Source: Planctomycetota bacterium
GTDB lineage: Bacteria > Planctomycetota > Brocadiia > Brocadiales > Bathyanammoxibiaceae
NCBI GenBank assembly: GCA_023261505.1
Contig: JAHFOV010000002.1
Location: 14,136-78,135 of the forward strand
Length of the DNA stretch: 64,000 nt
Direction: 5' to 3'
Part shown: positions 1 through 64,000 of the stretch, piece by piece
Position numbering within the stretch: the first letter of the stretch is position 1
How the letters are laid out: each line of letters starts with the position of its first letter
Program-made: the position numbers and the translations under genes
Notes under the pieces: model-generated
Seen by the model: the letters and a program-made list of their open reading frames with translations, nothing else
Database searches by the model: none
Told to the model about the DNA's origin: nothing

Positions 1-149
1 GAATCTAAAGACGAGACCCTTCGCTACGCTCAGGGTGACAACCTCCTGGCAATCAAAATTCCAATTGGGGGTGGTAAGGGGGAAGTTCCCCTTACATGGT
101 TTTATCCATTTTTATAAAAGATAAAATCATTTATAATTTATTTTAACAA

Positions 150-1286
150 ATGTCTCCCAAAATAAAAAATCTCCTCCCCCCAGGTAATTACTTCTTTGAA
201 GGCAATCAGGCCTGTGCTGAGGCGGCGCTTGCGGCCGGGTGCAGGTTCTTCGCAGGCTATCCTATCTCCCCGTCTAGTGAGATACTTGAGAGGCTCTCCT
301 GGCGGCTCCCAGAGGTGGGAGGGGTGTTCATCCAGATGGAGGATGAGATCGCCTCCATTGCGGCAGTAATCGGGGCGGTGTGGGCAGGGGCTAAGGCAAT
401 GACGGCCACTAGCGGGCCGGGCCTCAGCCTAATGCTAGAAAATATTGGCTACGCTATCATTACGGAGACTCCCTGCGTCGTAGTCGACGTCCAGAGGGCC
501 GGCCCTTCCACAGGACAGGCTACCAGACCCTACGATGGGGATATTATGCAGGTCAAGTGGGGTTCAAGTGGGGATTATCAGATTATTGCCCTCGCCCCCT
601 GGTCTGTTCAGGAGATGTACGACCTCACCATTCAGGCCTTCAACCTGGCAGAACTATATCGGGTGCCTGTCTTTGTTATGGGTGATGCGGCCTTGGCCCA
701 CCTGAGGGAGAGTTGCCGTATTCCCGAAGAGGTGGAGATAGTGGGGCGTAAAAAGGCAAGCGGCGTTGCTCATTTTGGGACCGATGAGCTTTCTGGTGTA
801 CCCCCAATGGCCAGCTTCGGAGAGGGGGAGGGGTTAATTATCACTGGTTCCACGCACGATGCCCTCGGCTACCGCAGAACCCAGGACTCCGATATACAAC
901 AAAAATTAGTGAACAGGCTTAACGAGAAGATTCTTTCTAACGTGGGCGAGATTATAGAAACAGAGGAATATTTCTTGGAAGGGGCCGATGTGGCGGTGGT
1001 CGCTTATGGGATAGTGGCCAGGGCAGCCCTGGCCGCAGTCAAGGAGGCCCGCCTGAGGGGGATAAAGATAGGATTGCTCAGGCTCAAGACCCTCTGGCCC
1101 TTCCCCGAGGAAAAAATAAGAGCCTTAGAAGCCAAAAAGATTGTAGTCCCCGAGCTTAACCGGGGTCAACTAGTGCGGGAGGTAGAGAGGGTGGCACAGG
1201 CAGAAGTAATATCTGTGAACAGGGTGGACGGAGAGATTATGAGGCCGGGGGAAATCGTGGAGGCGATAAAAGGGGTTAGGGACTAG
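150..1286 (+). CDS. 2-oxoacid:ferredoxin oxidoreductase, alpha subunit
   Basis: 378-aa ORF. 'GNQACAEAALAAGCRFFAGYPISPSSEI' and 'TATSGPGLSLMLE' are OFOR alpha signatures. Beta and gamma genes follow. Confidence 0.85.
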   Translation: MSPKIKNLLPPGNYFFEGNQACAEAALAAGCRFFAGYPISPSSEILERLSWRLPEVGGVFIQMEDEIASIAAVIGAVWAGAKAMTATSGPGLSLMLENIGYAIITETPCVVVDVQRAGPSTGQATRPYDGDIMQVKWGSSGDYQIIALAPWSVQEMYDLTIQAFNLAELYRVPVFVMGDAALAHLRESCRIPEEVEIVGRKKASGVAHFGTDELSGVPPMASFGEGEGLIITGSTHDALGYRRTQDSDIQQKLVNRLNEKILSNVGEIIETEEYFLEGADVAVVAYGIVARAALAAVKEARLRGIKIGLLRLKTLWPFPEEKIRALEAKKIVVPELNRGQLVREVERVAQAEVISVNRVDGEIMRPGEIVEAIKGVRD

Positions 1287-1322
1287 GGATTAGGGGTTAG
1301 TAGAAAAGATGAAGAGAGCGGA

Positions 1323-2120
1323 ATGAGTGAAAAGAAGGGAAAGGAAATGGAAGCCACCTGGAAAAAATACCTAAGAAAAGAGACCCTGCCCCTACCATTT
1401 TGCCCGGGCTGTGGGCATGGGATAGTGCTTTCTGCTATCCTTAGGGCCATTGAGGCTTCAGGGATAGATATAAAGGACATGCTCTTTGTCTCGGGGATAG
1501 GCTGTGCTGGCTGGATTCCAAGTCCACACATAAGGGCTGATACCATGCACGTTACCCATGGTCGCCCCATAGCCTTTGCCACAGGGGCCAAACTCTTTAA
1601 CCCCAGGCTTAAGGTCATGGTAGTGAGTGGTGACGGAGACCTGGCCTCCATCGGTGGAAATCACCTTATTCATGCGGCAAGGCGGGATATTGATATGGTG
1701 GTGGTGTGTGCCAACAATGAGATATACGGTATGACTGGCGGGCAGGTCTCCCCCACTACCGGACTAGGAGTCAAGACGACAACGACGTTAGCGGGGAATA
1801 TAGAGCCACCACTAGATTTATGTAAGCTGGTGGAGGCGGCCGGGGCAAGCTATGTGGCGAGGTCAACTGTCTTTCATCTGGAACACCTTATTAGTCTTCT
1901 TAAAAGGGCACTAAATCTTAAGGGCTTTTCATTTATAGACGCCTTATCGCCATGCCCTACACAGTATGGAAGGCGGAACCTCTACGCCTCAGCAGCGGAA
2001 CAGTTAAAAGACCTGGAGAAGAGGTGCATCTTGCTGCAAGAGGCCAGCGCTGCACCTCCGGAGACGCTGAAGGATAAGGTTATCATAGGAGAGTTTGTCC
2101 TTAGAGACAGTAAGCAGTAG
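1323..2120 (+). CDS. 2-oxoacid:ferredoxin oxidoreductase, beta (TPP-binding) subunit
   Basis: 'FCPGCGHG' cluster cysteines, 'SGIGC' and the 'VVSGDGDLASIGGNH' TPP motif. Confidence 0.85.
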   Translation: MSEKKGKEMEATWKKYLRKETLPLPFCPGCGHGIVLSAILRAIEASGIDIKDMLFVSGIGCAGWIPSPHIRADTMHVTHGRPIAFATGAKLFNPRLKVMVVSGDGDLASIGGNHLIHAARRDIDMVVVCANNEIYGMTGGQVSPTTGLGVKTTTTLAGNIEPPLDLCKLVEAAGASYVARSTVFHLEHLISLLKRALNLKGFSFIDALSPCPTQYGRRNLYASAAEQLKDLEKRCILLQEASAAPPETLKDKVIIGEFVLRDSKQ

Positions 2121-2200
2121 GTAGTACGCAGTAAGCAGAAAACCCTAGCTTTCCATTTTTACTCCATGGTGCCTAGCCGCTACTGCTTAGTGCTTACTGC
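2109..2200. repeat. family E heptamer-periodic inverted repeat (AGTAnGC)n ... (GCnTACT)n
   Basis: Left arm 'agtaagcagtaggtagtacgcagtaagcag' and right arm 'gctactgcttagtgcttactgc'. Spans the stop codon of the beta subunit. Confidence 0.75.
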
Positions 2201-2218
2201 CCTGTGTTTCTTAAGTAT

Positions 2219-2767
2219 ATGAACGACACAAAAAAGGAGATTAGGATAGCAGGCCTTGGCGGCCAGGGGGTGGTCTTTGCGGCCCAGTTATTGGGTAGGG
2301 CAGGGGTCCTTGAGGGATGGTTTGTCTCTCAGTCCAGTTTCTACGGCCCGGAGTCAAGGGGCACCCTTTGTTATGCGGATGTTATCCTCTCCAGGGAATC
2401 TATAGACTTTCCCTTTGTGACAAGACTTGATATATTAATAGCTTTAAGTCAGGAGGGATACGATAGATTTGCAAAAGATACTGTAGGGTGCACCTTCTTT
2501 GATACAGGGCGGGTAAAACCTGACCTTTCTTTAAAGATGGAGCATTTTTCTGTAACGGCTGAGGAGATGGCACAGAAGGAGTTGGGAAAAAAGATGGCAG
2601 CAAACTTGATAAGCATTGCGGCCTGTTGTGCAAAAACAGGAATAATCTCGAAGGAATTCCTGATAAAGGCTCTGCAAGAGTTAATAGAGGGATCTCAGAG
2701 GCCTGTTAATATTAAGGCCCTGGAACTGGGCTGGGAGTTGGGAATAAAGGCGGTGGCCCATGTTTGA
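2219..2767 (+). CDS. 2-oxoacid:ferredoxin oxidoreductase, gamma subunit
   Basis: 'IRIAGLGGQGV' gamma-subunit motif. The ATG at 2219 is preferred over the GTG at 2204 given in the ORF track. Confidence 0.8.
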   Translation: MNDTKKEIRIAGLGGQGVVFAAQLLGRAGVLEGWFVSQSSFYGPESRGTLCYADVILSRESIDFPFVTRLDILIALSQEGYDRFAKDTVGCTFFDTGRVKPDLSLKMEHFSVTAEEMAQKELGKKMAANLISIAACCAKTGIISKEFLIKALQELIEGSQRPVNIKALELGWELGIKAVAHV

Positions 2768-4091
2768 GAAATTTCCTTTGATAAAGGTAAAGCCTCCGGG
2801 ACCGGAGGCCAGGGTTCTACTAGAAAAGGATGCAAAATATATCTCGCCGTCCTCGAGCAGGGCCTATCCACTAGTGGTTAAGCGTGCCCAGGGGGCCATG
2901 GTGGAGGATGTGGACGGGAATCGTTATCTGGATTTTACTGCTGGTGTGGCAGTTACTAACACATGCCATTGTTCTCCTGAGGTGGTGAAGGCAATCTGCG
3001 ACCAGGCGAGGGAACTTTTGCACATGTCCGGCGCAGATTTCTTTAATCCATTACAGATAGAATTGGCCGAAAAACTTAGCGAACTTTGCCCTAGCCCATC
3101 TCCTAAGCGGGTATTCTTTAGTAACTCGGGGGCAGAGTCTGTCGAGGCTGCCATAAAGCTAGTCAGACACCGTACAGGGCGTCCTTACATCATTGCCTTT
3201 ACTGGCGCCTTTCATGGGCGTACCATGGGTGCGCTCTCCATTACTGCAAGCAGGCCCATACACAAGAAGGGTTTCTCACCGCTGGTTCCTGGAGTAATCC
3301 ATGTCCCTTATGCCTACTGCTACCGATGCCCTTATGGGGTAGCTCACCCAAGGGAGGAACTGGCCTGCGTAGAGTGGATAGAGGAAGAATTATTTAAAAC
3401 CTATGTGCCACCTGAAGAGGTGGCTGCAGTATTTGTTGAACCTATCCAGGGGGAAGGGGGTTACATAGTCCCACCAAAGGCCTTTCTGAAGGATTTGTCA
3501 GACTTATGCAGGAGGTATGGTATCCTTCTTGTGGCTGACGAGGTGCAATCGGGGATGGGCAGAACTGGGAAGATGTTTGCTATTGAGCACTTTGAGGTAG
3601 AACCGGATGTAATATGCCTGGCCAAGGGTATTGCCTCGGGACTGCCTCTAGGGGCGACCATAGCCCGGCAGGAATTGATGGAATGGCCCCCCGGTTCTCA
3701 TGCTAGCACCTTTGGGGGGAACCCCGTGAGCTGTAAAGCGGCCCTAGCTACACTGGAACTCTTGAAGGGTGGTTTAGTGGCCAATGCGGCAGTTGTGGGA
3801 GATTATCTCTTGAAGGAATTGGAAGGTCTTTACAATAATCATCCAATCATGGGCGAGGTGAGGGGCAAGGGGTTAATGATTGGTATAGAACTGGTAAAGG
3901 ACAGGGATACCAAAGAAAGGGCCTCAGAGGAAAGGGATAAGATTGTGCAGAGGGCCTTTGAGAAGGGGCTTCTCCTATTAGGTTGTGGCAAGAACTCTAT
4001 CCGTTTCGCACCACCCCTGATTATCACCAAAAAGGATGCGGATACTGCGTTAAATATCCTTGAAGAGGTGCTGAGGGAAATAGAGGGATGA
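2760..4091 (+). CDS. class III (GabT-like) PLP aminotransferase
   Basis: 'SNSGAESVEAAIKL', 'DEVQSGMGRTGKMFA' and the PLP-lysine context 'LAKGIASGLPLGA'. The start overlaps the gamma-subunit stop (ATGTTTGA). Confidence 0.85.
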   Translation: MFEKFPLIKVKPPGPEARVLLEKDAKYISPSSSRAYPLVVKRAQGAMVEDVDGNRYLDFTAGVAVTNTCHCSPEVVKAICDQARELLHMSGADFFNPLQIELAEKLSELCPSPSPKRVFFSNSGAESVEAAIKLVRHRTGRPYIIAFTGAFHGRTMGALSITASRPIHKKGFSPLVPGVIHVPYAYCYRCPYGVAHPREELACVEWIEEELFKTYVPPEEVAAVFVEPIQGEGGYIVPPKAFLKDLSDLCRRYGILLVADEVQSGMGRTGKMFAIEHFEVEPDVICLAKGIASGLPLGATIARQELMEWPPGSHASTFGGNPVSCKAALATLELLKGGLVANAAVVGDYLLKELEGLYNNHPIMGEVRGKGLMIGIELVKDRDTKERASEERDKIVQRAFEKGLLLLGCGKNSIRFAPPLIITKKDADTALNILEEVLREIEG

Positions 4092-4702
4092 GAAGTTATT
4101 TCTCTAATAAATACAAACTATCTCTTTTGCTTCTCTGTCTTTTCTTATTCTTAGGGGCTGTGGAGCCTGAGGAGGGTCTCTTTGAGAAAATGGTTATAGA
4201 CAAACTTACCTCTCTGGAATCCAGCCTTAAGGAATTGACCAATAGAGTAGAAGATATAGAACGACGGCTGTCAAGGGTAGAAAAGAACCTCATTGCTGTA
4301 AGGGCCCCCAGCCCCGTCGCTCCCCTCACTTCGCAAGGGGAGGGGGCTACTGAACCTTCGTCAGGAATGACTGTGCCACCTCAGGAGCCGCCTAAGAAAA
4401 GACTTAAGTCCTCAGTTCCTAAGGAGAAAGAGATAGCTGATGGATTGAAAGTTGTAGATGTTGACTACTATGGCACAGGGAAGAATACCTTTTTTAAGGG
4501 AGAAATAGAAAATAACACGGGGGATGACATTGTATACGCCTTATTCAAGATAGAGGTGTATGGGGAGCAGGGAGATTTGCTGGGCATTGAGTCCTTTGAA
4601 GTCAAGGATATAAAAAGGGCATGGCCTAAGAAGTTTACATTGACTATATATCATGTTGAGGATGACACTATAGCTGATTACTCAATTAAGCGGCTCAAAT
4701 GA
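4088..4702 (+). CDS. hypothetical membrane-anchored coiled-coil protein
   Basis: Hydrophobic N-terminus 'LSLLLLCLFLFLGA', a heptad-like segment and a Pro-rich linker. ATGA overlap with the upstream gene. I recognise no family. Confidence 0.5.
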   Translation: MRSYFSNKYKLSLLLLCLFLFLGAVEPEEGLFEKMVIDKLTSLESSLKELTNRVEDIERRLSRVEKNLIAVRAPSPVAPLTSQGEGATEPSSGMTVPPQEPPKKRLKSSVPKEKEIADGLKVVDVDYYGTGKNTFFKGEIENNTGDDIVYALFKIEVYGEQGDLLGIESFEVKDIKRAWPKKFTLTIYHVEDDTIADYSIKRLK

Positions 4703-4754
4703 TAATTGAGGTTTTAATCAGCTTCGGGCGGATTGAGACGCCGCAGGCGACGCA

Positions 4755-4861
4755 GTCATTGCGAGAGACAAAGTCCCGAAGTCACGCCAAAGGCGGATTC
4801 GTCTTTGGCGAACAATCTCATTCTGTTTTGGGAGATTGCTTCGCTCCACGCGCAATGACAG
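4755..4861. repeat. family A palindromic repeat (GTCATTGCGAG...GAAGCAATC / GATTGCTTCG...CGCAATGAC arms)
   Basis: Left arm at 4755-4783, right arm at 4831-4861 and an inner hairpin 'cgccaaaggcggattcgtctttggcg'. Confidence 0.8.
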
Positions 4862-4946
4862 CTTCTTTTCCTTGACTGATCGGAATGACATGAACTATTA
4901 GCCTGACTTTTGCATCTATACAGGTCACCGCCCAATTGATTTGCAT

Positions 4947-5717
4947 TTACCTGTTCTTAAAGCTCGGTGGCCGTTTTTCCAGAAAGGCCCTTATCCCTTC
5001 CTGGCTATCCTCCGTGAGAAAGGATCTGCTGAAAAGTTTTGTTTCTAATTCCAGCCCCTCTGCTAACGGCCTGGGTAGACCCCATTCCACGGCCTCGATA
5101 ATTAGGCCCATGGCAATCGCAGGCTTTCCGTGTAGCCTTTTGGCGAGGAATTTCGTTTCTTCCAGGAGTATCATGGGTTTGGTTACGTGATTAATGAGGC
5201 CGATGGCCTTGGCCTCTTCAGCAGTAAGCGGTTCTCCTGTCAGGAGCATTTCCAGGGCCCTGCCCTTTCCAATTAATCGGGGGAGTCTTTGAGTGGCACC
5301 CGCTCCTGGGATTATTCCGAGATTTATCTCTGGCTGTCCAAGTTTCACGGCCTCTGCGGCTATCCTTATGTGGCAGGCCATAGCTAGCTCCAACCCTCCT
5401 CCAAGGCAGTGGCCGTTTATGGAAGCAATAACAGGGATAGGGCTAAGTTCTATCCTCCTGAGTATCTCGTGATATTGCTGGGCAAACCGCATTACCTCCT
5501 GCACAGAGCTGAACTGGGCCAGTTCTTTTATGTCTGCCCCGGCGCTAAAGAAGTTGCCAGTACCTGTGATAATTATCACCTTGGCCCCTTTCAGTTCCGC
5601 AAGGGCCTTGTCTAGTTCCAACATCGCCTGGCGGGAGAGGGCGTTTACAGGAGGATGATTAATCCTTAGTAGGGCAATCTCTTCTTCTACACTCATTGTA
5701 ATAGCTGGTTCTGCCAT
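4947..5717 (-). CDS. enoyl-CoA hydratase/isomerase (crotonase) family protein
   Basis: 'FSAGADIKE' and 'INGHCLGGGLELAMACHIRIA' crotonase oxyanion-hole motifs. Confidence 0.8.
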   Translation of the reverse strand: MAEPAITMSVEEEIALLRINHPPVNALSRQAMLELDKALAELKGAKVIIITGTGNFFSAGADIKELAQFSSVQEVMRFAQQYHEILRRIELSPIPVIASINGHCLGGGLELAMACHIRIAAEAVKLGQPEINLGIIPGAGATQRLPRLIGKGRALEMLLTGEPLTAEEAKAIGLINHVTKPMILLEETKFLAKRLHGKPAIAMGLIIEAVEWGLPRPLAEGLELETKLFSRSFLTEDSQEGIRAFLEKRPPSFKNR

Positions 5718-5757
5718 TGGTTCCTCCGCATTGGTAGGGCAGGTGTAAAACCTGCCC

Positions 5758-6603
5758 CTACAATAAAGATATCCCTTTTTCCAAGGTAAACTTTCCGTCT
5801 ATTCTTGTAATATAACCAGCCTCCACTCTTGGGTCATGTTGAAAAATCACCAGCCATTTCTCCTCTAACGCCTGCTCCAGTAGCCGCCTTTTTTCCTCCA
5901 GACTCTCCAGAGGGTATAGGTCGTAGGATTCGATGTAGGGGAGGTGAAGATGGCTTGCTGTAGGTATAAGGTCAGCCGGGAAGAGGGCTACCTGGCCATT
6001 GGATTCTATCTTTATGCATTGATGGAACCGGGTATGGCCCCCGGTCCTTAAAAGTGTAATACCCTTCTCTATCTCCAGTTCTTTCTCCTCAATGAGTTCC
6101 AGCTGGCCGGTATCTCCCAGGGGGAGGAAATCCTCTTTTATATAGGAGGCACGCGTACGCTCATTAGGGCTGACTGCGTTCTCCCACTCTCCCTTCTGAA
6201 TAATATACTTGGCCTTCGAGAAGCAGGGCCTGATACGGCCCTCCCAGGAGAAGGTATTGCCACCGGCATGGTCCCAGTGGAGGTGGGTGTTTATCACTAT
6301 GTCTATATCATGAAAGGTCAGGCCATATTGGGCCAGGGAGTTCTCAAGGGGTGGGTTTCTTTCAATTCCGTAGATTTGACGGACTTTTTCATCCAATTTA
6401 TTTCCTATACCTGTATCTATAAGGATATTTCGTTTGCCGGTCTGGATAAGGAGGCATCCCAGGGCGACGGTAATGCGATTTTTCTCATCGGGAGGGTAAA
6501 GCTTCTCCCATAGTACCCTTGGCACCACCCCAAACATGGCCCCCCCATCAAGGCGGTATAGCCCATCAGTACAGTAATGAAGCAAGAAACTGCCCAGTTT
6601 CAT
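5758..6603 (-). CDS. MBL-fold metallo-hydrolase
   Basis: 'NTHLHWDHAGG' (HxHxDH) metallo-beta-lactamase motif. Confidence 0.75.
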   Translation of the reverse strand: MKLGSFLLHYCTDGLYRLDGGAMFGVVPRVLWEKLYPPDEKNRITVALGCLLIQTGKRNILIDTGIGNKLDEKVRQIYGIERNPPLENSLAQYGLTFHDIDIVINTHLHWDHAGGNTFSWEGRIRPCFSKAKYIIQKGEWENAVSPNERTRASYIKEDFLPLGDTGQLELIEEKELEIEKGITLLRTGGHTRFHQCIKIESNGQVALFPADLIPTASHLHLPYIESYDLYPLESLEEKRRLLEQALEEKWLVIFQHDPRVEAGYITRIDGKFTLEKGISLL

Positions 6604-6689
6604 GATAATGAATTCTATCCCTTCGCTTCGCTCAGGACAAGGCTGGTTTCTCTTTTATTTAATTGAACCTTTGGGGTAAGGTATTTTAG

Positions 6690-7664
6690 CTATTTCTCTA
6701 CTGGCAGCGTGTCTTTATTGCCCCATTCGTTCCAGGAGGGATAATAAAGACGTACCTTGTCATAGCCCAAAAGACGTAATACAAAATAGGTGTGGGATGC
6801 TCTAATGCCAGCCTGACAATAAGGTACAATGGTCTTGTCTTTTGTAACTCCCACGCCCTCTAGCAGATTTCTTAACTCCTCATAAGTCTTGAAGGTCTCG
6901 GTAGTGGGGTTTATGGCATTGCTCCATTCCAGGAGGATAGCTCCGGGGATGTGCCCGACCCGCTTGGATAGTCTTGCCGTTCCAGTGTACTCAGCCTTTG
7001 AGCGTGCATCCAGGAGGATTACCTGAGGATTTCCTAATGTCTTCAAAACCCATACCGCATCTGTAGCTACTTCTGGTTTAATTTGGGCCTTAAAGGAACG
7101 CGCCTCCACCCTGGGTATATCAATTGAGAGGGGGCGGGCTTCACTTCTCCATTTAGCGATGCCACCATTAAGAAGGGCTACCTTATTGTGGCCCAGCAGT
7201 TCCAGGGCCCAGAAAAACTGGGCGGCATAAAGGCCCTGGGCATCATCATACATCACTACCATTGTGTCGTTCCCTATGCTAGCATTTCTTATTATAATCT
7301 CGGCAAGTTCTACGTTGGTTTCACCTGCCTCCGGTCCCCAGGAGGCGCAGTATTCCGCAATATTTTCCGGCTCTTTTGCCCCTTGGTTTGCCTGAGGCAG
7401 ATAAACCTTTTTGGAGACCCCTTTAATTGCAGATACTATTTCGTCTAAATCTAGATATACGGCCCCTGGAATATGCCCCTGGAGATAGGCGTCTCTAGAT
7501 CCCTGCATATCAATAATACGCAGGTCGGTATCATGCAGGTGTGTGGCAAGCCAGTCTGTCTCTACCAGTATGTTGGAGTTAGGATACGAACCTGCCAGGC
7601 TCTCTCCTAGATAAAAGAGCGTCAGTGTCACAAATACTTGAAATACATTAAAAAGCATTTTCAT
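6690..7664 (-). CDS. secreted two-domain rhodanese (thiosulfate/3-mercaptopyruvate sulfurtransferase-like)
   Basis: Active-site loop 'CQAGIRASH' in the C-terminal rhodanese domain. Signal-like 'MKMLFNVFQVFVTLTLFYL'. ATG at 7664 is preceded by AAGGAAAGGA. Confidence 0.75.
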   Translation of the reverse strand: MKMLFNVFQVFVTLTLFYLGESLAGSYPNSNILVETDWLATHLHDTDLRIIDMQGSRDAYLQGHIPGAVYLDLDEIVSAIKGVSKKVYLPQANQGAKEPENIAEYCASWGPEAGETNVELAEIIIRNASIGNDTMVVMYDDAQGLYAAQFFWALELLGHNKVALLNGGIAKWRSEARPLSIDIPRVEARSFKAQIKPEVATDAVWVLKTLGNPQVILLDARSKAEYTGTARLSKRVGHIPGAILLEWSNAINPTTETFKTYEELRNLLEGVGVTKDKTIVPYCQAGIRASHTYFVLRLLGYDKVRLYYPSWNEWGNKDTLPVEK

Positions 7665-7725
7665 AATAATTTTCCTTTCCTTAGAAGGATTCTGAAATCT
7701 CTGAAAATGCAATGGAACCCAAATT

Positions 7726-7749
7726 CCCTCCCCCTTGATGGGGGGAGGG
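7726..7749 (-). terminator. GC hairpin downstream of the PstS-like gene
   Basis: 'ccctccccc-ttgatg-gggggaggg' (family D-like). Lies 30 nt beyond the stop at 7780. Confidence 0.45.
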
Positions 7750-7779
7750 AAGGGGCGGTAAGTATTAAAAGATCCTCAG

Positions 7780-8616
7780 TTATTTTGATAACATTACCGG
7801 GATATGCTTCAGGCTAGACACTATTGTCTGCCCTTCGGGACTCAGGGCAAAGTTGATAAACTCCTTTACCTTGCCTACAGACTCACCCAGCGTAATGAGG
7901 TTGTAATCCTCATATAGTTTGTACTCGGATGGAAAGGTCTTTTCGCTGGGAAGATATCCATCTACGGCCAAAACCCTGACCTTAGAAGATTCATAGCCAT
8001 AAAGGGTCTGTCCAATGGCAGCAATGTCCTCTTCCACAAGTCTGTTGGTGTCCTCTACAGCATTCACCCTTACAAAAGGAAAGACTTTTCGTGTTTCTAT
8101 GGTTTCTCCGTAGTGGCAAACCTGATTAGACAGGGTTGTCATGACGCACGGTTCGAGCATCACCAGCTTTATTGGAAGGTCTTTACCTCCGACTTCCTTC
8201 CAGTTATTAATCTCTCCTGAGAATATCTTTTTTAGTTGTTCTAAAGAGAGATTGTTTACCTTGTTCTTTTTATTCACAATCAGGACAATCGGGGCCTTAG
8301 CTAGCACTACTTTGCTACAACCTGCAGGGGCTTCTGCCATATTTTGTGTACTAACACCAACGCTTACTTCACCAGCGGTTACCTTTTTTACGCCACTCAT
8401 GCAAGGCCCCGAAGCTATGCTAAAGTACGTATTGGTCCGCTTGGCAAAAGCCTCTGCCAGTTTTTTCGTTAGTGGAAGGGTGCATGGATCTACTGCAATG
8501 CTGATTATGTCAGCAGCCGAGACAGGCATGGTCAAAAACAGGAAAAGAATCACACCCAAAAGCCCTCTGGCCACCATAAGTACTACGTTAGATTTTTCAG
8601 AGAAATAACCGAACAT
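7780..8616 (-). CDS. PstS-like (PBP-like 2) periplasmic substrate-binding protein
   Basis: 'LSLEQLKKIFSGEINNWKEVGG' is typical of the phosphate-binding-protein-like family. Signal peptide and a strong SD (GGAAAGGAGGAG). Confidence 0.6.
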   Translation of the reverse strand: MFGYFSEKSNVVLMVARGLLGVILFLFLTMPVSAADIISIAVDPCTLPLTKKLAEAFAKRTNTYFSIASGPCMSGVKKVTAGEVSVGVSTQNMAEAPAGCSKVVLAKAPIVLIVNKKNKVNNLSLEQLKKIFSGEINNWKEVGGKDLPIKLVMLEPCVMTTLSNQVCHYGETIETRKVFPFVRVNAVEDTNRLVEEDIAAIGQTLYGYESSKVRVLAVDGYLPSEKTFPSEYKLYEDYNLITLGESVGKVKEFINFALSPEGQTIVSSLKHIPVMLSK

Positions 8617-8655
8617 TCTGTCTCCTCCTTTCCAAGAGAAATGTTTGTAAGATTT

Positions 8656-9687
8656 CTATAGGTCTTTAAAACTAAACTCTAGCTCCATTTCCTCATGGGG
8701 AATACCGTCCACCTCCACATAAGGATAGATAAAGTAATTCAGGGGTTCACCCTTCTGTCTGGGGACTAACCATATATCTCTTCCAGTGGTGAACTTCACC
8801 CGATTGGTGTCATGGGCCCCGAAAAAGTATTCTCTTTTAGAGGGATTTTTATATGCCTCTGAGGCATCTATAGGCACCCAGCCCTTTTCTTTCAGGTAGA
8901 AATGGGCCCAGCAGTGGTAGCCACTGACGATTCCCTCTTTTTTATCCTGGGATATGGGGAAACCAATCTCAAAGACAGCAGGAGTGCCGAGGGTCTGGGC
9001 CAGGGCAATGAAAAGTGCATGATAGTCAGTACAGTTGCCATATCGTGCACTGCACGCCCAGCGGGTATCACCCCTACCCCAGCCCGTACCTTCCTTTTTA
9101 TACTCCATGTTATTCAGGACGTAATTATAGGCCTCGTGCATCTGGCTTTGTGAATCTCTCCGTGTATTTCTTATCCGAGTCGCTATATCTTCTACTTCAG
9201 GGATAATCGCCCCGAGGCGGGAGGGCTGTAAGAATTGGATTGCCTTTTCATGTGGGAACTCGGGGTCTACCTCCTTGCGATCCTCGTAACGAGTGGCCCT
9301 GAATCTCATTTCCAGGTCAATTTCCTGGGGTAGGGCACCTCGAAGTTCAAAAAACGCTATCTCATTGTTGTAAACAGGTTCTTTGTGCAGGGTATAGGCA
9401 GAGGGGGCCTTAATCTCCATAAAAGATATCTTTTGGTTATCATCGGATTGTGGTATGGGGAACCAAACCCTTATCTCCCTGGGTTGCAAGGCCACTCCCG
9501 TCCTTTGTGGCAGATGGTTAATCTTTGCAGAGTACACGAATTCAAAGCTCCTCTTCGGTCTCGTGTCTTCAAGAGCCTGTTTCTGCTGATTTACAATGGG
9601 CGCGGTCCCGCCACCTGTACACCCAGACATTACAGGGGCGATAAGAAGCAACAGAAAAGATATACAAATGGGTCTAAATCTGGTCAT
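8656..9687 (-). CDS. transglutaminase-like cysteine protease-fold lipoprotein
   Basis: Cys-His-Asp core 'GNCTDYHALF', 'YHCWAHFY', 'PIDASE'. Lipobox 'VMSGC'. The ATG at 9687 is preferred because the longer ORF runs through a repeat. Confidence 0.7.
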   Translation of the reverse strand: MTRFRPICISFLLLLIAPVMSGCTGGGTAPIVNQQKQALEDTRPKRSFEFVYSAKINHLPQRTGVALQPREIRVWFPIPQSDDNQKISFMEIKAPSAYTLHKEPVYNNEIAFFELRGALPQEIDLEMRFRATRYEDRKEVDPEFPHEKAIQFLQPSRLGAIIPEVEDIATRIRNTRRDSQSQMHEAYNYVLNNMEYKKEGTGWGRGDTRWACSARYGNCTDYHALFIALAQTLGTPAVFEIGFPISQDKKEGIVSGYHCWAHFYLKEKGWVPIDASEAYKNPSKREYFFGAHDTNRVKFTTGRDIWLVPRQKGEPLNYFIYPYVEVDGIPHEEMELEFSFKDL

Positions 9688-9877
9688 AGTTTTATTTAAA
9701 ATGTGTTTTTGAAATGCAGCGTGCGACCTTGTGTCGCACGAATGTGCTGTAGATACGTGCCAGGCAAGCCATGCCTGAGGCAGATCCGCCAAAGGCGTTA
9801 CTGGCACGCTACAATTCCCCTGAACCAGGGGACTAGGAAAGAATTCAGGTAAAACCTTTGGAGGAAAAGGTGGGGGG

Positions 9878-9944
9878 AGTAAGCAGTAAGGAGTAAGCAG
9901 TATGCAGCAAACAGCCTGCTGTACAGTGCCTACTGCTTATTGCT
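9878..9944. repeat. family E heptamer-periodic inverted repeat
   Basis: 'agtaagcagtaaggagtaagcagtatgcagcaaacag ... gcctactgcttattgct'. Confidence 0.75.
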
Positions 9945-9990
9945 GGGCATTGCGATATTTCTTTGAAGAAATAGGGGGATTTCATGGCTG

Positions 9991-10383
9991 CTAACTTACC
10001 AACTCCTTCACCTTATTAATTATCTCCCAGGCCACATCCAGATACCCTTTTGCTTCCTCTCCGGTGGGTTCAGAGTATTCGGAGGCTGGGAAGCGGTTGT
10101 CTAGATAGTAACAGTTCATACCCTGGGAGGGCTTAAGGTATTTCTCAAAGGACTTGTCATGCTTACTTGCCTCTTTGAGGAGGGTAACCACGTCGTATGT
10201 ATCTCCTGGTGTGCCCCCCTTCAGGAGGAGGTAGCCCTTTAGGTATTTTTCCACCGCTTGGTGGGCCAACAATCCTATTATATCTGTATAGCCCTCTTCA
10301 TCATAGAGGGATACCGCACTCTCTATATGATGGGCCCCTTTGGCGAACCATAACTCAGCGGGACTTCTTTTCCCGGTTTTCAT
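9991..10383 (-). CDS. HEPN domain protein (PF05168-like)
   Basis: 'AHQAVEKYLKGYL' and 'NRFPA...EEAKGYLDVAWEIINKV' follow the HEPN pattern. No nucleotidyltransferase partner is adjacent. Confidence 0.65.
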   Translation of the reverse strand: MKTGKRSPAELWFAKGAHHIESAVSLYDEEGYTDIIGLLAHQAVEKYLKGYLLLKGGTPGDTYDVVTLLKEASKHDKSFEKYLKPSQGMNCYYLDNRFPASEYSEPTGEEAKGYLDVAWEIINKVKELVS

Positions 10384-10394
10384 TGTACCTCTTT

Positions 10395-10457
10395 AATTGA
10401 AATTACAAATTGCAAATTCCAGATTATAGATTTAAATTTAATTTGTAATTTGAAATT
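10395..10457. repeat. family C A+T-rich palindrome (AATTACAAATTGCAAATT-type)
   Basis: 'aattgaaattacaaattgcaaattcc...aatttaatttgtaatttgaaatt'. Confidence 0.75.
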
Positions 10458-10580
10458 AGCTTTAATTTTACCATTGCCAAAGGGCTAATCAATTATAAAA
10501 TAATCATCTGATATTTTCTATTTCTAAGCAGTAATTACCAAAAGAAGTTGAAAGTCTGCTCGAGACGTACGAAGCAGACC

Positions 10581-10666
10581 CATTGCAAAAGGAGGAGATT
10601 GCTTTCGCCACAATAAGGGCCTCGCAATGACTGGAAGTGTCGTTGCGAACGGAGCGAACCAATCTC
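10581..10666. repeat. family A palindromic repeat, degenerate double copy
   Basis: 'cattgcaaaaggaggagattgctttcgcc...cctcgcaatgac' plus 'gtcgttgcgaacggagcgaaccaatctc'. Confidence 0.7.
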
Positions 10667-10692
10667 TTATTGTATTTTAAGGAGAAAAAGAC

Positions 10693-11541
10693 TTGTCCAC
10701 CAAAAAAGTAAGTGGATTCGCTCCGCATAAGGCGGATGGCGAACCGTTTGAGATTGATTGCCATGTCCACACTTTCTGGTCTGCCTGTGCAGACCCTGTA
10801 ACCGTGGAGGATTACCTATCCTGCGCTAAAAAGGCCAGGCTAAGTGGCATGGCCACTCCCAACCTCTTCGCCATAACAGACCACAGCAACGACATCTATT
10901 TTGGTGGCAGGGCCACTCCCGGCAAAAAAGATGAAAGGGAAGAACCGAAACGGCAAACAAAAACGCTAGACCTCAAGCCCATGCTTAAAACTAGGGCCTA
11001 CCGTCTTGAGAAATACCTATCGGAGTTGGATCCTTACCGAAAGTATGGGGTAAGAAAAGGTATTGAGCTGGAGCAGATGCCCGATGGACAGTTTATCTTT
11101 GACTGGGACTTTAGAGAAAGGTTTGATGTGATTATAGGCTCCGTGCATATTATTCCTTCCCTGAAGCGTGGGGAAAGTGTGGAGGTGGTGCAGGAAGAGT
11201 TTTTGTTTCTCACCATGAAGGCCCTGGAGCAAGATATAGACATACTGGCCCACCCCACAAGGGGTCTCAGGAGGGCAGGCATAGCAGTACCAGGGGCTTA
11301 TCAAGACATGATTATTGAGAAGGCCCTCTCCAGGGGAATAGCCCTGGAGGTAAATGCGCACTCCCTTGACCCCGATTCTGTTTTTCTTCGTAAATGCCTG
11401 GAAAAAGGTACTAAACTGGCCTTTAGCACTGATAGCCATTCCCTGAAAGAATTCGGAGATTTCTCCTTTCATAGGCTTATGCTTCAGGAGGCGGGGATAA
11501 ATGGAAAGGAGTTATTAGAAAATTGCTTTCAGTTGGAATAA
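10693..11541 (+). CDS. PHP (polymerase/histidinol phosphatase) family metal-dependent phosphoesterase
   Basis: 'IDCHVHT', 'ITDHS', 'GSVH', 'ILAHP' and 'STDSH' form a metal-ligand series. TTG start 8 nt after AAGGAG. Confidence 0.6.
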   Translation: MSTKKVSGFAPHKADGEPFEIDCHVHTFWSACADPVTVEDYLSCAKKARLSGMATPNLFAITDHSNDIYFGGRATPGKKDEREEPKRQTKTLDLKPMLKTRAYRLEKYLSELDPYRKYGVRKGIELEQMPDGQFIFDWDFRERFDVIIGSVHIIPSLKRGESVEVVQEEFLFLTMKALEQDIDILAHPTRGLRRAGIAVPGAYQDMIIEKALSRGIALEVNAHSLDPDSVFLRKCLEKGTKLAFSTDSHSLKEFGDFSFHRLMLQEAGINGKELLENCFQLE

Positions 11542-11577
11542 AGGCTAAGGTCTACGGAAAGAGGAGAGAGGCAATAG

Positions 11578-12564
11578 GTGGCAAGTAAAAATACTTTTCG
11601 CTGTACCCCGTCTCCTGTGATCTGTACCCTAATATGCCTGCTCTTTTCCCTTTTACTTCTGGTAGGGTGTGAATATGAGGTTAAGGATCACGTTTCCATA
11701 GCTTCCCGTCTCTTGGATTCAGGAGAGGTGGATGAGGCTATTGTGGAGCTAAATAAGGCCCTGGAGCTTTCCCCCAAGAATACTCAGGCTCGCCTACTAT
11801 TGGGACATGCCTACGAGAAGCAAGGAGAAGCTGAAAAGGCCTTTAATGAGTACTTGAAGGCCATAGAAGATAACCCGCATTCTGCCAGTGCCCATGCCTC
11901 CCTGGGGCTGGCCTATTCCAGAAAGGGTATGCCGGACAAGGCTATTGAGGAACTAAAGATAGTAATAGATACGTTCCCCAGGATGGCAGAACCCCACTAT
12001 ATGATAGGTATGGTGTATGGTGAGAAGGGGATGTTGGATGAGGCAATTAAAGAATTTAAGAAGGCAGTGGAACTGGAACCCAACTATGCCGAGGCCCACC
12101 TTTATCTGGGCCTGGCTTACGATTCTAAGGGCAATTATGAGAAGGCTATCAGGGAGTATGAAGCTGTACTCTCCATGAGGCCCCAGGATGCTGTAGCCAG
12201 TGTTAACCTTGCTGAGGCGCACAAGAACCTTGGATTGACCCTGGCCAAGAGGGGCCTGACCAAGGAAGCGGTCAACCACCTTCAGAAGGCTACAGAAATA
12301 GACCCTAACCTGGTGGACGCTTATCTGCACCTGGGAAAACTTTATGAAGAAAACGGGCAACCGGAGGAGGCTATTAAAGAATATCGCAAGGCTGTAGGTA
12401 TAGACTCAGAACTTGCCAGCGCTCACCAGGCCCTGGCAGCGGTCCTTCAGAAAGAAGGGCTAACCGAGGAGGCAGAAAAAGAGCTGGCAATTTACAAAAA
12501 GCTTACCAAAAAGGAGGAATTAGAAAAGAGAAACGAGGGATTAGTAAAAGAAACTAACCCCTGA
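11578..12564 (+). CDS. TPR-repeat lipoprotein
   Basis: Serial 34-aa TPR units ('A..LG.AY...G....AI..Y..A....P'). Signal/lipobox-like 'LLLLVGC'. Confidence 0.8.
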   Translation: MASKNTFRCTPSPVICTLICLLFSLLLLVGCEYEVKDHVSIASRLLDSGEVDEAIVELNKALELSPKNTQARLLLGHAYEKQGEAEKAFNEYLKAIEDNPHSASAHASLGLAYSRKGMPDKAIEELKIVIDTFPRMAEPHYMIGMVYGEKGMLDEAIKEFKKAVELEPNYAEAHLYLGLAYDSKGNYEKAIREYEAVLSMRPQDAVASVNLAEAHKNLGLTLAKRGLTKEAVNHLQKATEIDPNLVDAYLHLGKLYEENGQPEEAIKEYRKAVGIDSELASAHQALAAVLQKEGLTEEAEKELAIYKKLTKKEELEKRNEGLVKETNP

Positions 12565-12580
12565 CCCTACTCACTAAGCC

Positions 12581-13093
12581 TTACTTTATAGTAGCCAGAT
12601 ATTTCTCAAAGGCATCGTAAACGGGCCCTTTGAAGAGGACTATATAGACCTTTTCTAAAGAGCTTCCCTTTTCCAGGTGTTCCATTATTGTGTCTATCAT
12701 TATCTGGGCACACTGGTTGGCTGGAAAACCAGCTACTCCCGTCCCAATAGCGGGGAATGCAATGCTCTTTAATTTTTTCTCTTCAGTCCTCTTTAGAGAA
12801 TTTTTTACAGAATTAAGGAGGGACTCCCTGGTGGTTAAAGGCCCTCCGAGGCTCATACTGGCGGCGTGGATGACGTACTTGGCCTTGAGCTTTCCTGCCC
12901 CAGTAATGGCAGCCTCTCCCAAAGGAATAGGGCCAAGCTTGTTGCACTCCTCCTGGATAGAAGGTCCACCCCTTTTTCTTATGGCCCCCGCCACCCCTCC
13001 TCCAAGCATAAGCTCAGTGTTAGCAGCGTTTATAATTGCATCCACTTCCATCTCTGTAATGTCACCCTGGGTGAGAATTAGCTTCTCTTTCAT
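12581..13093 (-). CDS. macro domain protein (ADP-ribose / O-acetyl-ADP-ribose hydrolase-like)
   Basis: 'DAIINAANTELMLGGGVAGAI' and 'IAFPAIGTGVAGFP' macro-domain motifs. Confidence 0.8.
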   Translation of the reverse strand: MKEKLILTQGDITEMEVDAIINAANTELMLGGGVAGAIRKRGGPSIQEECNKLGPIPLGEAAITGAGKLKAKYVIHAASMSLGGPLTTRESLLNSVKNSLKRTEEKKLKSIAFPAIGTGVAGFPANQCAQIMIDTIMEHLEKGSSLEKVYIVLFKGPVYDAFEKYLATIK

Positions 13094-13508
13094 AGCCTTT
13101 ACTCCTCTTATCCAGGTAAATTTGTAGAATACTCTGGGCTGCCATAGTGTCAGCCCTTTTTGTCCTTTCCTTCCTGGAGAGACCTCCAGCCTTCATAATC
13201 TTGTGTGCTCCTGCCGTGGTTAGCCTTTCGTCTATTAGATGAACGGGCAGGTTAAACTTGACCTTAAGATTTTCAACAAACTGAAGCACCTCATGGGCCT
13301 CTTTGCCCAGAGTGGCATCCATCCTTTTGGGCAATCCCACTACTATCTCTTCAACCTCTTTCTCCCTGATTAATTGAGATAGCTTCTCGAGATCTTCTTC
13401 CAATCCGCTGCACTCCAGTATCCCAAGCGGTTGAGCAGTCAGGCCCAGTGGGTCACTAAGGGCCAGCCCTAGCCTCTTTTTACCATAGTCTATTCCGAGG
13501 ATGCGCAA
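13062..13508 (-). CDS. ruvX: Holliday junction resolvase-like nuclease RuvX/YqgF
   Basis: 'MRILGIDYGKKRLGLALSD' and 'DERLTT' YqgF signatures. Confidence 0.85.
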   Translation of the reverse strand: MRILGIDYGKKRLGLALSDPLGLTAQPLGILECSGLEEDLEKLSQLIREKEVEEIVVGLPKRMDATLGKEAHEVLQFVENLKVKFNLPVHLIDERLTTAGAHKIMKAGGLSRKERTKRADTMAAQSILQIYLDKRSKGYEREANSHPG

Positions 13509-13560
13509 GGTGTATTCTTTTCAATAAGGGTGACCCGACCGGGTCGCCCCTACAAACAGA

Positions 13561-14790
13561 TTAAGCCCCAAGGAACATTAGCACTATCCCTGACCCAAGA
13601 GGCAAGGAAATATTATCATCTCTTAGGGGCAAGGACTCAAGGAAGGAAGACACCAGGGCTACAGACAAGGCAGGTATAGGAGAAAGGCATAGAAAGGAGC
13701 AAAAACAGGCCACCAGGAAAAAAGCCAGAGTACCCACCACGCTCTTAGAACGATTATAGGGAAGGGGCCTTCCCTTCCACACCTTCCCTACAATGGTGGC
13801 CGCACTGTCGGCAAAGGCTAGTATCCATATTACTACCAGGGCCACATGGGCAGGAAAGAGTAGAAGGGACATTATTACACCAAGGGCCATAGTAATTGGC
13901 CCGGTAACCAGACTTCGCCTTTCATCTATCCTCATACACGCCGTGGTTACACTGCCAAATAAGGGTACTGGCCTGCCATTTAACCGCCCCAACTCAGAAA
14001 GGGCATATAGCACCAGTAATAAAGTTAAAAAAATTACAGTAGGAGAAAAAGCAACATTTGCAAAAAAAGGAACAGCCCCGGCCCATATATGTACAAGCTT
14101 TCTTCTTAGCTCCTGTAAAAATTCCCTCTTCTGGTCAGCCACCTCGCCACCGTCAATATAGTTCAGCAACTCTCTCAGGTCTTTCCCATCTATCAGATAG
14201 TCGGCCTTTTTCCTTACAAGCAGTCCAGCGTTTACACCAATGCTCAGGCCTGCCTGTTCCATTATAGAGATATTATTAGGGTCATCGGCTATTACTACCA
14301 CTTCTTCCCACCCGATATCCCTTTGCCTTGTAAGTTCTTTTATGAGGGCAGCCTTTCCTGTAGAGGTGCTCAAGTCCCCTCCTACTGTCCCTGACAATGA
14401 ATCTCCAGAAAAACCTACATCTATACCAAAACCCATGTCGGCCCCCAGCTTAAAGGCTAAGTCTCTTACCAGGAAATCTGGTACACCGCTACTAATAATA
14501 GCAACTGTATGCCCCCGCTCCTTCAGTTTTTGAATAACTTCTTTAATCCCTGCAATGAGGGTCATCTCCTTGTATACTTTCCATAGGGTATTTAAGGATG
14601 TGCCCCGGAGTGCCTTGTATACCTCCTCTAGGACCCTTTCAATACTAAGTCTCCCTAGGTCGAAGAGGATGCAAAGATGATAGGTGCGAAGATACGAGTA
14701 GAGGCCCTGATTACGGGATAACCTTAGCAGATAGTGATCCCTGAAGATAACGCCGTCTAGGTCAAAGACTATGAATTTCCCCTGTCGCAT
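13561..14790 (-). CDS. fusion protein: HAD-IB phosphatase domain plus polyprenol (dolichol/phytol) kinase-like CTP-transferase membrane domain
   Basis: N-terminal half has 'FIVFDLDGVIF', 'ISSGV' and 'ADDPNN' HAD motifs. C-terminal half is multi-TM with 'FADSAATIVGKVWKG', typical of dolichol/phytol kinases. Confidence 0.6.
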   Translation of the reverse strand: MRQGKFIVFDLDGVIFRDHYLLRLSRNQGLYSYLRTYHLCILFDLGRLSIERVLEEVYKALRGTSLNTLWKVYKEMTLIAGIKEVIQKLKERGHTVAIISSGVPDFLVRDLAFKLGADMGFGIDVGFSGDSLSGTVGGDLSTSTGKAALIKELTRQRDIGWEEVVVIADDPNNISIMEQAGLSIGVNAGLLVRKKADYLIDGKDLRELLNYIDGGEVADQKREFLQELRRKLVHIWAGAVPFFANVAFSPTVIFLTLLLVLYALSELGRLNGRPVPLFGSVTTACMRIDERRSLVTGPITMALGVIMSLLLFPAHVALVVIWILAFADSAATIVGKVWKGRPLPYNRSKSVVGTLAFFLVACFCSFLCLSPIPALSVALVSSFLESLPLRDDNISLPLGSGIVLMFLGA

Positions 14791-14875
14791 ATAAACTTCT
14801 GTTCTGCAAGAAGCCTCGTAAGCTCACAATGTTCTTTAATTTTAATAGTGAGATTGCTCGCTCGCGACTGACAGG

Positions 14876-16423
14876 TCACTCGGCTTCTTCAGGTTTGGGC
14901 AGTAGCTCCCTTTCCCTCATTTCTTCCAATGCCTTGAGTCTCCTGAGTATAGAGGCCTCACTCTGCATACCTATATATTTCTTTAGAAGGTTGGACCAGG
15001 AGATGTATGTGAAGGCATTGGGGTTCATGTGGGCGAGTCCCTTCCTGACGAGGAAGGCGTAGTTTTCCCACATGTATAGGAAATCCCGCTCTATGCGGCT
15101 GGGGTTGCCCTCCTTCGCCCAGAACTCACCATAGAAGCCTCCCAGTGTATCCGGCCATTTTTCCTCCACAGGGGCCGGGGCTTTTGGTCTTTCTTCAGGC
15201 ATTGGAAAAAGGGCCTTCTCCTCATAGAGTTTCTTGAGTAATCCATAGGATTCCTTGACATAGGCGAAGACCTGGTCTGAGGCAAGGTCCATGGAGGTGA
15301 GGTATTCCTTGGAAAATCTTAAGGAATGGCACTGTACGCAGGTCTCTATCCAGGCAAGCCTCCTCTGCGTCAGCTCTGGATTATCACTAATGTATTTACT
15401 GGGCGGAAGGTCCTTAAAGATGTTGTTGTAGAAAAGGACATCTCCTTCACCCATTATGGACTTCCTTACCATATTGTGAGAATACTCTCCCTTGTAATAC
15501 ATATGACAGTAGGCACAGGTCGGTGCTGGGTACTGGGCTTCTTTTAAGGGTTTGTCCCAATCCCACTTTGAACCCTGGGTAGTGTAGACAGTCCCGTGCT
15601 TCGAATCTCGATAATACTCAATATCGGGGTGGTCTGGACCGTTGTGGCAGGTAGCGCAGGCCTCCGGCCTTCTTGCTTCTGCAGCCTTAAACGAATGGCG
15701 GGTGTGACAGCTGTCGCATTTGTGCTGGATGTTGTGGCACATGTCACATCCCTGAACTACATTCTTGTCTGTGGCTGCCCAGATATCTGTCCACAGGTTA
15801 GCATCGTAAGAGCGGGCGTGGCTTTCTCTACCTTCTGGCCAGTCGGGTATGCCATACTTGGCCTCAGAAGAGAATTCTTCTACCTCCTTCGGGTGGCAGA
15901 CGCCGCATGTATCAGGCAAGGGCATTATGAGTTCTTTCCCGTGGTCAAGCTTTTCCGCTCCTGGTTTACCATGGCAATCGATACAACTAACCTGTGCAAG
16001 CTTCCCCCCGAGCGATGCCTTTATCTCCTTTAACCTCTTTTTTTGATATGGCTTAAGTAGTTTAAAGTTACCGTGAGTACTCTCGGCCCAAGACTTTACC
16101 AGTAATGGATTTAGCTTGGAATGACACTCAATGCACTGGTCTCTGCTAAAGACGCCTTGAGGAACGGCTGGAGGCGTGTAGAAATATTGTGGGGCCCAGT
16201 ATTTGTGGGTGGGTATGGGTTCCCAGTACTTTGCATACGGCCCTACACCTTTTCCTACCTCTCCCGGATGGGTAAAGGCCTCCTTTTTTTCTGTTACAAC
16301 CCCGCCGTGGCCGTAGGCTGAGTAAGGCACATCTACGTGAGGCTTTTCCTCCTCTTCTTTGGCAGTGGCAGAAAGACAAAATAAAAATATTGCTAGAATA
16401 CCGACCAGTCCTCTAGGCAACAT
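14876..16423 (-). CDS. octahaem hydroxylamine oxidoreductase (HAO/HZO) family cytochrome c
   Basis: Eight CxxCH motifs (CIECH, CIDCH, CGVCH, CDMCH, CDSCH, CATCH, CAYCH, CVQCH), including the HAO-typical 'CDMCHNIQHKCDSCHTRH'. Signal peptide. The ATG at 16423 follows GAAAGGAAGGA. Confidence 0.85.
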   Translation of the reverse strand: MLPRGLVGILAIFLFCLSATAKEEEEKPHVDVPYSAYGHGGVVTEKKEAFTHPGEVGKGVGPYAKYWEPIPTHKYWAPQYFYTPPAVPQGVFSRDQCIECHSKLNPLLVKSWAESTHGNFKLLKPYQKKRLKEIKASLGGKLAQVSCIDCHGKPGAEKLDHGKELIMPLPDTCGVCHPKEVEEFSSEAKYGIPDWPEGRESHARSYDANLWTDIWAATDKNVVQGCDMCHNIQHKCDSCHTRHSFKAAEARRPEACATCHNGPDHPDIEYYRDSKHGTVYTTQGSKWDWDKPLKEAQYPAPTCAYCHMYYKGEYSHNMVRKSIMGEGDVLFYNNIFKDLPPSKYISDNPELTQRRLAWIETCVQCHSLRFSKEYLTSMDLASDQVFAYVKESYGLLKKLYEEKALFPMPEERPKAPAPVEEKWPDTLGGFYGEFWAKEGNPSRIERDFLYMWENYAFLVRKGLAHMNPNAFTYISWSNLLKKYIGMQSEASILRRLKALEEMRERELLPKPEEAE

Positions 16424-16496
16424 AGTTGTCCTTCCTTTCAACGAAATAAAAAGCTGGGTTGGTGAGAGGATTCTTACCCCCGACCCTCAGAAAAAA

Positions 16497-16525
16497 ATGA
16501 TAGCAAGATTTCTGCCTATTTTCAA
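16497..16525 (-). promoter_or_regulatory. sigma-70-type promoter of the HAO-like gene
   Basis: The minus strand reads TTGAAA-17 nt-TATCAT. The paralogous copy upstream of the neighbouring gene conserves both hexamers. Confidence 0.55.
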
Positions 16526-16595
16526 CTAGCTTATTTTACACACACTTACATATACTTTAGACTGACTCTTCCAACTGGGCTTTTTCACGGCTTTT

Positions 16596-17099
16596 CTATT
16601 CCCACATTTCCTCCTCGCTTTCCGCTTCCCAGCCACCTTCTTCTATAGTTTTCTCAACTGCATTTATGCGGCGCAAAAGTTCATTCACTGCTGTTCTGTC
16701 TACAATTTCTTCTTCTACAATGCCTGCAATGTGGGAAAGAATATTAGCCGCCTCACTGCTTCTCTCTTGTATGGCTTCTATTGCGTTCTGAAAGAAGTTA
16801 TTTGCATTCTCCTTGGATTGGCTGGGGTCCACCTGAAAGGCACCGTCTGGAAGGGACTGATAATAATCATTGATAGCCATTACTTCTTTTACGAGGCTTT
16901 CAACTTTTGTTTCTTTTTTTGGCTCCTTCTTTATTTCCTTTTCCGCCTTTTTTTCAGCTTTTTTTTCTGGCTTGCCCGCCTCTTTTTCTGCACAAGTAAT
17001 ATTTGCGGTAAAGACAAAGAGCGAGAGCAGCTCACATAAAGCAACTATAAAAATTGTGGACTTTGTCCCTGAGTTCCTGCCCAGGCCTCTAAGCAGCAT
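16596..17099 (-). CDS. hypothetical small secreted protein with a Lys/Glu-rich repeat
   Basis: Signal anchor, a 'KPEKKAEKKAEKEIKKEPKKETK' tract and an acidic helical C-terminus. It shares the promoter, 5'UTR and start module of the downstream HAO gene. Confidence 0.5.
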   Translation of the reverse strand: MLLRGLGRNSGTKSTIFIVALCELLSLFVFTANITCAEKEAGKPEKKAEKKAEKEIKKEPKKETKVESLVKEVMAINDYYQSLPDGAFQVDPSQSKENANNFFQNAIEAIQERSSEAANILSHIAGIVEEEIVDRTAVNELLRRINAVEKTIEEGGWEAESEEEMWE

Positions 17100-17197
17100 G
17101 GCTGTCCTTCCTTTCAAAGAAATGGAAATCTGAAGGTAAGCAAATGTATTCTGAACCCTCGGCCCTCCTGCAGAGCCTCAATCATAAAGGATGACAA

Positions 17198-17226
17198 ATA
17201 GTAGCAAGTCTTTTGCTTATTTTCAA
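17198..17226 (-). promoter_or_regulatory. sigma-70-type promoter of the small secreted protein gene
   Basis: The minus strand reads TTGAAA-17 nt-TACTAT, homologous to 16497-16525. Confidence 0.55.
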
Positions 17227-17430
17227 GGAGTTTATTTTACTCAGGTGGTGGAATATATGGGCATATTTTAGGTCTCGGGGAAAGTCATAAATACTTTATT
17301 TACTTTTCACTTAATGGGTGGTGGGAAGGGGGGGAGCTACCAGAGGATTGTTTCAGACTTTATTCCCGCAATGGCAAAGCAGGAGGTGGCTTGCTGGGAA
17401 AGACGTCTTCTAACGATTAGCAGGCATGGC

Positions 17431-18591
17431 TTAGTTTTCCATGGATTTTGCCATTTCTATCCTTCTGGAGATGGGAGGATGGTCGTAGAAGAGGTACTCA
17501 ATGAGGCCGCTTGGTTCTTTATCTGCAAGGTTTTTATCGGCCAGCTTTTCCATCGCAGAGATGAACGCCGAGGGATTTCGTGTTTTATCCAGGGCAAACT
17601 GGTCGGATTGTTTCTCCAGATGGCGGCTGTAGGCATTCTCAAGGGGGAGAAGCACTAAAGTAAATGCCACCATGATTAACAATAAGAGTGGGAAGGCGGC
17701 CACGTCGTGAATTTGTTCTAATCGAAAGAGGGGTATAATCTGGCGGAATATACGGTCAGCCAGGGCTAGCCCTACAAATACGCTAAGACTACCTATTAAG
17801 AGAAGCCTCTGGATATGGCGGTGGACATGGTGACCAAGTTCATGGGCAAATACAACCTGTATCTCCTGTAGGGTGAAGCTCTCTAGCAACGTATCGCTGA
17901 AAATCACCCTCCTGGTCTTCCCAAGGCCTGCCAGTAGGGCGTTGACCTTTCTGGTATCTTTACCCAGGTCAATCTTAAATATGCCTTTCAGGTCGAGTCC
18001 CGCCTCAGCGGCCATGGGCACCAGTAACCCCTTGAGAGCCTCATCCTCAATAGGAGTGCTCTTATAAAAGAGTGGAAGTATAAGCACAGGAGTCAGCCTC
18101 GCCATAACCAGGGCAAAAAGGGTGAAGAATAACCCAGCTATTGGCCACCAATAATCAGTAAAATTGTATAGTAAAAAGTAAAGTACTTCTATCATAAGGA
18201 GGCTTAGCGAGAAGGCGAGGGCTGTTGCCTTAAGCTCCTCTTTAGCCCAGGCGCCCAGACCCTGACGGGAAAGCCCGTAGCTGTGCTCTAGAAGGAAACC
18301 AGAATAAAATTCTAGCGGTAGGTTTATTATGACGTAGAGCGAGAAGAAACCTGTGTAGTATAGTGCCACCCGGAGATAATAGTTGCTAGATACCTCTGAG
18401 GCCCATCCCCTTAGGGGTACAGAGAGATATAGGGCCATAAGCAGTAAATATCCAATACTAATAAGAAAACTTATTATTATGAGTAAATACTTACGGCGGT
18501 TGTAGTCCCTTGAGTTATTATTTACGTCTTTTTGGACAGTGTTCTCGCTGCCCGCGCAATCACTTACTAGATGTTTTTTGTTGAATTCCAT
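17431..18591 (-). CDS. M48 family (Ste24/HtpX-like) membrane zinc metalloprotease
   Basis: 'FAHELGHHVHRH' HExxH motif, a multi-TM N-terminal half and a C-terminal 'DHPPISRRI'. Confidence 0.8.
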   Translation of the reverse strand: MEFNKKHLVSDCAGSENTVQKDVNNNSRDYNRRKYLLIIISFLISIGYLLLMALYLSVPLRGWASEVSSNYYLRVALYYTGFFSLYVIINLPLEFYSGFLLEHSYGLSRQGLGAWAKEELKATALAFSLSLLMIEVLYFLLYNFTDYWWPIAGLFFTLFALVMARLTPVLILPLFYKSTPIEDEALKGLLVPMAAEAGLDLKGIFKIDLGKDTRKVNALLAGLGKTRRVIFSDTLLESFTLQEIQVVFAHELGHHVHRHIQRLLLIGSLSVFVGLALADRIFRQIIPLFRLEQIHDVAAFPLLLLIMVAFTLVLLPLENAYSRHLEKQSDQFALDKTRNPSAFISAMEKLADKNLADKEPSGLIEYLFYDHPPISRRIEMAKSMEN

Positions 18592-19564
18592 GGAAGTTTC
18601 TTACCTTGAGGCCCAAATCGGCAATCATCTGAAAGTCCTCCTCCGGCGGGCTTCCCTTTGTAGTAAGGTAATCTCCTACGATAATACTACTAGCTCCTGC
18701 ATAGAATATCCAGCTCTGCATACTTCTTAGGTTCTTCTGCCGCCCTCCTGCCACCTTTATCTCGTTGGCTGGTAGGATAAAACGGAAAATGGCAATAATC
18801 TTCAGTATATCTATTGGGGAGAGGTTATGATTGGCCTCGAGGGGAGTACCAGGAATAGAGTGTAAAAAATTTAGCGGTACTGTATCTACTTCTAATTCCC
18901 TGAGGGTGAAGGCTACATCCAGGCGGTCCTCAGGGGATTCTCCCACCCCAAAAATGCCTCCGCTGCAAATCTCCATCCCTGCCTCTTTCGCTACGCTGAT
19001 TGTAGTAAGACGGTCTTCATAGGTATGAGTAGTACATAGTTTTGGGAAAAAACGTCTGGAGGTTTCCAGGTTGTGATTGTATCGTTTGACACCACTAAGT
19101 TTTAGGAGTTTTGCCGCCTCGTTGGTTAGAAGGCCGAGGGAGGCATGGATGGATGTAGTATTGCTTACGGCTCGTATCGCTCGGCAAAGAGATACCAGTT
19201 CCCCATGGCTGAGCCTCTTACCGCTTGTAACCATTCCCAGAGCGCTTGCCCTTGAAGCCACGGCCCCCAGGGCATTCTCCCGAAAGGTCTCCTCTCTTAC
19301 CAGTGGGATGTCTTCTACTCCTGTTTCATACCAAAGGGACTGGGCGCAAAACTTACAATCCTCCGGACACTTACCGCGCTTAGCGCTCATTATGGCACAA
19401 CAGGTAATTTCGTTGCCTTTATAATGATGTCTTATGGCATTGGCCCAATAAAATAGGTCATGTAAAGACTCACCCTTTAAAGATAATAGCAAAAAGGCCT
19501 CCTCTCGATTAACTTGCCCACCAGATAAGACCTTCTCACCTAATTCTTTAAGGCTCGCATTCAC
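18560..19564 (-). CDS. bioB: biotin synthase-like radical SAM enzyme
   Basis: 'CPEDCKFCAQS' CxxxCxxC motif, 'YNHNLETS' and 'YLTTKGSPPEEDFQMIADLG' are BioB-like. Confidence 0.7.
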   Translation of the reverse strand: MNASLKELGEKVLSGGQVNREEAFLLLSLKGESLHDLFYWANAIRHHYKGNEITCCAIMSAKRGKCPEDCKFCAQSLWYETGVEDIPLVREETFRENALGAVASRASALGMVTSGKRLSHGELVSLCRAIRAVSNTTSIHASLGLLTNEAAKLLKLSGVKRYNHNLETSRRFFPKLCTTHTYEDRLTTISVAKEAGMEICSGGIFGVGESPEDRLDVAFTLRELEVDTVPLNFLHSIPGTPLEANHNLSPIDILKIIAIFRFILPANEIKVAGGRQKNLRSMQSWIFYAGASSIIVGDYLTTKGSPPEEDFQMIADLGLKVRNFHGIQQKTSSK

Positions 19565-20579
19565 GACATTTTACCCTTAATTCCTTATAAGCCGCTGATA
19601 CTTTCTGCCACACCATTTCCGGCTTTTCTGACCTTAGATAGCTCATACAGGCACTGCCCTGGTACGACCATACGGCTATATTCCTCACTCCTTCCTCGTA
19701 GGCTATCTTTATCGCATGGCCTACCTCTTCCTCCCTCCCTTCAGGGATTCTGAAGCCCTGTATCCAGATCTGGGGTTCTCTGCCGTGCTCAGCACAAAGG
19801 GCTACTATTGCCCTGGAGACATCCCTTACAAAATCCTCCATCTTTCTGTTGAAGCAGAGCCAGTAAGGGTCTGTGCCAAAGATGTCCAGTCCTTCTAGCT
19901 TTACTGCCTCTTCCCACTCGTATATGCCGTAGCGGGGGTCTAGGGTGGGGAAGATGCAAAGAGCGTTCTTAAGCCCCTTTTCAGAGGCAACTTTACACAG
20001 TGAGCCTATGAACCTTAATATTGTATCCTGTCTGAACCTCTTGACCTCGTCATTGAAATCGGCGGGCATCTCGTGACGGTATTCCTCCAGAAAAAGCCTC
20101 TGACAGGTCTGACAGGTACAGGCCCACACCACCTGGGGCTTTCCGAAGAGGGGCACTAGATCCCCATAGTAAAGATGAGGTTCATCCCAGAAGATACCAT
20201 TCGCTTCTGTATTTGCAGCCAATTCCAACCAGACCCTCATGAAATCCCTGAAGACCTGAGAATTTAGGCAGGCCTTCTCCATGTTTATCCTGTTGCCACT
20301 GATGGTAATAGTCTGCCGACAGTGGGAGTTCCTGGAGACGAACTCAGAGAAGGCCTCCCCTCCAAATACCCTGCCGACTCCCCAGGGGTCAAGGAATACC
20401 TCAAGCTCTGATTCCTTGCTGACCCTTACAATCTCTGCCATTGTCTCAGGGTAGTAGGTCATATCCTCCTCACTAAAGGTATGGACAACGAAGTTGCAGC
20501 CTGCCTCAGCCACGGCCTCCATATCTTCTCTGACATGCTCTACGTGCCTGGAGCCGAAATAACTGACGCCTAGTTTCAT
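19548..20579 (-). CDS. hypothetical protein, possibly a TIM-barrel glycosyl-hydrolase-like fold
   Basis: Long ORF with coding-like composition, overlapping the bioB start by 17 nt. I recognise no confident motif. Confidence 0.35.
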   Translation of the reverse strand: MKLGVSYFGSRHVEHVREDMEAVAEAGCNFVVHTFSEEDMTYYPETMAEIVRVSKESELEVFLDPWGVGRVFGGEAFSEFVSRNSHCRQTITISGNRINMEKACLNSQVFRDFMRVWLELAANTEANGIFWDEPHLYYGDLVPLFGKPQVVWACTCQTCQRLFLEEYRHEMPADFNDEVKRFRQDTILRFIGSLCKVASEKGLKNALCIFPTLDPRYGIYEWEEAVKLEGLDIFGTDPYWLCFNRKMEDFVRDVSRAIVALCAEHGREPQIWIQGFRIPEGREEEVGHAIKIAYEEGVRNIAVWSYQGSACMSYLRSEKPEMVWQKVSAAYKELRVKCRECEP

Positions 20580-20599
20580 GCTAGAATTCCTTTACAAAA

Positions 20600-20700
20600 C
20601 AGGGGTTAGTAAACAGGGATTAGAGACTAGTAAATAAATCTAACCCCTAAACCTTTTTCCTAACTTCTAGCCTCTAAGCCCTGCCCCCTAATCCCTAATT
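20600..20700. repeat. family F inverted repeat (GGGGTTAG / AGGGATTAG ... CTAACCCC / CTAATCCCT)
   Basis: 'aggggttagtaaacagggattagagactag...ctaacccctaa...ccctaatccctaatt'. Short relatives occur at 1283-1305 and 61950-61990. Confidence 0.7.
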
Positions 20701-20706
20701 CTATAT

Positions 20707-22425
20707 CTATCTCAACCCTTCTCCAATGGCAAGCTTATAAGAGATAACCATGGCACCGAGGGATGCTACACCAAGAAGGATAAGACCCTGTCCGTATTCT
20801 TGAAATATTAGTTTTCCTATGCCAAAGGTGGTCCCATATATAAGCGCCACTCCTGAGAACCATTCCACCAAAAATCCCCAGCCCAGCACACCTCTTTCCA
20901 GTCCAGGAAGCTCCCTCTGTATAGGGCGCCAGAATCCGCCGGGCCTCACCCGCTTGTAGAATTCCACCAGTTTTTCCTTAGGTTCTGGCCGTGTTAGAAA
21001 AGTTACAGTTACCCATACTATAATAGAAAGGGGCACAAGCAAGACAAATCTGTGCTGCACCTGCACACCCATTGCCACGAGCAAAGAATTTATCAGTAAT
21101 GAGGCCGAGAGAGCAGAGATTTCTGACCAGGCGTTTATCCTCCACCAGAACCATCTGAGGATAAGCACCAGCCCTATCCCTGCAGCCATTGGGGCCAGGA
21201 ACTCCCAGGCCTTGCTTATAGAATCCATCTGACTTGCCACCACCCCTGCAATGGCCATCAGCACTGCACCTGCAATCCTGGAAACCAGCACATAGTGTCG
21301 TTCAGAAGAAGATTTTACCAGAAACCTCCTGTAGATGTCATTAATGAAGTAGCTTGAACCCCAATTGATGTGAGTGGTGATGGTGGACATAAAGGCCGCT
21401 AGGAAGGAGGCCAGTAGGAGACCCTTAAGCCCGGGGGGCAGGAAGGAATTTATGGCAGCAGGATAGGCCTCCTTGTCGCGGCACTCTGGCATAGTTACCA
21501 TAGAAACAAGTGCAACAATAATCCAGGGCCAGGGTCTTAACGCATGATGGGCAAGGTTAAACCATAAGGTGCCTAAAAGGGAATGCCCTTCGCTTTTAGC
21601 CGATAACATTCTCTGGATTATGTACCCGCCGCCATCTGCATGGTGTGTTGCCCACCACATGATTAACATAAATACTAAAAAGGTAAAAAGGGGAGTATCC
21701 CAGAATGGGGAGGCATGGGTCTCCGCAGGTGGTAAAAAGAATAGAGTAGAACCGCCCATCTGTGCTACCCTACCTTTAAGTTCTGCTATTCCCCCCACAT
21801 GCTCAAGAGAGAAGAGGGCCAGGATGATAGAACCCACCATGGCTAGAAAGAACTGGAAGAAGTCTGTGGCCACTACGCCCCATAAACCTGAAAGGACGGT
21901 ATAAATTAAGGAGATAACCACACAGAATGAAATAGACAGCCACTGCATATCCCTGGGGATTCCCAGTGTGACATGTAAAACAGTTGCCATAGCCTGGATG
22001 ACCCAGCCCATGACAATGAAGTTGTAAACGGTAGCAAAATAAGCGGCCTTAAAGGCCCTGAGGATGGCGGCGGGGCGGCCAGAGTATCTTATCTCTATGA
22101 GTTCATTATCAGTAAGAACCTGGGCCCTAACCCATAGCCGGGAGAACAGAAACACGCTCAGCAGACCCCCCAGGGCGGCATTCCACCAGAACCAGTTTCG
22201 CCAGATACCTTCCTTACGGACGTACTCAGTAACAGCCAGGGGGGTATCTGCCCCGAAAGTGGTGGCTACCATAGAGGTGCCCAGAAGCCACCAGGATAGG
22301 TTCCTGCCCGAAAGGAAATACTCTTTTACATCCTTACCTGCCCGATGGGAAAAATACAACCCTATCCCAAGAGAGAGGGCAAGGTACAGACCAATAATTA
22401 TCCAGTCAATCAGGGCAAGGCCCAT
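20707..22425 (-). CDS. sodium:solute symporter family (SSF) transporter
   Basis: About 13 TM segments. The N-terminal 'YFLSGRNLSWWLLGTSMVATTFGADTPLAV' is SSF-typical. Confidence 0.8.
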   Translation of the reverse strand: MGLALIDWIIIGLYLALSLGIGLYFSHRAGKDVKEYFLSGRNLSWWLLGTSMVATTFGADTPLAVTEYVRKEGIWRNWFWWNAALGGLLSVFLFSRLWVRAQVLTDNELIEIRYSGRPAAILRAFKAAYFATVYNFIVMGWVIQAMATVLHVTLGIPRDMQWLSISFCVVISLIYTVLSGLWGVVATDFFQFFLAMVGSIILALFSLEHVGGIAELKGRVAQMGGSTLFFLPPAETHASPFWDTPLFTFLVFMLIMWWATHHADGGGYIIQRMLSAKSEGHSLLGTLWFNLAHHALRPWPWIIVALVSMVTMPECRDKEAYPAAINSFLPPGLKGLLLASFLAAFMSTITTHINWGSSYFINDIYRRFLVKSSSERHYVLVSRIAGAVLMAIAGVVASQMDSISKAWEFLAPMAAGIGLVLILRWFWWRINAWSEISALSASLLINSLLVAMGVQVQHRFVLLVPLSIIVWVTVTFLTRPEPKEKLVEFYKRVRPGGFWRPIQRELPGLERGVLGWGFLVEWFSGVALIYGTTFGIGKLIFQEYGQGLILLGVASLGAMVISYKLAIGEGLR

Positions 22426-22679
22426 AATATGCGAGGTGGTGCTACCGCCCCAATGTTACCAGCCAACAAGGGGTAAGTCAAAAATTTTTGCCACAAGAAT
22501 ACAGTTTTTCCTTAAATGGCAAGTTTTCATGCAATTGGGGAGTGCTAATAAAACCGGATGTACGACCAAAAAGAAGGAATTCCAGCGGCTATTCCAAAAA
22601 GCTGGAAATTGCTTAAGGTATTGCTTTCATGGTATAAAAGGTTTATATATTTTTTAAAATCTTTTATTCGAAAAAGCTA

Positions 22680-23954
22680 ATGAAGCCCTCCAAATTAATT
22701 TTTGTAATTATACTCCCTACCATTTTGGGCATTGCTAGTATTGTAGTTCCGTTGATTACACAATGGGAGCAGGTGCAAAAGTTTTTCTATCGCGAAAAGA
22801 AACCCCCAGTTGTTGTAAAGCTCGGTTATTTACCAATTGTGACATCATTATCAACGGAAGTGGCATTTTACAAGGGCTTCTTTCCTTCCCCGAACAAGAA
22901 ATTAAATCTAAAACGTGTAGAAAGGATACCCTTTTCAACAAGCGAAGATTTAGCCAATGCCCTTGCGTTAGGGGAAATCCAAGTAGCCTCTTTGTTTTCG
23001 ATAGTTACTATGGTAACTCGGGAGGCTAATGATCCTGGACGTGTAAGGATATTCAGTGTAAGCAATGTACGTAGTGATAAGCCTTTTGATGCTATTCTAG
23101 TCCCTGAAGAAAGTTCCATTCAGAAAATCGAATCCCTGACAAATCAACGGATAGGCACATTTCCAGGAAGCACTGCTACCTCAATCTTAAAACGCTTTCT
23201 AGAGGAAAGGGACCTTCCTACTGATAATCTCAAATTCGTTCCGATACCTCCCAAATACCAGCTAGAGTACCTTCAAAATGGTAAAATAGATTTGCTTTTT
23301 TGCTATGAGCCTATTGTCACCCTAGGACTTTTAAAGGGGTACCGCAAAGTCAACGGGTCAGTCTACGCATCTCTTTCCGAGCCCTCCCCCTGCCCAATAG
23401 GGTGCATGGCGATAAACCGAAAGTTTGAAAATGATCACGAAACATTAGCAAGTGAAATTATTCGCGCCATAGATAGAGCCATTATGTTTATACGAGAGCA
23501 TCCCTCAGAAGCTAGACCAATTTTGAAAGAGACACTTTTAAAAGAGGCACAGATGTCCGAGGAAGAAAAAGAAAAAGTGGCTAATTTGTGTATTTTAGCT
23601 GACTATACTTTATCAATTGAGACAACGGCACCTGGACAAATAGATAGCATGCAAACGTTCCTTAAAAAACTCGTGGATCTAAAGGAAATACCTAATATTA
23701 ATGTACAAGAGTTCCTAAAGACTCTCTTGGGTACATCTAAAGAGGAGGTCTCTGAAAAACTTGAAAAACTACCCGAAGGAATCCAATTTCCCGATTCACT
23801 AAAAGACAAGATGAGGTATGATGCTGAAAAAAAGCTTCTTATTTTTAAAGGTGTTATGAAAGAAAAAGAAAGAATTGACTTGCTAAAGTTATCACAAGAA
23901 CACCCATATCAAGATGCCGTAGAAGGACTTTTTCATAAGTCTCAGATACGATAA
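22680..23954 (+). CDS. NMT1/SsuA-like ABC substrate-binding protein with an extra C-terminal region
   Basis: 'VVKLGYLPIVTSLSTEVAFYKGFF' and 'RIGTFPGSTA' follow the SsuA/TauA/NMT1 pattern. No permease or ATPase gene is nearby. Visibly A+T-richer than its neighbours. Confidence 0.55.
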   Translation: MKPSKLIFVIILPTILGIASIVVPLITQWEQVQKFFYREKKPPVVVKLGYLPIVTSLSTEVAFYKGFFPSPNKKLNLKRVERIPFSTSEDLANALALGEIQVASLFSIVTMVTREANDPGRVRIFSVSNVRSDKPFDAILVPEESSIQKIESLTNQRIGTFPGSTATSILKRFLEERDLPTDNLKFVPIPPKYQLEYLQNGKIDLLFCYEPIVTLGLLKGYRKVNGSVYASLSEPSPCPIGCMAINRKFENDHETLASEIIRAIDRAIMFIREHPSEARPILKETLLKEAQMSEEEKEKVANLCILADYTLSIETTAPGQIDSMQTFLKKLVDLKEIPNINVQEFLKTLLGTSKEEVSEKLEKLPEGIQFPDSLKDKMRYDAEKKLLIFKGVMKEKERIDLLKLSQEHPYQDAVEGLFHKSQIR

Positions 23955-24132
23955 AGAAGATACTATGAAAGTACAATGTAGAAAATATCAGCAAAGATTA
24001 CGACCGCGCTCAGGTTTTCATTTTTCTGTGTAGGGGTTGTTGCAGAGCAGGGTAGGTAAAGGCCATGCCTCACACAAAGGGTAGCAGGTTTATAATACAA
24101 CTTGACCATAAGTAATAATAGATGACAGGGGA

Positions 24133-24161
24133 AGGTAGGTCAGGGTTTGACCCTGACCTAC
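24133..24161. other. perfect 12-bp hairpin downstream of the PEP-CTERM remnant
   Basis: 'ggtaggtcaggg-tttga-ccctgacctacc'. Confidence 0.6.
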
Positions 24162-24212
24162 CCGGCTGCTGTACGCATGACCTCCCCTGAAGCCTCTCTT
24201 TAAGAAAGTTTA

Positions 24213-24326
24213 TTATGCTTTCTTGAGTAGCCTCCTTCTCCTAAGGCCAAAGAGGCCAGCCACTCCTGAACCCAATAGAAGCAGGGTGCAGGGTTCGGGA
24301 ACTACCGAACTGGAAGAGGCAGCCCG
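24213..24326 (-). pseudogene. orphan PEP-CTERM sorting-signal remnant (C-terminal 37 codons only)
   Basis: My minus-strand translation gives 'RAASSSSVVPEPCTLLLLGSGVAGLFGLRRRRLLKKA*'. That is a VPEP motif, a TM helix and an Arg-rich tail. An in-frame stop lies immediately upstream and there is no start codon. Confidence 0.6.
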
Positions 24327-24410
24327 TTAAAAGTCAGTCTCTCAATCTAGTAGAAAGCACGGCCCTTTTGCTATAATGAGTGGGGATGTATGGGCATGCG
24401 TAAAACTAAG

Positions 24411-24472
24411 AATCACAAATTTCAAATTGCAAATTGAGAGATCTGAAATTTGGAATTTGCGATTTGTAATTA
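24411..24472. repeat. family C A+T-rich palindrome
   Basis: 'aatcacaaatttcaaattgcaaattgagagatctgaaatttggaatttgcgatttgtaatt'. Confidence 0.75.
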
Positions 24473-24485
24473 GATTTAAAGGACC

Positions 24486-26435
24486 ATGGAACTAGAGGAA
24501 AGACTGGAACACCTGCCCACAGGGCCAGGCGTCTATCTTATGAAGGACGCAAAGAGCAAGGTCATTTATGTGGGCAAGGCAAAAAATCTTAAAAATCGGG
24601 CCAAGAGTTACTTCCAGAAGGGGGGCGACGGGAGGTTACTTGTTCAACATCTCCTCAAAAGAGTTGCCGACGTGGATGTAGTTCTCACCGATACGGAAAA
24701 AGAGGCCCTTATCCTTGAAAATAATCTGATAAAACAGTTCAAGCCTCGCTACAATACCATCTTCAGGGACGACAAGACCTATGTAAGTATAAAAATTGAC
24801 CTATCCAAACCTTTTCCCCATCCTCAAATAGTCAGGGAGGTGAAGAAGGACGGGGCCCTATATTTTGGTCCTTACAGCTCCAGCCGGGCCGTAAGGGAAA
24901 CTCTGAGGTTCCTTTACGAGCTTTATCCCATAAGAAAGTGTTCAGAAAGGACATATACAGGAAGAAAGAGGCCGTGCCTGTATTATCAGATGGGTAAATG
25001 CCCTGGACCTTGTGTGGGGCTGGCCGATGATAAGGCCTATAGGGAGATTATTGAGGAGGTTATACTCTTCTTGAAAGGTAAAAGGGAGGAGCTGATAGAG
25101 GCCCTTAGAGAAAAGATGCTAAAGGAGGCCGAGGCAGAAAACTTTGAGAAGGCGGCAGAAATACGGGACCGCATCCAGGCCATCCAACAGACCGTAGAGA
25201 GACAGAAGATACGTTCACCTAGTTTTATAGACCGAGATGTCTTTGGGTATTACCGAGAAGGCAAAGAGATGTCCGTTCAGGCCATGTTTATACGCAACGG
25301 GAACCTGGAAGACATAGCCTCTTACTTTCTCCCCGTACACTACAATAACCCTGAAGAAGTCTTTTCTGCCTTCCTTGTTCAGTTCTACAGTCACAACCGC
25401 TTCATCCCCAGGGAGATACTGATACCCATGGAGGTAGAAGATGCTCCTCTGCTAGAGGAGATATTGACGGAACGAAAGGGGCAGAAGGTTTCCGTGATAT
25501 TCCCCCAAAAGGGTGAGAAAACAAGACTGGTAGAGCTAGCAATGAGGAATGCTGAAAATGCATTCAGGGCGAGACACAGCACACCTCAGCGTCACAAAAT
25601 GATTCTTGAAGGACTTAAAGAGGCCCTCGGTCTAAAAAATTTCCCTCAGAGGATAGAGTGTTTCGACATATCCAATATTGGTGGCAGGCAGGCTGTGGGT
25701 TCTATGGTAACCTTTGAAGGGGGATTGCCTAATAAAAATAGGTACCGCAGATACAAAGTAGAGACGGTTCCCCAGGCAGACGACTTTGCCATGATGGAGG
25801 AAGTCCTAACACGCCGCTACAAGAAGGCCCTTGAAGAAAATTATCTCCCTCAACTGACTATAGTTGATGGGGGCAAGGGGCAGCTTGGGGTGGCCCTAAA
25901 GGTTATGGAAAAGTTAGGGATAAAGGATGTAGACGTCATCGCCCTGGCTAAGGCCAGGAAGGCGATATCTGACTTAGGCGGACGGGGCGTCATTGCTAGC
26001 GAAGCGAAGCAATCTCAAAGATTGTTCGCCAAGGCGAATCTGCCTAAGGCACTACTTCGGGGCTTCGCCTCTCGCAACGACCGGCCATCCGAGCTCCAGG
26101 ATAGGGTGTTCATCCCGTGGAAATCAGAACCAATCCTCCTTCCTACCGATTCGCCAGAACTTCTCCTGCTGGGGAGGATTAGGGACGAGGCTCACCGCTT
26201 TGCCATCACCTACCACAAGAAGCTCCGCCAGAGGCAATTCTATCGTTCACCGCTGGATGAAATCCCAGGTATAGGTCCAGCCAGGAAGGCAAAGCTAATG
26301 AAGTGCTTTGGCAGTATAGAGAACATCCGACAGGCAGGGCTTAAGGATTTAAAAGAGGTTGCTGGATTGCCTGCCAAACAGGCTGAGCTTATATATAACT
26401 ACTTCCATCCTCCAGTTACAGCCTCTAAAACCTGA
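24486..26435 (+). CDS. uvrC: excinuclease ABC subunit C
   Basis: GIY-YIG 'GVYLMKDAKSKVIYVGKAKNLKNR', UVR domain, 'DISNIGG', 'VDGGKGQL', 'IRDEAHRFAI' and a C-terminal HhH. Carries a repeat-derived in-frame insert at about 25989-26082. Confidence 0.9.
   Translation: MELEERLEHLPTGPGVYLMKDAKSKVIYVGKAKNLKNRAKSYFQKGGDGRLLVQHLLKRVADVDVVLTDTEKEALILENNLIKQFKPRYNTIFRDDKTYVSIKIDLSKPFPHPQIVREVKKDGALYFGPYSSSRAVRETLRFLYELYPIRKCSERTYTGRKRPCLYYQMGKCPGPCVGLADDKAYREIIEEVILFLKGKREELIEALREKMLKEAEAENFEKAAEIRDRIQAIQQTVERQKIRSPSFIDRDVFGYYREGKEMSVQAMFIRNGNLEDIASYFLPVHYNNPEEVFSAFLVQFYSHNRFIPREILIPMEVEDAPLLEEILTERKGQKVSVIFPQKGEKTRLVELAMRNAENAFRARHSTPQRHKMILEGLKEALGLKNFPQRIECFDISNIGGRQAVGSMVTFEGGLPNKNRYRRYKVETVPQADDFAMMEEVLTRRYKKALEENYLPQLTIVDGGKGQLGVALKVMEKLGIKDVDVIALAKARKAISDLGGRGVIASEAKQSQRLFAKANLPKALLRGFASRNDRPSELQDRVFIPWKSEPILLPTDSPELLLLGRIRDEAHRFAITYHKKLRQRQFYRSPLDEIPGIGPARKAKLMKCFGSIENIRQAGLKDLKEVAGLPAKQAELIYNYFHPPVTASKT
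25989..26082. repeat. family A palindromic repeat inside the uvrC coding sequence
   Basis: 'gtcattgctagcgaagcgaagcaatctc...cttcggggcttcgcctctcgcaacgac', with the same inner 'ttcgccaaggcgaatc' module as the copy at 4783-4818. Confidence 0.8.
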
Positions 26436-26653
26436 GCCATGCTCTACCTTACGAGTACTCTTAAAAGTGTTAATAGGCAAACTTACATCAAAGTTAACTG
26501 CAAATTTACTGAGAATTTACCGTTGAATTACCTTATTTTGCTGGTAAAATGTGTGTGTTTCAAGCCTTTTTTGTATATAAATCAAAAATATGAATTAAAA
26601 ATCTGAAGCAAGGTTCGTCAAAATAATTGGCGAATCTGCCTGAGGTATGATTT

Positions 26654-27559
26654 ATGCAAGAGATATTCTTTAAAGAAAGTTCACTGCTTACCCTGGAGAT
26701 GAGACTATTCTTTGCTGTGGTAGGACTCTATGTCCTGAGTTGTATTCTGCACCTCCTCCAGTTTGGTGTGAGTTCCATTATACCTTCGGTGCTGCCGCTG
26801 AGGAATTTTGCAATTGGCAGGATGGCCACCAAGACCCTGCTCCTGGCCGTACTTGCCCATACCCTGCTGATTATTTTGAGGGGCATAGAGGAGGGCCAGC
26901 CCCCTGTACAAAATAAATATGAATGTCTCTCCTGGTTTGCCTGGTGCAATACTTTTACTTATCTTTTTATACGGAGGAGATGGGCAGAGCTCACTACACC
27001 GGGAATCTTTGTAACCATGCTCTCCATAGCCGCCCTCTATATAAGTATAAACAAGTATAGTCCGTTGGTTACACCCCTTGCCCCAGCTCTACAAAGCCCT
27101 TGGTACTTCTGGCATGTCCTTATAGCCTTTGGTGCCTATGCGGTGTTCGTGGTGGGTTGCTCTGTGGAATTATCTTACGTCATAATAAAGGCACTGGGGG
27201 CCGCAAAGAGGACGTGGGAGGATTACGGACTTCCATCTTTAGAAGTAGAAACCTTTCACAGGTTGTCTTACGTTCTGATACTGATGGGATTTCCATTATT
27301 AACCTTCGGTATGATTTCAGGTGCAGCCTGGGCGGACGAGGCCTGGGGAAGGTACTGGTCGTGGGACCCATTTGAGATACTGTCACTCATAACCTGGACG
27401 GCCTTTGCCATGTACCTGCACACTATGTCTCTACCAAAGTGGAGGCCAGTGTGGGGCTCGGTCTTTTGTCTGGTTGGCTTCTCCTGCATGCTAATTACCT
27501 TTATGGGGTCTGGCTTCCTGACTAAACTATTTGGCCTTTACAGCATGCATGCCTATTAA
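26654..27559 (+). CDS. ccsA: System II cytochrome c biogenesis protein CcsA/ResC
   Basis: Trp-rich haem-handling motif 'WADEAWGRYWSWDPFE'. Multi-TM. Confidence 0.85.
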   Translation: MQEIFFKESSLLTLEMRLFFAVVGLYVLSCILHLLQFGVSSIIPSVLPLRNFAIGRMATKTLLLAVLAHTLLIILRGIEEGQPPVQNKYECLSWFAWCNTFTYLFIRRRWAELTTPGIFVTMLSIAALYISINKYSPLVTPLAPALQSPWYFWHVLIAFGAYAVFVVGCSVELSYVIIKALGAAKRTWEDYGLPSLEVETFHRLSYVLILMGFPLLTFGMISGAAWADEAWGRYWSWDPFEILSLITWTAFAMYLHTMSLPKWRPVWGSVFCLVGFSCMLITFMGSGFLTKLFGLYSMHAY

Positions 27560-27562
27560 GCT

Positions 27563-27623
27563 AGTAGGGAGTAGGCAGTAGACAGTAGGTAGTTTTTACT
27601 TCCTTACTGCTTACTTCCTACTG
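27563..27623. repeat. family E heptamer-periodic inverted repeat between ccsA and resB
   Basis: 'agtagggagtaggcagtagacagtaggtag ttttt acttccttactgcttacttcctactg'. Confidence 0.75.
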
Positions 27624-27644
27624 TTAAAAAGGAATTATAAAAAT

Positions 27645-29108
27645 ATGCGCTCCCTCCTCTACGATGTATTTAGCTCTACCAAGACTTCCATAGTCCTATT
27701 TGGTATCCTCCTGTTATTTTATCTGGTGGGAAATGTCCTCCCTTACGGTGGTGATTATGAGCAAATTAAGGTCACAGGATTGGCCTTAAAGATTATAAGA
27801 GGGCTGGACCTCCTTAATGTTTATTCAGGCCCATACTTCCTGGGAGTGGTAGGGCTTTTTTTCATTAACCTTTGCCTCTGCACTTATAAGCGGTTCCTTT
27901 GGATACTCAAGATCAGGCAGCCGGCTTTGCTTTCAGTTTCTAGCCTTTCTGCCCATAAGGACACAGTATGTTTTCAGCCGCCTTATGGTCCTGAAGAGGC
28001 AGTAAGACGTATTGAGAGATTTTTCAAGAATAGGCTTTTCTTCCAAAAACCTGCCCAACTTTTGGGAGAAGCCCAGTTAGGGGGAGTGTTTGAGCAAGGG
28101 TTTATCCACTACGTATGGCTCTCTCTCTCATATCATATCTCTGTGATAATAGCGGTGATTGGGGCTGTTATAACCTTCCTTTTTGCCTTTGAGTCTACCC
28201 TGACCATCTATCCAGGGGAACCTGTGGAGGTTGCTACCGTCTCAAAGGACATAAGGTGGAATAAGTACATTGGCGCTGAAACGCATTTTGAGGTCCCTCC
28301 GGAGGCGAAGTTCAAGTTGGGTCTTGAGAATTTTTCTATTACATATACTCAGAAGCCCAGCATAGAGAACTTCCCTGCCAAGGGCTTCGGACCCAGACTT
28401 AAAGAATCTCTAAAACCAGGGGGTTTGATAGTCTCTTCTGCGGAGGACGCCTTTTATGCAGTAGAGTATGCAAGTCGCATAGTGGTGTATAGTGGTGGGC
28501 GACCTGGAAAGGAAGTTACTGTTAAAGTGAATGAGCCTCTGCGCTACAGGGGACTGACTTTCTATCAAAGCGCTTATGACTACCGCTTTGATCTTCTTGC
28601 CAACGGTGTAAAGGTGGAGCCAGACGCCAGCGGTAAATATATGCTTCCAGGTGTGGAGGGAGAGTTCACCGCCCAGCAGGTAGTTTCAGGCACACTACTT
28701 TTAAAAGATGGAAGTAAATGCATTATTCGTCCTTTTGTGAAGCTGGCCTATATGGGGGGTGGCCCTGCCACCCCTGGAGAGGGGAAGCCGGCCTCAGGCA
28801 GAGAGGTATTTAAGATTTACGAAGGTGAACGAAAGGAGATTAAAGGGGTGCAGGTAGAGGTGGGAAACATTAAGGCTGGCACAGTCCTGAGTTATCGTCA
28901 CGACCCAGGGGTACCCCTCCTCTGGATAGCGGCCCCTGTACTCTTCTTTGGGATGCTCTTCAGGGCCTGGGGGAGGTGGTTAAGGACTAGCTACATAGTG
29001 CAGAAGATCCCTGAGGGCAGCCAGGCCTACGTGCAAGTTCAAAGGGCGGGGATTTTTGGGGGTGAGGTTAGGATGATGGGAAAATTACGCCATACCCTTG
29101 AGGGGTAA
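27645..29108 (+). CDS. resB: System II cytochrome c biogenesis protein ResB/CcsB
   Basis: N-terminal TM pair, a large soluble loop and a C-terminal TM, which is ResB architecture. Adjacent to ccsA. Confidence 0.75.
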   Translation: MRSLLYDVFSSTKTSIVLFGILLLFYLVGNVLPYGGDYEQIKVTGLALKIIRGLDLLNVYSGPYFLGVVGLFFINLCLCTYKRFLWILKIRQPALLSVSSLSAHKDTVCFQPPYGPEEAVRRIERFFKNRLFFQKPAQLLGEAQLGGVFEQGFIHYVWLSLSYHISVIIAVIGAVITFLFAFESTLTIYPGEPVEVATVSKDIRWNKYIGAETHFEVPPEAKFKLGLENFSITYTQKPSIENFPAKGFGPRLKESLKPGGLIVSSAEDAFYAVEYASRIVVYSGGRPGKEVTVKVNEPLRYRGLTFYQSAYDYRFDLLANGVKVEPDASGKYMLPGVEGEFTAQQVVSGTLLLKDGSKCIIRPFVKLAYMGGGPATPGEGKPASGREVFKIYEGERKEIKGVQVEVGNIKAGTVLSYRHDPGVPLLWIAAPVLFFGMLFRAWGRWLRTSYIVQKIPEGSQAYVQVQRAGIFGGEVRMMGKLRHTLEG

Positions 29109-29196
29109 TAGGTCAGTAGCTATTAGATTAACACCTATAAAACCCATTGTCCTGGAAAGTTTAATTTGCTAAAATATACTTTTGTAAGGTGAGAAA

Positions 29197-29463
29197 ATGA
29201 AACAAGAAATACATCCAGAATATGTAGATTGTACCGTAATATGCGGTTGTGGCGAAACCTTTAGAACTCGTTCCACCAAGCCCAAGATAATGGTGGAAAT
29301 ATGTTCCAAGTGTCATCCGTTTTATACGGGTCGACAGAAACTGGTAGATACCACTGGCAAAGTGGAGAGATTTCGCCGCAGGTACAGAAAAGGTGCTGGA
29401 GCTGTGGAAGCTGTAGCAAAAGCAGGTTTGCCTCTGGCGGACCTGCCTAAGACAGGACAATGA
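29197..29463 (+). CDS. rpmE: 50S ribosomal protein L31
   Basis: 'MKQEIHPEY...CGCG...[10 protein letters not shown]'. Confidence 0.9.
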
Positions 29464-30548
29464 AGGACAACATATTACAAAAACTAAAGGTATTGTATGA
29501 GAGGTACATGGAGCTGGAGAAGCTAATAGCCGAGCCAGCTACATTGGCCAATCCTGCCCAGTATGGTACCTATATGAAGGAGAGGGGGAATCTGTCCAAA
29601 ATAGTCCAGCCTTACCTCCAGCTTACTCAGCTCCTCAAGCAGAAGGAGGAGACGGGGAGGATGGTCTCAGAAGGGGAAGATAAAGAGCTTCAACATCTGG
29701 CCAAGGAAGAACTCCAGCAAATAGAAGAAAAGGAAAAAGAACTCCTTGAAGACATCACTAACCAGCTCCTTTCTCGAGAGGGAGGTGGAGAAAGGAGTGT
29801 CATCATGGAGCTAAGGGCGGGGACTGGAGGAGAGGAGGCCGCTTTATTCGCCGCAGACCTCTTTCGTATGTATGCGAAATATGCGGAGAGACAAGGCTGG
29901 AAGGTAGAAGTCTTTGATAGTAACCCTACGGAACTTGGTGGGCTTAAGGAGGCTATCTTTTCTGTTGAGGGAGATGGTGCATATGAGAAACTCCGTCACG
30001 AGAGTGGCACCCACAGGGTACAGAGGATACCCGCCACGGAGACCCAGGGTAGGATACATACCTCTGCCGCTACTGTGGCCGTCCTGCCGGAGGTGGAAGA
30101 CGTAGAAATCAATATTGATCCTAAGGACTTAAAGATTGAAACGATGAGATCCTCTGGGCCAGGGGGTCAAAAAGTTAACAAGACAAGCTCCGCTGTAAGA
30201 ATGACCCACATTCCCACTGGGATAACTGTAAGATGTCAGGATGAGAAGTCCCAGCACAAGAATAGGGCAAAGGCCATGCGCATCCTCAGGAGCCGCCTTT
30301 ACGAGTTCTATGAGGAGCAAGAAAGGCAGAAAAGGGATAAGGCCCGCAGGGGGCAGATTGGCACTGGAGACCGTAGCGAAAAGATTCGTACTTACAACTT
30401 CCCGCAGAATCGTGTGACTGACCACAGGATAAACTTCTCTCTTTACGATCTGGAGAAGTTCATGGCAGGTCATATAGATGAAATGCTGGAACAACTTCAG
30501 GCACACAGCAAGGAAGAACAATTAAAACAGCTGGTGGCAACCCCTTAA
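29460..30548 (+). CDS. prfA: peptide chain release factor 1
   Basis: '[17 protein letters not shown]' (PxT tripeptide) and the '[11 protein letters not shown]' GGQ motif. ATGA overlap with rpmE. Confidence 0.9.
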
Positions 30549-30569
30549 CATTACTATTACTTTATATTA

Positions 30570-31469
30570 ATGCCCCATAATCTCCCGCTAAGCCCTCAAA
30601 AAGGGTCTAGAAGCCTCCAGGAGGTATTGGCAGAGGCCACCAAGCTCCTGGAAAAGGCGGGAATCGATTCTCCTCGTCTAGATGCAGAAGTACTTCTATC
30701 AGCAGTCCTAAGCCTTCCTAGACACCAACTTTATACGAACCTCAATGAACCCATAGACAGCTCTTCCCTTCGACTCTTCCGGCGTTTGGTCAAAAAGCGG
30801 GCCAGTAGGGTACCCCTCCAGTACATTGTTGGACATGTAGAATTCATGTCCTTGGACTTCCTCACGAAAAAAGGAATATTCATACCCAGGCCTGAGACTG
30901 AGCTTGTAGTGGAGGCAGTGCTGGAGCGGGCAGACCTTACAAGACCTTTAATAATCATGGATATTGGCACGGGAAGCGGAAGCATAGCTGTTTCCCTTGC
31001 CTTTAATCTTTCCCATGCAGAGGTATATGCATCTGACATCTCTCAAAAGGCCCTAAGACTGGCCCGATTTAATGCCAAGAGGTATCTGGTAGACGACAGA
31101 GTTTTTTTCTTAAAGGGTTCTCTTTATGGCGCATTTAAGGGCCTGGGGCTGGAGGGGAAGGTGGACTTTATTGCTTCTAACCCCCCTTACGTTCCGGAGG
31201 GGGAGTGGAAGGAACTTCAGCCTGAGGTAAGAGAACACGAGGCCCCAGAGGCGCTCATTGCTGGTAAAGACGGCGTGGATTGCTATCGAGAGATCACAGA
31301 AGTAGCGCCCCTCTGGCTCAGACCCGGAGGTTGGCTGGTCCTGGAGATAGGGGAGGGGCAAGCTGCTCCTATAAAGGAGCTTATTCTGAAGGAAAAAAGT
31401 CTGGGAGGGGTGGAGGTAATAAAAGACCTGCAGGGCATAGAGCGGGTGATAATAGCCAGGAGAGGATAA
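30570..31469 (+). CDS. prmC: release factor glutamine N5-methyltransferase
   Basis: 'DIGTGSGSIA' SAM motif and 'SNPPYV'. Confidence 0.85.
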   Translation: MPHNLPLSPQKGSRSLQEVLAEATKLLEKAGIDSPRLDAEVLLSAVLSLPRHQLYTNLNEPIDSSSLRLFRRLVKKRASRVPLQYIVGHVEFMSLDFLTKKGIFIPRPETELVVEAVLERADLTRPLIIMDIGTGSGSIAVSLAFNLSHAEVYASDISQKALRLARFNAKRYLVDDRVFFLKGSLYGAFKGLGLEGKVDFIASNPPYVPEGEWKELQPEVREHEAPEALIAGKDGVDCYREITEVAPLWLRPGGWLVLEIGEGQAAPIKELILKEKSLGGVEVIKDLQGIERVIIARRG

Positions 31470-32776
31470 TGGAAAAGCTTGTTATTGAGGGCGGAAGGCG
31501 TCTCCACGGTAGGGTTTCAGTTAACGGGGCTAAGAATGCTGCCTTACCCATCATGGCTGCCTGTATACTTACACATGGCATCTCCAGGATAAAGGGCATT
31601 CCTAACATTACTGACGTACGCCTTATGGTGGATTTGCTCCGCCGCCTTGGGTTGACGGTCGAGCGTTTGAAGGACGGAACTCTTGAACTAGCGGTAACAA
31701 GCCCGGGAGAGGTAGTAGCTCCAAATGAATTGGTCAAAGAAATGAGGGCTTCTATCTGTGTTTTGGGCCCACTATTGGGAAGGTGGGGAAGGGCAGAGGT
31801 AGCAAGGCCAGGGGGCTGTGTGATAGGGTATAGGGGCATAGACCTGCACCTAAAAGGGCTGGAGGCACTGGGAGCAAAGATAATTCAGGATAAAGGATAT
31901 ATTATAGCTGAGGGTAGCGATCTTTTTGGAAGAGAACTGCATCTGGCCGGGTCTTTTGGCCCTACAGTCCTTGGTACGGCCAACGTGATGATGGCCGCTT
32001 GCTTGGCAAAAGGCACAACAGTTATAAAGAGCGCAGCCTGCGAGCCGGAGATTCAAGACCTTGCTCACTTCCTCAACTTGGCTGGGGCAAAAATAACAGG
32101 AATAGGCACCAGTTGTCTAGTGATTGAGGGGGTAGAGGAGCTTAGCGGTGTAGAATATGAAATAATTCCAGACAGGATAGAGGTAGGAAGCTTCATGGTG
32201 GCCAGTGCAATAACCCGAGGGAACATCCTCATAGAAAATGTCAGGATGGAACATTTAGGTGCAACGATAGAAAAATTGAGAGAAATAGGGGTGATAGTGG
32301 AAGAAGAAGAAAAAGGGTGCAGGGTAAAAGGAACAGACGAATTGAAAGCCACCTGCATTGGCACCCTTCCTTACCCGGGTTTTGCCACGGACATGCAGCC
32401 TCAGTTTACCTCCCTGCTGAGCATAGCCCAAGGTACTAGCGTTATTACTGAAAAGGTTTTTCCTGATAGGGCTACGCACATTGCCGAGCTTAGTAGAATG
32501 GGGGCGAGCATCACAAAAGAAGGCCCTAATATCATCATTAAGGGTGTACAAAACCTTTCCGGTGCTGAGGTCACGGCAACTGACCTGAGGGCTAGTGCTA
32601 GTTTAATACTGGCAGGGCTCGTAGCCAGGGGTACTACAGAAATTAGAGGCGTTCATCATCTGGACAGAGGTTATGAACACCTGGAAGAGAGGCTAGCTCA
32701 ACTCGGCGCAAAAATAAAGAGGGTGCTGGACCAACCCCTGTTGCATATGCCCAAGCCTGTGGATATGATGACTTAG
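31469..32776 (+). CDS. murA: UDP-N-acetylglucosamine 1-carboxyvinyltransferase
   Basis: 'MEKLVIEGGRRLHGRVSVNGAKNAALPI' and active-site 'RPGGCVIGYRGIDLHL'. The ATG overlaps the prmC TAA (TAATG). The 31280 start in the ORF track is an artefactual extension. Confidence 0.9.
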   Translation: MEKLVIEGGRRLHGRVSVNGAKNAALPIMAACILTHGISRIKGIPNITDVRLMVDLLRRLGLTVERLKDGTLELAVTSPGEVVAPNELVKEMRASICVLGPLLGRWGRAEVARPGGCVIGYRGIDLHLKGLEALGAKIIQDKGYIIAEGSDLFGRELHLAGSFGPTVLGTANVMMAACLAKGTTVIKSAACEPEIQDLAHFLNLAGAKITGIGTSCLVIEGVEELSGVEYEIIPDRIEVGSFMVASAITRGNILIENVRMEHLGATIEKLREIGVIVEEEEKGCRVKGTDELKATCIGTLPYPGFATDMQPQFTSLLSIAQGTSVITEKVFPDRATHIAELSRMGASITKEGPNIIIKGVQNLSGAEVTATDLRASASLILAGLVARGTTEIRGVHHLDRGYEHLEERLAQLGAKIKRVLDQPLLHMPKPVDMMT

Positions 32777-32869
32777 GATTATTGAAGAGTGCCAGTTAGG
32801 CAGTGTTCCTCTATTTAAGTTCCATTTGCATATCTTAAGACCTTTAAGTATAATGCCTTGGGTTAAACT

Positions 32870-34225
32870 ATGTTTGAAGCTATTACGAAAAGTCTAGAGG
32901 CTGTCTTTGACAGGCTTAGAGGAAGGGGCCGTCTTACCAGGGAAAACATTCAGGAAGGGCTTAGAGAGGTAAGGACTGCCTTACTGGAGGCAGATGTTAA
33001 CTATAAGGTCGTCAAAGATTTAATCAATAGGGTTACAGAAAAGGCTGTAGGAGAGGAGGTTCTCCAGAGTGTCGCACCTGGACAACAGATAGTAAAGATT
33101 ATCTACGATGAGCTTGTAAGGCTAATGGGCCCCGTGGGCCAACCTATGACCTTCCAGGAAGGTAATCCCACCGTGATAATGTTAGTGGGGCTTCACGGTT
33201 GCGGCAAGACTACCACTTCGGCCAAGCTTGCCAAATTGGCCCTATCCAAAGGAAGAAAACCCCTCCTTGTGGCAGCCGACATCCAAAGACCTGCAGCCAT
33301 AGAGCAACTAAAAGTACTGGGCAAACAGTTAGGTATTCCTGTTTATTCCGAGAATGGCGGTCAACCTCCTTTACTCTGCCAGAGGGCCTTTGATTATGCC
33401 ATAAAGAATGGACAGAATGTGGTCATTCTGGACACTGCCGGAAGGCTGCACATTGATGAGGAATTGATGGCAGAGCTACGGGAGATAAAGGAAAGGACTA
33501 AACCATATAGTGTCTTGTTTGTCTGCGATGCCATGACAGGGCAGGATGCCGTAAATAGTGCCAAAGAGTTTAATTCCCAGCTGGAATTTGATGGGGCAAT
33601 CCTTACTAAAATGGACGGTGATACCCGCGGCGGGGCTGCTCTCTCTATTAAGGCTGTTACAGGCAAACCAATAAAGTATGTTGGGGTAGGCGAAAAGCTG
33701 GATATGCTGGAGGAGTTCTACCCGGATAGGATGGCCTCAAGGATACTGGGGATGGGAGACGTGGTCACCCTGGTGGAGAAGGCCCAGGCTGCCGTTAAAG
33801 AGGAGGATGCCAAGGCCTTTGCCAGGAAGATAAAAGAGGAGTCCCTCACCCTTGAAGACTTCCTTGACCAGCTCCAGAAAATAAAGAAAATGGGTCCTTT
33901 GCAGGAACTCCTGAGCATGATTCCAGGCATGGGCACCAAGATGGAAGGCCTGGAGGTTGAAGAGGCCCAGATGAAGAAAATTGAGGCCATGATACAGTCC
34001 ATGACTAAGGAAGAAAGAGCAAATCCTGATCTTATTGATGGAAGCCATCGTCAGCGGATTGCCAGAGGTAGTGCCACCACCCCTCACGACATAAACCAAC
34101 TCCTCAAACAATTCCGCTTTATGAAAAAGATGCTCAAAACCGCTTTTGGTGGAGCCACTAGCCTATCCCGAATGGGCCTCCCAAAGGGCCTACCCGCAGG
34201 CATGTTCAAAGGAAAGAGGAAATAA
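32870..34225 (+). CDS. ffh: signal recognition particle protein
   Basis: 'GLHGCGKTTT', 'DTAGR', 'TKMDGD' and a Met-rich M domain. Confidence 0.9.
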   Translation: MFEAITKSLEAVFDRLRGRGRLTRENIQEGLREVRTALLEADVNYKVVKDLINRVTEKAVGEEVLQSVAPGQQIVKIIYDELVRLMGPVGQPMTFQEGNPTVIMLVGLHGCGKTTTSAKLAKLALSKGRKPLLVAADIQRPAAIEQLKVLGKQLGIPVYSENGGQPPLLCQRAFDYAIKNGQNVVILDTAGRLHIDEELMAELREIKERTKPYSVLFVCDAMTGQDAVNSAKEFNSQLEFDGAILTKMDGDTRGGAALSIKAVTGKPIKYVGVGEKLDMLEEFYPDRMASRILGMGDVVTLVEKAQAAVKEEDAKAFARKIKEESLTLEDFLDQLQKIKKMGPLQELLSMIPGMGTKMEGLEVEEAQMKKIEAMIQSMTKEERANPDLIDGSHRQRIARGSATTPHDINQLLKQFRFMKKMLKTAFGGATSLSRMGLPKGLPAGMFKGKRK

Positions 34226-34379
34226 GTTCTCCTGAGGGGCTTCCTCTACTAAAAATTCTATCCTTTACATAACAGCGGCGATAGCGGCGTCTTTTTTCAA
34301 ATAGACTTTATTGAAGTGCTTTAATCTAATGTTATACGAAAGCAGATGGCGTAACGGATAATTGAATTGGGACTAAATT

Positions 34380-34877
34380 ATGCAGTTCAAAGTTGGGATA
34401 GGGCAAGACAGTCACCGCTTTGAGGAAAAAGGTAAGAGTAAGCCTCTTATTTTAGGGGGAGTTGAAATACCATGTGAGCTGACATTAATGGGCAATAGTG
34501 ACGCCGATGTAGTTCTCCACGCCCTTTGCAATGCAATATCTGGAATTAGTGGGAAAGTAATACTTGGTCCCCATACAGATAGGTTATGTGAGCAAGGGAT
34601 TACTGATAGCGCCGTATATGTTAGGGAAGCCCTGAAGACATTAAAGGACTATAAAATAGCACATGTAGCAGTGACAATAGAATGTCTAACCCCCAGGATA
34701 GTTCCACACATTGACAAAATGCGATCTAGAATAGCTGAAATCCTTGATATAAAAATCGAAGATGTCGGGATAACCGCTACGAGCGGTGAGGGCCTTACGT
34801 TATTTGGCCAGGGAGCGGGTGTTCAAGCTTTTGTATTAGTTACAGCTATGCAGGAAAAACCAGTAAGTTCCATTTGA
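34380..34877 (+). CDS. ispF: 2-C-methyl-D-erythritol 2,4-cyclodiphosphate synthase
   Basis: 'GIGQDSHRF', 'SDADVVLHAL' and 'TATSGEGL'. Confidence 0.8.
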   Translation: MQFKVGIGQDSHRFEEKGKSKPLILGGVEIPCELTLMGNSDADVVLHALCNAISGISGKVILGPHTDRLCEQGITDSAVYVREALKTLKDYKIAHVAVTIECLTPRIVPHIDKMRSRIAEILDIKIEDVGITATSGEGLTLFGQGAGVQAFVLVTAMQEKPVSSI

Positions 34878-34972
34878 GAACTCTGGGAAATTATCTAAAA
34901 TGACATGGTAACGGTGCAGCTTTCGGAGAGAGTTTTCGGGGCATCGAGTCAGAACATAATCAGGAGGAATGA

Positions 34973-35227
34973 ATGGTTAGAATCAGATTGAAGAGGATGG
35001 GCAGAAAGAACAGGCCCTTTTACAGGATTGCCATTATGGATGCCAGGGAGGAGAGGGACGGTAAGACCATTGAAGAGGTTGGCTGGTACGACCCTCTGGC
35101 AAGCGACAATTCCAAAAGGGAGTTTGTAAAGAAGGAACGCATAGAGTACTGGCTTAGTGTTGGGGCAAAACCTTCAGAATCTGCGGCAGCCATACTTAAA
35201 AGGCAGGGAATTTCTTTTAAGCCATAA
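34973..35227 (+). CDS. rpsP: 30S ribosomal protein S16
   Basis: 'MVRIRLKRMGRKNRPFYRI'. Confidence 0.9.
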   Translation: MVRIRLKRMGRKNRPFYRIAIMDAREERDGKTIEEVGWYDPLASDNSKREFVKKERIEYWLSVGAKPSESAAAILKRQGISFKP

Positions 35228-35234
35228 AATAAAT

Positions 35235-35291
35235 GTAGGGGCAGACCTTTAGGTCTGCCCAATGTGGACAGGTCTTCAAACCTGTCCCTAC
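35235..35291 (+). terminator. compound hairpin downstream of rpsP
   Basis: 'gtaggg-GCAGACC-ttta-GGTCTGC-ccaatgtg-GACAGGT-cttcaa-ACCTGTC-cctac'. A similar 'gtagggcagg..cctgcccctac' hairpin lies at 5734-5761. Confidence 0.5.
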
Positions 35292-35318
35292 ATTGAAAAA
35301 TCCTGAGATTTCTAGAAC

Positions 35319-36374
35319 GTGAAGCATGAATATGACGTCGTGGTGGTAGGGGCAGGACCCTCCGGGGCTGCTACTGCAAAAGGGCTTAGCCGGAATGGTT
35401 TGAAGGTACTAATAGTAGAGAGAAAGAAGCTCCCCAGGTACAAGATATGCTCCGGGCTAATTAACGAGAAGTCCCAGAAGCTCACCCAGAAACATTTCGG
35501 ACAAATTCCCGATGAATGTTACTGCAGGCCAAAGATAATAAAAGGGGTTCGCCTCTGGGAAAATACTGAAAAACATACCAACTGGCCTTTTGGGGGAAAG
35601 GATGGGGCGCCTAATGTTTGGAGGGCACAGTACGATAAATGGCTGGTGGACCATTCAGGGGCAGAGGTAAGGGATGGGTGCCTGCTTAAGGATTTCAAGG
35701 TTAATAGTAAAGCTATAACCCTTTATTGCCAGGACGAGAGCGAAGGAAGTATTGAAATAAGTTGCAAATATCTCGTGGGAGCAGAAGGATGCCTCTCATC
35801 AATAAGGGCCAAACTGAATCCCAAACTTGAGAGCGAATGCCTCTGGTTCCTTGCCTACCAGAACTATTATGAGGGAGAATGCAGCCTCGACCCCGAATGG
35901 TATCATGGGTTTCTGGACGCAAGTCTCGGAGAGATATACGCCTGGTTCAATGTAAAGGACGATTTCATTATCTTCGGCACCTCCATTAAGCGGGGAGAGA
36001 AGTTTGAACCTTACCTCAAGACTTACACTGAGTTCCTTCAGAAAAACTTTGGATTAAAGCTGGGGAGGCTTGTAAGGAAATCCAGTTGCCTGGGCACAAA
36101 CCTTTGTGCAACTGGGAATTTCTATCTGGGAAGTGGGAACATACTCCTTGTGGGAGAGGCCGCAGGGTTTCTAAACATGTTCGGAGAAGGCATATCCTCT
36201 GCCCTAGCCACCGGACTATTGGCCGCCCAGGCCGTCAACGAAGCTGAATCAGAAAACCCAAACAGACCCGTGCTTGAGATTTACACAGAGCTTACCAGAC
36301 AAGAGCGCCGAGAAACCCTTGCCTCGTGGAAGCTGGCCAACAGGATAGCAGGGAGAAGGCTGTTGCTAGAGTGA
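35319..36374 (+). CDS. FAD-dependent oxidoreductase (geranylgeranyl reductase family-like)
   Basis: 'YDVVVVGAGPSGAATA' dinucleotide fold and 'LLVGEAAGF'. GTG start. Confidence 0.7.
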   Translation: MKHEYDVVVVGAGPSGAATAKGLSRNGLKVLIVERKKLPRYKICSGLINEKSQKLTQKHFGQIPDECYCRPKIIKGVRLWENTEKHTNWPFGGKDGAPNVWRAQYDKWLVDHSGAEVRDGCLLKDFKVNSKAITLYCQDESEGSIEISCKYLVGAEGCLSSIRAKLNPKLESECLWFLAYQNYYEGECSLDPEWYHGFLDASLGEIYAWFNVKDDFIIFGTSIKRGEKFEPYLKTYTEFLQKNFGLKLGRLVRKSSCLGTNLCATGNFYLGSGNILLVGEAAGFLNMFGEGISSALATGLLAAQAVNEAESENPNRPVLEIYTELTRQERRETLASWKLANRIAGRRLLLE

Positions 36375-36527
36375 ACTAGGTAGTAGGCAGTAGGCAGACC
36401 CAGGTCATTGCGAGCGAAGCGAAGCAATCCCATAGGAATGAGATTGCTTCGTCGCTTCGCTCCTCGCAATGACAGAGAGTGGAAGGCCGTCAACAGGATA
36501 GCAGGTAGAAAGCTATTACTAGAATAA
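36326..36527 (+). repeat. 49-bp direct duplication of a gene 3' end flanking inserted repeats
   Basis: 36326-36374 and 36479-36527 are identical at 39 of 49 positions by hand alignment. Both encode W-K-x-x-N-R-I-A-G-R-(R/K)-L-L-L-E-stop. Confidence 0.8.
36404..36473. repeat. family A palindromic repeat, archetypal copy
   Basis: 'gtcattgcgagcgaagcgaagcaatc-ccataggaatgag-attgcttcgtcgcttcgctcctcgcaatgac'. Confidence 0.85.
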
Positions 36528-36529
36528 AG

Positions 36530-36592
36530 CAGGAAGTAGCCGCTTGCTGCTTACTCCCTCCTGTTTACTGTCTACTCGCTACTATCTCCTAT
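36530..36592. repeat. family E right-arm tract; partner left arm at 36378-36397
   Basis: 'ggaagtagccgcttgctgcttactccctcctgtttactgtctactcgctactatc'. Lies between convergent genes. Confidence 0.65.
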
Positions 36593-37489
36593 TTACTGCC
36601 TTTCCGCCTTCCTGAATAGCCCTTTTCTCCTGAGGCCAAGTAACCCCGCCAGCCCAGTGCCAAGTAGAATCAAGGTGGAAGGTTCAGGCGTTGGTTTTGT
36701 GCAGGTATAGTCGTCAAAAACATTCGTACTAACTATTGCTGTGCTTCCCGCAGCGTCACGCTGAGCCCAAGTGAAATTGCTTACCAAAAACCCTTTACCA
36801 CTTGCGTAGTGATCGTTTTCAGCAAAAACTTTTCCAGTGCCTTCACGTTTGGCGTGGATTTGTCCTGTAACAGACACTGAACCCCCGCTACCAAAAAAAC
36901 CCTGCCCTGTATCGGTCGTACTGAATTCAATCATTAACTCATTTGCGAGTGGAGTGAAAAGGAATTTTGTCTTAGGTGGCATAGCACCTGGTTCCCAATT
37001 GAACGACAGCTCGACTGGGCCCTTCCCCACCTTAAGACCGACAGAAACTTTGTCATTGTTCACTTCAACGTTTGGATCTACATCAATAGTCCACTTATCA
37101 GTATAGTCAAAGTCTGCGCATCCTTCATTCTTAACAGAGAATGTCCATGTTTTTGGAAACAAGTTAGCGCCAGGCGCTCCCGGTGGTAGGTTTGGCCTTC
37201 CTGGAACTATTAAAGGCGTGAAAAACGGTGCATCAAGGTTGTAGAATTCTCTAAAATGGAAGTTGTCCCTATGGCTTATAAAGTAAGCATGGGGTTCCAC
37301 TGAAAATAAGTTCAAACGACTATCTACTGTCCAAGTGCCGCCGAAAACTGGAGGTAAAATGCTTCCTGGAACTATATGAGAATGTATATCCTGATGTTTT
37401 ATAGGATGTGCATCACTTATTGAAAAGTGACCAAAAGAAATGTAAAAAATGGTAATTATTAGGAAATAAAATAATTTTTGTAAGCACAT
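36593..37489 (-). CDS. PEP-CTERM sorting-domain secreted protein
   Basis: C-terminus 'PTPEPSTLILLGTGLAGLLGLRRKGLFRK' and an N-terminal signal. The ATG at 37489 lies 7 nt after AAAGGAGGG. Confidence 0.8.
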   Translation of the reverse strand: MCLQKLFYFLIITIFYISFGHFSISDAHPIKHQDIHSHIVPGSILPPVFGGTWTVDSRLNLFSVEPHAYFISHRDNFHFREFYNLDAPFFTPLIVPGRPNLPPGAPGANLFPKTWTFSVKNEGCADFDYTDKWTIDVDPNVEVNNDKVSVGLKVGKGPVELSFNWEPGAMPPKTKFLFTPLANELMIEFSTTDTGQGFFGSGGSVSVTGQIHAKREGTGKVFAENDHYASGKGFLVSNFTWAQRDAAGSTAIVSTNVFDDYTCTKPTPEPSTLILLGTGLAGLLGLRRKGLFRKAERQ

Positions 37490-37791
37490 TGTTTCGCCCT
37501 CCTTTGTGGCGTGCGTCTCAACCACCACTTTATTTAGCACCTTTTTAAAAAGGCAAAGTCGATGTCTAAATCACCTCCTTTCGTATCCTCTTGTCCCAAA
37601 CTAAGATTTACTTTCTAGCTACGAGAAAATTATTCCGTAAAGGTATAGGAAGGGCATCAGTGGCAAGAGTACAACAGTTGTTGGTAGTAAATCAGTAGAA
37701 GTGTGACAGACCCTTGTCGCCACCCAGCAATTTAAGATTCGTCACAAATGACTTTCAATCACCTCCTTTCACATCACTCTGCCAAAAACAA

Positions 37792-37807
37792 AGCACAAGC
37801 TGTGCCA
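37792..37807 (-). promoter_or_regulatory. candidate sigma-54 (-24/-12) promoter upstream of the PEP-CTERM gene
   Basis: The minus strand reads TGGCAC-AGCTT-GTGCT, against the consensus TGGCAC-N5-TTGCW. Lies about 300 nt upstream of the ATG at 37489. Confidence 0.45.
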
Positions 37808-37846
37808 ATCATCCAGGCAAGAAATGATTTTTTGTAACAACTTGCT

Positions 37847-37880
<34 letters not shown>

Positions 37881-37903
37881 TTTCTAATCTCAAGCCAAAA
37901 AGT

Positions 37904-37932
37904 AAAAAGTGTTGATTTTCTCAACACTTTTT
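37904..37932. terminator. bidirectional intrinsic terminator-like hairpin
   Basis: Perfect 12-bp stem 'aaaaagtgttga'/'tcaacacttttt' with loop 'ttttc'. A/T runs flank it on both strands. Confidence 0.6.
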
Positions 37933-38207
37933 TCTCTACCATTTGTAAGATGTTAAAATACAACCTGTTATGAAAGTAGTTAATAGTGGAATTTTCCAGG
38001 AAAGTGGACAATTTTTTTAGAACTTAACGGGCAGAATTCTTTTCCTGGCTGGAAAGAATCTTGCAAAAGGCAAAACTGTTTTAATTAGATTCTTCTCTTC
38101 CCCTTCGCCTTTGGCTCAGGGCTTCGGCTCACTCAGAATGACAAATGGGGGAGGTTAGTTTTGAGGAGGTGTCTACTGAGAATTAAAAGGTTTTCAACAT
38201 AGTGCCT

Positions 38208-39227
38208 CTAGTTTCGCGATAATATGCGGGTCACCTCATCCACCTCAAAGGTTGGAAAAGCCTTTAGCTGGCCGTCTTCTATTAGCTTTAAACCCTTAGT
38301 CTTTTCTGCAAGGCAGCCAATGTCTGCTGCCTGTATGCCCTGTGCCCTTAAGGCTGAAAGCACCTTTTCACACTCTTCCGGAGCCACCGCTATGAGCAGT
38401 GCACCTGAGGCAATAATGCCCAGGGGGTCTAAACCATAATAGGAACAAAGTTCTTGAGTCTCTGAAAAGATAGGTATCCTTTGTTTATCAATTTCGGCTC
38501 CCAGGCTTGCAATTTCTGCCATCTCCTGTATGCCGGTAGCCAAACCCCCTTCTGTGAGGTCATGCATGGCGTGAACCTTTGCCGCTCTAGCGGCTTTAAG
38601 AGCCTCTTTGACCACACTAATCCCTGGGTCAACGAGGAATTCTTGCGCTCTTTTGACGAAACCCTCGCCAAAGTGAGCCCTTAACTCCCCGGACCTTTCC
38701 CTGGCTATGAGGGCTGTACCTTCAATGGCTATACCTTTTGTTAGGATTATCCTATCCCCTGCCCTGGCATTGGTCTTGAGGACGAGTTTATCTCTAGCTA
38801 CCTCGCCCAGCATGTGCCCAACTACTATGGGCCTATCCAGCCCTGGGGTAACTTCTGTATGCCCCCCGCAAAGGGCTACTCCTAATTGTTCTGCGGCCCT
38901 GGACATATCAGCAAAGATAGCCGTTACCAGCTCCTCATCGGTTTTCTTTTCGGGCAGGAGCAGGGTGGCAAGGAACCATTTGGGTTCTGCGCCCAGGGTG
39001 GCTACATCATTGGCATTCATATGTACGGCATACCAGCCTATCATTTCTGTGGCGTAGGTAATGGGGTCGCTCTTGGCCACCAGGTATCTATCCCCCATAT
39101 CAATAACTGCTGCATCCTCGCCTACTGTTGGCCCTATCACTAGACGTGGGTCTCTAACCCCCGTGTACTGCTTTAGGAGTTTGGCAAGGAGTTTTGGGTT
39201 CAGTTTCCCCAGAGGGAGGTTTTTCAT
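38208..39227 (-). CDS. AIR synthase-related (PurM/ThiL/HypE superfamily) protein
   Basis: 'GEDAAVIDMGDRYLVAKSDP' and 'NANDVATLGAEPKWF' are PurM-superfamily motifs. Confidence 0.7.
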   Translation of the reverse strand: MKNLPLGKLNPKLLAKLLKQYTGVRDPRLVIGPTVGEDAAVIDMGDRYLVAKSDPITYATEMIGWYAVHMNANDVATLGAEPKWFLATLLLPEKKTDEELVTAIFADMSRAAEQLGVALCGGHTEVTPGLDRPIVVGHMLGEVARDKLVLKTNARAGDRIILTKGIAIEGTALIARERSGELRAHFGEGFVKRAQEFLVDPGISVVKEALKAARAAKVHAMHDLTEGGLATGIQEMAEIASLGAEIDKQRIPIFSETQELCSYYGLDPLGIIASGALLIAVAPEECEKVLSALRAQGIQAADIGCLAEKTKGLKLIEDGQLKAFPTFEVDEVTRILSRN

Positions 39228-39249
39228 CTTGATAGGATTGTAAAACGAA

Positions 39250-39333
39250 GATTGGAAATTTCAAATTCTAAATTCCCAATATTAAATCCCCCTATATCCC
39301 CCTTTAGCAAAGGGGGACTGAGGGGGATTTTCC
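39250..39333. repeat. composite family C plus family D (CCCCCTTT..AAAGGGGG) repeats
   Basis: 'ggaaatttcaaattctaaattccc' followed by 'tccccctttagcaaagggggactgagggggatttt'. Confidence 0.7.
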
Positions 39334-39337
39334 CTGT

Positions 39338-40420
39338 CTACTGTCTAGTTTCTACTGTCTTTGATTCTAACTCAAATTTCCCCCTCTTATGCTCATACTT
39401 TGGTAAATTAAGCTCGGCTACCCTGGTGATGTATTCCTGAGTGGTAATAGAGGTGTACCAGTGTCCATTATACCTTGCCCAGGTGGTGACACCAGCAAAG
39501 ATGCCCAGTAAAAGGATAGCATAGAGGGCATAATGCACATTGCCTTTGGCTCCTGCCACCTTCATTTCCAGGGCCCCTGGTACTGGGCAGGCGTTGAGGC
39601 AATCGTAACAGTGCCAGCATTCGGGTGAGATTTCTCTCTTTACCTTATCCACAGGCAGGAGTACAGGGCATGCCCTCCGGCAGGCCCCGCAGTTAATACA
39701 TTTTTGCTCATTCCGTGTCACCCTGACCCCGAAAGGGTTGTTGTAGTGCAGTAACCCCAGGAATGCGCCGTAAGGGCACAAGTATCTGCACCAGAAATTC
39801 TTGGTAATGAAGGACAGGGCAACTAAGACAGACAGAACAATGAGGGTGTTATTGTTCATACTGGTGAAGAACTGTAACATCTTTATATCTGCCACCCGGA
39901 TATAAGGTACCTCTCTGTAGAAGCGCTCCAGAAAACTCCCGTCCATCTTTATCAGTATCTGGTAAAGGAAGAAGAAGAGCATTAAATACTTCAGGCTCCT
40001 AAGTGCCCAGTCCGCTGTCTTTGGTAAGGTGTAGTTTTTGCCCAAAATCTGTTTGCCACCCATCCAAAGCCACTCTGAGAAGGTACCCACTGGGCATATC
40101 CAGCTACAAAAGCCCCTCCCTATGAAAAAGGCTATTACAAGTACCGAGGAAAGGATGACGAACCCTGCTGGATGAATGGGGTCAATCTTTCCTGAGACAA
40201 GGAAGTACTTGAGTCCAATCAATGCCCCTATTGGCAAAAAGGCCTCCACCCCTGGGGGCCTGGCTACATAGGGGAGCGTCCCGCCTGACTTACAGTACTC
40301 CACAAATAGATAAAACTTGTAACCAAGAAATAGGACAAAGAGGAAGAAGAACAATTGTACCGACCAACGTACCCTCTGGGAGTTTATTTTCAGGTTTTGA
40401 ATATATTTTGAAACATCCAT
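39338..40420 (-). CDS. membrane-bound 4Fe-4S polyferredoxin (NapH/MauN-like)
   Basis: Multi-TM with 'CINCGACRRACPV' and 'CWHCYDCLNACPV'. The ATG at 40420 lies after AAGGAGG. Confidence 0.7.
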   Translation of the reverse strand: MDVSKYIQNLKINSQRVRWSVQLFFFLFVLFLGYKFYLFVEYCKSGGTLPYVARPPGVEAFLPIGALIGLKYFLVSGKIDPIHPAGFVILSSVLVIAFFIGRGFCSWICPVGTFSEWLWMGGKQILGKNYTLPKTADWALRSLKYLMLFFFLYQILIKMDGSFLERFYREVPYIRVADIKMLQFFTSMNNNTLIVLSVLVALSFITKNFWCRYLCPYGAFLGLLHYNNPFGVRVTRNEQKCINCGACRRACPVLLPVDKVKREISPECWHCYDCLNACPVPGALEMKVAGAKGNVHYALYAILLLGIFAGVTTWARYNGHWYTSITTQEYITRVAELNLPKYEHKRGKFELESKTVETRQ

Positions 40421-40680
40421 AAAAAACAAACCTCCTTAAGAAATAAAACAACATCATTATTATAAGGTATAATTTTAAGGGCAGTCAAGGCCTTACTGCA
40501 GATAGGTCTTCTTGACCGACCTAAAGGGTATATACCTAGTCGTGTAAGGTGTCTTAAAAAGCACCCTATTACTCACCCTCCCCCTTCCCCCTCCCTTGAA
40601 GGGAGGGGGATTAATTGTTGTTTCCATAAAGGAAAGGGGGCATACTCCACGTTACCTTATCCCTTTACGCTTGACACGTT

Positions 40681-40710
40681 AGCTAAAGCTTTGATACAAT
40701 CTGCTTTATA
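40681..40710 (+). promoter_or_regulatory. sigma-70 promoter with extended -10 upstream of the central-carbon gene array
   Basis: TTGACA (40681-40686), an 18-nt spacer ending in TG-n, then TACAAT (40705-40710). Lies about 70 nt upstream of the ATG at 40783. Confidence 0.6.
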
Positions 40711-40782
40711 AAAGGGTGACTTAGGCGGAATCAGGAGGAACTATTCTAAGCACCTGTACTTGCGAACCTTAAGGAGTTAAAA

Positions 40783-42195
40783 ATGTTACGTTTTAATGAA
40801 CGCAGACGCAGCCTGGAACAGGATGACTATAGATTTGAACTCCAGGATGTAAAGGAGCCCAATCTCTATAGGGATATGTTCTCTTATGGGCAGATACCTA
40901 AAATACCTTTTAACTACCGCCTTAGTCCTATGGACCCTCCAGAGAATATATGGATTACTGACACTACCTTCCGCGATGGACAGCAGTCAAGGCCTCCTTT
41001 CACCGTAAAGCAGATTGTTGACCTCTATGACCTTCTACACCAACTAGGGGGAAAACAAGGGCTCATAAGGCAGTGCGAATTCTTCCTTTACACTGACAAG
41101 GACAAGGAGGCTGTTGTTAAATGTCTCGAGAGGGGTTACAAATATCCAGAAGTTACTGGGTGGATAAGGGCCAACAAAAATGATTTTAAACTAGTGAAAG
41201 AAATGGGGCTGAAGGAGACAGGGATCCTCACCTCTGCCTCTGATTACCATATTTTCTACAAGCTGGGTAAGACCCGCCGCCAGGCCCTGGAGAGTTACCT
41301 GGACATTGTGAGGGCAGCCTTGGAAGTAGGCATCATCCCTCGCTGCCACTTTGAGGATATTACCAGGGCAGACTTTTATGGATTTGTAGTCCCCTTTGCC
41401 CAGGAACTAATGAAACTTTCAGAAGAGAGTAAGATACCAATAAAAATACGTGCCTGTGACACAATGGGCTACGGAGTTGGCTATCCCGGTGCTATGCTAC
41501 CTAGGAGCGTACCTGGTATAGTTTATGGCCTCAGCCATTTTGCTAAGGTACCTCCCCAAAACCTTGAATGGCATGGCCACAACGATTTCTATAAGGCGGT
41601 CTCTAATGCTACCACCGCCTGGCTTTATGGCTGTAGTGGTGCTAACGGCACAATACTTGGTATTGGTGAGCGTACTGGAAACACCCCCTTAGAGGCCCTT
41701 GTTATTGAATATATGGCTTTAAGGGGTGACGATAGCATTGATACGACTATTATTACCGATATAGCAAATTACTTCAGAAAAAAGATAGGTTGCGAGATTC
41801 CACCCAATCAACCCTTGGTGGGGTCCCACTTTAATGTAACCCTAGCTGGCATACATCTGGATGGCCTTCTCAAGAATGAAGAAATATATAACATCTTTGA
41901 TACCAGGAAGCTGCTCAAGATACCCCCAGGGGTAGCGGTCAACGACAAATCCGGGGTAGCTGGGATCGTTCACTGGATAAAGGTCAACCTTAATGTCCAG
42001 AGGGAAGATTTAACTAAGTCCCATCCTGGCATTATAAGGATAAAAGATTGGGTAATGGAACAGTATGCCAAAGGCAGGATAACGGTTATATCTGACGAAG
42101 AGATGATGGAGCAGGTCAAAAAGCACCTACCAGAACTTTTTGAATCGCCTCGGGAGGCTAGCGAGAGCCTTGAGACTGTACGAACACCAGGCTAG
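40783..42195 (+). CDS. HMGL-like/DRE-TIM acyl-CoA condensing enzyme (Re-citrate synthase / homocitrate synthase family)
   Basis: 'WITDTTFRDGQQS' and 'EWHGHNDFYKAVSN' metal-ligand motifs. TCA-gene context favours Re-citrate synthase, but substrate cannot be assigned from sequence alone. Confidence 0.7.
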   Translation: MLRFNERRRSLEQDDYRFELQDVKEPNLYRDMFSYGQIPKIPFNYRLSPMDPPENIWITDTTFRDGQQSRPPFTVKQIVDLYDLLHQLGGKQGLIRQCEFFLYTDKDKEAVVKCLERGYKYPEVTGWIRANKNDFKLVKEMGLKETGILTSASDYHIFYKLGKTRRQALESYLDIVRAALEVGIIPRCHFEDITRADFYGFVVPFAQELMKLSEESKIPIKIRACDTMGYGVGYPGAMLPRSVPGIVYGLSHFAKVPPQNLEWHGHNDFYKAVSNATTAWLYGCSGANGTILGIGERTGNTPLEALVIEYMALRGDDSIDTTIITDIANYFRKKIGCEIPPNQPLVGSHFNVTLAGIHLDGLLKNEEIYNIFDTRKLLKIPPGVAVNDKSGVAGIVHWIKVNLNVQREDLTKSHPGIIRIKDWVMEQYAKGRITVISDEEMMEQVKKHLPELFESPREASESLETVRTPG

Positions 42196-43336
42196 GGAGA
42201 TATTACAAGGCTACGTCACTTGTATACCTAAAAGCAGCACCATATTCAAACCTGAAGAGGCAGAGGAGGCTTTCCTTAAGCTTGGTCAGCCCAGGGCAGT
42301 GATAAAGGCCCAGGTATTGACAGGGGGTAGGGGTAAGGCTGGGGGCGTGAAGATAGTAAATAGTCCGGCAGAGGCAAAGGATTTTGCTAAAAGGCTGCTG
42401 GGCTCAAGATTAGTAACGCCTCAAACCACACCAGAAGGAGAGGAAGTTAAGGCGCTACTCTTCCAGGAAGTCATCTCTATCCAGCGGGAATTGTATCTAG
42501 CCTTTCTCATTGACAGGCAGAGGGCATGTTCTTTGCTTGTGGGGTGTGGAGAAGGGGGTGTAGAAATAGAAGAACTGGCCAGGAAAGCCCCAGAAAAGGT
42601 CTTAAAGGATCCCTGGGATAGCTTGCAAGGTTTGCTCCCCTTCCAGGCCAGAAGGACAGCCTACTTTATGGGCTTATCAGGTTCTTATCTCAAAGAAGCA
42701 GCCAGCTTGATACTGGGCCTTTCAAGGGCTTTTATTGAAAAGGAACTCACTCTTCTAGAAATTAACCCCCTGGCCGTCACCTCTGAAGGGTCTTTGTCTA
42801 TATTGGATGTTAAAGCTAATTTTGATGACAACGCCTTTTTTCGCCATCAGGAGATGGTAGCCATAAGGCCCAGGGCAGAGGAATCTCTGGAGGCCCTTGC
42901 CTCCAGCTTTGGTTTGAGCTATGTGGGGTTAGAGGGGAATATAGGGTGCCTGGTGAATGGAGCGGGACTTGCCATGGCTACTAATGACATTATCAGGGTC
43001 TGCGGGGGTAAGCCGGCTAATTTTCTTGACGTAGGTGGAGACGCCTCTACTGAAAGAGTGACCCAGGCTTTCAGTATCTTGCTGCGGGACCCAAGGCTGA
43101 GGGCAGTCTTAGTAAATATTTTTGGTGGTATAACTCGTTGTGATACCATTGCTAAGGCAATCCTGGAGGTCTTAAAGGATACACCTCTCCGTATTCCTAT
43201 GATACTAAGGATGGAAGGAACTAATGCCTTAGAAGCAAGGAAAATGCTAGAGGGTTCTGGTCTTCCATTTCGCTTTTCCAGGGAAATGAAAGAAGCAACC
43301 TTACTGGCAATAGAAGCTGCTGAAATAAAAGAATAA
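42170..43336 (+). CDS. sucC: succinyl-CoA synthetase (ADP-forming) beta subunit
   Basis: The TTG at 42170 gives a canonical 'MRLYEHQAREIL' N-terminus (the ORF-track start is TTG 42140). 'KAQVLTGGRGKAGGVK' and 'NIFGGITRCD'. Confidence 0.85.
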   Translation: MRLYEHQAREILQGYVTCIPKSSTIFKPEEAEEAFLKLGQPRAVIKAQVLTGGRGKAGGVKIVNSPAEAKDFAKRLLGSRLVTPQTTPEGEEVKALLFQEVISIQRELYLAFLIDRQRACSLLVGCGEGGVEIEELARKAPEKVLKDPWDSLQGLLPFQARRTAYFMGLSGSYLKEAASLILGLSRAFIEKELTLLEINPLAVTSEGSLSILDVKANFDDNAFFRHQEMVAIRPRAEESLEALASSFGLSYVGLEGNIGCLVNGAGLAMATNDIIRVCGGKPANFLDVGGDASTERVTQAFSILLRDPRLRAVLVNIFGGITRCDTIAKAILEVLKDTPLRIPMILRMEGTNALEARKMLEGSGLPFRFSREMKEATLLAIEAAEIKE

Positions 43337-43371
43337 GGAAAAACTGCTAAAACAACCATAGGGGAAAGACA

Positions 43372-44586
43372 ATGAAAAGGATAATAGTGAAATTGACCTG
43401 CCTGCTTGCAATACTTTTCGTAAGCTCCTTTTTGGCAAAAGGAGTAAAGGCTCAAGTACACGACTATGTATACGACTACGAGAGGATGAGTAGGGCAGTC
43501 GTATCTATGTTGAATGCGGTGGAGAATTTTATTGCGGTGAATATAGATGTAATAGACTGCAATAATGCATTTATAGGGAAACCTATTCCTAAAGATGCGG
43601 CTTGCAACTACAAAGGAATCAATCCAGAGGGGGGTTGCATGAGGATAGGTAAAGAGCTTACCCAAAGGACGGGGATAAAGGTCAAATTTGCTTCCGAAGG
43701 GAAAGGGAAACTGGGCCTAAGGAACAAAGAGAATACGCCAGATGAATGGGAAAGCAACCAGTTGAAAAAGTTTGCAACCATTCGCTACCCGAAGGGCGTA
43801 GGTTTTGGAGAGGTTGAAATGATAAAAGAAACTTTAGACGTACAATACCGCTACATCTATCCTCTTTATGTAGAACCGTCATGCCTGAAATGCCATGGTG
43901 ACCCAGCGACTAGCCCAACAAAGGATGGCAAAGATGTTACAGGAAATACGATGGAAGGCTATAAGTTAGTAGAACTTATAGGTGCTATTAGCATAGTATC
44001 TCCTATAGAGGCGGAACCCACAACAGGGACAGAGGTGGTATTTTATGACTATAACAAAATGGCTAAGGTTATTATTAATCTTCTCCAGATGCCAGGTTAT
44101 TTTATGGCCAGGAATTTAGACGTAATTGACACCTATGGTGCCTTCTTAGGCAAGCCAGTTCCCCAAAACGAGCCCTCTAGCTATAAAGGAATTAACCCCG
44201 TTGCTTTTGCGAAAACGATTACCACGGAATTTGCTGCCAGCACCGGTATAAAGGCGAGGTTTATATCCGAAGGGAAAGGCTCATACGGTCCCAGAAACCC
44301 TTCCGAAGCTGCGCCTGATCCCTGGGAACTTATTCAGCTCAGGAAATACACGGAGAAAGCTCCCAATACAGAGGGTTATGGTGAAGTAATAAAGATTTCA
44401 GCCGTAGGCCTTACTGTTTACCGCTATTTCTACCCCCTTTACATAAACGAACTCTGCCAGAAGTGCCATGGGGACCCTGCAACCAGTCCTACCAGGGATG
44501 GTAAGGATATTACGGGCGCCTATATGGAAAATTACAAAGTCGGGGATCTCCGCGGCGGAATTAGCCTGACTTTCCCTGTGAAGTAA
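43372..44586 (+). CDS. secreted tandem DUF3365 (Tll0287-like) dihaem c-type protein
   Basis: Signal peptide. Two homologous halves each end in 'YRYxYPLY...[21 protein letters not shown]...Y...G.IS'. Confidence 0.75.
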
Positions 44587-44606
44587 TTCACGTCAGGCTG
44601 GATGGA

Positions 44607-45491
44607 ATGCAAATCGATCGCAACACGAGGGTCATCTGCCAGGGCATGACAGGGACGGCAGGGAGCTTCCATACCCGCCTTATGAAGGAGTATGGAACAA
44701 AAATAGTGGCTGGGGTTACACCTGGAAAGGGGGGTACCTTCCATGAAGGGATACCAGTTTACGATACAGTTCTGGAAGCTGCTAAAAAAACAGACGCCGA
44801 GGCCAGTGTAATATTTGTCCCTGCCCCTTTTGCCCCTGATGCCATAATGGAGGCGGTGGAGGCTGGCCTTCGCCTTGTAGTATGTATTACAGAGGGCATT
44901 CCGGTCCATGACATGGTCAGGGTTAAGAGATACTTAGCTGAAAGGAACGCTTATCTCATCGGCCCCAACTGCCCGGGAATCACAGTGCCCGGGCAAGCCA
45001 AAATAGGTATAATGCCTGGCTATATACATACCCCTGGTATAGTGGGTGTGGTCTCACGCAGTGGTACCCTTACTTATGAGGTAGTATGGCAGCTAACACA
45101 GCGTGGCATAGGCCAGTCTACCTGTATTGGTATAGGAGGTGACCCAATCCTGGGAATGAGCTTTGTAGACGTCCTGAGGCTCTTTGAAGAGGATAGCGAA
45201 ACCCACGCCATTATCCTCATAGGAGAGATAGGGGGCGTTATGGAAGAAGAGGCAGCTAGCTACATCCGATCCGCCGTAAAAAAACCCGTAATCAGTTTTA
45301 TTGCTGGCAGAAATGCCCCCAGGGGGAAGCGAATGGGCCATGCCGGGGCAATAATAGAAGGAGGAATGGGTACATGGCAGAGCAAGGCAGAGGCCCTAAA
45401 AGAAGCAGGAGTTCACGTGATTGATAACCCCGCTGAGGTAGGCGTTAAAGTATGGACATTATTTAGAGAAACTGGGCTTATAAAAGTTTAG
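44607..45491 (+). CDS. sucD: succinyl-CoA synthetase alpha subunit
   Basis: '[14 protein letters not shown]', 'SRSGTLTYE' and the phosphohistidine loop 'MGHAGAII'. Confidence 0.9.
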
Positions 45492-45512
45492 TAAATATTT
45501 TATAATATTTGC

Positions 45513-45734
45513 ATGGCGCGCCAAAGGAAGGGTGAAGTTGCTATAAATCATAATTACTGCAAGCGGTGCAATATCTGCCCTCAGTTCTGTCCCACTAAGA
45601 ACCTTGAGATCGTAGGAGGAAAGCTGGTGTCTTATGATAGGTGCATTGCTTGTTTTGCTTGTGAGAGATATTGCCCCGATCTCGCCATAGAGGTGGTTAA
45701 AATATACCATGTCGAAACAACTCCTGCAGGGTAA
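45513..45734 (+). CDS. 2-oxoacid:ferredoxin oxidoreductase delta (2x[4Fe-4S] ferredoxin) subunit
   Basis: 73 aa with 'CKRCNICPQFCP' and 'CIACFACERYCP'. Precedes the alpha, beta and gamma genes. Confidence 0.75.
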   Translation: MARQRKGEVAINHNYCKRCNICPQFCPTKNLEIVGGKLVSYDRCIACFACERYCPDLAIEVVKIYHVETTPAG

Positions 45735-46749
45735 TCAGGCCATAGTGATAGCGGCAGAGAGGGCCGGCTTAGGCTTCTTTGCTGGCTATCCCATCACCCC
45801 TGCCTCTGAGATACTTCATGAACTGGTGGGTAGAAAGTACATAAAGGTCATGCAGATGGAGGACGAGATAGCCTCCATAAATGCCTGTATAGGGGCCTCC
45901 CTTGCTGGGCTTAAGGTCATGACGGCTACCAGTGGGCCCGGTTTCTCCCTCATGCAGGAGAGCATAGGGCTAGCCCACATGATGGAAGTCCCTATGGTAA
46001 TAGTAAATGTACAAAGGGTAGGACCCAGCACAGGGATGCCGACCTTCCCCGCCCAAGGTGATATTATTCAGGCAAGGCACGGCAGCCATGGAGACTACTT
46101 CCCTATAATCTTTTATCCCAACTCTGTTGAAGAGATCTACCGACATACATTCAGTGCCTTTAACGCCGCCGAAGAGTCCCTTAGTCCTGTTCTACTCCTC
46201 AGCGATGGCTACATTAGCCACCTGTACGAAACCGTGGAGCTTACGAACTATCCAGTTGTACAGAGGGGCAGACCACCTCTAGGCGCAGGTAACCGTCACT
46301 TTACTGGTCTTACCCATAAGGACTCGTGCCCCGTAACCTCAAGCCCTGAGGTGCACAGAACCCTTCTAGCCCACTTCCAAAAGAAGTGTATGCAGACCTG
46401 CGCAAACTACAACTTTTATGAATATATTGAAAACGACACGGCAGATACCCTTTTGATAGCCTTCGGTGCCCTATCAAGGGCCATTTACAATTTTAAGGAT
46501 AAATATGGCGTTTTCAGGCCCATCAGGCTTTTCCCCATGATAGAAGAATTAAAGGACTTCGCTTCCCGATACGAATACATTGTAGTCCTGGAAATGAACA
46601 CTGGCCAATATTGTTATGAGGTAGAAAGCCTTCTGCACAGAGAGGTGGAGCTACTGGCCCTGCCTGGAGGCAAAATAGACATTAAGGAAATAAGCGACAA
46701 ACTTCAGGAATTAAGACAGGCATCATCTAAACAGGTAACGATAAACTAA
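45709..46749 (+). CDS. 2-oxoacid (probably 2-oxoglutarate):ferredoxin oxidoreductase alpha subunit
   Basis: 'GNQAIVIAAERAGLGFFAGYPITPASEI' and 'TATSGPGFSLMQE'. The 2-oxoglutarate assignment rests only on sucCD/fumarase context. Confidence 0.8.
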   Translation: MSKQLLQGNQAIVIAAERAGLGFFAGYPITPASEILHELVGRKYIKVMQMEDEIASINACIGASLAGLKVMTATSGPGFSLMQESIGLAHMMEVPMVIVNVQRVGPSTGMPTFPAQGDIIQARHGSHGDYFPIIFYPNSVEEIYRHTFSAFNAAEESLSPVLLLSDGYISHLYETVELTNYPVVQRGRPPLGAGNRHFTGLTHKDSCPVTSSPEVHRTLLAHFQKKCMQTCANYNFYEYIENDTADTLLIAFGALSRAIYNFKDKYGVFRPIRLFPMIEELKDFASRYEYIVVLEMNTGQYCYEVESLLHREVELLALPGGKIDIKEISDKLQELRQASSKQVTIN

Positions 46750-46762
46750 GCAGGCGATAAAC

Positions 46763-47512
46763 ATGGAAGACACTATGCGTTTCAAGCGCTTCCTGAAGGA
46801 AGAGAACCTGCCCACCCCATGGTGTCCGGGCTGTGGTAACGGCCAGATTCTTAAGTCAGCATGCCAGGCCTTTGAAGAACTCAATTTTGATAAGCGACAG
46901 GTAGTCATCGTCTCTGGCATAGGATGCGCGGGCAGGAGCGCTGGTTTCTTTGACATGGACTCAGTCCATACTGCCCACGGTAGGGCTATCCCTGTTGCTG
47001 AGGGTATAAAAACCGCCAATGAGAACCTGAAAGTTGTTGTACTGAGCGGAGACGGAGATCTACTGGGCATAGGTGGCAACCATCTCCTTCATGCCACAAG
47101 GCGAAATACCCCCATCTCTATTATCTGCTACTCCAACGAGATATACGGTATGACCGGTGGCCAGGTCTCTCCCACTACCAGACTAAATACCAAGACCGTC
47201 ACCACGCCCGAAGGCAACAAAGACTGCCCTGTCAACGTTCAAGCTATTATCAAGGCCCACAACTGCTTCTATGCAAGAAGTACTACCTTTCATCTAGCAC
47301 ACCTTAAAAAAAGCATTATTGAGGCACTGAGACACCCCGGTCTTTCCTTTGTAGATGTTATATGCCAGTGCATCGTCAATAACGGTCGCCGCGTAGGGTT
47401 CAAAGACGCTTTTGAGATGCTTATGTACTATAAGAACAATTATAAAATTAACGACAATACCGAACTTCTAAAAGAGAACGAGATAGGAATAACCCGATGG
47501 ACTTCAGCGTAG
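46763..47512 (+). CDS. 2-oxoacid:ferredoxin oxidoreductase beta (TPP) subunit
   Basis: 'WCPGCGNG', 'SGIGC' and 'VLSGDGDLLGIGGNH'. Confidence 0.85.
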   Translation: MEDTMRFKRFLKEENLPTPWCPGCGNGQILKSACQAFEELNFDKRQVVIVSGIGCAGRSAGFFDMDSVHTAHGRAIPVAEGIKTANENLKVVVLSGDGDLLGIGGNHLLHATRRNTPISIICYSNEIYGMTGGQVSPTTRLNTKTVTTPEGNKDCPVNVQAIIKAHNCFYARSTTFHLAHLKKSIIEALRHPGLSFVDVICQCIVNNGRRVGFKDAFEMLMYYKNNYKINDNTELLKENEIGITRWTSA

Positions 47513-48480
47513 AGGTACTAAAAGAAAAAGATATAGAAGCCACACTGAACCTCTTTTATGAGAGCATTGAGGAAATCCACCCTGCCCGCCCCAAGGAGGA
47601 CATGCAGCACTTCAAGGAAGGCTACACTGTTGCAAAACTTCGTAAAAGACTGTCCAATGAAAATTGTGTTTACCTGGTAGCCAAGGAGAAAGAAAAGGTC
47701 GTAGGGTACGTTTTTGCTTGGCTAACCGAAGGCGTGGGAGACATCCACTGGTTTGCCATTGACAAGAATTATAGAGGCAAGGGTTACGGTCACCAAATCC
47801 TGGAAAGAACCTTAAGGGAATTCCAGAGGAAAGGATGCCACGAGGGCAGGGTGTTTATCTACCCTCAAGATACCCCTGCCTATAGACTATTGGAACACCT
47901 GGGCTTCTTCCAGAAGGCCTACATAGAGGAGAAATTCTTTGGCATAGACCTTATCCTTATGGTAAAAGTCTTAGCCAAACCTCTCAGGCCGATAGTAAAA
48001 AGGATAATCCTGGCAGGAGAGGCTGGCCAGGGTATCAAGCTTATGGCTCAAGCCCTGGCTAACATACTGGCTAAGATGGGCAAGGAGGTCACCCTGAATG
48101 TCCTCTACGATGCCACAGTAAGGGGAGGAGAAATTACTGCCGAACTTATCTTCTCGGATGAAAAGATAGAGACACCTTTCTTTGAGAAGGCTGACCTATG
48201 CCTGGAGCTAGCCAAATCGTCCAAGAGAACCTTTGCTGCCGAGAGACACATCCTGGAGGCCTCTATCCTCGAAAGAGTGGCAGAAGAAAGGATACCATTT
48301 GAAAAAGAGGCCATTGAGAAATTCGGCAGCCCCATCTTCATAAATATGATTGCTCTTGGTAGGCTCCTCAGGGATATTGGCATTCCAATTGATAAAGTAG
48401 ACTTTCGTGCCACCCTCCCAGCAAGATTTCTTGAAGAAAACGTAAAGGCAATAAAGTATGGGTACACTTATCAGGATTAA
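47497..48480 (+). CDS. fusion protein: GNAT N-acetyltransferase domain plus OFOR gamma subunit
   Basis: N-terminal half has 'VGYVFAW...WFAIDKNYRGKGYGHQILERTL' (GNAT motif A). C-terminal half has 'IILAGEAGQGIKLMAQALA' (gamma subunit). Confidence 0.7.
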   Translation: MDFSVEVLKEKDIEATLNLFYESIEEIHPARPKEDMQHFKEGYTVAKLRKRLSNENCVYLVAKEKEKVVGYVFAWLTEGVGDIHWFAIDKNYRGKGYGHQILERTLREFQRKGCHEGRVFIYPQDTPAYRLLEHLGFFQKAYIEEKFFGIDLILMVKVLAKPLRPIVKRIILAGEAGQGIKLMAQALANILAKMGKEVTLNVLYDATVRGGEITAELIFSDEKIETPFFEKADLCLELAKSSKRTFAAERHILEASILERVAEERIPFEKEAIEKFGSPIFINMIALGRLLRDIGIPIDKVDFRATLPARFLEENVKAIKYGYTYQD

Positions 48481-48524
48481 ATCTCATCTGACTTGTGGCA
48501 AGGGTCTTCGCGGAGCTTATAAAA

Positions 48525-49367
48525 ATGCGCCAGATAGAGGCTAGCACCATAACCCAAACCGTAGAAAAACTTTGTATAGATGCTAACTATTTCCTGGGAC
48601 AGGATGTCATTGATGCCCTGGAAAGGTCTCTTAAGACAGAAGAATTCTGTATCGGCCAGCGAATCATAAGAGACATCCTTGAAAATGCCAGAATAGCCCG
48701 CGAGGAACTTGCTCCCTTATGTCAGGATACTGGTTTCACGGTGGTCTTCGTAGAATTAGGCCAAGAGGTAGAAATTGTAGATGGTAATTTGAAAGAGGCT
48801 ATTACCAAAGGTGTAAGTCAGGGATACACTAAAGGCTATCTAAGGGCCTCAATTGTTAAAGACCCTTTAAAACGTATTAATACAAAAGATAATACTCCGC
48901 CCTTTATTCATATAGATGCAATACAAGGAAAGCAATTAAAACTTACCATCATGTGTAAAGGTTCGGGCTGTGAAAATATGAGCCGCCACATCATGCTTAC
49001 CCCAGCCCAGGGAAGAAAAGAGATTGTAGATTTTGTGGTGGAAACCGTTGTAAGAGGAGGTGGCAGACCTTGTCCTCCGCTAATTGTGGGAGTGGGTTTG
49101 GGAGGCACCTTCGAGTATTCCGCCTATATGGCAAAGAAAAGCCTTCTCAGGCCTGTGAGTTCCCACCATCCTGAACCACATATTAAGGAACTGGAAGAGG
49201 AGCTCTTTGAAAAGGTGAATAACACTGGCTTGGGTCCGCAGGCATGGGGTGGCAGGGCTACCGCCCTTGCAGTTCACGTGGAGACCTGTCCCACCCATAT
49301 CGCCAGCCTCCCTGTCGCAGTAAATATTGAGTGCCACTCACATCGTGTAAAAACAGTAACTTTATGA
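48525..49367 (+). CDS. class I fumarate hydratase (or tartrate dehydratase) alpha subunit
   Basis: 'CQDTGFTVVFVELGQ' and 'VGVGLGGT'. ATG at 48525, with an alternative GTG at 48495. Confidence 0.8.
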   Translation: MRQIEASTITQTVEKLCIDANYFLGQDVIDALERSLKTEEFCIGQRIIRDILENARIAREELAPLCQDTGFTVVFVELGQEVEIVDGNLKEAITKGVSQGYTKGYLRASIVKDPLKRINTKDNTPPFIHIDAIQGKQLKLTIMCKGSGCENMSRHIMLTPAQGRKEIVDFVVETVVRGGGRPCPPLIVGVGLGGTFEYSAYMAKKSLLRPVSSHHPEPHIKELEEELFEKVNNTGLGPQAWGGRATALAVHVETCPTHIASLPVAVNIECHSHRVKTVTL

Positions 49368-49939
49368 TGGAAAAAAACATCGTGTCAGAAGAAATTATAC
49401 ATATAAAGGCACCATTAGATGAAAAAACAGTTTTGAGCCTCAGGGCAGGCCAATTGGTACTTTTTGATGGAATCTTTTATACTGCCAGAGACGCTAGCCA
49501 TAAGCTGCTGATAGAACTTATAGAACAAGGCAAGCCCCTCCCTTTTGACCTCCAGGGACAGGTCATATATTATGTGGGCCCTACCCCTGCTAGACCCGGC
49601 AGGGTAATAGGCTCTGCGGGACCTACTACCAGCTCCCGCATGGATTCCTTCATGGAGCCGCTTTTACAAAGAGGATTAAAGGGTACCATAGGTAAAGGGA
49701 ATCGTTCCCAGGAAGTCATTGACCTTTTGAAGAAATACAAGGCCGTGCACTTTTCCAACATTGGAGGTGCAGCGGCCCTTATTGCCAAAAGCATAAAAAA
49801 ATGTGAAATGGTCGCCTTTGAAGACCTTGGTACAGAGGCCATTTACAGAATGGAGGTAAAGGACTTCTTCGCTGTAGTTGCCTACGACACCACGGGTAAT
49901 GACTTGTATATGGAAGCCATTAAAAGATACGGTCGCTAA
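49364..49939 (+). CDS. class I fumarate hydratase beta subunit
   Basis: 'GPTPARPGRVIGSAGPTTSSRMD' and 'GKGNRS'. The ATGA overlap with the alpha stop sets the start at 49364. Confidence 0.8.
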   Translation: MMEKNIVSEEIIHIKAPLDEKTVLSLRAGQLVLFDGIFYTARDASHKLLIELIEQGKPLPFDLQGQVIYYVGPTPARPGRVIGSAGPTTSSRMDSFMEPLLQRGLKGTIGKGNRSQEVIDLLKKYKAVHFSNIGGAAALIAKSIKKCEMVAFEDLGTEAIYRMEVKDFFAVVAYDTTGNDLYMEAIKRYGR

Positions 49940-49942
49940 GGA

Positions 49943-51253
49943 ATGCCAAAAGGAAAGCTAAAGCTACTGTACATAGTCCTGGATGGCCTCTCAGACGGTC
50001 CTTATCGTCTAAAGGAACTGGGAAATAAAACACCCTTAGAAGCCGCCTACAAACCAAACATGGACAGTCTGGCGAGGGAGGGGCGTACGGGAATAATGCA
50101 TCCTATTGCCCCAGGGATTGCCCCTGAATCAGACGTCGCCGTAATCAGTATCCTGGGCTACGACCCTTATCGCTACTATACAGGCAGGGGTCCGCTGGAA
50201 TCCTTTGCTGCTGGCCTGGAGGTGAATCCAGGAGACCTGGCCATAAGGGCTAACTTCGCCACAAAGGGTCAAGGGAGAGAAATTATTGACCGACGTGCAG
50301 GTAGAAGCCTTTCCGCTGAAGAGGCAGAACAACTCTGTAAAGAAGTCAGTTCACAGCTAAAACTAGAATCTATCCCAGATTCCACCTTTCAACTCAAGCA
50401 TACTATAGGTCATAGGGCTTGTTTGGTTATTCGCACAAAGAAGGGATCCCTTTCTGGAGAGATAACCAACACTGACCCAGCATACAAGCGTGACGGCCCA
50501 GTAAGTATCCCGCAGGAAGGAGGCTTTGAAAATATCTACCAATATGTTGGGCCTCTGGAGGATTGCAAAGACCTTAAGGGCGCCACCATTGCTGCTCTCT
50601 TGACTAACGAGTTTGTCTTGAAAAGCTGCGAAATCTTAGATAAATCCCCCGTTAATCAAAAGAGGCGGGAGAAAGGCTTGCCCCAGGCCAACCTCATACT
50701 TCTAAGGGATGCTGGCGATAGACTACCTAAATTCCCAGATATGAAGAGCAAGTTCGGCCTTAGAATGGCCTGCCTTGCCGATATGCCAGTCGAGAAAGGT
50801 ATTGCCTCCCTCACAGGGATGGAGACAATAGAACTGCCACCGCCTTCCTCTGACCTGCAACGAGACTATACCTTGCGTGCAGAAAAGACCCTTGAGGCAA
50901 TAAGAGATTTTGAGGGACTGTATATACATATTAAAGGCCCCGATATACCGGGTCACGATGGAGACAGCCAGGCTAAGAAGGTGGCCATTGAGGCCATTGA
51001 CCGCAACTTTCTCGGCCCAGTACTAGAGGGAATCGCACCTAAAGAAACCGTTATAGTCCTTACGGCAGACCATACCACCCCTTGCCAGCTCAAATCGCAC
51101 TCCCATGACCCTGTACCCGTAGTTTTATACGGTGGGAATATAAAGCCAGACACAGTGTTAGACTTTTCCGAGGAATCGTGCCAGAAGGGGAGCCTGGGAG
51201 AGTTCAAGGGGACTCAATTAATGCCACTTGTTGTGAAGTATCTAAAGGCCTGA
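49943..51253 (+). CDS. apgM: cofactor-independent phosphoglycerate mutase, archaeal type
   Basis: 'YIVLDGLSD', 'HIKGPDIPGHDGD' and 'LTADHTTPC' alkaline-phosphatase-superfamily motifs. Confidence 0.8.
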   Translation: MPKGKLKLLYIVLDGLSDGPYRLKELGNKTPLEAAYKPNMDSLAREGRTGIMHPIAPGIAPESDVAVISILGYDPYRYYTGRGPLESFAAGLEVNPGDLAIRANFATKGQGREIIDRRAGRSLSAEEAEQLCKEVSSQLKLESIPDSTFQLKHTIGHRACLVIRTKKGSLSGEITNTDPAYKRDGPVSIPQEGGFENIYQYVGPLEDCKDLKGATIAALLTNEFVLKSCEILDKSPVNQKRREKGLPQANLILLRDAGDRLPKFPDMKSKFGLRMACLADMPVEKGIASLTGMETIELPPPSSDLQRDYTLRAEKTLEAIRDFEGLYIHIKGPDIPGHDGDSQAKKVAIEAIDRNFLGPVLEGIAPKETVIVLTADHTTPCQLKSHSHDPVPVVLYGGNIKPDTVLDFSEESCQKGSLGEFKGTQLMPLVVKYLKA

Positions 51254-51255
51254 TT

Positions 51256-52179
51256 GTGGTTAGCCTGAAAAACAAGGACATCATCTCCATAAGGGACTTC
51301 ACCAAAGAGGAAATCCTTTACGCCTTGAACATGGCTATGGAAATGGAGGAACGTAGCTATCCCGAACTCCTCAAAGGAAAGGTACTGGCCACCCTTTTCT
51401 TTGAACCCTCTACCAGGACTCGCATGAGCTTTGAATCGGCAATGAAACTCCTCGGTGGGGAAGTAATAAGCTTCGCTGAACCCAGTGCTACCTCACTGGT
51501 CAAAGGGGAATCTCTCAAAGATGCAGTAAAAATAATAGAAGGATACTCTGATATAATTGTCATCCGACATTTTCTGGAAGGAGCCCCAAGGCTAACGGCC
51601 GATACTGTAAATATCCCTGTCATTAATGCGGGCGATGGGGCCAATCAGCATCCCACACAGACCTTCCTTGACCTTTACACTATTCTAAGGGCAAAGGGTT
51701 CTCTGGAAGGATTATCAGTGGGATTTCTTGGTGACCTTAAATATGGCCGCACCGTTCACTCCCTGGCTTATGCCCTTGCCCACTTCCCTTGCCAGATGTT
51801 GTTCATCTCCCCTCCCTCCTTGAGGATGCCTGCCTACCAGCTTGAGGAACTCAGGGAAAGGGGAGTCAAGTACTCAGAGCACAGCTCCTTTGAGGAGGTA
51901 TGTCATAGGCTGGACGTCCTTTACTGCACACGCATTCAGCAGGAGCGCTTTGCCGATCCCGTGGAGTACGAAAAGGTTAAAGGAACCTACCGGCTTAGTA
52001 AGAGCCTCGTAGAGGGATTAAAGGTAAAGCCTGATTTTAAGATACTGCACCCCCTGCCCAGGGTGGACGAGATGGATGAGAGCCTTGACGAGACCCCGTA
52101 TGCAGTATATTTTCAGCAGGCTAGGAGCGGAATCCCTGTCAGAAAGGCACTGCTTGCCGCAATACTGGGAGCAAAGTAA
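51256..52179 (+). CDS. pyrB: aspartate carbamoyltransferase catalytic subunit
   Basis: 'FFEPSTRTRMSFE', 'HPTQ' and 'HPLPRV'. GTG start 2 nt after the apgM stop. Confidence 0.85.
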   Translation: MVSLKNKDIISIRDFTKEEILYALNMAMEMEERSYPELLKGKVLATLFFEPSTRTRMSFESAMKLLGGEVISFAEPSATSLVKGESLKDAVKIIEGYSDIIVIRHFLEGAPRLTADTVNIPVINAGDGANQHPTQTFLDLYTILRAKGSLEGLSVGFLGDLKYGRTVHSLAYALAHFPCQMLFISPPSLRMPAYQLEELRERGVKYSEHSSFEEVCHRLDVLYCTRIQQERFADPVEYEKVKGTYRLSKSLVEGLKVKPDFKILHPLPRVDEMDESLDETPYAVYFQQARSGIPVRKALLAAILGAK

Positions 52180-52335
52180 TTATGAGACCTCTCCAAAACG
52201 TAAAATGTCATTGCGATGGGCGTGAGCCCCGAAGCAATCTCTTAACGTTCTTTAAAAGGGATTGCTTCGTCCGCCTAAAGCGTCCTCGCAATGACATATA
52301 CCCTTGGAGCGTTGTGGAGTCTCATTGTAATTATA
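52179..52335. repeat. family A palindromic repeat with extended outer inverted arms
   Basis: Core at 52207-52295. Outer arms 'taattatgagacctctccaaaacg' and 'cgttgtggagtctcattgtaatta' are also inverted. Confidence 0.75.
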
Positions 52336-52432
52336 GAGGAAGAAAAAGAATATAATATAATAGTCAAAATACAGAATATAGAATTCAAAATCCTGAATAC
52401 TGACTTCTGAATTCTGGGAGTTTATAAGGTAT

Positions 52433-52882
52433 ATGCGACAACTCCAGGTCTCCGCCATAAAAGACGGCACCGTTATAGACCATATAGATAGTAAGAGCAC
52501 CTTCAAGGTGGCCTCCATACTGAATATCCCTGCAGAAAGCCGGCTGATACTAGTAGGGATGAACCTATCCAGCCGTCAACTGGGCAAAAAGGGCATAATC
52601 AAGATAGAAGGCAAAGTCCTCAACCAGGAAGAGGCTAACAAAATAGCGCTCATAGCTCCCAATGCCACGCTGAATATCATAAAGAATTTTGAGGTAGTAG
52701 AAAAAAGACGGGTAAGCCTGCCCGAGGAACTTGTTGGCATCGTAAAATGCTTTAACCCCAACTGCATCTCCAACCACGAGCGCATCCAGACCCGCCTTAA
52801 GGTGGTAAAAAAAGCCCCCGTCCGCCTCCGCTGCCATTACTGCGAAAGGACTATGGAGGGGGAAGACATCGAACTATTATAA
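52433..52882 (+). CDS. pyrI: aspartate carbamoyltransferase regulatory subunit
   Basis: 'LQVSAIKDGTVIDHI' and the zinc domain 'CFNPNCISNHE...CHYCE'. Confidence 0.85.
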   Translation: MRQLQVSAIKDGTVIDHIDSKSTFKVASILNIPAESRLILVGMNLSSRQLGKKGIIKIEGKVLNQEEANKIALIAPNATLNIIKNFEVVEKRRVSLPEELVGIVKCFNPNCISNHERIQTRLKVVKKAPVRLRCHYCERTMEGEDIELL

Positions 52883-52883
52883 A

Positions 52884-53035
52884 AACGAATTACAAATTAA
52901 GTTGCTACTCACAAATGATTTAAAGACCTTTTATAATTCCCTTAGTTTCCTTTACGAAAGGGGGATTTGCACCTTTAATCCCCCTTTTCTAAAGAGGGAT
53001 ATAGGGGGACTATTTGTAATTTATGATTTGTTTTG
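52884..53035. repeat. composite family C arms enclosing family D hairpins
   Basis: 'aaaacgaattacaaatt...' and '...ctatttgtaatttatgatttgtttt' flank 'cctttacgaaagggggatttgcacctttaatccccttttctaaagaggg'. Confidence 0.65.
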
Positions 53036-53260
53036 TAGCTTCTCATAAAACAGCCTAAAACTTTCCGATTTCAGATGCCCCACTTTTTGCGCCACAGGGA
53101 GTGCTCCCTCTATCACTTTAACGCCTCTCTTATTTCGCCCTTTTTGTAAAGGGCCGCTGCAGGTTACTCTTAGGTCTCAACAAAATGCCAAGGCTGATCC
53201 TCTTTTTTGACAGGCAGTTGCAAGGGTTTAGTGTTACGAGTCCAGTACGCTGAATATTTT

Positions 53261-53325
53261 GTTATTCTGAGCAAAGCGAAGAATCTCTAAGAGAAAAATA
53301 GACCCTTTGCTGTGCTCAGGGTGAC
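53261..53325. repeat. family B palindromic repeat (GTxAxxCTGAGC..AGCGAAG / ..GCTCAGGGTGAC arms)
   Basis: 'gttattctgagcaaagcgaagaatctc...agaccctttgctgtgctcagggtgac'. Right-arm-only relatives occur at 1-42, 6615-6640 and 38088-38144. Confidence 0.7.
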
Positions 53326-53355
53326 AAGATTTAGTTCTAACCCTTCTATTGACCG

Positions 53356-55605
53356 TTGGCGGTGGTTCTGATACTATTGGGTGAGCAAGTCAAGGCGTGG
53401 CGTAAGAATAAAAGAGGGGTCCTTATCGTGCCAAAGGCAGTTGTGTCATGGCTTAGGCAAATTTACCGTGGCGAACTTTTGGCAGGTCCGCTGTGGTTGA
53501 CATTTGTCTTATGTCTCTTCCCTGTTACCAGCCTTCAGTTTAGTATTTCACCGTTGAAGGCAGAGGTAACCTCTCCACCCACTGCAGAGATTGAGAGATG
53601 GATACGACAGCTATATTCTCCGGATGTGACAATTCGTAGTTCGGCTGCTATCTCCCTCCTTTATACAGACCATCCAGCGGCCCTTGAGTCCCTGCTGAAT
53701 ATCTTGAAGAGTGCACCTCCCCCTGCCAGTATGCAGGTAGTGGATAAGACACAAGAAAAGGAGGTACTGATTTCCGTTATCAAGACCTTTGGTTTTAAGG
53801 GGGACGACAGAGCAGTAATACCTCTTATGGAACTCCTTCAGAGAGACGAGCCTGAGGTGAGAGAGGCGGCCTGTCAAAGTCTAGGGAGGCTCCGCACGCA
53901 CAGGGCAATAGAGCAGATGGCCGTTAAGCTCCAGGAGCCTAAATACACGGTGGTGGCGAAAGTGCTTCTTATAAAGGCCCTGGGGCAAACGAGGGATAAG
54001 GAGGCAGTGGAACCACTTCTGGCCCTCTTGGGGGCAAAGGAAGTGGCTGGACAACCACCGACGAAAGAACTTAGGGAGGCCGCACTTGAATCCCTTAGCC
54101 TTCTGGCCATGCAATCCTTTGGTACAAATATTGACAAGTGGCAAGCCTGGTGGAACCTCAACAAGGGGAAGTCCAGGGAGCAGTGGTTGGCAGATACAGT
54201 GGATAGGTTAGAAGAGGCTAATAAGGAGTTAAGGACTGAGAATGAATCCCTGAAAAAAGAAGTGGCTCAGAAGACCATTGCCTTGCTATCTGAGGCTGTA
54301 GAGCAAAAGAACATAAAGCCTCTATTAGAAGCCATGAAACAGGGGCATACAGATGTACGGCTTTTTGCTATCAAAGAGATTACTAAATTAGATGACTCCA
54401 GCGTAATTCCCGACCTAGTTGTCCTTCTGGCTGATAAAGAAAAGGACGTGCGTGCGTCGGCGGTTCAAGCCCTTGGGGAGATTGGTGATGAGAAGGCCAT
54501 AGATCCCTTACTAATTGCATTAAAGGATGAAGATGCTTTAGTAAGAGAAAAGGCCGCAAGGGCACTCGGGAAATTTCGTACTAGCTCAGTGGTGGATGCC
54601 TTAATAGATAGCCTAAAACATGATAGTACCTTTGTGTTAATAGCGGCTTGCGAGTCTCTTGGGCAGATGGGTAATAACAAGGCGGTAGATTCGCTAGCTG
54701 ACCTCTTGAGCAACGAGGATGCAAGGGTAAGAGAAAGTTCTGCTGTGGCCCTGGGTAGACTCAAAGACCAAAGGGCCGTTGCACCCCTTGTTGTCGCCTT
54801 GAATGATAAGGAAGAGAGGGTAAGATGGTATGCAGCCGATAGCCTGGGTAATCTAAGGGATGAACAGGCAGTAGAGCCTCTAGCAGGGTTGCTTTCTGAT
54901 AAGGTAGCTAGAGTCAGGGAGGCAGCGGCCGGGGCGCTTGGCAAGATTGGGAGCGAGAAGGCCTTTGAACCCTTACTAAAGGTGCTTACAGATCAGGATA
55001 AGAAAGTGGTGGAACAAGCCTCCGAGTCCTTGCTGGGCATAAAAATAGAGTCGTTCGATGCCCTCGGTAAACTTGCTGATGTCTTATATGATAACAAAGA
55101 TTACACGCGCGCCAGCCAGGTTCTGGAGAGGCGGCTTTCCCAGTTTTCTACTTCAGAAAATCATAAGGAAAGGCTCTGGGACAGCCGTCTCAAATTGGCC
55201 AGAATATACTACCTCCAGAAGGACTGGCAGAAGGCGATGACCCTATATGATGGACTTTCAGAATATGATAAGGCAGATATGGAGATAAAAGTGGAACTTG
55301 CCCAGTGCTTAAAGGAGATGAAGCAGTATGACCGCCTTTTGGAGCTTTACGGCCGATGGATGAAAGAACTACCAGAGCAATCAAGAGAATGGTGGAAAGG
55401 GAGAGTAGAGGTTTTGAACAGTCTTTTTGAACAGGGTAATTATACCAGGGTAGCAAAGATAGTAGACACTTTTTTGGTGGAAGACCCAGGACTAGGTGGT
55501 CCTGATTTCAAGGCCAAGTTCTTGGAGCTCGCTGAAAGGAGCATTCACAAAACTAACTCCACCAATACCCTTGGAAGTAAAGGCAAGGGGCTAGCAGTTC
55601 CCTAA
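53356..55605 (+). CDS. membrane-anchored HEAT-repeat (PBS-lyase type), coiled-coil and TPR-like protein
   Basis: Many 'D..VR..AA.ALG.(I/L)GD..A(V/I).PL' HEAT units, a central coiled coil and an N-terminal hydrophobic anchor. The start (TTG) is uncertain. Confidence 0.7.
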   Translation: MAVVLILLGEQVKAWRKNKRGVLIVPKAVVSWLRQIYRGELLAGPLWLTFVLCLFPVTSLQFSISPLKAEVTSPPTAEIERWIRQLYSPDVTIRSSAAISLLYTDHPAALESLLNILKSAPPPASMQVVDKTQEKEVLISVIKTFGFKGDDRAVIPLMELLQRDEPEVREAACQSLGRLRTHRAIEQMAVKLQEPKYTVVAKVLLIKALGQTRDKEAVEPLLALLGAKEVAGQPPTKELREAALESLSLLAMQSFGTNIDKWQAWWNLNKGKSREQWLADTVDRLEEANKELRTENESLKKEVAQKTIALLSEAVEQKNIKPLLEAMKQGHTDVRLFAIKEITKLDDSSVIPDLVVLLADKEKDVRASAVQALGEIGDEKAIDPLLIALKDEDALVREKAARALGKFRTSSVVDALIDSLKHDSTFVLIAACESLGQMGNNKAVDSLADLLSNEDARVRESSAVALGRLKDQRAVAPLVVALNDKEERVRWYAADSLGNLRDEQAVEPLAGLLSDKVARVREAAAGALGKIGSEKAFEPLLKVLTDQDKKVVEQASESLLGIKIESFDALGKLADVLYDNKDYTRASQVLERRLSQFSTSENHKERLWDSRLKLARIYYLQKDWQKAMTLYDGLSEYDKADMEIKVELAQCLKEMKQYDRLLELYGRWMKELPEQSREWWKGRVEVLNSLFEQGNYTRVAKIVDTFLVEDPGLGGPDFKAKFLELAERSIHKTNSTNTLGSKGKGLAVP

Positions 55606-55614
55606 TTTCTTATC

Positions 55615-56967
55615 ATGAAGATACTCATAGTAGGTGCAGGAGCTGTAGGGTTCAATCTGGCAAGACAACTTTCCAGTGAGGGGCACGATATTTCCCTTGT
55701 GGAAAAAGACCCTCAAATTGCGCGCAGGATAAATGAAAAACTGGATGTCCTTCTTGTGACCGGCAGTGGCAGTACTCCTAGTATGTTGGAGGCAGCCAGG
55801 ATAAAGGATGCAGAAATAGTTCTGGCAGTAACGGATAGCGACGAGGTAAATCTAAGCGTTTGTCTTCTGGCCCATTGGTATGGAGTGGAGAGGAAGATTG
55901 CAAGACTCAGAAACGAGGAATATACAAAGGAAGGTTCCTTTTTCAGGCAAAAACAATTCTTTATAGACCACATAATAAATCCAGATTTTATAACCGTGGA
56001 CTCGGTCCTAAAAGTGATAGAGACGCCTGGGGCCAACTATGTAGCAGACTTCGCCGAGGCTAACATCCTTTTCAGGGGATTTCACGTCCCCACCGATGCT
56101 CCTATGGTTGGCAGGAAGCTTCAAGAACTCAAAGAGGTTAGCTCTACAGACACATTTTTGATAGTTGCCATCCAGCGTAAAGATGAGATGTTCATCCCCA
56201 CAGGAGAGGCCCAGATAGAGGCAGAGGATAACATATTTGTATTGATAGCCAGGGCAGGCCTCCCTTTCTTTCTGCCCATGGTAAACCGAAGGGCGATGGA
56301 TACACAAAGAGTGATTATTTATGGTGCCAGCAGGGTAGGCTTACAATTAGCTCAGATATTGGAAAAGAAGGTTAAAATGGTAGTCCTGGTAGAACCAGAG
56401 GAAGAGAAGGCACAGCTAGCCGCTACCAGGCTTTCAGAGGCTACCATACTCCACGGTCAAGCCACAGAGACAGAGCTTCTTAAAGAGGTCACAACGGAGG
56501 CCGTGGACTTTTTTGTGGGGGCCGCAGAGGATGAGGAGTCTAACATCCTTGCTTGCCTCTTGGCCAAAAAGCAGTACGCTAGGAAAACAATAGTTATTAC
56601 TAAAGACCCTGACTACGTTCCCATCTTTGGCTCCATAGGGATGGACGTGGTGATCAATCCAAGGCTCTTTACTGTGAGTTCTATTCTACAGCACATAATC
56701 CGTGGCCCCATCCTCTCTATGGTAAAACTCTTTGACAGGAGTGAGGCTGAGGCAATAGAGATGGTGGTGGAAAAGGAATCAAAGATGGCAGATAAGGCCC
56801 TTAGGCAAATACACTTCCCTAAGGGTTCTATACTGGGAACTATCGTAAGAGAGGGGGAGATAATACTACCTCGTGGTGATTTTGTAGTGGCTCCCGGAGA
56901 TCGGGCAATAGTCTTCACCATGCCTCATGTCAGAGAAAAGGTTCAATCTCTTTTCACAAAGGGATAG
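55615..56967 (+). CDS. trkA: Trk K+ uptake system NAD-binding subunit
   Basis: Two RCK/TrkA-N units ('MKILIVGAGAVGFNLA', 'VIIYGASRVGLQLA'). Confidence 0.85.
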   Translation: MKILIVGAGAVGFNLARQLSSEGHDISLVEKDPQIARRINEKLDVLLVTGSGSTPSMLEAARIKDAEIVLAVTDSDEVNLSVCLLAHWYGVERKIARLRNEEYTKEGSFFRQKQFFIDHIINPDFITVDSVLKVIETPGANYVADFAEANILFRGFHVPTDAPMVGRKLQELKEVSSTDTFLIVAIQRKDEMFIPTGEAQIEAEDNIFVLIARAGLPFFLPMVNRRAMDTQRVIIYGASRVGLQLAQILEKKVKMVVLVEPEEEKAQLAATRLSEATILHGQATETELLKEVTTEAVDFFVGAAEDEESNILACLLAKKQYARKTIVITKDPDYVPIFGSIGMDVVINPRLFTVSSILQHIIRGPILSMVKLFDRSEAEAIEMVVEKESKMADKALRQIHFPKGSILGTIVREGEIILPRGDFVVAPGDRAIVFTMPHVREKVQSLFTKG

Positions 56968-57057
56968 TATTTTCTGATAGACTGAATGCGCCCTTTACCA
57001 ATTCCCTTCTCTTGCCAGCCTCTCATCAATAAGTTATAGGGCGGCAAGGTCTATAGG

Positions 57058-58521
57058 ATGCAATCCTTGATATTATCCACCATTGGAGGACTGCTTTTGC
57101 TGTTGGGGGCTAGCATGTTCCTACCGCTAGTCATTTCTCTTTATTTCGGAAACGGCGGGGAGATAAAGGCCCTGGCCTACAGTATGTTTATAACTTTAGC
57201 GGCTGGGGGGGTGTTAAAATACTTCTTTCGCTTAAATGAGGGAGAGTTAAGCATTAGAGAGGGTTTTATTGCCGTAGTGGTAGGATGGGTAATATGCGCA
57301 TTCTTTGGAGCCCTGCCTTATATCTTCACTTCGTGCGAGACAGGCTAGCACGCTACATTTTTCGCAGGAAATTTTACTGATGCCTACTTTGAGTCCGTGA
57401 GTGGCTTCACTACTACAGGGGCTACTATTATTAAGAGCCCCGAAGCCCTACCACCCGGGCTGGCCTGCTGGAGGAGCTTTACTCAATGGTTAGGAGGCTT
57501 GGGCATTGTAGTATTTTTTATTGCCTTTTTGCCCACCACGGGGATGGCGGCCTACCGTCTTTTTGAGGTAGAGGTGCCTGGCCCTGTTTCTGAAAGGCTC
57601 CGTCCCCGCGTTGCTGCGACGGCCAGAGTATTACTGCAGATATATGTGATTCTGACAGTTTTGGAATTTGTTCTTCTATATTTAGGCGGCATGTCGGCAT
57701 TTGAGTCTCTTTGTCACACCTTTAGTACTATATCCACCGGAGGTTTTTCCACGAGGAGTTCTAGTGTTGCCGCTTATCAAAACCTCTACATAGAGGTTAT
57801 TATTACTGTATTCATGTTTCTTGGGGCTTGTAACTTTGTACTCTATTATTATCTTGGAAAGGGCGACTTTAGGCCAATCATTGGTAATCCGGAGTTGAGG
57901 TTTTTCGTTGGTCTTCTTTCGCTCACCATGCTGCTTGTAAGTCTCTCTCTGTATTTTCATGGAGACCCTTTCTTTTGTGCCTTGCGTAAAACTTCTTTTC
58001 AAGTAATTTCTGTTGCTACTACTACGGGCTTTACCACTGAAGATTACGATGCCTGGCCAGATTTTTGCCGCTTTCTCCTGGTACTGATGATGCTTACTGG
58101 AGGCTGTGCTGGCTCCACTGCCAGCGGGATAAAAAATGTGCGGCTCATGTTACTGATAAAATCCGTGGGGAGGGAATTACTCCGCCTTATTACCCCAAGG
58201 GTGGTTAAGCATGTGAAGCTCTACGGCGAGTCTGTAGAGGAGGAGGTTATTAGCAATACATTTGGGTTCTTTTTCCTTTATGTATCGCTTTTTGGACGGT
58301 TTTCTCTTATGCTGACTGCTTTTGGAAGGGATATTACCACAGCTTTTGGGGCTGTCGCAGCCTGCATGGGGAACGTGGGGCCAGGGTTAGGGGAGGTAGG
58401 GCCTAGCCTGAATTACGCCGGGCTTAGCATTATAGAGAAATGGATACTTATCTTTTGTATGCTTCTTGGGAGGCTGGAGGTCTACAGTGTTATCCTGGTG
58501 TTTCTTTATTGGAGGCGCTAG
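57058..58521 (+). pseudogene. trkH: Trk K+ transporter membrane subunit interrupted by one in-frame TAG (57346-57348)
   Basis: ORFs 57058-57348 and 57397-58521 are in the same frame. Codons after the TAG read 'HATFFAGNFTDAYFESVSGFTTTGATII', which continues the TrkH sequence. Confidence 0.7.
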
Positions 58522-58530
58522 GGGAACGCT

Positions 58531-60249
58531 CTAGAGGCAAGGTTTGGCATTTTCCAATTTATCATTCAGCGCCGCCATGAACTTTTCTAAATCTACCCCA
58601 TGGAACTGGCAGGCCGCTTCTAGAGTAACCATTTTTGCCATAGTCCGCCTGGCAACAGGGTTAGCTATCTGATGAAAGCCAAACTGAAGGAATACCTCCA
58701 TGGTTTCTGGATATTGTTCTATAACATCTGCTACTTTTGTATCTTTGGTAATCTTTTCCAGCTTCTTTGTGGGGCAAGCCTCTAAGGGTTCTTCCTTTAG
58801 ATTCATGGTTTTCCAGAGATTGTAGGCAAAAAGGCTAAGTGCGGTGACTTCTATCCATCCAGAGGCACCTACCGCAGGATAGGCTATTGCTGGATACTTG
58901 GTGACTAATAACTGGAAAAACACTCGGAGGATAATACCCAGGTTTAACAAAAAGAAGGTAAGCTCAGATAGCCTGAAGCTGTACAAGTTTACCCCTCTGA
59001 ATGTAGGAACCATCTTGGAGGAATAACCTATCATCATCATAGATATAAAGCCCACTGTTACTGCGTGGTTAGAAGACCCATGAAAAAGGTGGCCTGTAGG
59101 GGTGGATGCTCCTCCCAGGGAAGGTACAATAACCCGTATCAGTAGGCCTACTATCAACCAAAAGTAGGCGGCTCGTATAGTTTTTTCATAGCTCCTGTCC
59201 ATAATAACATCGGCCAGTTCCTTTGTAGGCTTCTCAAAGACCCTAAGGCCATAAATAAATAGGAAGATCGCCCCTGCCAGGCTGTAAGTGAGCCAGGAAG
59301 ATAGATACTCGAAAAAGTAGAGGAATATAGAGGCATTTATGACCCAAAAGGCCAGGTTAACCAGTGAGGGATTAGGCCTTGGAACGTCCAGAAAGGCGTA
59401 GACCGTCCTCAAATTTACACCAAAAATGAACATGCAGACGAAGCCAAAGAGAAAGACGTGTATTAGCTGTTTGTTAAAGGAAGAAGGTATCTCCATAGTG
59501 GAGTGCTGGTAAAGGTACAGGTCTATGTACAGGTTTTGGACTGTGGCAGCAAAGAACCAAATAAGTCCGGCTACAAAAAATTTATCAAAGATTTCTTTGG
59601 GTAATTGGCTTGATTTTACAGTTCCAAAAAGGACGTAGCAGAATATTAAGACCCCAAGTAGTTGCAACGCACCCGAGACCGGTATAAGTATAGCCAGGGA
59701 AGTTCCTGGCTGGGTCTGTAAAAGGGTCCTCAGCACAGTACCCACCAGCACCGTCCAGAAACTAAGGTAAGTAATCTTCCAGGCATAAAGGTCGGTATTC
59801 TTTACCCTAGGCAGGATGTAGTAGGCAAAACCCATGATAAAGAGGCCCACCCAGCCATAGAGCTGTGCATGGGCATGAGACTGAATAAGAATAATAGGGG
59901 GTATATAATAATCAAACTTTAGGGCAATGTAGCTAAGGAGGCCGGCACCAAAAGTGCAACCGAGCGTGAGGCAGATTATAAGGGCGGTCTTAATGTAGCG
60001 ATAGTATATAATATCTTCCACTATTGGAGGTGGGATCATTCCAGGGACTGGTCCCTTGTTTATAGCTTCCTCCAGTTCTTTCAGCAAGGTTTCCAGGTCA
60101 ACATCATGCGCTTTACAAAAGAAAGCCAAGGGTTCATTTGGTCCCCTTACCCCACCTGCTAGGATAAGCCTGTGGCGTTTGAAGACTTCAAAAGTTTGCG
60201 GGTGCTTGACTATAATGTCTTTTATGATGGAGTTTTTGTCTATTTGCAT
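58531..60249 (-). CDS. DUF1858 - NnrS-like polytopic membrane domain - DUF1858 fusion protein
   Basis: N-terminal 'IIKDIIVKHPQTFEVFKRH' and C-terminal 'VADVIEQYPETMEVFLQFGF...TLEAACQFHGVDLEKFMAALN' are ScdA_N/DUF1858-like. The core has about 12 TM segments with 'SHAHAQLYGWVGLFIMGFAYY', resembling the NnrS 'HAHEMLFGF' motif. Confidence 0.55.
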   Translation of the reverse strand: MQIDKNSIIKDIIVKHPQTFEVFKRHRLILAGGVRGPNEPLAFFCKAHDVDLETLLKELEEAINKGPVPGMIPPPIVEDIIYYRYIKTALIICLTLGCTFGAGLLSYIALKFDYYIPPIILIQSHAHAQLYGWVGLFIMGFAYYILPRVKNTDLYAWKITYLSFWTVLVGTVLRTLLQTQPGTSLAILIPVSGALQLLGVLIFCYVLFGTVKSSQLPKEIFDKFFVAGLIWFFAATVQNLYIDLYLYQHSTMEIPSSFNKQLIHVFLFGFVCMFIFGVNLRTVYAFLDVPRPNPSLVNLAFWVINASIFLYFFEYLSSWLTYSLAGAIFLFIYGLRVFEKPTKELADVIMDRSYEKTIRAAYFWLIVGLLIRVIVPSLGGASTPTGHLFHGSSNHAVTVGFISMMMIGYSSKMVPTFRGVNLYSFRLSELTFFLLNLGIILRVFFQLLVTKYPAIAYPAVGASGWIEVTALSLFAYNLWKTMNLKEEPLEACPTKKLEKITKDTKVADVIEQYPETMEVFLQFGFHQIANPVARRTMAKMVTLEAACQFHGVDLEKFMAALNDKLENAKPCL

Positions 60250-60992
60250 TTGAATTGGAAACCGTAGGCAAATAAAAGCATTGACATCAACGCAATGGCA
60301 GCCGTTTCAATCCTTAGAATCCTGGGGACTATGCTCACTTGAAGGCTTCCAGACCCTTTTGCCCTTTCTAGTTCTTCTTCGGTAAATCCTCCTTCTGGCC
60401 CTGTCATACAAAGAAGGGTTTTTATTTCGTTGTGTTCCCTAACAACCTCCTTTAATGGTCTCTCACCAAGCCCTGGTGAGGCAATGAGAGATAATTCATA
60501 ACGGCCCGTTTCTTCCAGAAGTGCAGAAAAAGGGGTTATTTCTTCTACCTCTGTAATATAAGTCCTTCCACATTGCTTGGAGGCCTCAATGGCTATTCTT
60601 CTCCACTTTTCCAACTTGTGAGAACCTTCTTTTTTAAACTTTACTACGCTCCTATGGCACTCCATGGGAATAAGCTTACTCACCCCTAGCTCACATGTTT
60701 TTTCCACTAGCATTTCGGCCCTTTGGCCCTTGGGTATAGAAAAGGCAAGAGTAATAGCTATCCTTGCCTCTCTATTTACTGGGACAGAATTTTCAATCTC
60801 TAACCTGGCGCTGTCCTTTCGGGTTTCTAATATCCGGGCAGTGGCCTCCATGCCCCGACCGTCGAAAAGATAGACCCTCTGGCCTGGTTTAAGCCTGAGG
60901 ACATGGAGCATGTGATGGGCCTCACCACCACCTATCCAAGCCTCACCCTCCTTAGGAAGGGATGGACAGTAAAAGCGCTCCCACCTTGACAT
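60240..60992 (-). CDS. rsmE: 16S rRNA (uracil1498-N3)-methyltransferase
   Basis: 'HHMLHVLRLKPGQ' and 'GPEGGFTEEE...LGPRILRxETA'-type SPOUT C-terminus. Confidence 0.8.
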   Translation of the reverse strand: MSRWERFYCPSLPKEGEAWIGGGEAHHMLHVLRLKPGQRVYLFDGRGMEATARILETRKDSARLEIENSVPVNREARIAITLAFSIPKGQRAEMLVEKTCELGVSKLIPMECHRSVVKFKKEGSHKLEKWRRIAIEASKQCGRTYITEVEEITPFSALLEETGRYELSLIASPGLGERPLKEVVREHNEIKTLLCMTGPEGGFTEEELERAKGSGSLQVSIVPRILRIETAAIALMSMLLFAYGFQFKCK

Positions 60993-61055
60993 AGTAATTG
61001 GTATAGGCTGGCAACCGTAAGAACGTTGACTAGGCCACCTCTTTAGCGGCTTGTT

Positions 61056-61928
61056 CTAGCTTCTTTTCTTCGGACTTCTTTTCGTTACCATGGCCATATC
61101 TATCCACTGATTCACCCAGCCAGCCACAGCAGGGCGCCCGTCACGGTAATTTCTGATGATGTTAGTAGGACAGACCTTCACACACTCACCACAAGATGTG
61201 CACTTGTTGTAGTCTATAACCGCCAGGTTGTTGGTAACGTGTATAGCATCAAAGGGGCAGACCTTCTGGCACTTCATACAGGCGATGCAGGGATTGTCGC
61301 ACTTTTTCTTTGCAGTGCCACCTTTATCCAGGTTCATGCACCTTACATGCACATATTTGGAAATAGGGAGGATTTTGTATAAGTTCTTTGGGCATATCTC
61401 AGCACACTTGCCGCAAGCAATGCAAAGGTCTTCATTTACAACGGGAAGACCATTGGGTTGCATCTTAATAGCCTTAGTGGGGCAGACTACCACACAGTCC
61501 CCGAAGCTCAAACAGCCGTACTCACAGTTTTTTTGTCCCCCCTGCACAAGGAAAGCGGCACGACAGTTGGTAACTCCACTATAATGGAACTTGTCCTTAA
61601 CATTCTTTGCACTGCACATGAGCACTGCAACGCGTTTTTCCCTCTTTTCGGCCTTTACGCCCATAACGTTACCTAGCTTCTCTGCAACCGCTTCGCCACC
61701 AGGGACACATAGGTTTACAGGAACTCCTTCCAGGGCCACAGCCTGGGCGTACTTACTGCATCCAGCGTAGCCACAGGCCCCGCAGTTTATTCCAGGTAAC
61801 GAGCCTTCAACCTGTTCCACCTTAGGGTTTACATCTACATGGAACCTTTCGCTGGCAAATGCCAGCCCTAAGCCGAAGAATAACCCAAGAAAACCCATAG
61901 AAATAAGAGCCGCTAATACCGTTTCCAT
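61056..61928 (-). CDS. rnfB: Rnf complex subunit B (membrane-anchored polyferredoxin)
   Basis: N-terminal anchor, 'CGACGYAGCSKYA' and several CxxCxxCxxxCP clusters. Confidence 0.8.
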   Translation of the reverse strand: METVLAALISMGFLGLFFGLGLAFASERFHVDVNPKVEQVEGSLPGINCGACGYAGCSKYAQAVALEGVPVNLCVPGGEAVAEKLGNVMGVKAEKREKRVAVLMCSAKNVKDKFHYSGVTNCRAAFLVQGGQKNCEYGCLSFGDCVVVCPTKAIKMQPNGLPVVNEDLCIACGKCAEICPKNLYKILPISKYVHVRCMNLDKGGTAKKKCDNPCIACMKCQKVCPFDAIHVTNNLAVIDYNKCTSCGECVKVCPTNIIRNYRDGRPAVAGWVNQWIDMAMVTKRSPKKRS

Positions 61929-61991
61929 AAAAAATCTCCTCTTTGTTATGGGTTAGTAAGGAATTTCTAACCCCTAATACCTATTATCTAT

Positions 61992-62642
61992 TTACCAACT
62001 TACCATACCAGAAAATCCCATGAAGGCCAGGGCCATAAGGGCCGTGCATACGAAGGCAATGGGCACTCCACGGAAAGACTGAGGCACGTTGAGCAAGGCC
62101 AGCCTCTCGCGGATACCCGACATGAGCAACATGGCTATTAAAAAACCAATCCCCGCCCCAAATCCTTGCACTGAGGCCTCAAGAAGGTTCAGGTGTTGAG
62201 GGGCATTAGTAGTACCCAACAAAGCTACCCCAAGCACCGCACAGTTGGTGGTTATCAGTGGTAGATATATACCAAGGCTCTCGTAAAGGGCCGGGCTTGT
62301 CTTCTTCATCACCGTCTCTACAAATTGTACCAGGGTAGCAATGACCAGAATATAGCTAATGGTCTTTAAGACATCCACCGTCCCTGTTTCCTTTACACCG
62401 GGAAGCATCAATCCAAGCAGGTTGGACTCCCCCGGCAGAAGCACGTAGTTGTACAAGAACCAGGTTACCGCTGAGGCCAGCGTCATAACAAAAGTTACTG
62501 CCATGCCCATGCCTAGGGCAGATTCTGTCTTCTGAGAAACCCCAAGGAATGGGCACAGACCCAAGAACCTGGCTACGACAAAGTTGTTAACAAAAACAAC
62601 ACTCATGATTATAGCAAAAAGAGTATTTAGTTCGCCAGTCAT
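61992..62642 (-). CDS. rnfA: Rnf complex subunit A
   Basis: 'NNFVVARFLGLCPFLGVS' and 'YLPLITTNCAVLG' are RnfA/NqrE-type. Confidence 0.85.
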   Translation of the reverse strand: MTGELNTLFAIIMSVVFVNNFVVARFLGLCPFLGVSQKTESALGMGMAVTFVMTLASAVTWFLYNYVLLPGESNLLGLMLPGVKETGTVDVLKTISYILVIATLVQFVETVMKKTSPALYESLGIYLPLITTNCAVLGVALLGTTNAPQHLNLLEASVQGFGAGIGFLIAMLLMSGIRERLALLNVPQSFRGVPIAFVCTALMALAFMGFSGMVSW

Positions 62643-63254
62643 TTATACCTTCTCCCCTCTCTGAAGCTTTCGCCAGTTGAAGTAGGCGAGGAGCAATCCA
62701 AGGACTAAAAAGGCCCCTGGGGCCATAATCATAACTGATGCGGGTTGATAGCTCTCTGCAACCCTTATCCCGAAAATGGTACCAGCTCCCATAACCTCTC
62801 TGATTGAAGATAGTATCACAAGGGCGATAGTAAAGCCTATGCCCATGCCTAGCCCGTCTACGGCCGAGCGCAACAGAGAATTCTGGCTGGCAAAGACTTC
62901 GGCACGGTACATAATAATACAGTTTACTACAATAAGAGGTATGAAGATTCCTAGAGACTCATTTATCTCCGGTGGCATGTAGGCCTTCATCACTAGTTCT
63001 ACTATCGTTACAAAGGCGGCAATGACAACAATGTAGCAGGGGATGCGTACTTCTTTCGGGACTATATTTCGGATGAGAGAGATAATTATATTGGAACAAA
63101 CCATTACAAAGATTACTGCCACACCCATAGCGAGACCATTGTTAACCGCTGTGGTTACCGCCAGGGCTGGACAGTTACCCAGAACTGCCACAAATAATGG
63201 ATTCTGGGCAAAGAAACCCTTGGTCAACTCACCCGTTAAGCTTAGCTCCTTCAT
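62643..63254 (-). CDS. rnfE: Rnf complex subunit E
   Basis: 'QNPLFVAVLGNCPALAVTT' and 'FIPLIVVNCII' are RnfE/NqrD-type. Abuts rnfA with no gap. Confidence 0.85.
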   Translation of the reverse strand: MKELSLTGELTKGFFAQNPLFVAVLGNCPALAVTTAVNNGLAMGVAVIFVMVCSNIIISLIRNIVPKEVRIPCYIVVIAAFVTIVELVMKAYMPPEINESLGIFIPLIVVNCIIMYRAEVFASQNSLLRSAVDGLGMGIGFTIALVILSSIREVMGAGTIFGIRVAESYQPASVMIMAPGAFLVLGLLLAYFNWRKLQRGEKV

Positions 63255-63273
63255 AATTTCTCCTCTACGTTTC

Positions 63274-63330
63274 GCAATTACAAATTACAGATTTCAAATT
63301 ATAAAGATTAAAATGCAATCTGCAATTTGT
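63274..63330. repeat. family C A+T-rich palindrome
   Basis: 'gcaattacaaattacagatttcaaatt...gcaatctgcaatttgt', between larC and rnfE. Confidence 0.7.
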
Positions 63331-63357
63331 CATTTTGGTATTTTTAAGGACTAGGGG

Positions 63358-64000
63358 CTAGTTCCTGACCTCTAGCTCCGTCTCCATCGCCGATTGGTAA
63401 ACCAGCCTTAGTGGAACCCCCTTTTCTTCCGCTATTCTCCGACAGTCCTCATATTCAGGGGCAATCCGTCTGAGAAGGACTCCATGACCATCCAGCCAAC
63501 CCACTTTTACCTTTACCTTGCCGTAGGGTGTATTTACTTCTGCAGACATGCGGTGGAGTTTCTTTCTTGCCACCTTGTAAGCCCTTATTCCAAAGGTGGT
63601 GGTCTCTTGGAAGAATACCATTTCTACAGCAGGCCTTGCAGCCTCAGTCACCAGGGCACTTAAAAGTATGCCTGGTCTGTTCTTTTTCATCTGTATAGGT
63701 GTCGTATACACGTCTAGAGCGCCAGCCTTGAAAAGTTTATCAATAACATATCCACATAGCTGTCCGGTCATATCATCTAGGTTAGTTTCAACCATCCAGA
63801 CTTCATCCTCCTCTGCCTTTGGGGCTAGCTCTCCAATAAGGACTCTGAGGAGGTTTGGGCATTCTGGATTTTTTCTAGAGCCAGCACCATAACCTACCTT
63901 CTCAAGGCGTAGGTCCGGGCACACGTCTACCTCTTCTGTAAGGGTTGTCAAGATAGCAGCCCCCGTAGGAGTAGTTAGTTCCTGGGTAGTACGAGCGGCG
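63358..64000 (-). CDS. larC: nickel-pincer cofactor nickel insertion protein LarC (DUF111), C-terminal part; 5' end lies outside the window
   Basis: 'TPTGAAIL', 'ETNLDDMTGQ' and 'TPIQMKKNRPG'. The reading frame stays open to the window edge. Confidence 0.75.
   Translation of the reverse strand, partial: AARTTQELTTPTGAAILTTLTEEVDVCPDLRLEKVGYGAGSRKNPECPNLLRVLIGELAPKAEEDEVWMVETNLDDMTGQLCGYVIDKLFKAGALDVYTTPIQMKKNRPGILLSALVTEAARPAVEMVFFQETTTFGIRAYKVARKKLHRMSAEVNTPYGKVKVKVGWLDGHGVLLRRIAPEYEDCRRIAEEKGVPLRLVYQSAMETELEVRN

Follow-up and report, generated by a model that had tools for sequence, protein, structure and literature searches.

A predicted exported di-haem sCache_haem protein encoded between sucC and sucD in deep-branching anammox lineages

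Haem-binding Cache proteins and the sucCD pair

Family PF11845 (DUF3365) was founded on Tll0287, a protein of the cyanobacterium Thermosynechococcus elongatus (PDB 5B82) that was detected in photosystem II preparations and whose gene is not part of a TCA operon. Tll0287 is exported, stands alone and binds a single c-type haem at a CxxCH motif within a PAS/Cache-like fold. It has one domain, the haem of which is axially ligated by Cys68 and His145. The Tll0287/DUF3365 family has meanwhile been moved from the PAS-like to the Cache class (bioRxiv 10.64898/2026.02.01.703092), as sCache_haem, and its hallmark is a 99% conserved CxxCH on a short helix inserted before the last beta-strand (Deshpande et al. 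2026). About half of the family are stand-alone proteins with a signal peptide (Deshpande et al. 2026), among them the "Cluster 1" of that study, exemplified by a P. putida protein; the characterised Cluster 1 member is a single-domain, Cys/His-ligated protein with weak NO binding. Signalling-fused members lack the axial Cys, are membrane-anchored and have HAMP, MCP or kinase outputs, examples being the Cache_haem-HAMP protein of P. azotoformans, the Geobacter MCPs GSU0582 and GSU0935, and the Brocadia/Kuenenia MCPs P0016-P0084.

This division has been given a functional reading, based on one protein per class: stand-alone members would serve "redox roles" and not NO binding (Deshpande et al. 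2026). That is, a Cys-less, signalling-fused protein binds NO tightly, whereas a Cys/His-ligated stand-alone protein does not (Deshpande et al. 2026). In the same study, NO binding was shown for the P. azotoformans receptor only and for no planctomycete member, the receptors were found to work as dimers by SEC-SAXS, cytochrome c' served as the comparator for the spectra of Cys-less Cache_haem proteins, and tandem architectures, operon contexts or Planctomycetes were not mentioned (Deshpande et al. 2026).

The sucC and sucD genes, in turn, code for the two subunits of succinate-CoA ligase and canonically lie on the same strand with tight spacing. They are adjacent in every genome we examined outside the clade described here, often separated by 1-3 nt; at the present locus, orthodox and equally oriented copies are 1.2-1.3 kb apart.

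A tandem haem-domain gene between sucC and sucD

Within the window, that is, the whole 64,000-nucleotide stretch of DNA analysed here, an open reading frame with an ATG start (43372-44586, + strand), hereafter X, codes for a protein of 404 aa. It begins 35 nt downstream of the end of sucC (43336) and stops 20 nt upstream of the start of sucD (44607). By their profile scores, the flanking genes are orthodox equivalogs: sucC (42170..43336, +; with an alternative TTG start at 42140) encodes the beta subunit and reaches 454 bits with NF001913 against a cut-off of 370, sucD (44607..45491, +) encodes the alpha subunit and reaches 454 bits with TIGR01019 against a cut-off of 353, and NF004230 gave another match in these flank tests (444 bits vs 336). 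Coordinates and subunit models thus agree with an earlier, sequence-only reading of the locus, which had placed X between a genuine sucC and a genuine sucD, on one strand and with gaps of 35 and 20 nt.

The same reading had described X as an exported tandem DUF3365/Tll0287 protein predicted to carry two haems, and had made the family assignment depend on a match to PF11845. This match is strong (E = 6.9e-41; 140.5 bits against a cut-off of 24.1) and falls into two stretches, and the two CxxCH motifs and the signal peptide are likewise present. Apart from PF11845, the protein contains only a sub-threshold cytochrome match at the CxxCH. Its two halves share 49% identity over 181 residues (E = 3e-61), a duplication also visible in the DNA as direct repeats with a spacing of 573 nt. 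The N-terminal sCache_haem domain (aa 28-213; 43453..44010, +) covers the first PF11845 stretch (37-211) and has 5b82 as its top fold match; the C-terminal domain (aa 225-404 plus the stop codon; 44044..44586, +) covers the second stretch. In between, comparison with loci carrying the gene in split form delimits a linker of 11 residues (aa 214-224; 44011..44043, +). Haem-binding motif 1, C171-L-K-C174-H175 (CLKCH; 43882..43896, +), is invariant in 11 orthologs and 17 family members, and the Cys, Cys and His of motif 2, C362-Q-K-C365-H366 (CQKCH; 44455..44469, +), are invariant in all orthologs. At 71-74% identity, these orthologs share both CxxCH motifs and about 130 further invariant positions; three extra cysteines in the first half (C63, C78 and C89) are not conserved among them. 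The two-domain architecture is rare, with two such clusters among the best matches in 1.84 billion representative proteins.

A phmmer search of X against PDB sequences gave no match, but a family-profile search matched Tll0287 (5b82) with E = 1.3e-5, a detection that depends on the query, since P0112 found 5b82 and P0094 missed it. An AlphaFold2 model of moderate quality (pLDDT 70.8; pTM 0.70) places the CxxCH motifs on helices 169-176 and 360-366, ahead of the last strands 202-211 and 393-403. Foldseek ranked 5b82 first for this model (E = 6.6e-6; probability 1.0; target TM-score 0.56), followed by the WalK Cache domain, the haem-c sensor GSU0935 and dCache receptors. Tll0287 is therefore the best match by both sequence profile and fold, though at only ~18% identity. 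The family named in the sequence-only reading stands, while its "PAS-like" label has been superseded by the Cache assignment. Nor does X belong to the dCache class: it consists of two fused sCache_haem genes, each with its own N-terminal helix, no dCache Pfam model matched, and dCache structures align weakly (TM-score 0.2-0.3).

As read from the sequence, X opens with features of a Sec-type signal peptide (aa 1-27; 43372..43452, +), namely a basic n-region, a hydrophobic core of 14 residues and a V-K-A motif, after which cleavage is predicted to give a mature chain starting QVHDY. As claimed before, this points to export, and the pattern (V/G)-x-A followed by Q is retained at the cleavage site of most orthologs. 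A lipoprotein signal could be ruled out, as there is no lipobox ahead of C10 (K-L-T-C), and so could a Tat signal, as the twin-arginine motif is absent. In the structural model, residues 2-19 are helical and the segment after them has low confidence. Beyond the cleavable signal peptide, X has no transmembrane segment, and it has no output domain; the chain terminates 38 residues past the second CxxCH. The protein is thus predicted to be extracytoplasmic, in the periplasm or the anammoxosome, as c-type haem attachment requires. Genes for CcsA and ResB/CcsB of the system II pathway for cytochrome c maturation, on which haem attachment to X would depend, are also present in the window, outside the TCA cluster (26654..29108, +; PF01578, E = 6e-37; PF05140, E = 2e-31).

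X differs from Tll0287 at the haem itself. The position of Tll0287 Cys68 aligns to a conserved Pro or to the next residue, that is, P85/E86 in the first and P276/V277 in the second domain, and none of the X orthologs has a Cys there. C89, which is specific to the window sequence and not conserved, lies 3-4 residues (one helical turn) past this site. X therefore falls outside the Tll0287 subtype, the stand-alone redox class with Cys/His ligation through an axial Cys (Cys68 in Tll0287, Cys59 in the P. putida protein). Lack of an axial Cys is what X shares with Cluster 2, which has a labile distal site, yet X has no Cluster 2-type fusion to a transmembrane region and output (HAMP, MCP, HisKA, GGDEF/EAL). 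The earlier label "redox-sensor type" needs to be qualified, as X does not have the Cys/His ligation of Tll0287; in sequence, it is closer to the Cys-less class that binds NO. The nearest relatives of X that are not paralogs are the sensor domains of Brocadiaceae MCPs, with 44-47% identity over the haem region, which are Cys-less as well. About 19 residues past each CxxCH, Met194 and Met385 are invariant in the a and b domains, in P0013-type paralogs and in the Brocadiaceae MCP domains; in the wider family and in Tll0287 this residue is K, R or A. X is a counter-example to the proposed rule whereby Cache_haem proteins that stand alone are of the Cys/His redox type and Cys-less NO binders are always fused.

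The TCA cluster, its relatives and the origin of X

X is part of a tightly packed forward-strand cluster. Its first gene is an HMGL-like gene, a probable Re-citrate synthase (40783..42195, +; PF00682, E = 1.2e-30), which scores below every NCBIfam isopropylmalate/homocitrate cut-off, overlaps the start of sucC, and adjoins sucC in all Brocadiia loci examined except Scalindua. Re-citrate synthase has been reported from anammox bacteria (PMC8027424, PMC8862662). Downstream of sucD, the cluster continues with genes of a 2-oxoglutarate/2-oxoacid:ferredoxin oxidoreductase (45513..48480, +; Pfam Fer4, POR_N, TPP_enzyme_C, and Acetyltransf_1 plus POR), namely a korD-like ferredoxin, alpha and beta subunits and a GNAT::gamma fusion, and with both subunits of a class I (Fe-S) fumarate hydratase (48495..49939, +; PF05681, E = 1e-106; PF05683, E = 7e-57). 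No kinase, MCP, regulator or anti-sigma gene was found in or beside the TCA cluster in roughly 20 loci.

In a consensus scan, strong promoter-like and terminator-like sites appeared only upstream of the first cluster gene: a hairpin with an 11-bp stem, including 8 GC pairs, which may end the upstream unit (40586..40610, +), and the best sigma-70-like match of the region, TTGACA-18-TACAAT with a TG (40671..40700, +; 11/12 matches). The same scan detected no such site at the sucC-X and X-sucD junctions, where the gaps within the clade carrying the fused gene are 10-35 nt and 20-78 nt, respectively. Given the tight spacing and these junctions, X is likely to be co-transcribed with sucC and sucD. 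The absence of flanking repeats and terminator hairpins, noted in the sequence-only reading, was reproduced by a repeat search and the terminator scan of both junctions. Two A-rich direct repeats of 16-20 nt (D4 and D5) considered as insertion borders lie inside sucC and sucD and were judged to be chance matches; a hairpin over the X stop codon (44562-44600) was dismissed because of its z of -1.3 and the lack of a U-tract, with a consensus fold of only -3.8 kcal/mol and no real covariation among relatives. Positions 40000-46000 contain no Rfam element at E up to 1. With a GC content of 0.42-0.46, against 0.47-0.52 for sucCD, X is slightly AT-richer but within the regional range, and the composition profile shows no sign of recent transfer.

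Metagenome scans found no relative when X alone was the query but did so with the ortholog alignment, and the set comprises about 20 independently assembled loci with intact reading frames from NCBI, JGI, ENA and Logan. A fused X lies between sucC and sucD in L001-L004, L047-L050 and L130-L132. In L007, L051-L056, L129, L133 and L134, the same slot holds two single-domain genes, Xa and Xb, each with its own signal peptide. Xa is the ortholog of the N-terminal domain of X (distal-pocket segment KGINPEGG) and Xb of its C-terminal domain (KGINPVAFA). In every relative examined with a SucC identity of at least ~59%, the X gene or genes are intact between sucC and sucD. Synteny therefore speaks for the sequence-only reading's alternative of a fixed insertion; close relatives with contiguous sucCD and an absent or decayed X, which that reading had set as a counter-indication, did not turn up in this range. 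Further away, X is absent between sucC and sucD in Brocadia (L126/L127), Brocadiaceae-type (L135/L136) and Scalindua (L128) loci, where the two genes are 1-3 nt apart, and it is absent from about 30 non-Brocadiia loci, where sucC directly adjoins sucD. Since Brocadia and Scalindua carry contiguous sucCD without X, the gene is lineage-specific and not a general trait of anammox TCA operons: it encodes a conserved haem protein, predicted to be exported, that is confined to deep-branching lineages from aquifers and sediments.

Two candidates for other arrangements did not hold. A 580-aa "SucC" (P0131) that looked like a SucC-Xa fusion is the SucC of another organism with an internal assembly duplication. 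L044 seemed to be an independent home of Xa/Xb outside suc, but its 3' end retains the Xb-sucD junction with the degenerate start of a sucD behind it, and its domains group inside the split clade, which makes the pair a derived rearrangement as judged from the sequences.

The domain phylogeny (neighbour-joining; 208 columns; some key nodes at 60-82% support) groups N-terminal halves with a genes (78% bootstrap), C-terminal halves with b genes (95%) and both of these together (95%), with P0013-type paralogs (100%) and then the Brocadiaceae MCP sensor domains (100%) as outgroups. For each of the two domains, the split locus L007 branches as the sister of the fused clade (82% and 60%). Compared with the Xa..Xb span of L007, the fused gene is 78 nt shorter, and its linker takes the place of a stop codon, an intergenic spacer and a second signal peptide (as compared with L007 6815-6940, L051, L054 and L129). 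Because the sister clade has two separate single-domain genes in this slot, X is best read as a fusion of two older, separately exported genes. What the sequence-only reading called an "internal tandem duplication" goes back, according to the split loci and the domain tree, to a fusion of Xa and Xb. Adjacent sucC and sucD in Brocadia-type, Scalindua and the ~30 non-Brocadiia genomes, moreover, point to one old insertion of the cassette.

We propose that a stand-alone single-domain gene, similar to the P0013-like gene still present elsewhere in the genome, was duplicated to give the Xa/Xb pair, and that this cassette would have entered between sucC and sucD once, in an ancestor that two deep-branching anammox lineages share and that was already separate from Brocadiaceae and Scalinduaceae. 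In the Hypogeohydataceae lineage, a net loss of ~78 nt may then have taken out the stop codon of Xa, the spacer and the greater part of the signal peptide of Xb, leaving a single 404-aa chain. We have high confidence in this identity and history of X. As the intermediate state, two adjacent exported genes, survives in the sister clade, the locus offers a clear case from nature of a heterodimer becoming one chain by fusion. It also illustrates that a foreign cassette can come between sucC and sucD, a pair normally inseparable, and that the two can stay apart through family-level divergence. Other junctions of the TCA cluster in relatives hold unrelated insertions, namely a restriction-modification pair, a ParE toxin module and a transaldolase gene, and the cluster therefore tolerates passenger genes.

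Selection estimates suggest that X is under purifying selection much like its neighbours: NG86 omega values, which are crude as dS is near saturation, are 0.04-0.17 for X and 0.04-0.13 for both sucC and sucD.

Putative function

The GSU0935 sensor domain is dimeric, and receptor dimers of this kind parallel the Xa/Xb pair or the fused X. NO is a free intermediate in anammox bacteria. We assume that X would be transcribed from the cluster promoter together with the Re-citrate synthase-like, sucCD, 2-oxoacid:ferredoxin oxidoreductase and fumarase genes, exported unfolded and then matured by the CcsBA system, so as to carry two covalent c-type haems, one per sCache_haem domain. In the periplasm or anammoxosome it would work as a pseudo-heterodimer joined by a covalent link, the haem pockets of which are not equivalent, one being of NPEG type and the other of NPVxF type. 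With no axial Cys, no output domain and Cys-less chemoreceptor domains as the nearest non-paralogous relatives, the haems are most likely accessible to a ligand (NO) and/or redox-active. Away from sucCD, the sister paralog lies beside formate/nitrite transporters and an NnrS/COX1/DUF1858 protein, and other single-domain paralogs are found in neighbourhoods of histidine kinases, response regulators and MCPs. As a soluble protein, X may bind, buffer or carry such a ligand, or it may serve a membrane receptor as a partner in trans; it would not be a reporter to the TCA enzymes. A functional analogy is offered by cytochrome c', a soluble, exported c-haem protein without an output domain that is thought to buffer or scavenge NO; its four-helix-bundle fold is unrelated and shares no homology with X, for which NO binding is putative. 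Taken as a whole, a functional, Sec-exported and co-transcribed di-haem protein is the best explanation and, in our view, a reasonably probable one; the role as an NO-binding or redox-active soluble protein we put forward more tentatively. This function is putative, and none of the findings changes a major concept.

Might X be a functionless or decaying passenger, or an artefact of assembly or annotation? The insertion is indeed lineage-specific and absent from other anammox families, a population variant at L056 has an 18-aa in-frame deletion in Xa, the L047 contig is probably chimeric, and the relocated L044 copy precedes a decayed sucD start. Yet about 20 loci from independent assemblies have intact reading frames, omega is ~0.1 and similar to that of sucC and sucD, both CxxCH motifs and ~130 other positions are invariant at 71-74% identity, and signal peptides are conserved, so that we regard this explanation as effectively refuted. 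The sequence-only reading had suggested that the protein links extracytoplasmic or anammoxosomal redox state to carbon flux, and one can extend this to a sensor of redox state or NO whose position reflects a functional link with the TCA cycle. Such a link could be argued from a position kept under purifying selection across family-level divergence, from the NO- and O2-sensitive Fe-S enzymes encoded in the cluster (2-oxoacid:ferredoxin oxidoreductase and class I fumarase), and from the family itself, in which members fused to output domains are genuine sensors and some stand-alone paralogs adjoin signalling genes. X, however, has neither an output domain nor a transmembrane helix beyond its cleavable signal peptide, no signalling partner is encoded at the cluster in roughly 20 loci, and an exported soluble protein needs a partner to reach cytoplasmic enzymes. 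The same enzymes run without X in Brocadia and Scalindua, and unrelated insertions at other junctions show that the cluster accepts passengers. We therefore find the proposed coupling unsupported and improbable. The operon position gives co-expression and not a demonstrated functional coupling, although a gene kept for so long precisely between those of two subunits could point to a link invisible to sequence analysis.

Anammox bacteria are rich in cytochromes c, and X might simply be one more soluble electron-transfer cytochrome, with two His/Met-ligated c haems, that serves the anammox or respiratory chain and hitch-hikes on the TCA promoter. The invariance of Met194 and Met385 across all a and b, P0013-type and Brocadiaceae MCP domains could provide such His/Met ligation, in keeping with a simple electron carrier; those stand-alone members that have been characterised to date behave as redox proteins with weak NO binding, and the derived Xa/Xb copy of L044 adjoins an HAO-type multihaem gene. 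On the other hand, Met is not a family-wide ligand, and MCP-fused sensor domains, for which simple electron transfer is an unlikely role, have the same Met. The fold of X is a Cache ligand-binding scaffold and not a cytochrome fold, and there is no adjacent gene for a redox partner. An electron-carrier role thus appears doubtful, and the NO-binding or redox-active soluble protein remains our preferred reading.

A stronger version of the preferred reading would have the Xa/Xb pair, fused here, bind NO at its haems in the anammoxosome or periplasm, with its synthesis hard-wired to the central-carbon cluster in two deep lineages. We consider this unlikely. If true, the supply of an NO buffer, carrier or scavenger would rise and fall with anabolic capacity, represented by the Re-citrate synthase, sucCD, OGOR and fumarase cluster, and X might protect the NO-sensitive Fe-S enzymes of the cluster or balance NO-based catabolism against carbon assimilation. 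It would then represent a stand-alone, Cys-less, heterodimeric class of Cache_haem proteins outside the division into stand-alone redox proteins and fused NO sensors.

A putatively exported di-haem protein inside the TCA cluster

The sequence-only reading had placed an ORF with a signal peptide between sucC and sucD, separated from them by only 35 and 20 nt, and this arrangement holds. X (43372-44586, +; ATG start, 404 aa) begins 35 nt past the sucC stop and ends 20 nt before the sucD start. Its neighbors are orthodox genes: sucC (42170-43336, +) matches NCBIfam NF001913 with 454 bits (cut-off 370), and sucD (44607-45491, +) matches TIGR01019 with 454 bits (cut-off 353). The proposed DUF3365 assignment was borne out by Pfam, in which PF11845 (Tll0287-like, formerly DUF3365) aligns with X over two stretches (E = 6.9e-41). 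The halves share 49% identity (E = 3e-61) and carry one CxxCH motif each (43882-43896 and 44455-44469, both +); the duplication is visible in the DNA too, as three repeat families at 573-nt spacing. Read from the sequence, the N terminus is that of a Sec signal peptide, with n-, h-, and c-regions and predicted cleavage after VKA, a pattern retained by most orthologs. A database protein identical to X comes from the MAG "Candidatus Hypogeohydataceae bacterium YC41," Ca. Hypogeohydataceae being an aquifer anammox family of the class Brocadiia (bioRxiv 10.1101/2023.04.27.538623).

As had been claimed, we found no repeats flanking X and no terminator-like site at the sucC-X or X-sucD junction. Neither junction carries a promoter-like site. 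A hairpin over the X stop codon was rejected as a feature, being neither significant nor conserved, and an Rfam search of the region matched no family. The G+C content of X is slightly below that of sucCD and ordinary for the region, which fits an old, ameliorated insertion.

X is part of a same-strand, tightly packed cluster running from an HMGL-like gene through sucC, X, and sucD to the genes of a 2-oxoacid:ferredoxin oxidoreductase (ferredoxin, alpha, beta, and GNAT::gamma), a two-subunit class I fumarase, phosphoglycerate mutase, and pyrB. Several adjacent genes overlap, and both the sole strong promoter-like match (11/12; 40671-40700) and the sole strong terminator-like hairpin (40586-40610) precede the first gene, making co-transcription the natural inference; X is thus probably co-transcribed with the TCA cluster. 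The HMGL-like gene (40783-42195, +) scores below every NCBIfam cut-off for isopropylmalate, homocitrate, and citramalate synthases and probably encodes a Re-citrate synthase, which anammox bacteria are reported to have (PMC8027424, PMC8862662). The gene adjoins sucC in Brocadia too, and there is an overlap of 26 to 56 nt between its 3′ end and the start of sucC. The gamma gene (47497-48480, +), whose product joins an N-terminal GNAT acetyltransferase domain to the oxidoreductase subunit, has counterparts in L001 (12177-13160), L128 (8976-9989), and L129 (13420-14415), the fusion being kept from Hypogeohydataceae to Scalindua. Approximately 14 kb upstream of X lie genes for CcsA and ResB/CcsB (26654-29108, +), the system II cytochrome c biogenesis machinery that is needed for haem c attachment. 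Divergent from the cluster is a gene (39338-40429, −) for a NapH/NosR-like polyferredoxin-type membrane protein with two Fer4_5 motifs and a 4Fe-4S dicluster domain, and downstream of the cluster is one (53356-55605, +) for a 749-aa protein that consists of HEAT/PBS-lyase and TPR repeats over nearly its whole length.

Distribution and history of the insertion

The decisive evidence on X came from comparative genomics. The fused form is represented by eleven full-length sequences of 71 to 74% identity, and wherever the context was readable (L001, from the JP1 MAG; L002 to L004; L047 to L050; L130 to L132) the order was HMGL-sucC-X-sucD-kor. In a second tier of relatives ("Candidatus Brocadiales bacterium," SucC 59 to 65% identity; L007, L051 to L056, L129, L133, L134), the slot is occupied by two ∼210-aa genes, Xa and Xb, each coding for one Tll0287-like domain and a separate signal peptide. 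In a third tier with SucC ∼50% identical (Brocadia L126 and L127, Brocadiaceae-type contigs L135 and L136, and Scalindua sediminis L128), sucC and sucD are 1 to 3 nt apart with no X between them, and the flanking HMGL or kor genes are recognizably the same. At ∼30 loci from other phyla, sucCD were likewise adjacent without X. The insertion is therefore lineage-specific within anammox bacteria. Among the loci examined in the two upper tiers, none lacked X or showed contiguous sucCD or a decayed ORF; the slot was filled in every one, favoring the fixed insertion that had been offered as one option.

As read from sequence and comparison, the history of X is one of a single insertion and a later fusion. 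When the domains were placed singly in a neighbor-joining tree (208 columns, 100 bootstraps), the Xa genes group with the N-halves (78%) and the Xb genes with the C-halves (95%), and the two groups are joined at 95%, which argues that the duplication is older than every sucCD-embedded copy. For both domains, the sister of the fused clade is the split locus L007 (82% and 60%), placing the fusion after the duplication. The fused proteins have an 11-residue linker (aa 214 to 224) where the split form has the Xa stop, a spacer of ∼33 nt, and the greater part of the Xb signal peptide, and the fused gene is 78 nt shorter than the Xa-to-Xb span of L007. What the sequence-only reading called an internal tandem duplication is, given the domain tree and the split loci, better described as a fusion of two older genes. 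Next in the tree come single-domain stand-alone paralogs (P0013 to P0015; 100%), of which P0013 is from the same genome as X, and beyond these the chemoreceptor sensor domains of Brocadiaceae and Kuenenia (100%).

An independent origin was considered for L044 (1-3022), where an Xa/Xb pair with a 4-nt overlap lies behind a fragment of an HAO-type multihaem cytochrome and a 123-aa ORF, not behind sucC. We rejected it because the Xb-sucD junction is kept at the 3′ end, followed by a decayed sucD start that lacks the CQGMTG motif and runs into a stop codon, and because the domains nest inside the split clade; the pair appears to derive secondarily from the suc-embedded cassette, by relocation or rearrangement. 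A second X in L047 (1-4750; sucC, X, a sucD′ of ∼82 codons, the end of sucC, X, sucD) most likely reflects chimeric assembly of two co-occurring populations and not a real duplication: over its first 3.3 kb the contig is 99.3% identical to L048, and the remainder stems from a population only 79% identical, its X matching the protein P0005. In L056, Xa (702-1274) has an in-frame 18-aa deletion (KGINPEGFASMVGKEFAK) and so has lost the conserved stretch that aligns with the distal haem pocket; apart from this, the sequence is identical to L051.

Other junctions of the TCA cluster carry unrelated insertions in individual lineages (L002 13993-15585, L004 7498-8063, L002 10403-11034, and L129 15371-16240): korC and the fumarase genes are separated by a ThaI-like restriction-modification pair, korD and korA by a DUF6247/ParE toxin-antitoxin pair or by two small ORFs, and the two fumarase genes by a transaldolase gene. 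This operon thus tolerates passenger genes, and X differs from the other insertions in age and selective constraint. Pairwise Nei-Gojobori omega, crude at a dS of ∼1 to 2 near saturation, was 0.04 to 0.17 for X, 0.04 to 0.13 for sucC and sucD, and 0.03 to 0.06 for the HMGL gene; both CxxCH motifs and ∼130 further positions are invariant in the X orthologs. As far as sequence can tell, X is functional and under purifying selection, and we regard it as a real, fixed, probably co-transcribed insertion of a putatively exported di-haem Cache_haem protein.

Haem ligation and possible function

The PF11845 family has been redefined as sCache_haem, with a Cache and not a PAS fold, 99% conservation of CxxCH, and approximately half of its members stand-alone (Deshpande et al., bioRxiv 10.64898/2026.02.01.703092). 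In that study, a Tll0287-like stand-alone Cys/His member from P. putida bound NO weakly and was proposed to have a redox role, and a Cys-less HAMP-linked member from P. azotoformans bound NO tightly (off-rate, ∼6e-4 s-1). A profile of the X-like domain matches Tll0287 (5b82) at E = 1.3e-5, and an AF2 model of X (pLDDT 70.8, pTM 0.70) has 5b82 as its best fold match, followed by Cache domains and the haem-c sensor GSU0935. Direct alignment through the protein P0112 places the axial Cys68 of Tll0287 on the family's conserved Pro, and ungapped extrapolation from the profile match places it on the residue after; these positions are P85/E86 and P276/V277 in X, and no ortholog examined has a Cys there. 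Unlike Tll0287, X therefore lacks the axial Cys in both domains, and while it is stand-alone like the P. putida protein, it is Cys-less where that protein is Cys/His. Its architecture, in which no output domain was found, is stand-alone, but in sequence it belongs to the Cys-less, sensor-type group of domains.

Candidates for the sixth haem ligand are Met194 and Met385, which do not vary within the subfamily but do in the wider family. The pocket segments are conserved but different, NPEG in a/N-type and NPV(A/T/N)F in b/C-type domains, which suggests two non-equivalent haems. The N-domain of the window's X has three extra cysteines, C63 (43558-43560), C78 (43603-43605), and C89 (43636-43638), as does the L004 ortholog (C63, C78, and C88), at positions where the other nine orthologs have T, Y, and A/G; the two proteins are not sisters in the domain tree. 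C88/C89 sits 3 to 4 residues past the position aligned with the Tll0287 axial Cys, and the three may constitute a convergent haem-ligation switch plus a disulfide.

We envisage that X would be exported, receive its haems from CcsBA, and pack as a pseudo-heterodimer, the Xa/Xb pair turned single chain, a packing weakly supported by the pTM. Its haems could be ligand-accessible (NO) and/or redox-active, and X might be a soluble binder, buffer, or carrier or the trans-acting partner of a membrane receptor. The earlier coupling of redox state to carbon flux is speculation, with no supported route from X to the cytoplasmic TCA enzymes; the original observation is confirmed in full and its interpretation supported in part. 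Among stand-alone family members, X is new in its architecture and ligation class, and its genomic position is unusual yet conserved.

Rarity of the architecture and paralog contexts

Searched exhaustively with HMMER, a set of 1.84 billion representative proteins gave 680 matches at E up to 1e-3, and only two of the best 150 align with X in both its halves. The first represents the fused clade itself. The second, P0244 (417 aa), has CLMCHS motifs and halves far closer to each other than to X; it is evidently a recent, unrelated tandem duplication, meaning that the double architecture has arisen at least twice. Two 2026 preprints make no mention of tandem architectures, the operon contexts of stand-alone members, Planctomycetes, or anammox.

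The gene of the sister single-domain paralog, P0013, has two formate/nitrite-transporter genes alongside and a divergent gene for an NnrS/COX1/DUF1858 membrane protein; the transporter linkage is seen again in L057 and, more distantly, in L113 and L114. Paralog contexts point to nitrite/NO physiology and signaling for the subfamily, with nothing direct on X. Stand-alone single-domain paralogs ∼40% identical to X (L058 62-4645 and L061 1125-6859) share a kept neighborhood of histidine kinase, response regulator(s), Alginate_exp-type porin, sCache_haem, and dCache-HAMP-MCP, which suggests that some stand-alone members cooperate with signaling proteins. The window itself encodes a membrane protein (58531-60249, −) with COX1-like, NnrS-like, DUF1858, and ScdA_N domains, all NO-related families, and a paralog of it lies elsewhere in the same genome (L045 2185-4209, −), beside P0013 and the two formate/nitrite transporters.

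Follow-up and report, generated by a model that had tools for sequence, protein, structure and literature searches.

The window analysed here, a stretch of 64,000 nucleotides, encodes in its second OFOR cluster a gamma subunit with a GNAT domain at its N-terminus (Table 1). The fusion is genuine and ancient; it is conserved in many genomes and evolves under purifying selection. The gene belongs to what is likely a four-subunit OFOR of the Oor/Kor type, and the reading we prefer, with slightly more confidence than doubt, is that the GNAT domain is an active acyltransferase that would couple the activity of this enzyme to the acyl-CoA pool.

The fusion ORF contains no internal stops, and its first 16 nt overlap the 3' end of the beta-subunit gene. 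PF00583 (Acetyltransf_1) matches residues 43-137 (E 4.7e-15; 56.3 bits against a cut-off of 20.7), and the GNAT models PF13673 (45.4 vs 23.6), PF13508 (43.6 vs 27) and PF13302 also score above their cut-offs. PF01558 (POR) matches residues 176-323 over profile positions 1-172 of 173 (E 1.3e-17; 64.9 bits against 27.4). Since the gamma paralogue from the first OFOR cluster is only 182-187 aa long and matches PF01558 only, the N-terminal extension amounts to some 140-145 residues. An internal start at M36, which has AAGGAGG 2 bases upstream, is ruled out by the conservation of residues 1-35: M1 is retained in 73 of 80 aligned sequences, L19 in 74, F20 in 73 and E26 in 73. The RimI model TIGR01575 scores 51.5 bits on the fusion, below its equivalog cut-off of 86.4. 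A better RimI candidate is encoded elsewhere in the genome, on contig C81; its 77.4 bits likewise fall below that cut-off.

Table 1. Coordinates of the GNAT-gamma fusion gene, its parts, its neighbours and its unfused paralogue in the window.
Feature	Position	Strand	Details or basis
sucC, succinyl-CoA synthetase beta	42140..43336	+	PF08442, PF00549
sucD, succinyl-CoA synthetase alpha	44607..45491	+	PF02629, PF00549
OFOR delta subunit	45513..45734	+	73 aa, two 4Fe-4S motifs; Fer4 families, TIGR02179 PorD_KorD
OFOR alpha subunit	45709..46749	+	346 aa; PF01855 2.7e-57; best solved relatives 1yd7, H. pylori OorA 8ys5_A
OFOR beta subunit	46763..47512	+	249 aa; PF02775; best solved relative H. pylori OorB 8ys5_C
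GNAT-gamma fusion ORF	47497..48480	+	327 aa plus stop, ATG start
GNAT domain, residues 1-158	47497..47970	+	PF00583; DSSP E3-7 to E152-158; Foldseek GNAT matches
GNAT motif-A loop R93-G-K-G96-Y-G98	47773..47790	+	Column counts, 80 sequences
L132, site of the usual GNAT general-acid Tyr, 4 residues before G136-F137	47890..47892	+	YpeA alignment, column counts
Inter-domain linker, residues 159-166 (~8 residues)	47971..47994	+	Lacks secondary structure; flanked by strands E152-158 and E167-175
OFOR gamma / domain III module, residues 167-327	47995..48477	+	PF01558; Foldseek matches OorC 3g2e, 8ys5_B
Domain III glycine-rich loop G174-E-A-G-Q-G179	48016..48033	+	Conservation in 80 sequences
Class I fumarate hydratase alpha, fumA-like	48495..49367	+	PF05681 1e-106
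Fumarate hydratase beta, fumB-like	49331..49939	+	PF05683
Unfused paralogous gamma, first OFOR cluster	2204/2219..2767	+	182-187 aa; PF01558 only, 87.5 bits

An AlphaFold2 model based on the 80-sequence alignment (mean pLDDT 88.2, pTM 0.79) contains two compact domains; the GNAT part closes with a strand at residues 152-158 and the gamma part opens with one at 167-175, and pLDDT falls to 75-79 in the blocks adjoining the linker. Foldseek matches the GNAT half to 8osp, PaiA (1tiq) and RimI with TM-scores by target of 0.74-0.82 at 14-23% identity; 8osp_A, 1tiq_A, 3f0a and 3fnc lie at 0.78-0.82 (E down to 8e-12). The gamma half is matched to the OorC-type structures 3g2e_C (0.73), 8ys5_B (0.73) and 3on3_A (0.71). 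In the ESM Atlas, the N-terminal half matches generic GNAT clusters only. A complex prediction from alignments, pairing alpha, beta and gamma residues 166-327 with GNAT residues 1-165 as the partner, gave a score of 0.00 and is uninformative either way.

Together, the profile and fold matches bear out the initial annotation of a GNAT domain on the N-terminus of the second-cluster gamma subunit, with PF00583, PF13508 and PF01558 all above cut-off in one ORF. The motif-A string it quoted corresponds to residues 85-106 (nt 47749-47814), within the PF00583 match, and the extension of about 140 residues that it described is indeed absent from the paralogue at 2219-2767. Its description of the C-terminal half as a standard gamma subunit, citing a string that corresponds to residues 170-188, goes a little too far. 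The half sits in a divergent short-gamma clade, with the first-cluster paralogue outside, and none of the NCBIfam gamma equivalog cut-offs is approached by its scores: NF006211 (34.3 vs 239), NF006323 (33.6 vs 235), NF006275 OorC (21.8 vs 216) and TIGR02175 (20.7 vs 81.1). On these profile scores, the gamma-subunit assignment is one at family level only. The G-x-x-G-Q-G loop of domain III, which we take to be CoA-contacting, is well preserved: G174, Q178 and G179 are invariant among the 80 aligned sequences, and A176 and G177 are each conserved in at least 90%.

A long ORF of this kind could be an artefact in which faulty sequencing or assembly has joined two adjacent genes, or else a local accident of recent date that lacks a function. 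The initial annotation had itself raised the possibility of a missed stop or frameshift, and the one point in its favour is that sample X1 is perhaps the window's own source and hence not independent. A 1308-nt Logan contig from sample X2, which comes from the same study, spans positions 47192-48499 and crosses the junction with 0 differences and 0 gaps. Uninterrupted full-length orthologues were found in 83 of the 132 genomes of the class (counted over match rows), including the single-contig genomes G019, G020 and G044, and the fusion recurs in Aminicenantes and in a protein labelled as coming from a Woesearchaeota archaeon. With dN/dS well below 1 in addition, the artefact reading is refuted by the comparative data, and we give it next to no credence.

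Counting any fusion match, the feature is present in 12/13 genomes of family f1, 2/2 of f2, 45/47 of f3, 25/28 of f4, 1/1 of f5, 2/2 of f9 and 0/31 of f11. The best 120 of 158 protein-cluster matches are all full-length fusions, with lengths of 323-401 aa and identities of 47-100%, one of them being the 100% self-match. In an Aminicenantes subclade (Aminicenantes/Acidobacteria), the order delta-alpha-beta-GNAT-gamma is found in 8/8 loci. The survey of spread proposed in the initial annotation thus revealed a conserved, selected feature and no one-off. Word-index searches, whose negative results are weak evidence, recovered no shorter GNAT relatives (query residues 1-165, proteins below 179 aa) at E <= 1e-8 and no longer fused forms (574-2000 aa) at E <= 1e-10. 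To mark the outlying families as anammox or not, HZS_alpha (PF18582) is not decisive: it was positive in 5/5 genomes tried, but also in a Bacteroides control.

A tree of the gamma domain was built from 53 rows, comprising 20 fused proteins, 32 gamma-only proteins (picked by length from 150 listed) and 1 outgroup. Eighteen of the 20 fused rows form one group together with 2 gamma-only rows (support 91/97); the Aminicenantes and Woesearchaeota fused rows fall outside this group with weak support. This topology is compatible with one origin of the fusion and equally with more than one. Gamma-only proteins, archaeal relatives among them, exist within the short-gamma clade.

A contig from a metatranscriptome library spans positions 47617-47837, leaving the rest of the ORF without cover, and may reflect DNA carry-over. 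In the supplement of PMC8027424, an entry named 'N-acetyltransferase domain-containing protein' (44,438 Da) is matched by none of the fusion-ORF masses computed for several genomes, and none of five computed fusion-ORF masses appears in the supplement table. Automatic annotations display the GNAT-gamma architecture, and the fusion is undescribed in the literature searched (outside subscription journals).

The delta, alpha and beta genes directly precede the fusion gene, with sucC and sucD upstream and the fumA- and fumB-like genes downstream. In families f1 and f3, the gene next after the fusion is the fumA-like one. In 6/8 of the Aminicenantes loci, sdhA-like, sdhB-like, Rieske and cytochrome b genes lie upstream, the other 2 loci ending at contig edges. 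An orthologous alpha subunit (E <= 1e-90) occurs in 84 of the 132 genomes, in the same families as the fusion; both are present in 80 genomes, alpha only in 4, the fusion or a remnant only in 8, and neither in 40. Genomes G005, G069 and G053 (94-100% complete) lack alpha, and in them the fusion is absent or reduced to a 55-residue remnant. The genes are split between loci in genomes of f3, f2 and f9, as in G019, where delta-alpha-beta lies 1.6 Mb from GNAT-gamma-fumAB; in the split loci, no other gamma gene adjoins delta-alpha-beta.

The same subunit set, a delta subunit with 2x[4Fe-4S] plus alpha, beta and gamma, is found in H. pylori OorDABC (PDB 8ys5/8ys6), the nearest enzyme of solved structure. 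Alpha and beta match the 8ys5 chains at E 3.7e-59 and 2.2e-51, among their best solved relatives, and both 8ys5_B and C. jejuni OorC (3g2e) can be superposed on the gamma half. On the NCBIfam models alpha scores 268 vs 579 (NF007206) and 333 vs 411 (NF006412), and beta 215 vs 364 (NF007207), each below its equivalog cut-off. From family resemblance and gene context only, the partner enzyme is likely Oor/Kor-like, and because sucCD and fumAB adjoin it here and sdhAB-like genes adjoin it in Aminicenantes, its most likely reaction is the conversion of 2-oxoglutarate to succinyl-CoA or the reverse, as part of the anammox bacterial TCA branch.

Unlike OorDABC, the enzyme has a gamma subunit with an N-terminal GNAT domain of ~160 residues, belongs to a separate short-gamma clade and has shorter alpha and beta subunits, both being shorter than the window paralogues (378 and 265 aa) and than H. 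pylori OorA and OorB (375 and 273 aa). The short alpha and beta could mean that the GNAT domain serves structure or assembly alone, acting for example in dimerisation or docking to offset the missing length and having no ligand-related role, and gamma-only members of the short-gamma clade can be cited on the same side. A pure scaffold, however, need not retain a CoA-binding loop, and that loop is conserved. GNAT-less gamma subunits also persist beside intact delta-alpha-beta orthologues in two genomes described below, and the archaeal relatives in the same gamma clade manage without a GNAT domain. We consider a purely structural role distinctly unlikely.

The motif-A loop of GNAT proteins binds the pyrophosphate of acyl-CoA. 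In the fusion family R93 is present in 77/80 sequences, G96 in 74/80, and G, A or S at position 98 in 74/80. A general-acid tyrosine before the terminal G-F is common, though not universal, in active GNATs. At this position the 80 sequences carry F (52), L (23), Y (3) or C (2), so that the tyrosine is missing in 77/80. The 'f' of the family profile at this site aligns to the Y of YpeA, the best solved relative of the profile (E 3.3e-12) and itself uncharacterised, while the stand-alone relative P0155 retains the tyrosine. We found no close stand-alone GNAT with a known substrate. Other residues are conserved in a family-specific manner: W85 (80/80), C114 (79/80), Y122 (75/80), K40 (75/80), E26 (73/80) and H84 (67/80). 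Median dN/dS is 0.166 for the GNAT part and 0.094 for the gamma part, based on 22 of 66 pairs with usable dS from 12 f1 orthologues, so the GNAT part evolves about 2x faster.

Two genomes have lost the GNAT part. In the single-contig genome G048 the breakpoint lies at about codon 146 relative to a congener at 93% nt identity; in G021 the loss is due to a deletion of ~268 nt. Each retains a 183-aa gamma ORF together with intact delta-alpha-beta orthologues, so the GNAT domain is dispensable in at least some lineages. Because these lineages deleted the GNAT and kept gamma, the domain would modulate the enzyme and not be required by it. The CoA loop is kept and the domain is under purifying selection, yet the tyrosine is mostly absent and the domain was lost twice; for these reasons we propose that the fused GNAT is an accessory module that would bind acyl-CoA, either succinyl- or acetyl-CoA, and that it probably sits right beside the site at which the enzyme binds or releases its CoA thioester.

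Such a module could act in more than one way. It may be a non-catalytic sensor of acyl-CoA or CoA, its tether biasing the open/closed movement of domain III to give allosteric feedback without transfer. Conservation of the CoA loop in a family that lacks the canonical tyrosine in nearly all members fits such a sensor, and dispensability in G048 and G021 is as expected of a regulator. The linker to domain III is short (~8 residues), the pTM of the model suggests a defined inter-domain arrangement, and domain III closes by about 7 Å on CoA binding, according to the part of an OFOR review drawn on here (PMC13768988). The acceptor-side polar residues E26, K40, H84 and Y122, however, are strongly conserved and not obviously needed for sensing CoA. 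Many active GNATs, too, function without the tyrosine. We regard a pure sensor as a possible but not a likely reading.

The mechanism we prefer is that the GNAT domain is an active N-acyltransferase with non-canonical catalytic residues, for which H84, Y122 and the cluster E26/H28/H38/K40/Y43 are candidates. It would use local acyl-CoA to acylate an amine, and the acceptor, a lysine or an N-terminus, would most plausibly lie on the OFOR itself or on a TCA enzyme next to it. Acylation of this kind would couple enzyme activity to the acyl-CoA pool. The product-coupled acylation suggested in the initial annotation may therefore apply: the retained CoA loop, purifying selection and the tether of ~8 residues to domain III, which binds CoA in OFORs (PMC13768988), speak for it, and the missing tyrosine and the two losses of the GNAT part speak against it.

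YpeA (2pdo, 4qus, 4qvt), PaiA (1tiq) and RimI (2cnm, 5isv) share the GNAT fold and motif A with the fusion, and YpeA also shares the G-C pair at C114. The YpeA tyrosine is replaced by F or L in the fusion family, and the fusion GNAT is covalently joined to an OFOR subunit. Acetyltransferases of the Pat/YfiQ type likewise join a GNAT to another domain, in their case an NDP-forming acyl-CoA-synthetase-like regulatory or ligand-binding domain. Both the partner domain and the domain order differ from those of the fusion, and Pat regulates as a protein of its own, without belonging to a metabolic enzyme as a subunit. A likeness of possible working, though not of family, is offered by KAT2A (GCN5), which with the alpha-ketoglutarate dehydrogenase complex acts as a histone succinyltransferase (Wang et al. 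2017, Nature 552:273, as cited in the portion of PMC12372871 drawn on here). There too, a GNAT-superfamily enzyme is placed beside a succinyl-CoA-making enzyme and its local thioester pool. The KAT2A complex is non-covalent and lipoamide-dependent, whereas here a covalent fusion is attached to a ferredoxin-dependent OFOR, and the two GNATs are not orthologous.

By extension, the fusion could be a dedicated prokaryotic protein succinyltransferase, or another acyl-lysine writer, built into a succinyl-CoA enzyme and marking the OFOR and its TCA neighbours. This stronger claim is, in our estimation, unlikely. Bacterial succinyltransferases are seldom reported, as stated in the same portion of PMC12372871. 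If the claim were true, the fusion would be a covalent bacterial counterpart of the arrangement between KAT2A and alpha-ketoglutarate dehydrogenase, and the state of the succinyl-CoA pool, written onto enzymes, would govern the direction in which the branched TCA cycle of anammox bacteria runs, or its flux.

In anaerobic carbon fixation, passage between 2-oxoacids and CoA thioesters goes through the ferredoxin-linked OFORs. The OFOR domain repertoire I-VII, as set out in the consulted part of PMC13768988, includes no acyltransferase, and the terms 'GNAT' and 'acetyltransferase' have 0 occurrences in that text. The GNAT-gamma fusion may be described as a variant of a known enzyme for which, judging from sequence conservation, acyl-CoA transfer and acyl-CoA sensing are both candidate roles. 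Genomes G048 and G021 provide natural GNAT-less controls, and the question of bacterial acyl-lysine writers tied to their thioester source becomes approachable with one recombinant complex. Should the GNAT domain prove inert or merely regulatory, it would still be a useful marker of a distinct OFOR subfamily, one whose alpha, beta and gamma subunits are all short. Its presence on the mobile CoA-binding domain in almost every genome of the anammox order, and again in Aminicenantes, may point to an unrecognised control layer or side reaction at the 2-oxoglutarate/succinyl-CoA node, in organisms of importance to wastewater treatment and to the nitrogen cycle worldwide.

The first 16 nt of the GNAT-gamma open reading frame overlap the 3' end of the gene for the beta subunit of a 2-oxoacid:ferredoxin oxidoreductase (OFOR). 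Pfam places PF00583 at residues 43-137 of the encoded protein (E 4.7e-15; 56.3 bits against a cut-off of 20.7), with three more GNAT models also above their own cut-offs, and PF01558, the OFOR gamma/domain III family, at residues 176-323 (E 1.3e-17; 64.9 bits against 27.4). The presence of both domains above cut-off in one ORF bears out the initial annotation of a GNAT domain fused to a gamma subunit. The sequence strings, coordinates, and length difference it gave are also right: the paralogous gamma subunit of the first OFOR cluster (2204/2219..2767) lacks the extension, having 182-187 aa and matching PF01558 only. That first cluster continues with a class-III aminotransferase gene (2760-4091) and a gene whose 204-aa product matches no Pfam family, the stops and starts overlapping, which suggests an amino-acid-linked 2-oxoacid enzyme. 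An AlphaFold2 model of the fusion protein, built from 80 homologues (mean pLDDT 88.2, pTM 0.79), comprises two compact domains joined by a linker of ~8 residues, the last GNAT strand spanning residues 152-158 and the first gamma strand residues 167-175. Foldseek matched one half to the GNATs 8osp, PaiA (1tiq), and RimI, and the other to the OorC-type gamma subunits 3g2e, 8ys5 chain B, and 3on3.

Features of the window, and loci of other genomes (G, genome; C, contig), that bear on the GNAT-gamma fusion
Feature	Position	Strand	Remarks
First OFOR cluster	150-4702	+	alpha 378 aa, beta 265 aa, gamma 187 aa
sucC	42140-43336	+	first in gene string with fusion
Two-domain Tll0287-type haem protein	43372-44586	+	404 aa; two Tll0287-like (PF11845) domains, CxxCH motifs; between sucC and sucD
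sucD	44607-45491	+	after haem protein gene
delta subunit	45513-45734	+	after sucD
alpha subunit	45709-46749	+	after delta
beta subunit	46763-47512	+	directly before GNAT-gamma
GNAT-gamma fusion ORF	47497..48480	+	single ORF, ATG start, 327 codons
fumA-like	48495-49367	+	after GNAT-gamma
fumB-like	49331-49939	+	after fumA-like
Split f3 loci L024/L025	G019:C1:2314000-2322500 and 3941000-3951000	n/a	delta-alpha-beta and GNAT-gamma-fumA-fumB-apgM 1.6 Mb apart
GNAT loss, G048 (single-contig genome), L019	G048:C1:1083000-1091500	n/a	rearrangement breakpoint ~codon 146
GNAT loss, G021, L020	G021:C68:10000-15500	n/a	~268 nt within GNAT missing relative to G019

That the long ORF is an artefact is very improbable. 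No missed stop or frameshift was found there, and a single Logan piece from a second sample spans 47192-48499 with 0 differences and 0 gaps relative to the window, although this sample belongs to the same study and the first run may itself be the source of the window sequence. Further against an artefact, 83 of the 132 whole genomes of the same class carry a full-length match without a stop (row count), single-contig genomes among them. Any match at E <= 1e-10 is found in 90 of the 132, including 12/13 genomes of family f1, 2/2 of f2, 45/47 of f3, 25/28 of f4, 1/1 of f5, and 2/2 of f9, with none in the 31 genomes of f11. A word-index search returned 158 relatives; among the 120 listed, all have 323-401 aa, a query cover of 97-100%, and both domains, under the source names Brocadiales, Brocadia, Kuenenia, Scalindua, or 'gamma subunit/RimI'. 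An exhaustive search of representatives yielded ~16 further clusters (50% identity level) of fusions that are full-length and as distant as 33-35% identity, some named Aminicenantaceae and one Woesearchaeota archaeon. In the class of the Aminicenantes hit the fusion is limited to a subgroup, being full-length in 12 of 201 sampled genomes and a fragment in one. The fusion is real, ancient, and selected.

In a gamma-domain tree, the fused sequences and ~30 short (150-176 aa) unfused gammas, some named Woesearchaeota or 'archaeon', form one clade (support 99/97) that stands apart from the ordinary gamma of the window. Eighteen of 20 fused rows fall into one group (91/97) along with two gamma-only rows, and the Aminicenantes and Woesearchaeota fusions are placed outside it with weak support; the tree is compatible with one origin of the fusion and with more than one. 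Residues G174-E-A-G-Q-G179, a glycine-rich loop, vary little or not at all in the 80-sequence alignment. Domain III of OFORs is described, in a 2026 review (PMC13768988), as binding CoA and closing by ~7 A upon doing so. The fused gene encodes the gamma subunit of an Oor/Kor-like OFOR that forms its own subfamily.

The closest solved relatives of the alpha and beta subunits are H. pylori OorDABC (8ys5) and the P. furiosus alpha chain 1yd7. No subunit of the second-cluster OFOR reaches its NCBIfam equivalog cut-off, and the enzyme is therefore named Oor/Kor-like and its substrate inferred from context. Orthologous alpha (E <= 1e-90) is present in 84 of the 132 genomes, in exactly the same families as the fusion: 80 genomes have both, 4 alpha only, 8 the fusion or its remnant only, and 40 neither, the mismatches being mostly incomplete MAGs. 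Three genomes that are 94-100% complete (G005, G069, and G053) lack alpha, and in them the fusion is absent or down to a 55-residue remnant. Eight alpha matches contain one internal stop (TGA in G065, G064, and G081; TAG in G015, G022, G024, and G025; TAA in G090) though the open frame spans roughly the whole gene, probably from alignment extending beyond the gene end.

In f1 and f4, sucCD-delta-alpha-beta-GNAT-gamma is kept as one string. In the window, the haem protein gene lies on the upstream side of the OFOR genes, likely in the same transcription unit. In f3 (G019, G047) the fusion stays with fumA-fumB-apgM while delta-alpha-beta forms an operon elsewhere, ending at a convergent gene with no other gamma adjoining. 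In f9 (G099) alpha and beta are separated, with beta-GNAT-gamma on one contig and sucCD-delta-alpha on another, and in f2 (G001) the contig that carries beta-GNAT-gamma likewise lacks the orthologous alpha, which lies on a different one. In the two large f9 genomes, G098 and G099, the HZS_alpha domain (PF18582) gave 11 and 17 matches, lying in open frames of ~800-1700 aa, a large excess over the 1-2 in the remaining three genomes examined. All eight Aminicenantes/Acidobacteria loci (L029-L036) have the order delta-alpha-beta-GNAT-gamma. Genes for sdhA-like, sdhB-like, Rieske, and cytochrome b proteins precede the OFOR genes in six of these, the other two contigs ending inside cytochrome b; this is an unusual pairing of succinate dehydrogenase/fumarate reductase and bc-type components with an OFOR. 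With sucCD and fumAB here and sdhAB-like genes in Aminicenantes, the enzyme therefore has, in two phyla, genes for the conversion of succinate, fumarate, and succinyl-CoA as neighbours, and from this context we infer that it acts at the 2-oxoglutarate/succinyl-CoA step.

The GNAT half has been lost naturally in two independent events. Collinearity of G048 with its congener G047 (93% nt identity) begins only near codon 146 of the fusion, unrelated sequence having replaced the 5' part, and G021 carries an internal deletion. In both, there remains a 183-aa gamma ORF whose initiator Met corresponds to M155 and which is followed by fumAB, and orthologous alpha is kept (in G048, delta and beta too). 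Gamma can therefore be retained without its GNAT, consistent with an accessory role of that domain.

The GNAT retains its acyl-CoA-binding loop: across the 80-sequence alignment, motif A has R93 in 77 sequences, G96 in 74, and G/A/S98 in 74. W85 (80), C114 (79), Y122 (75), K40 (75), E26 (73), and H84 (67) are also well kept. The site four residues before the terminal G-F, where many GNATs have their usual general-acid Tyr, aligns with a Tyr of YpeA, the best solved sequence relative (E 3.3e-12); it is L in the window's fusion and F52/L23/Y3/C2 in the family, whereas Tyr occupies it in P0155, a stand-alone relative of 30% identity. On the fusion protein, the RimI model reaches 51.5 bits, below its cut-off of 86.4, and one of the only four PF00583 matches in the genome is a better RimI candidate. 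Across f1 orthologues (n=12; 22 of 66 pairs with usable dS) the GNAT has a median dN/dS of 0.166, against 0.094 for gamma; the GNAT is constrained, though less tightly than gamma. In G022, a second, GNAT-only copy (G022:C3:691824-692207), related to fusion residues 17-144 (39% identity), contains two in-frame TAA stops and may be a decayed duplicate.

Our literature searches turned up no account of a GNAT-bearing OFOR subunit: the words GNAT and acetyltransferase are both absent from the review PMC13768988, and the passages on anammox OFOR in Lawson et al. (PMC8027424) do not mention such a fusion. The architecture is already visible in automatic annotations (JGI names), and the ESM Atlas holds a cluster of 77 members with both Pfam families. 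A functional parallel, cited in PMC12372871, is the succinyltransferase role of KAT2A in partnership with the alpha-KGDH complex; the same paper describes bacterial succinyltransferases as rarely reported and global succinylation in E. coli as changed on overexpression of ypeA, among others.

The GNAT would bind a CoA thioester near the domain-III CoA site, and a coupling of the enzyme to the acyl-CoA pool through this domain is, on balance, slightly favoured, with about half of that weight falling on active acyl transfer of the kind suggested in the initial annotation. It is unlikely that the GNAT is purely structural. A non-catalytic acyl-CoA sensor working via the short tether ranks above that, as a doubtful but possible alternative. 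Because polar residues on the acceptor side are conserved, our tentative preference is for an active but non-canonical N-acyltransferase, which would draw on the local thioester pool.
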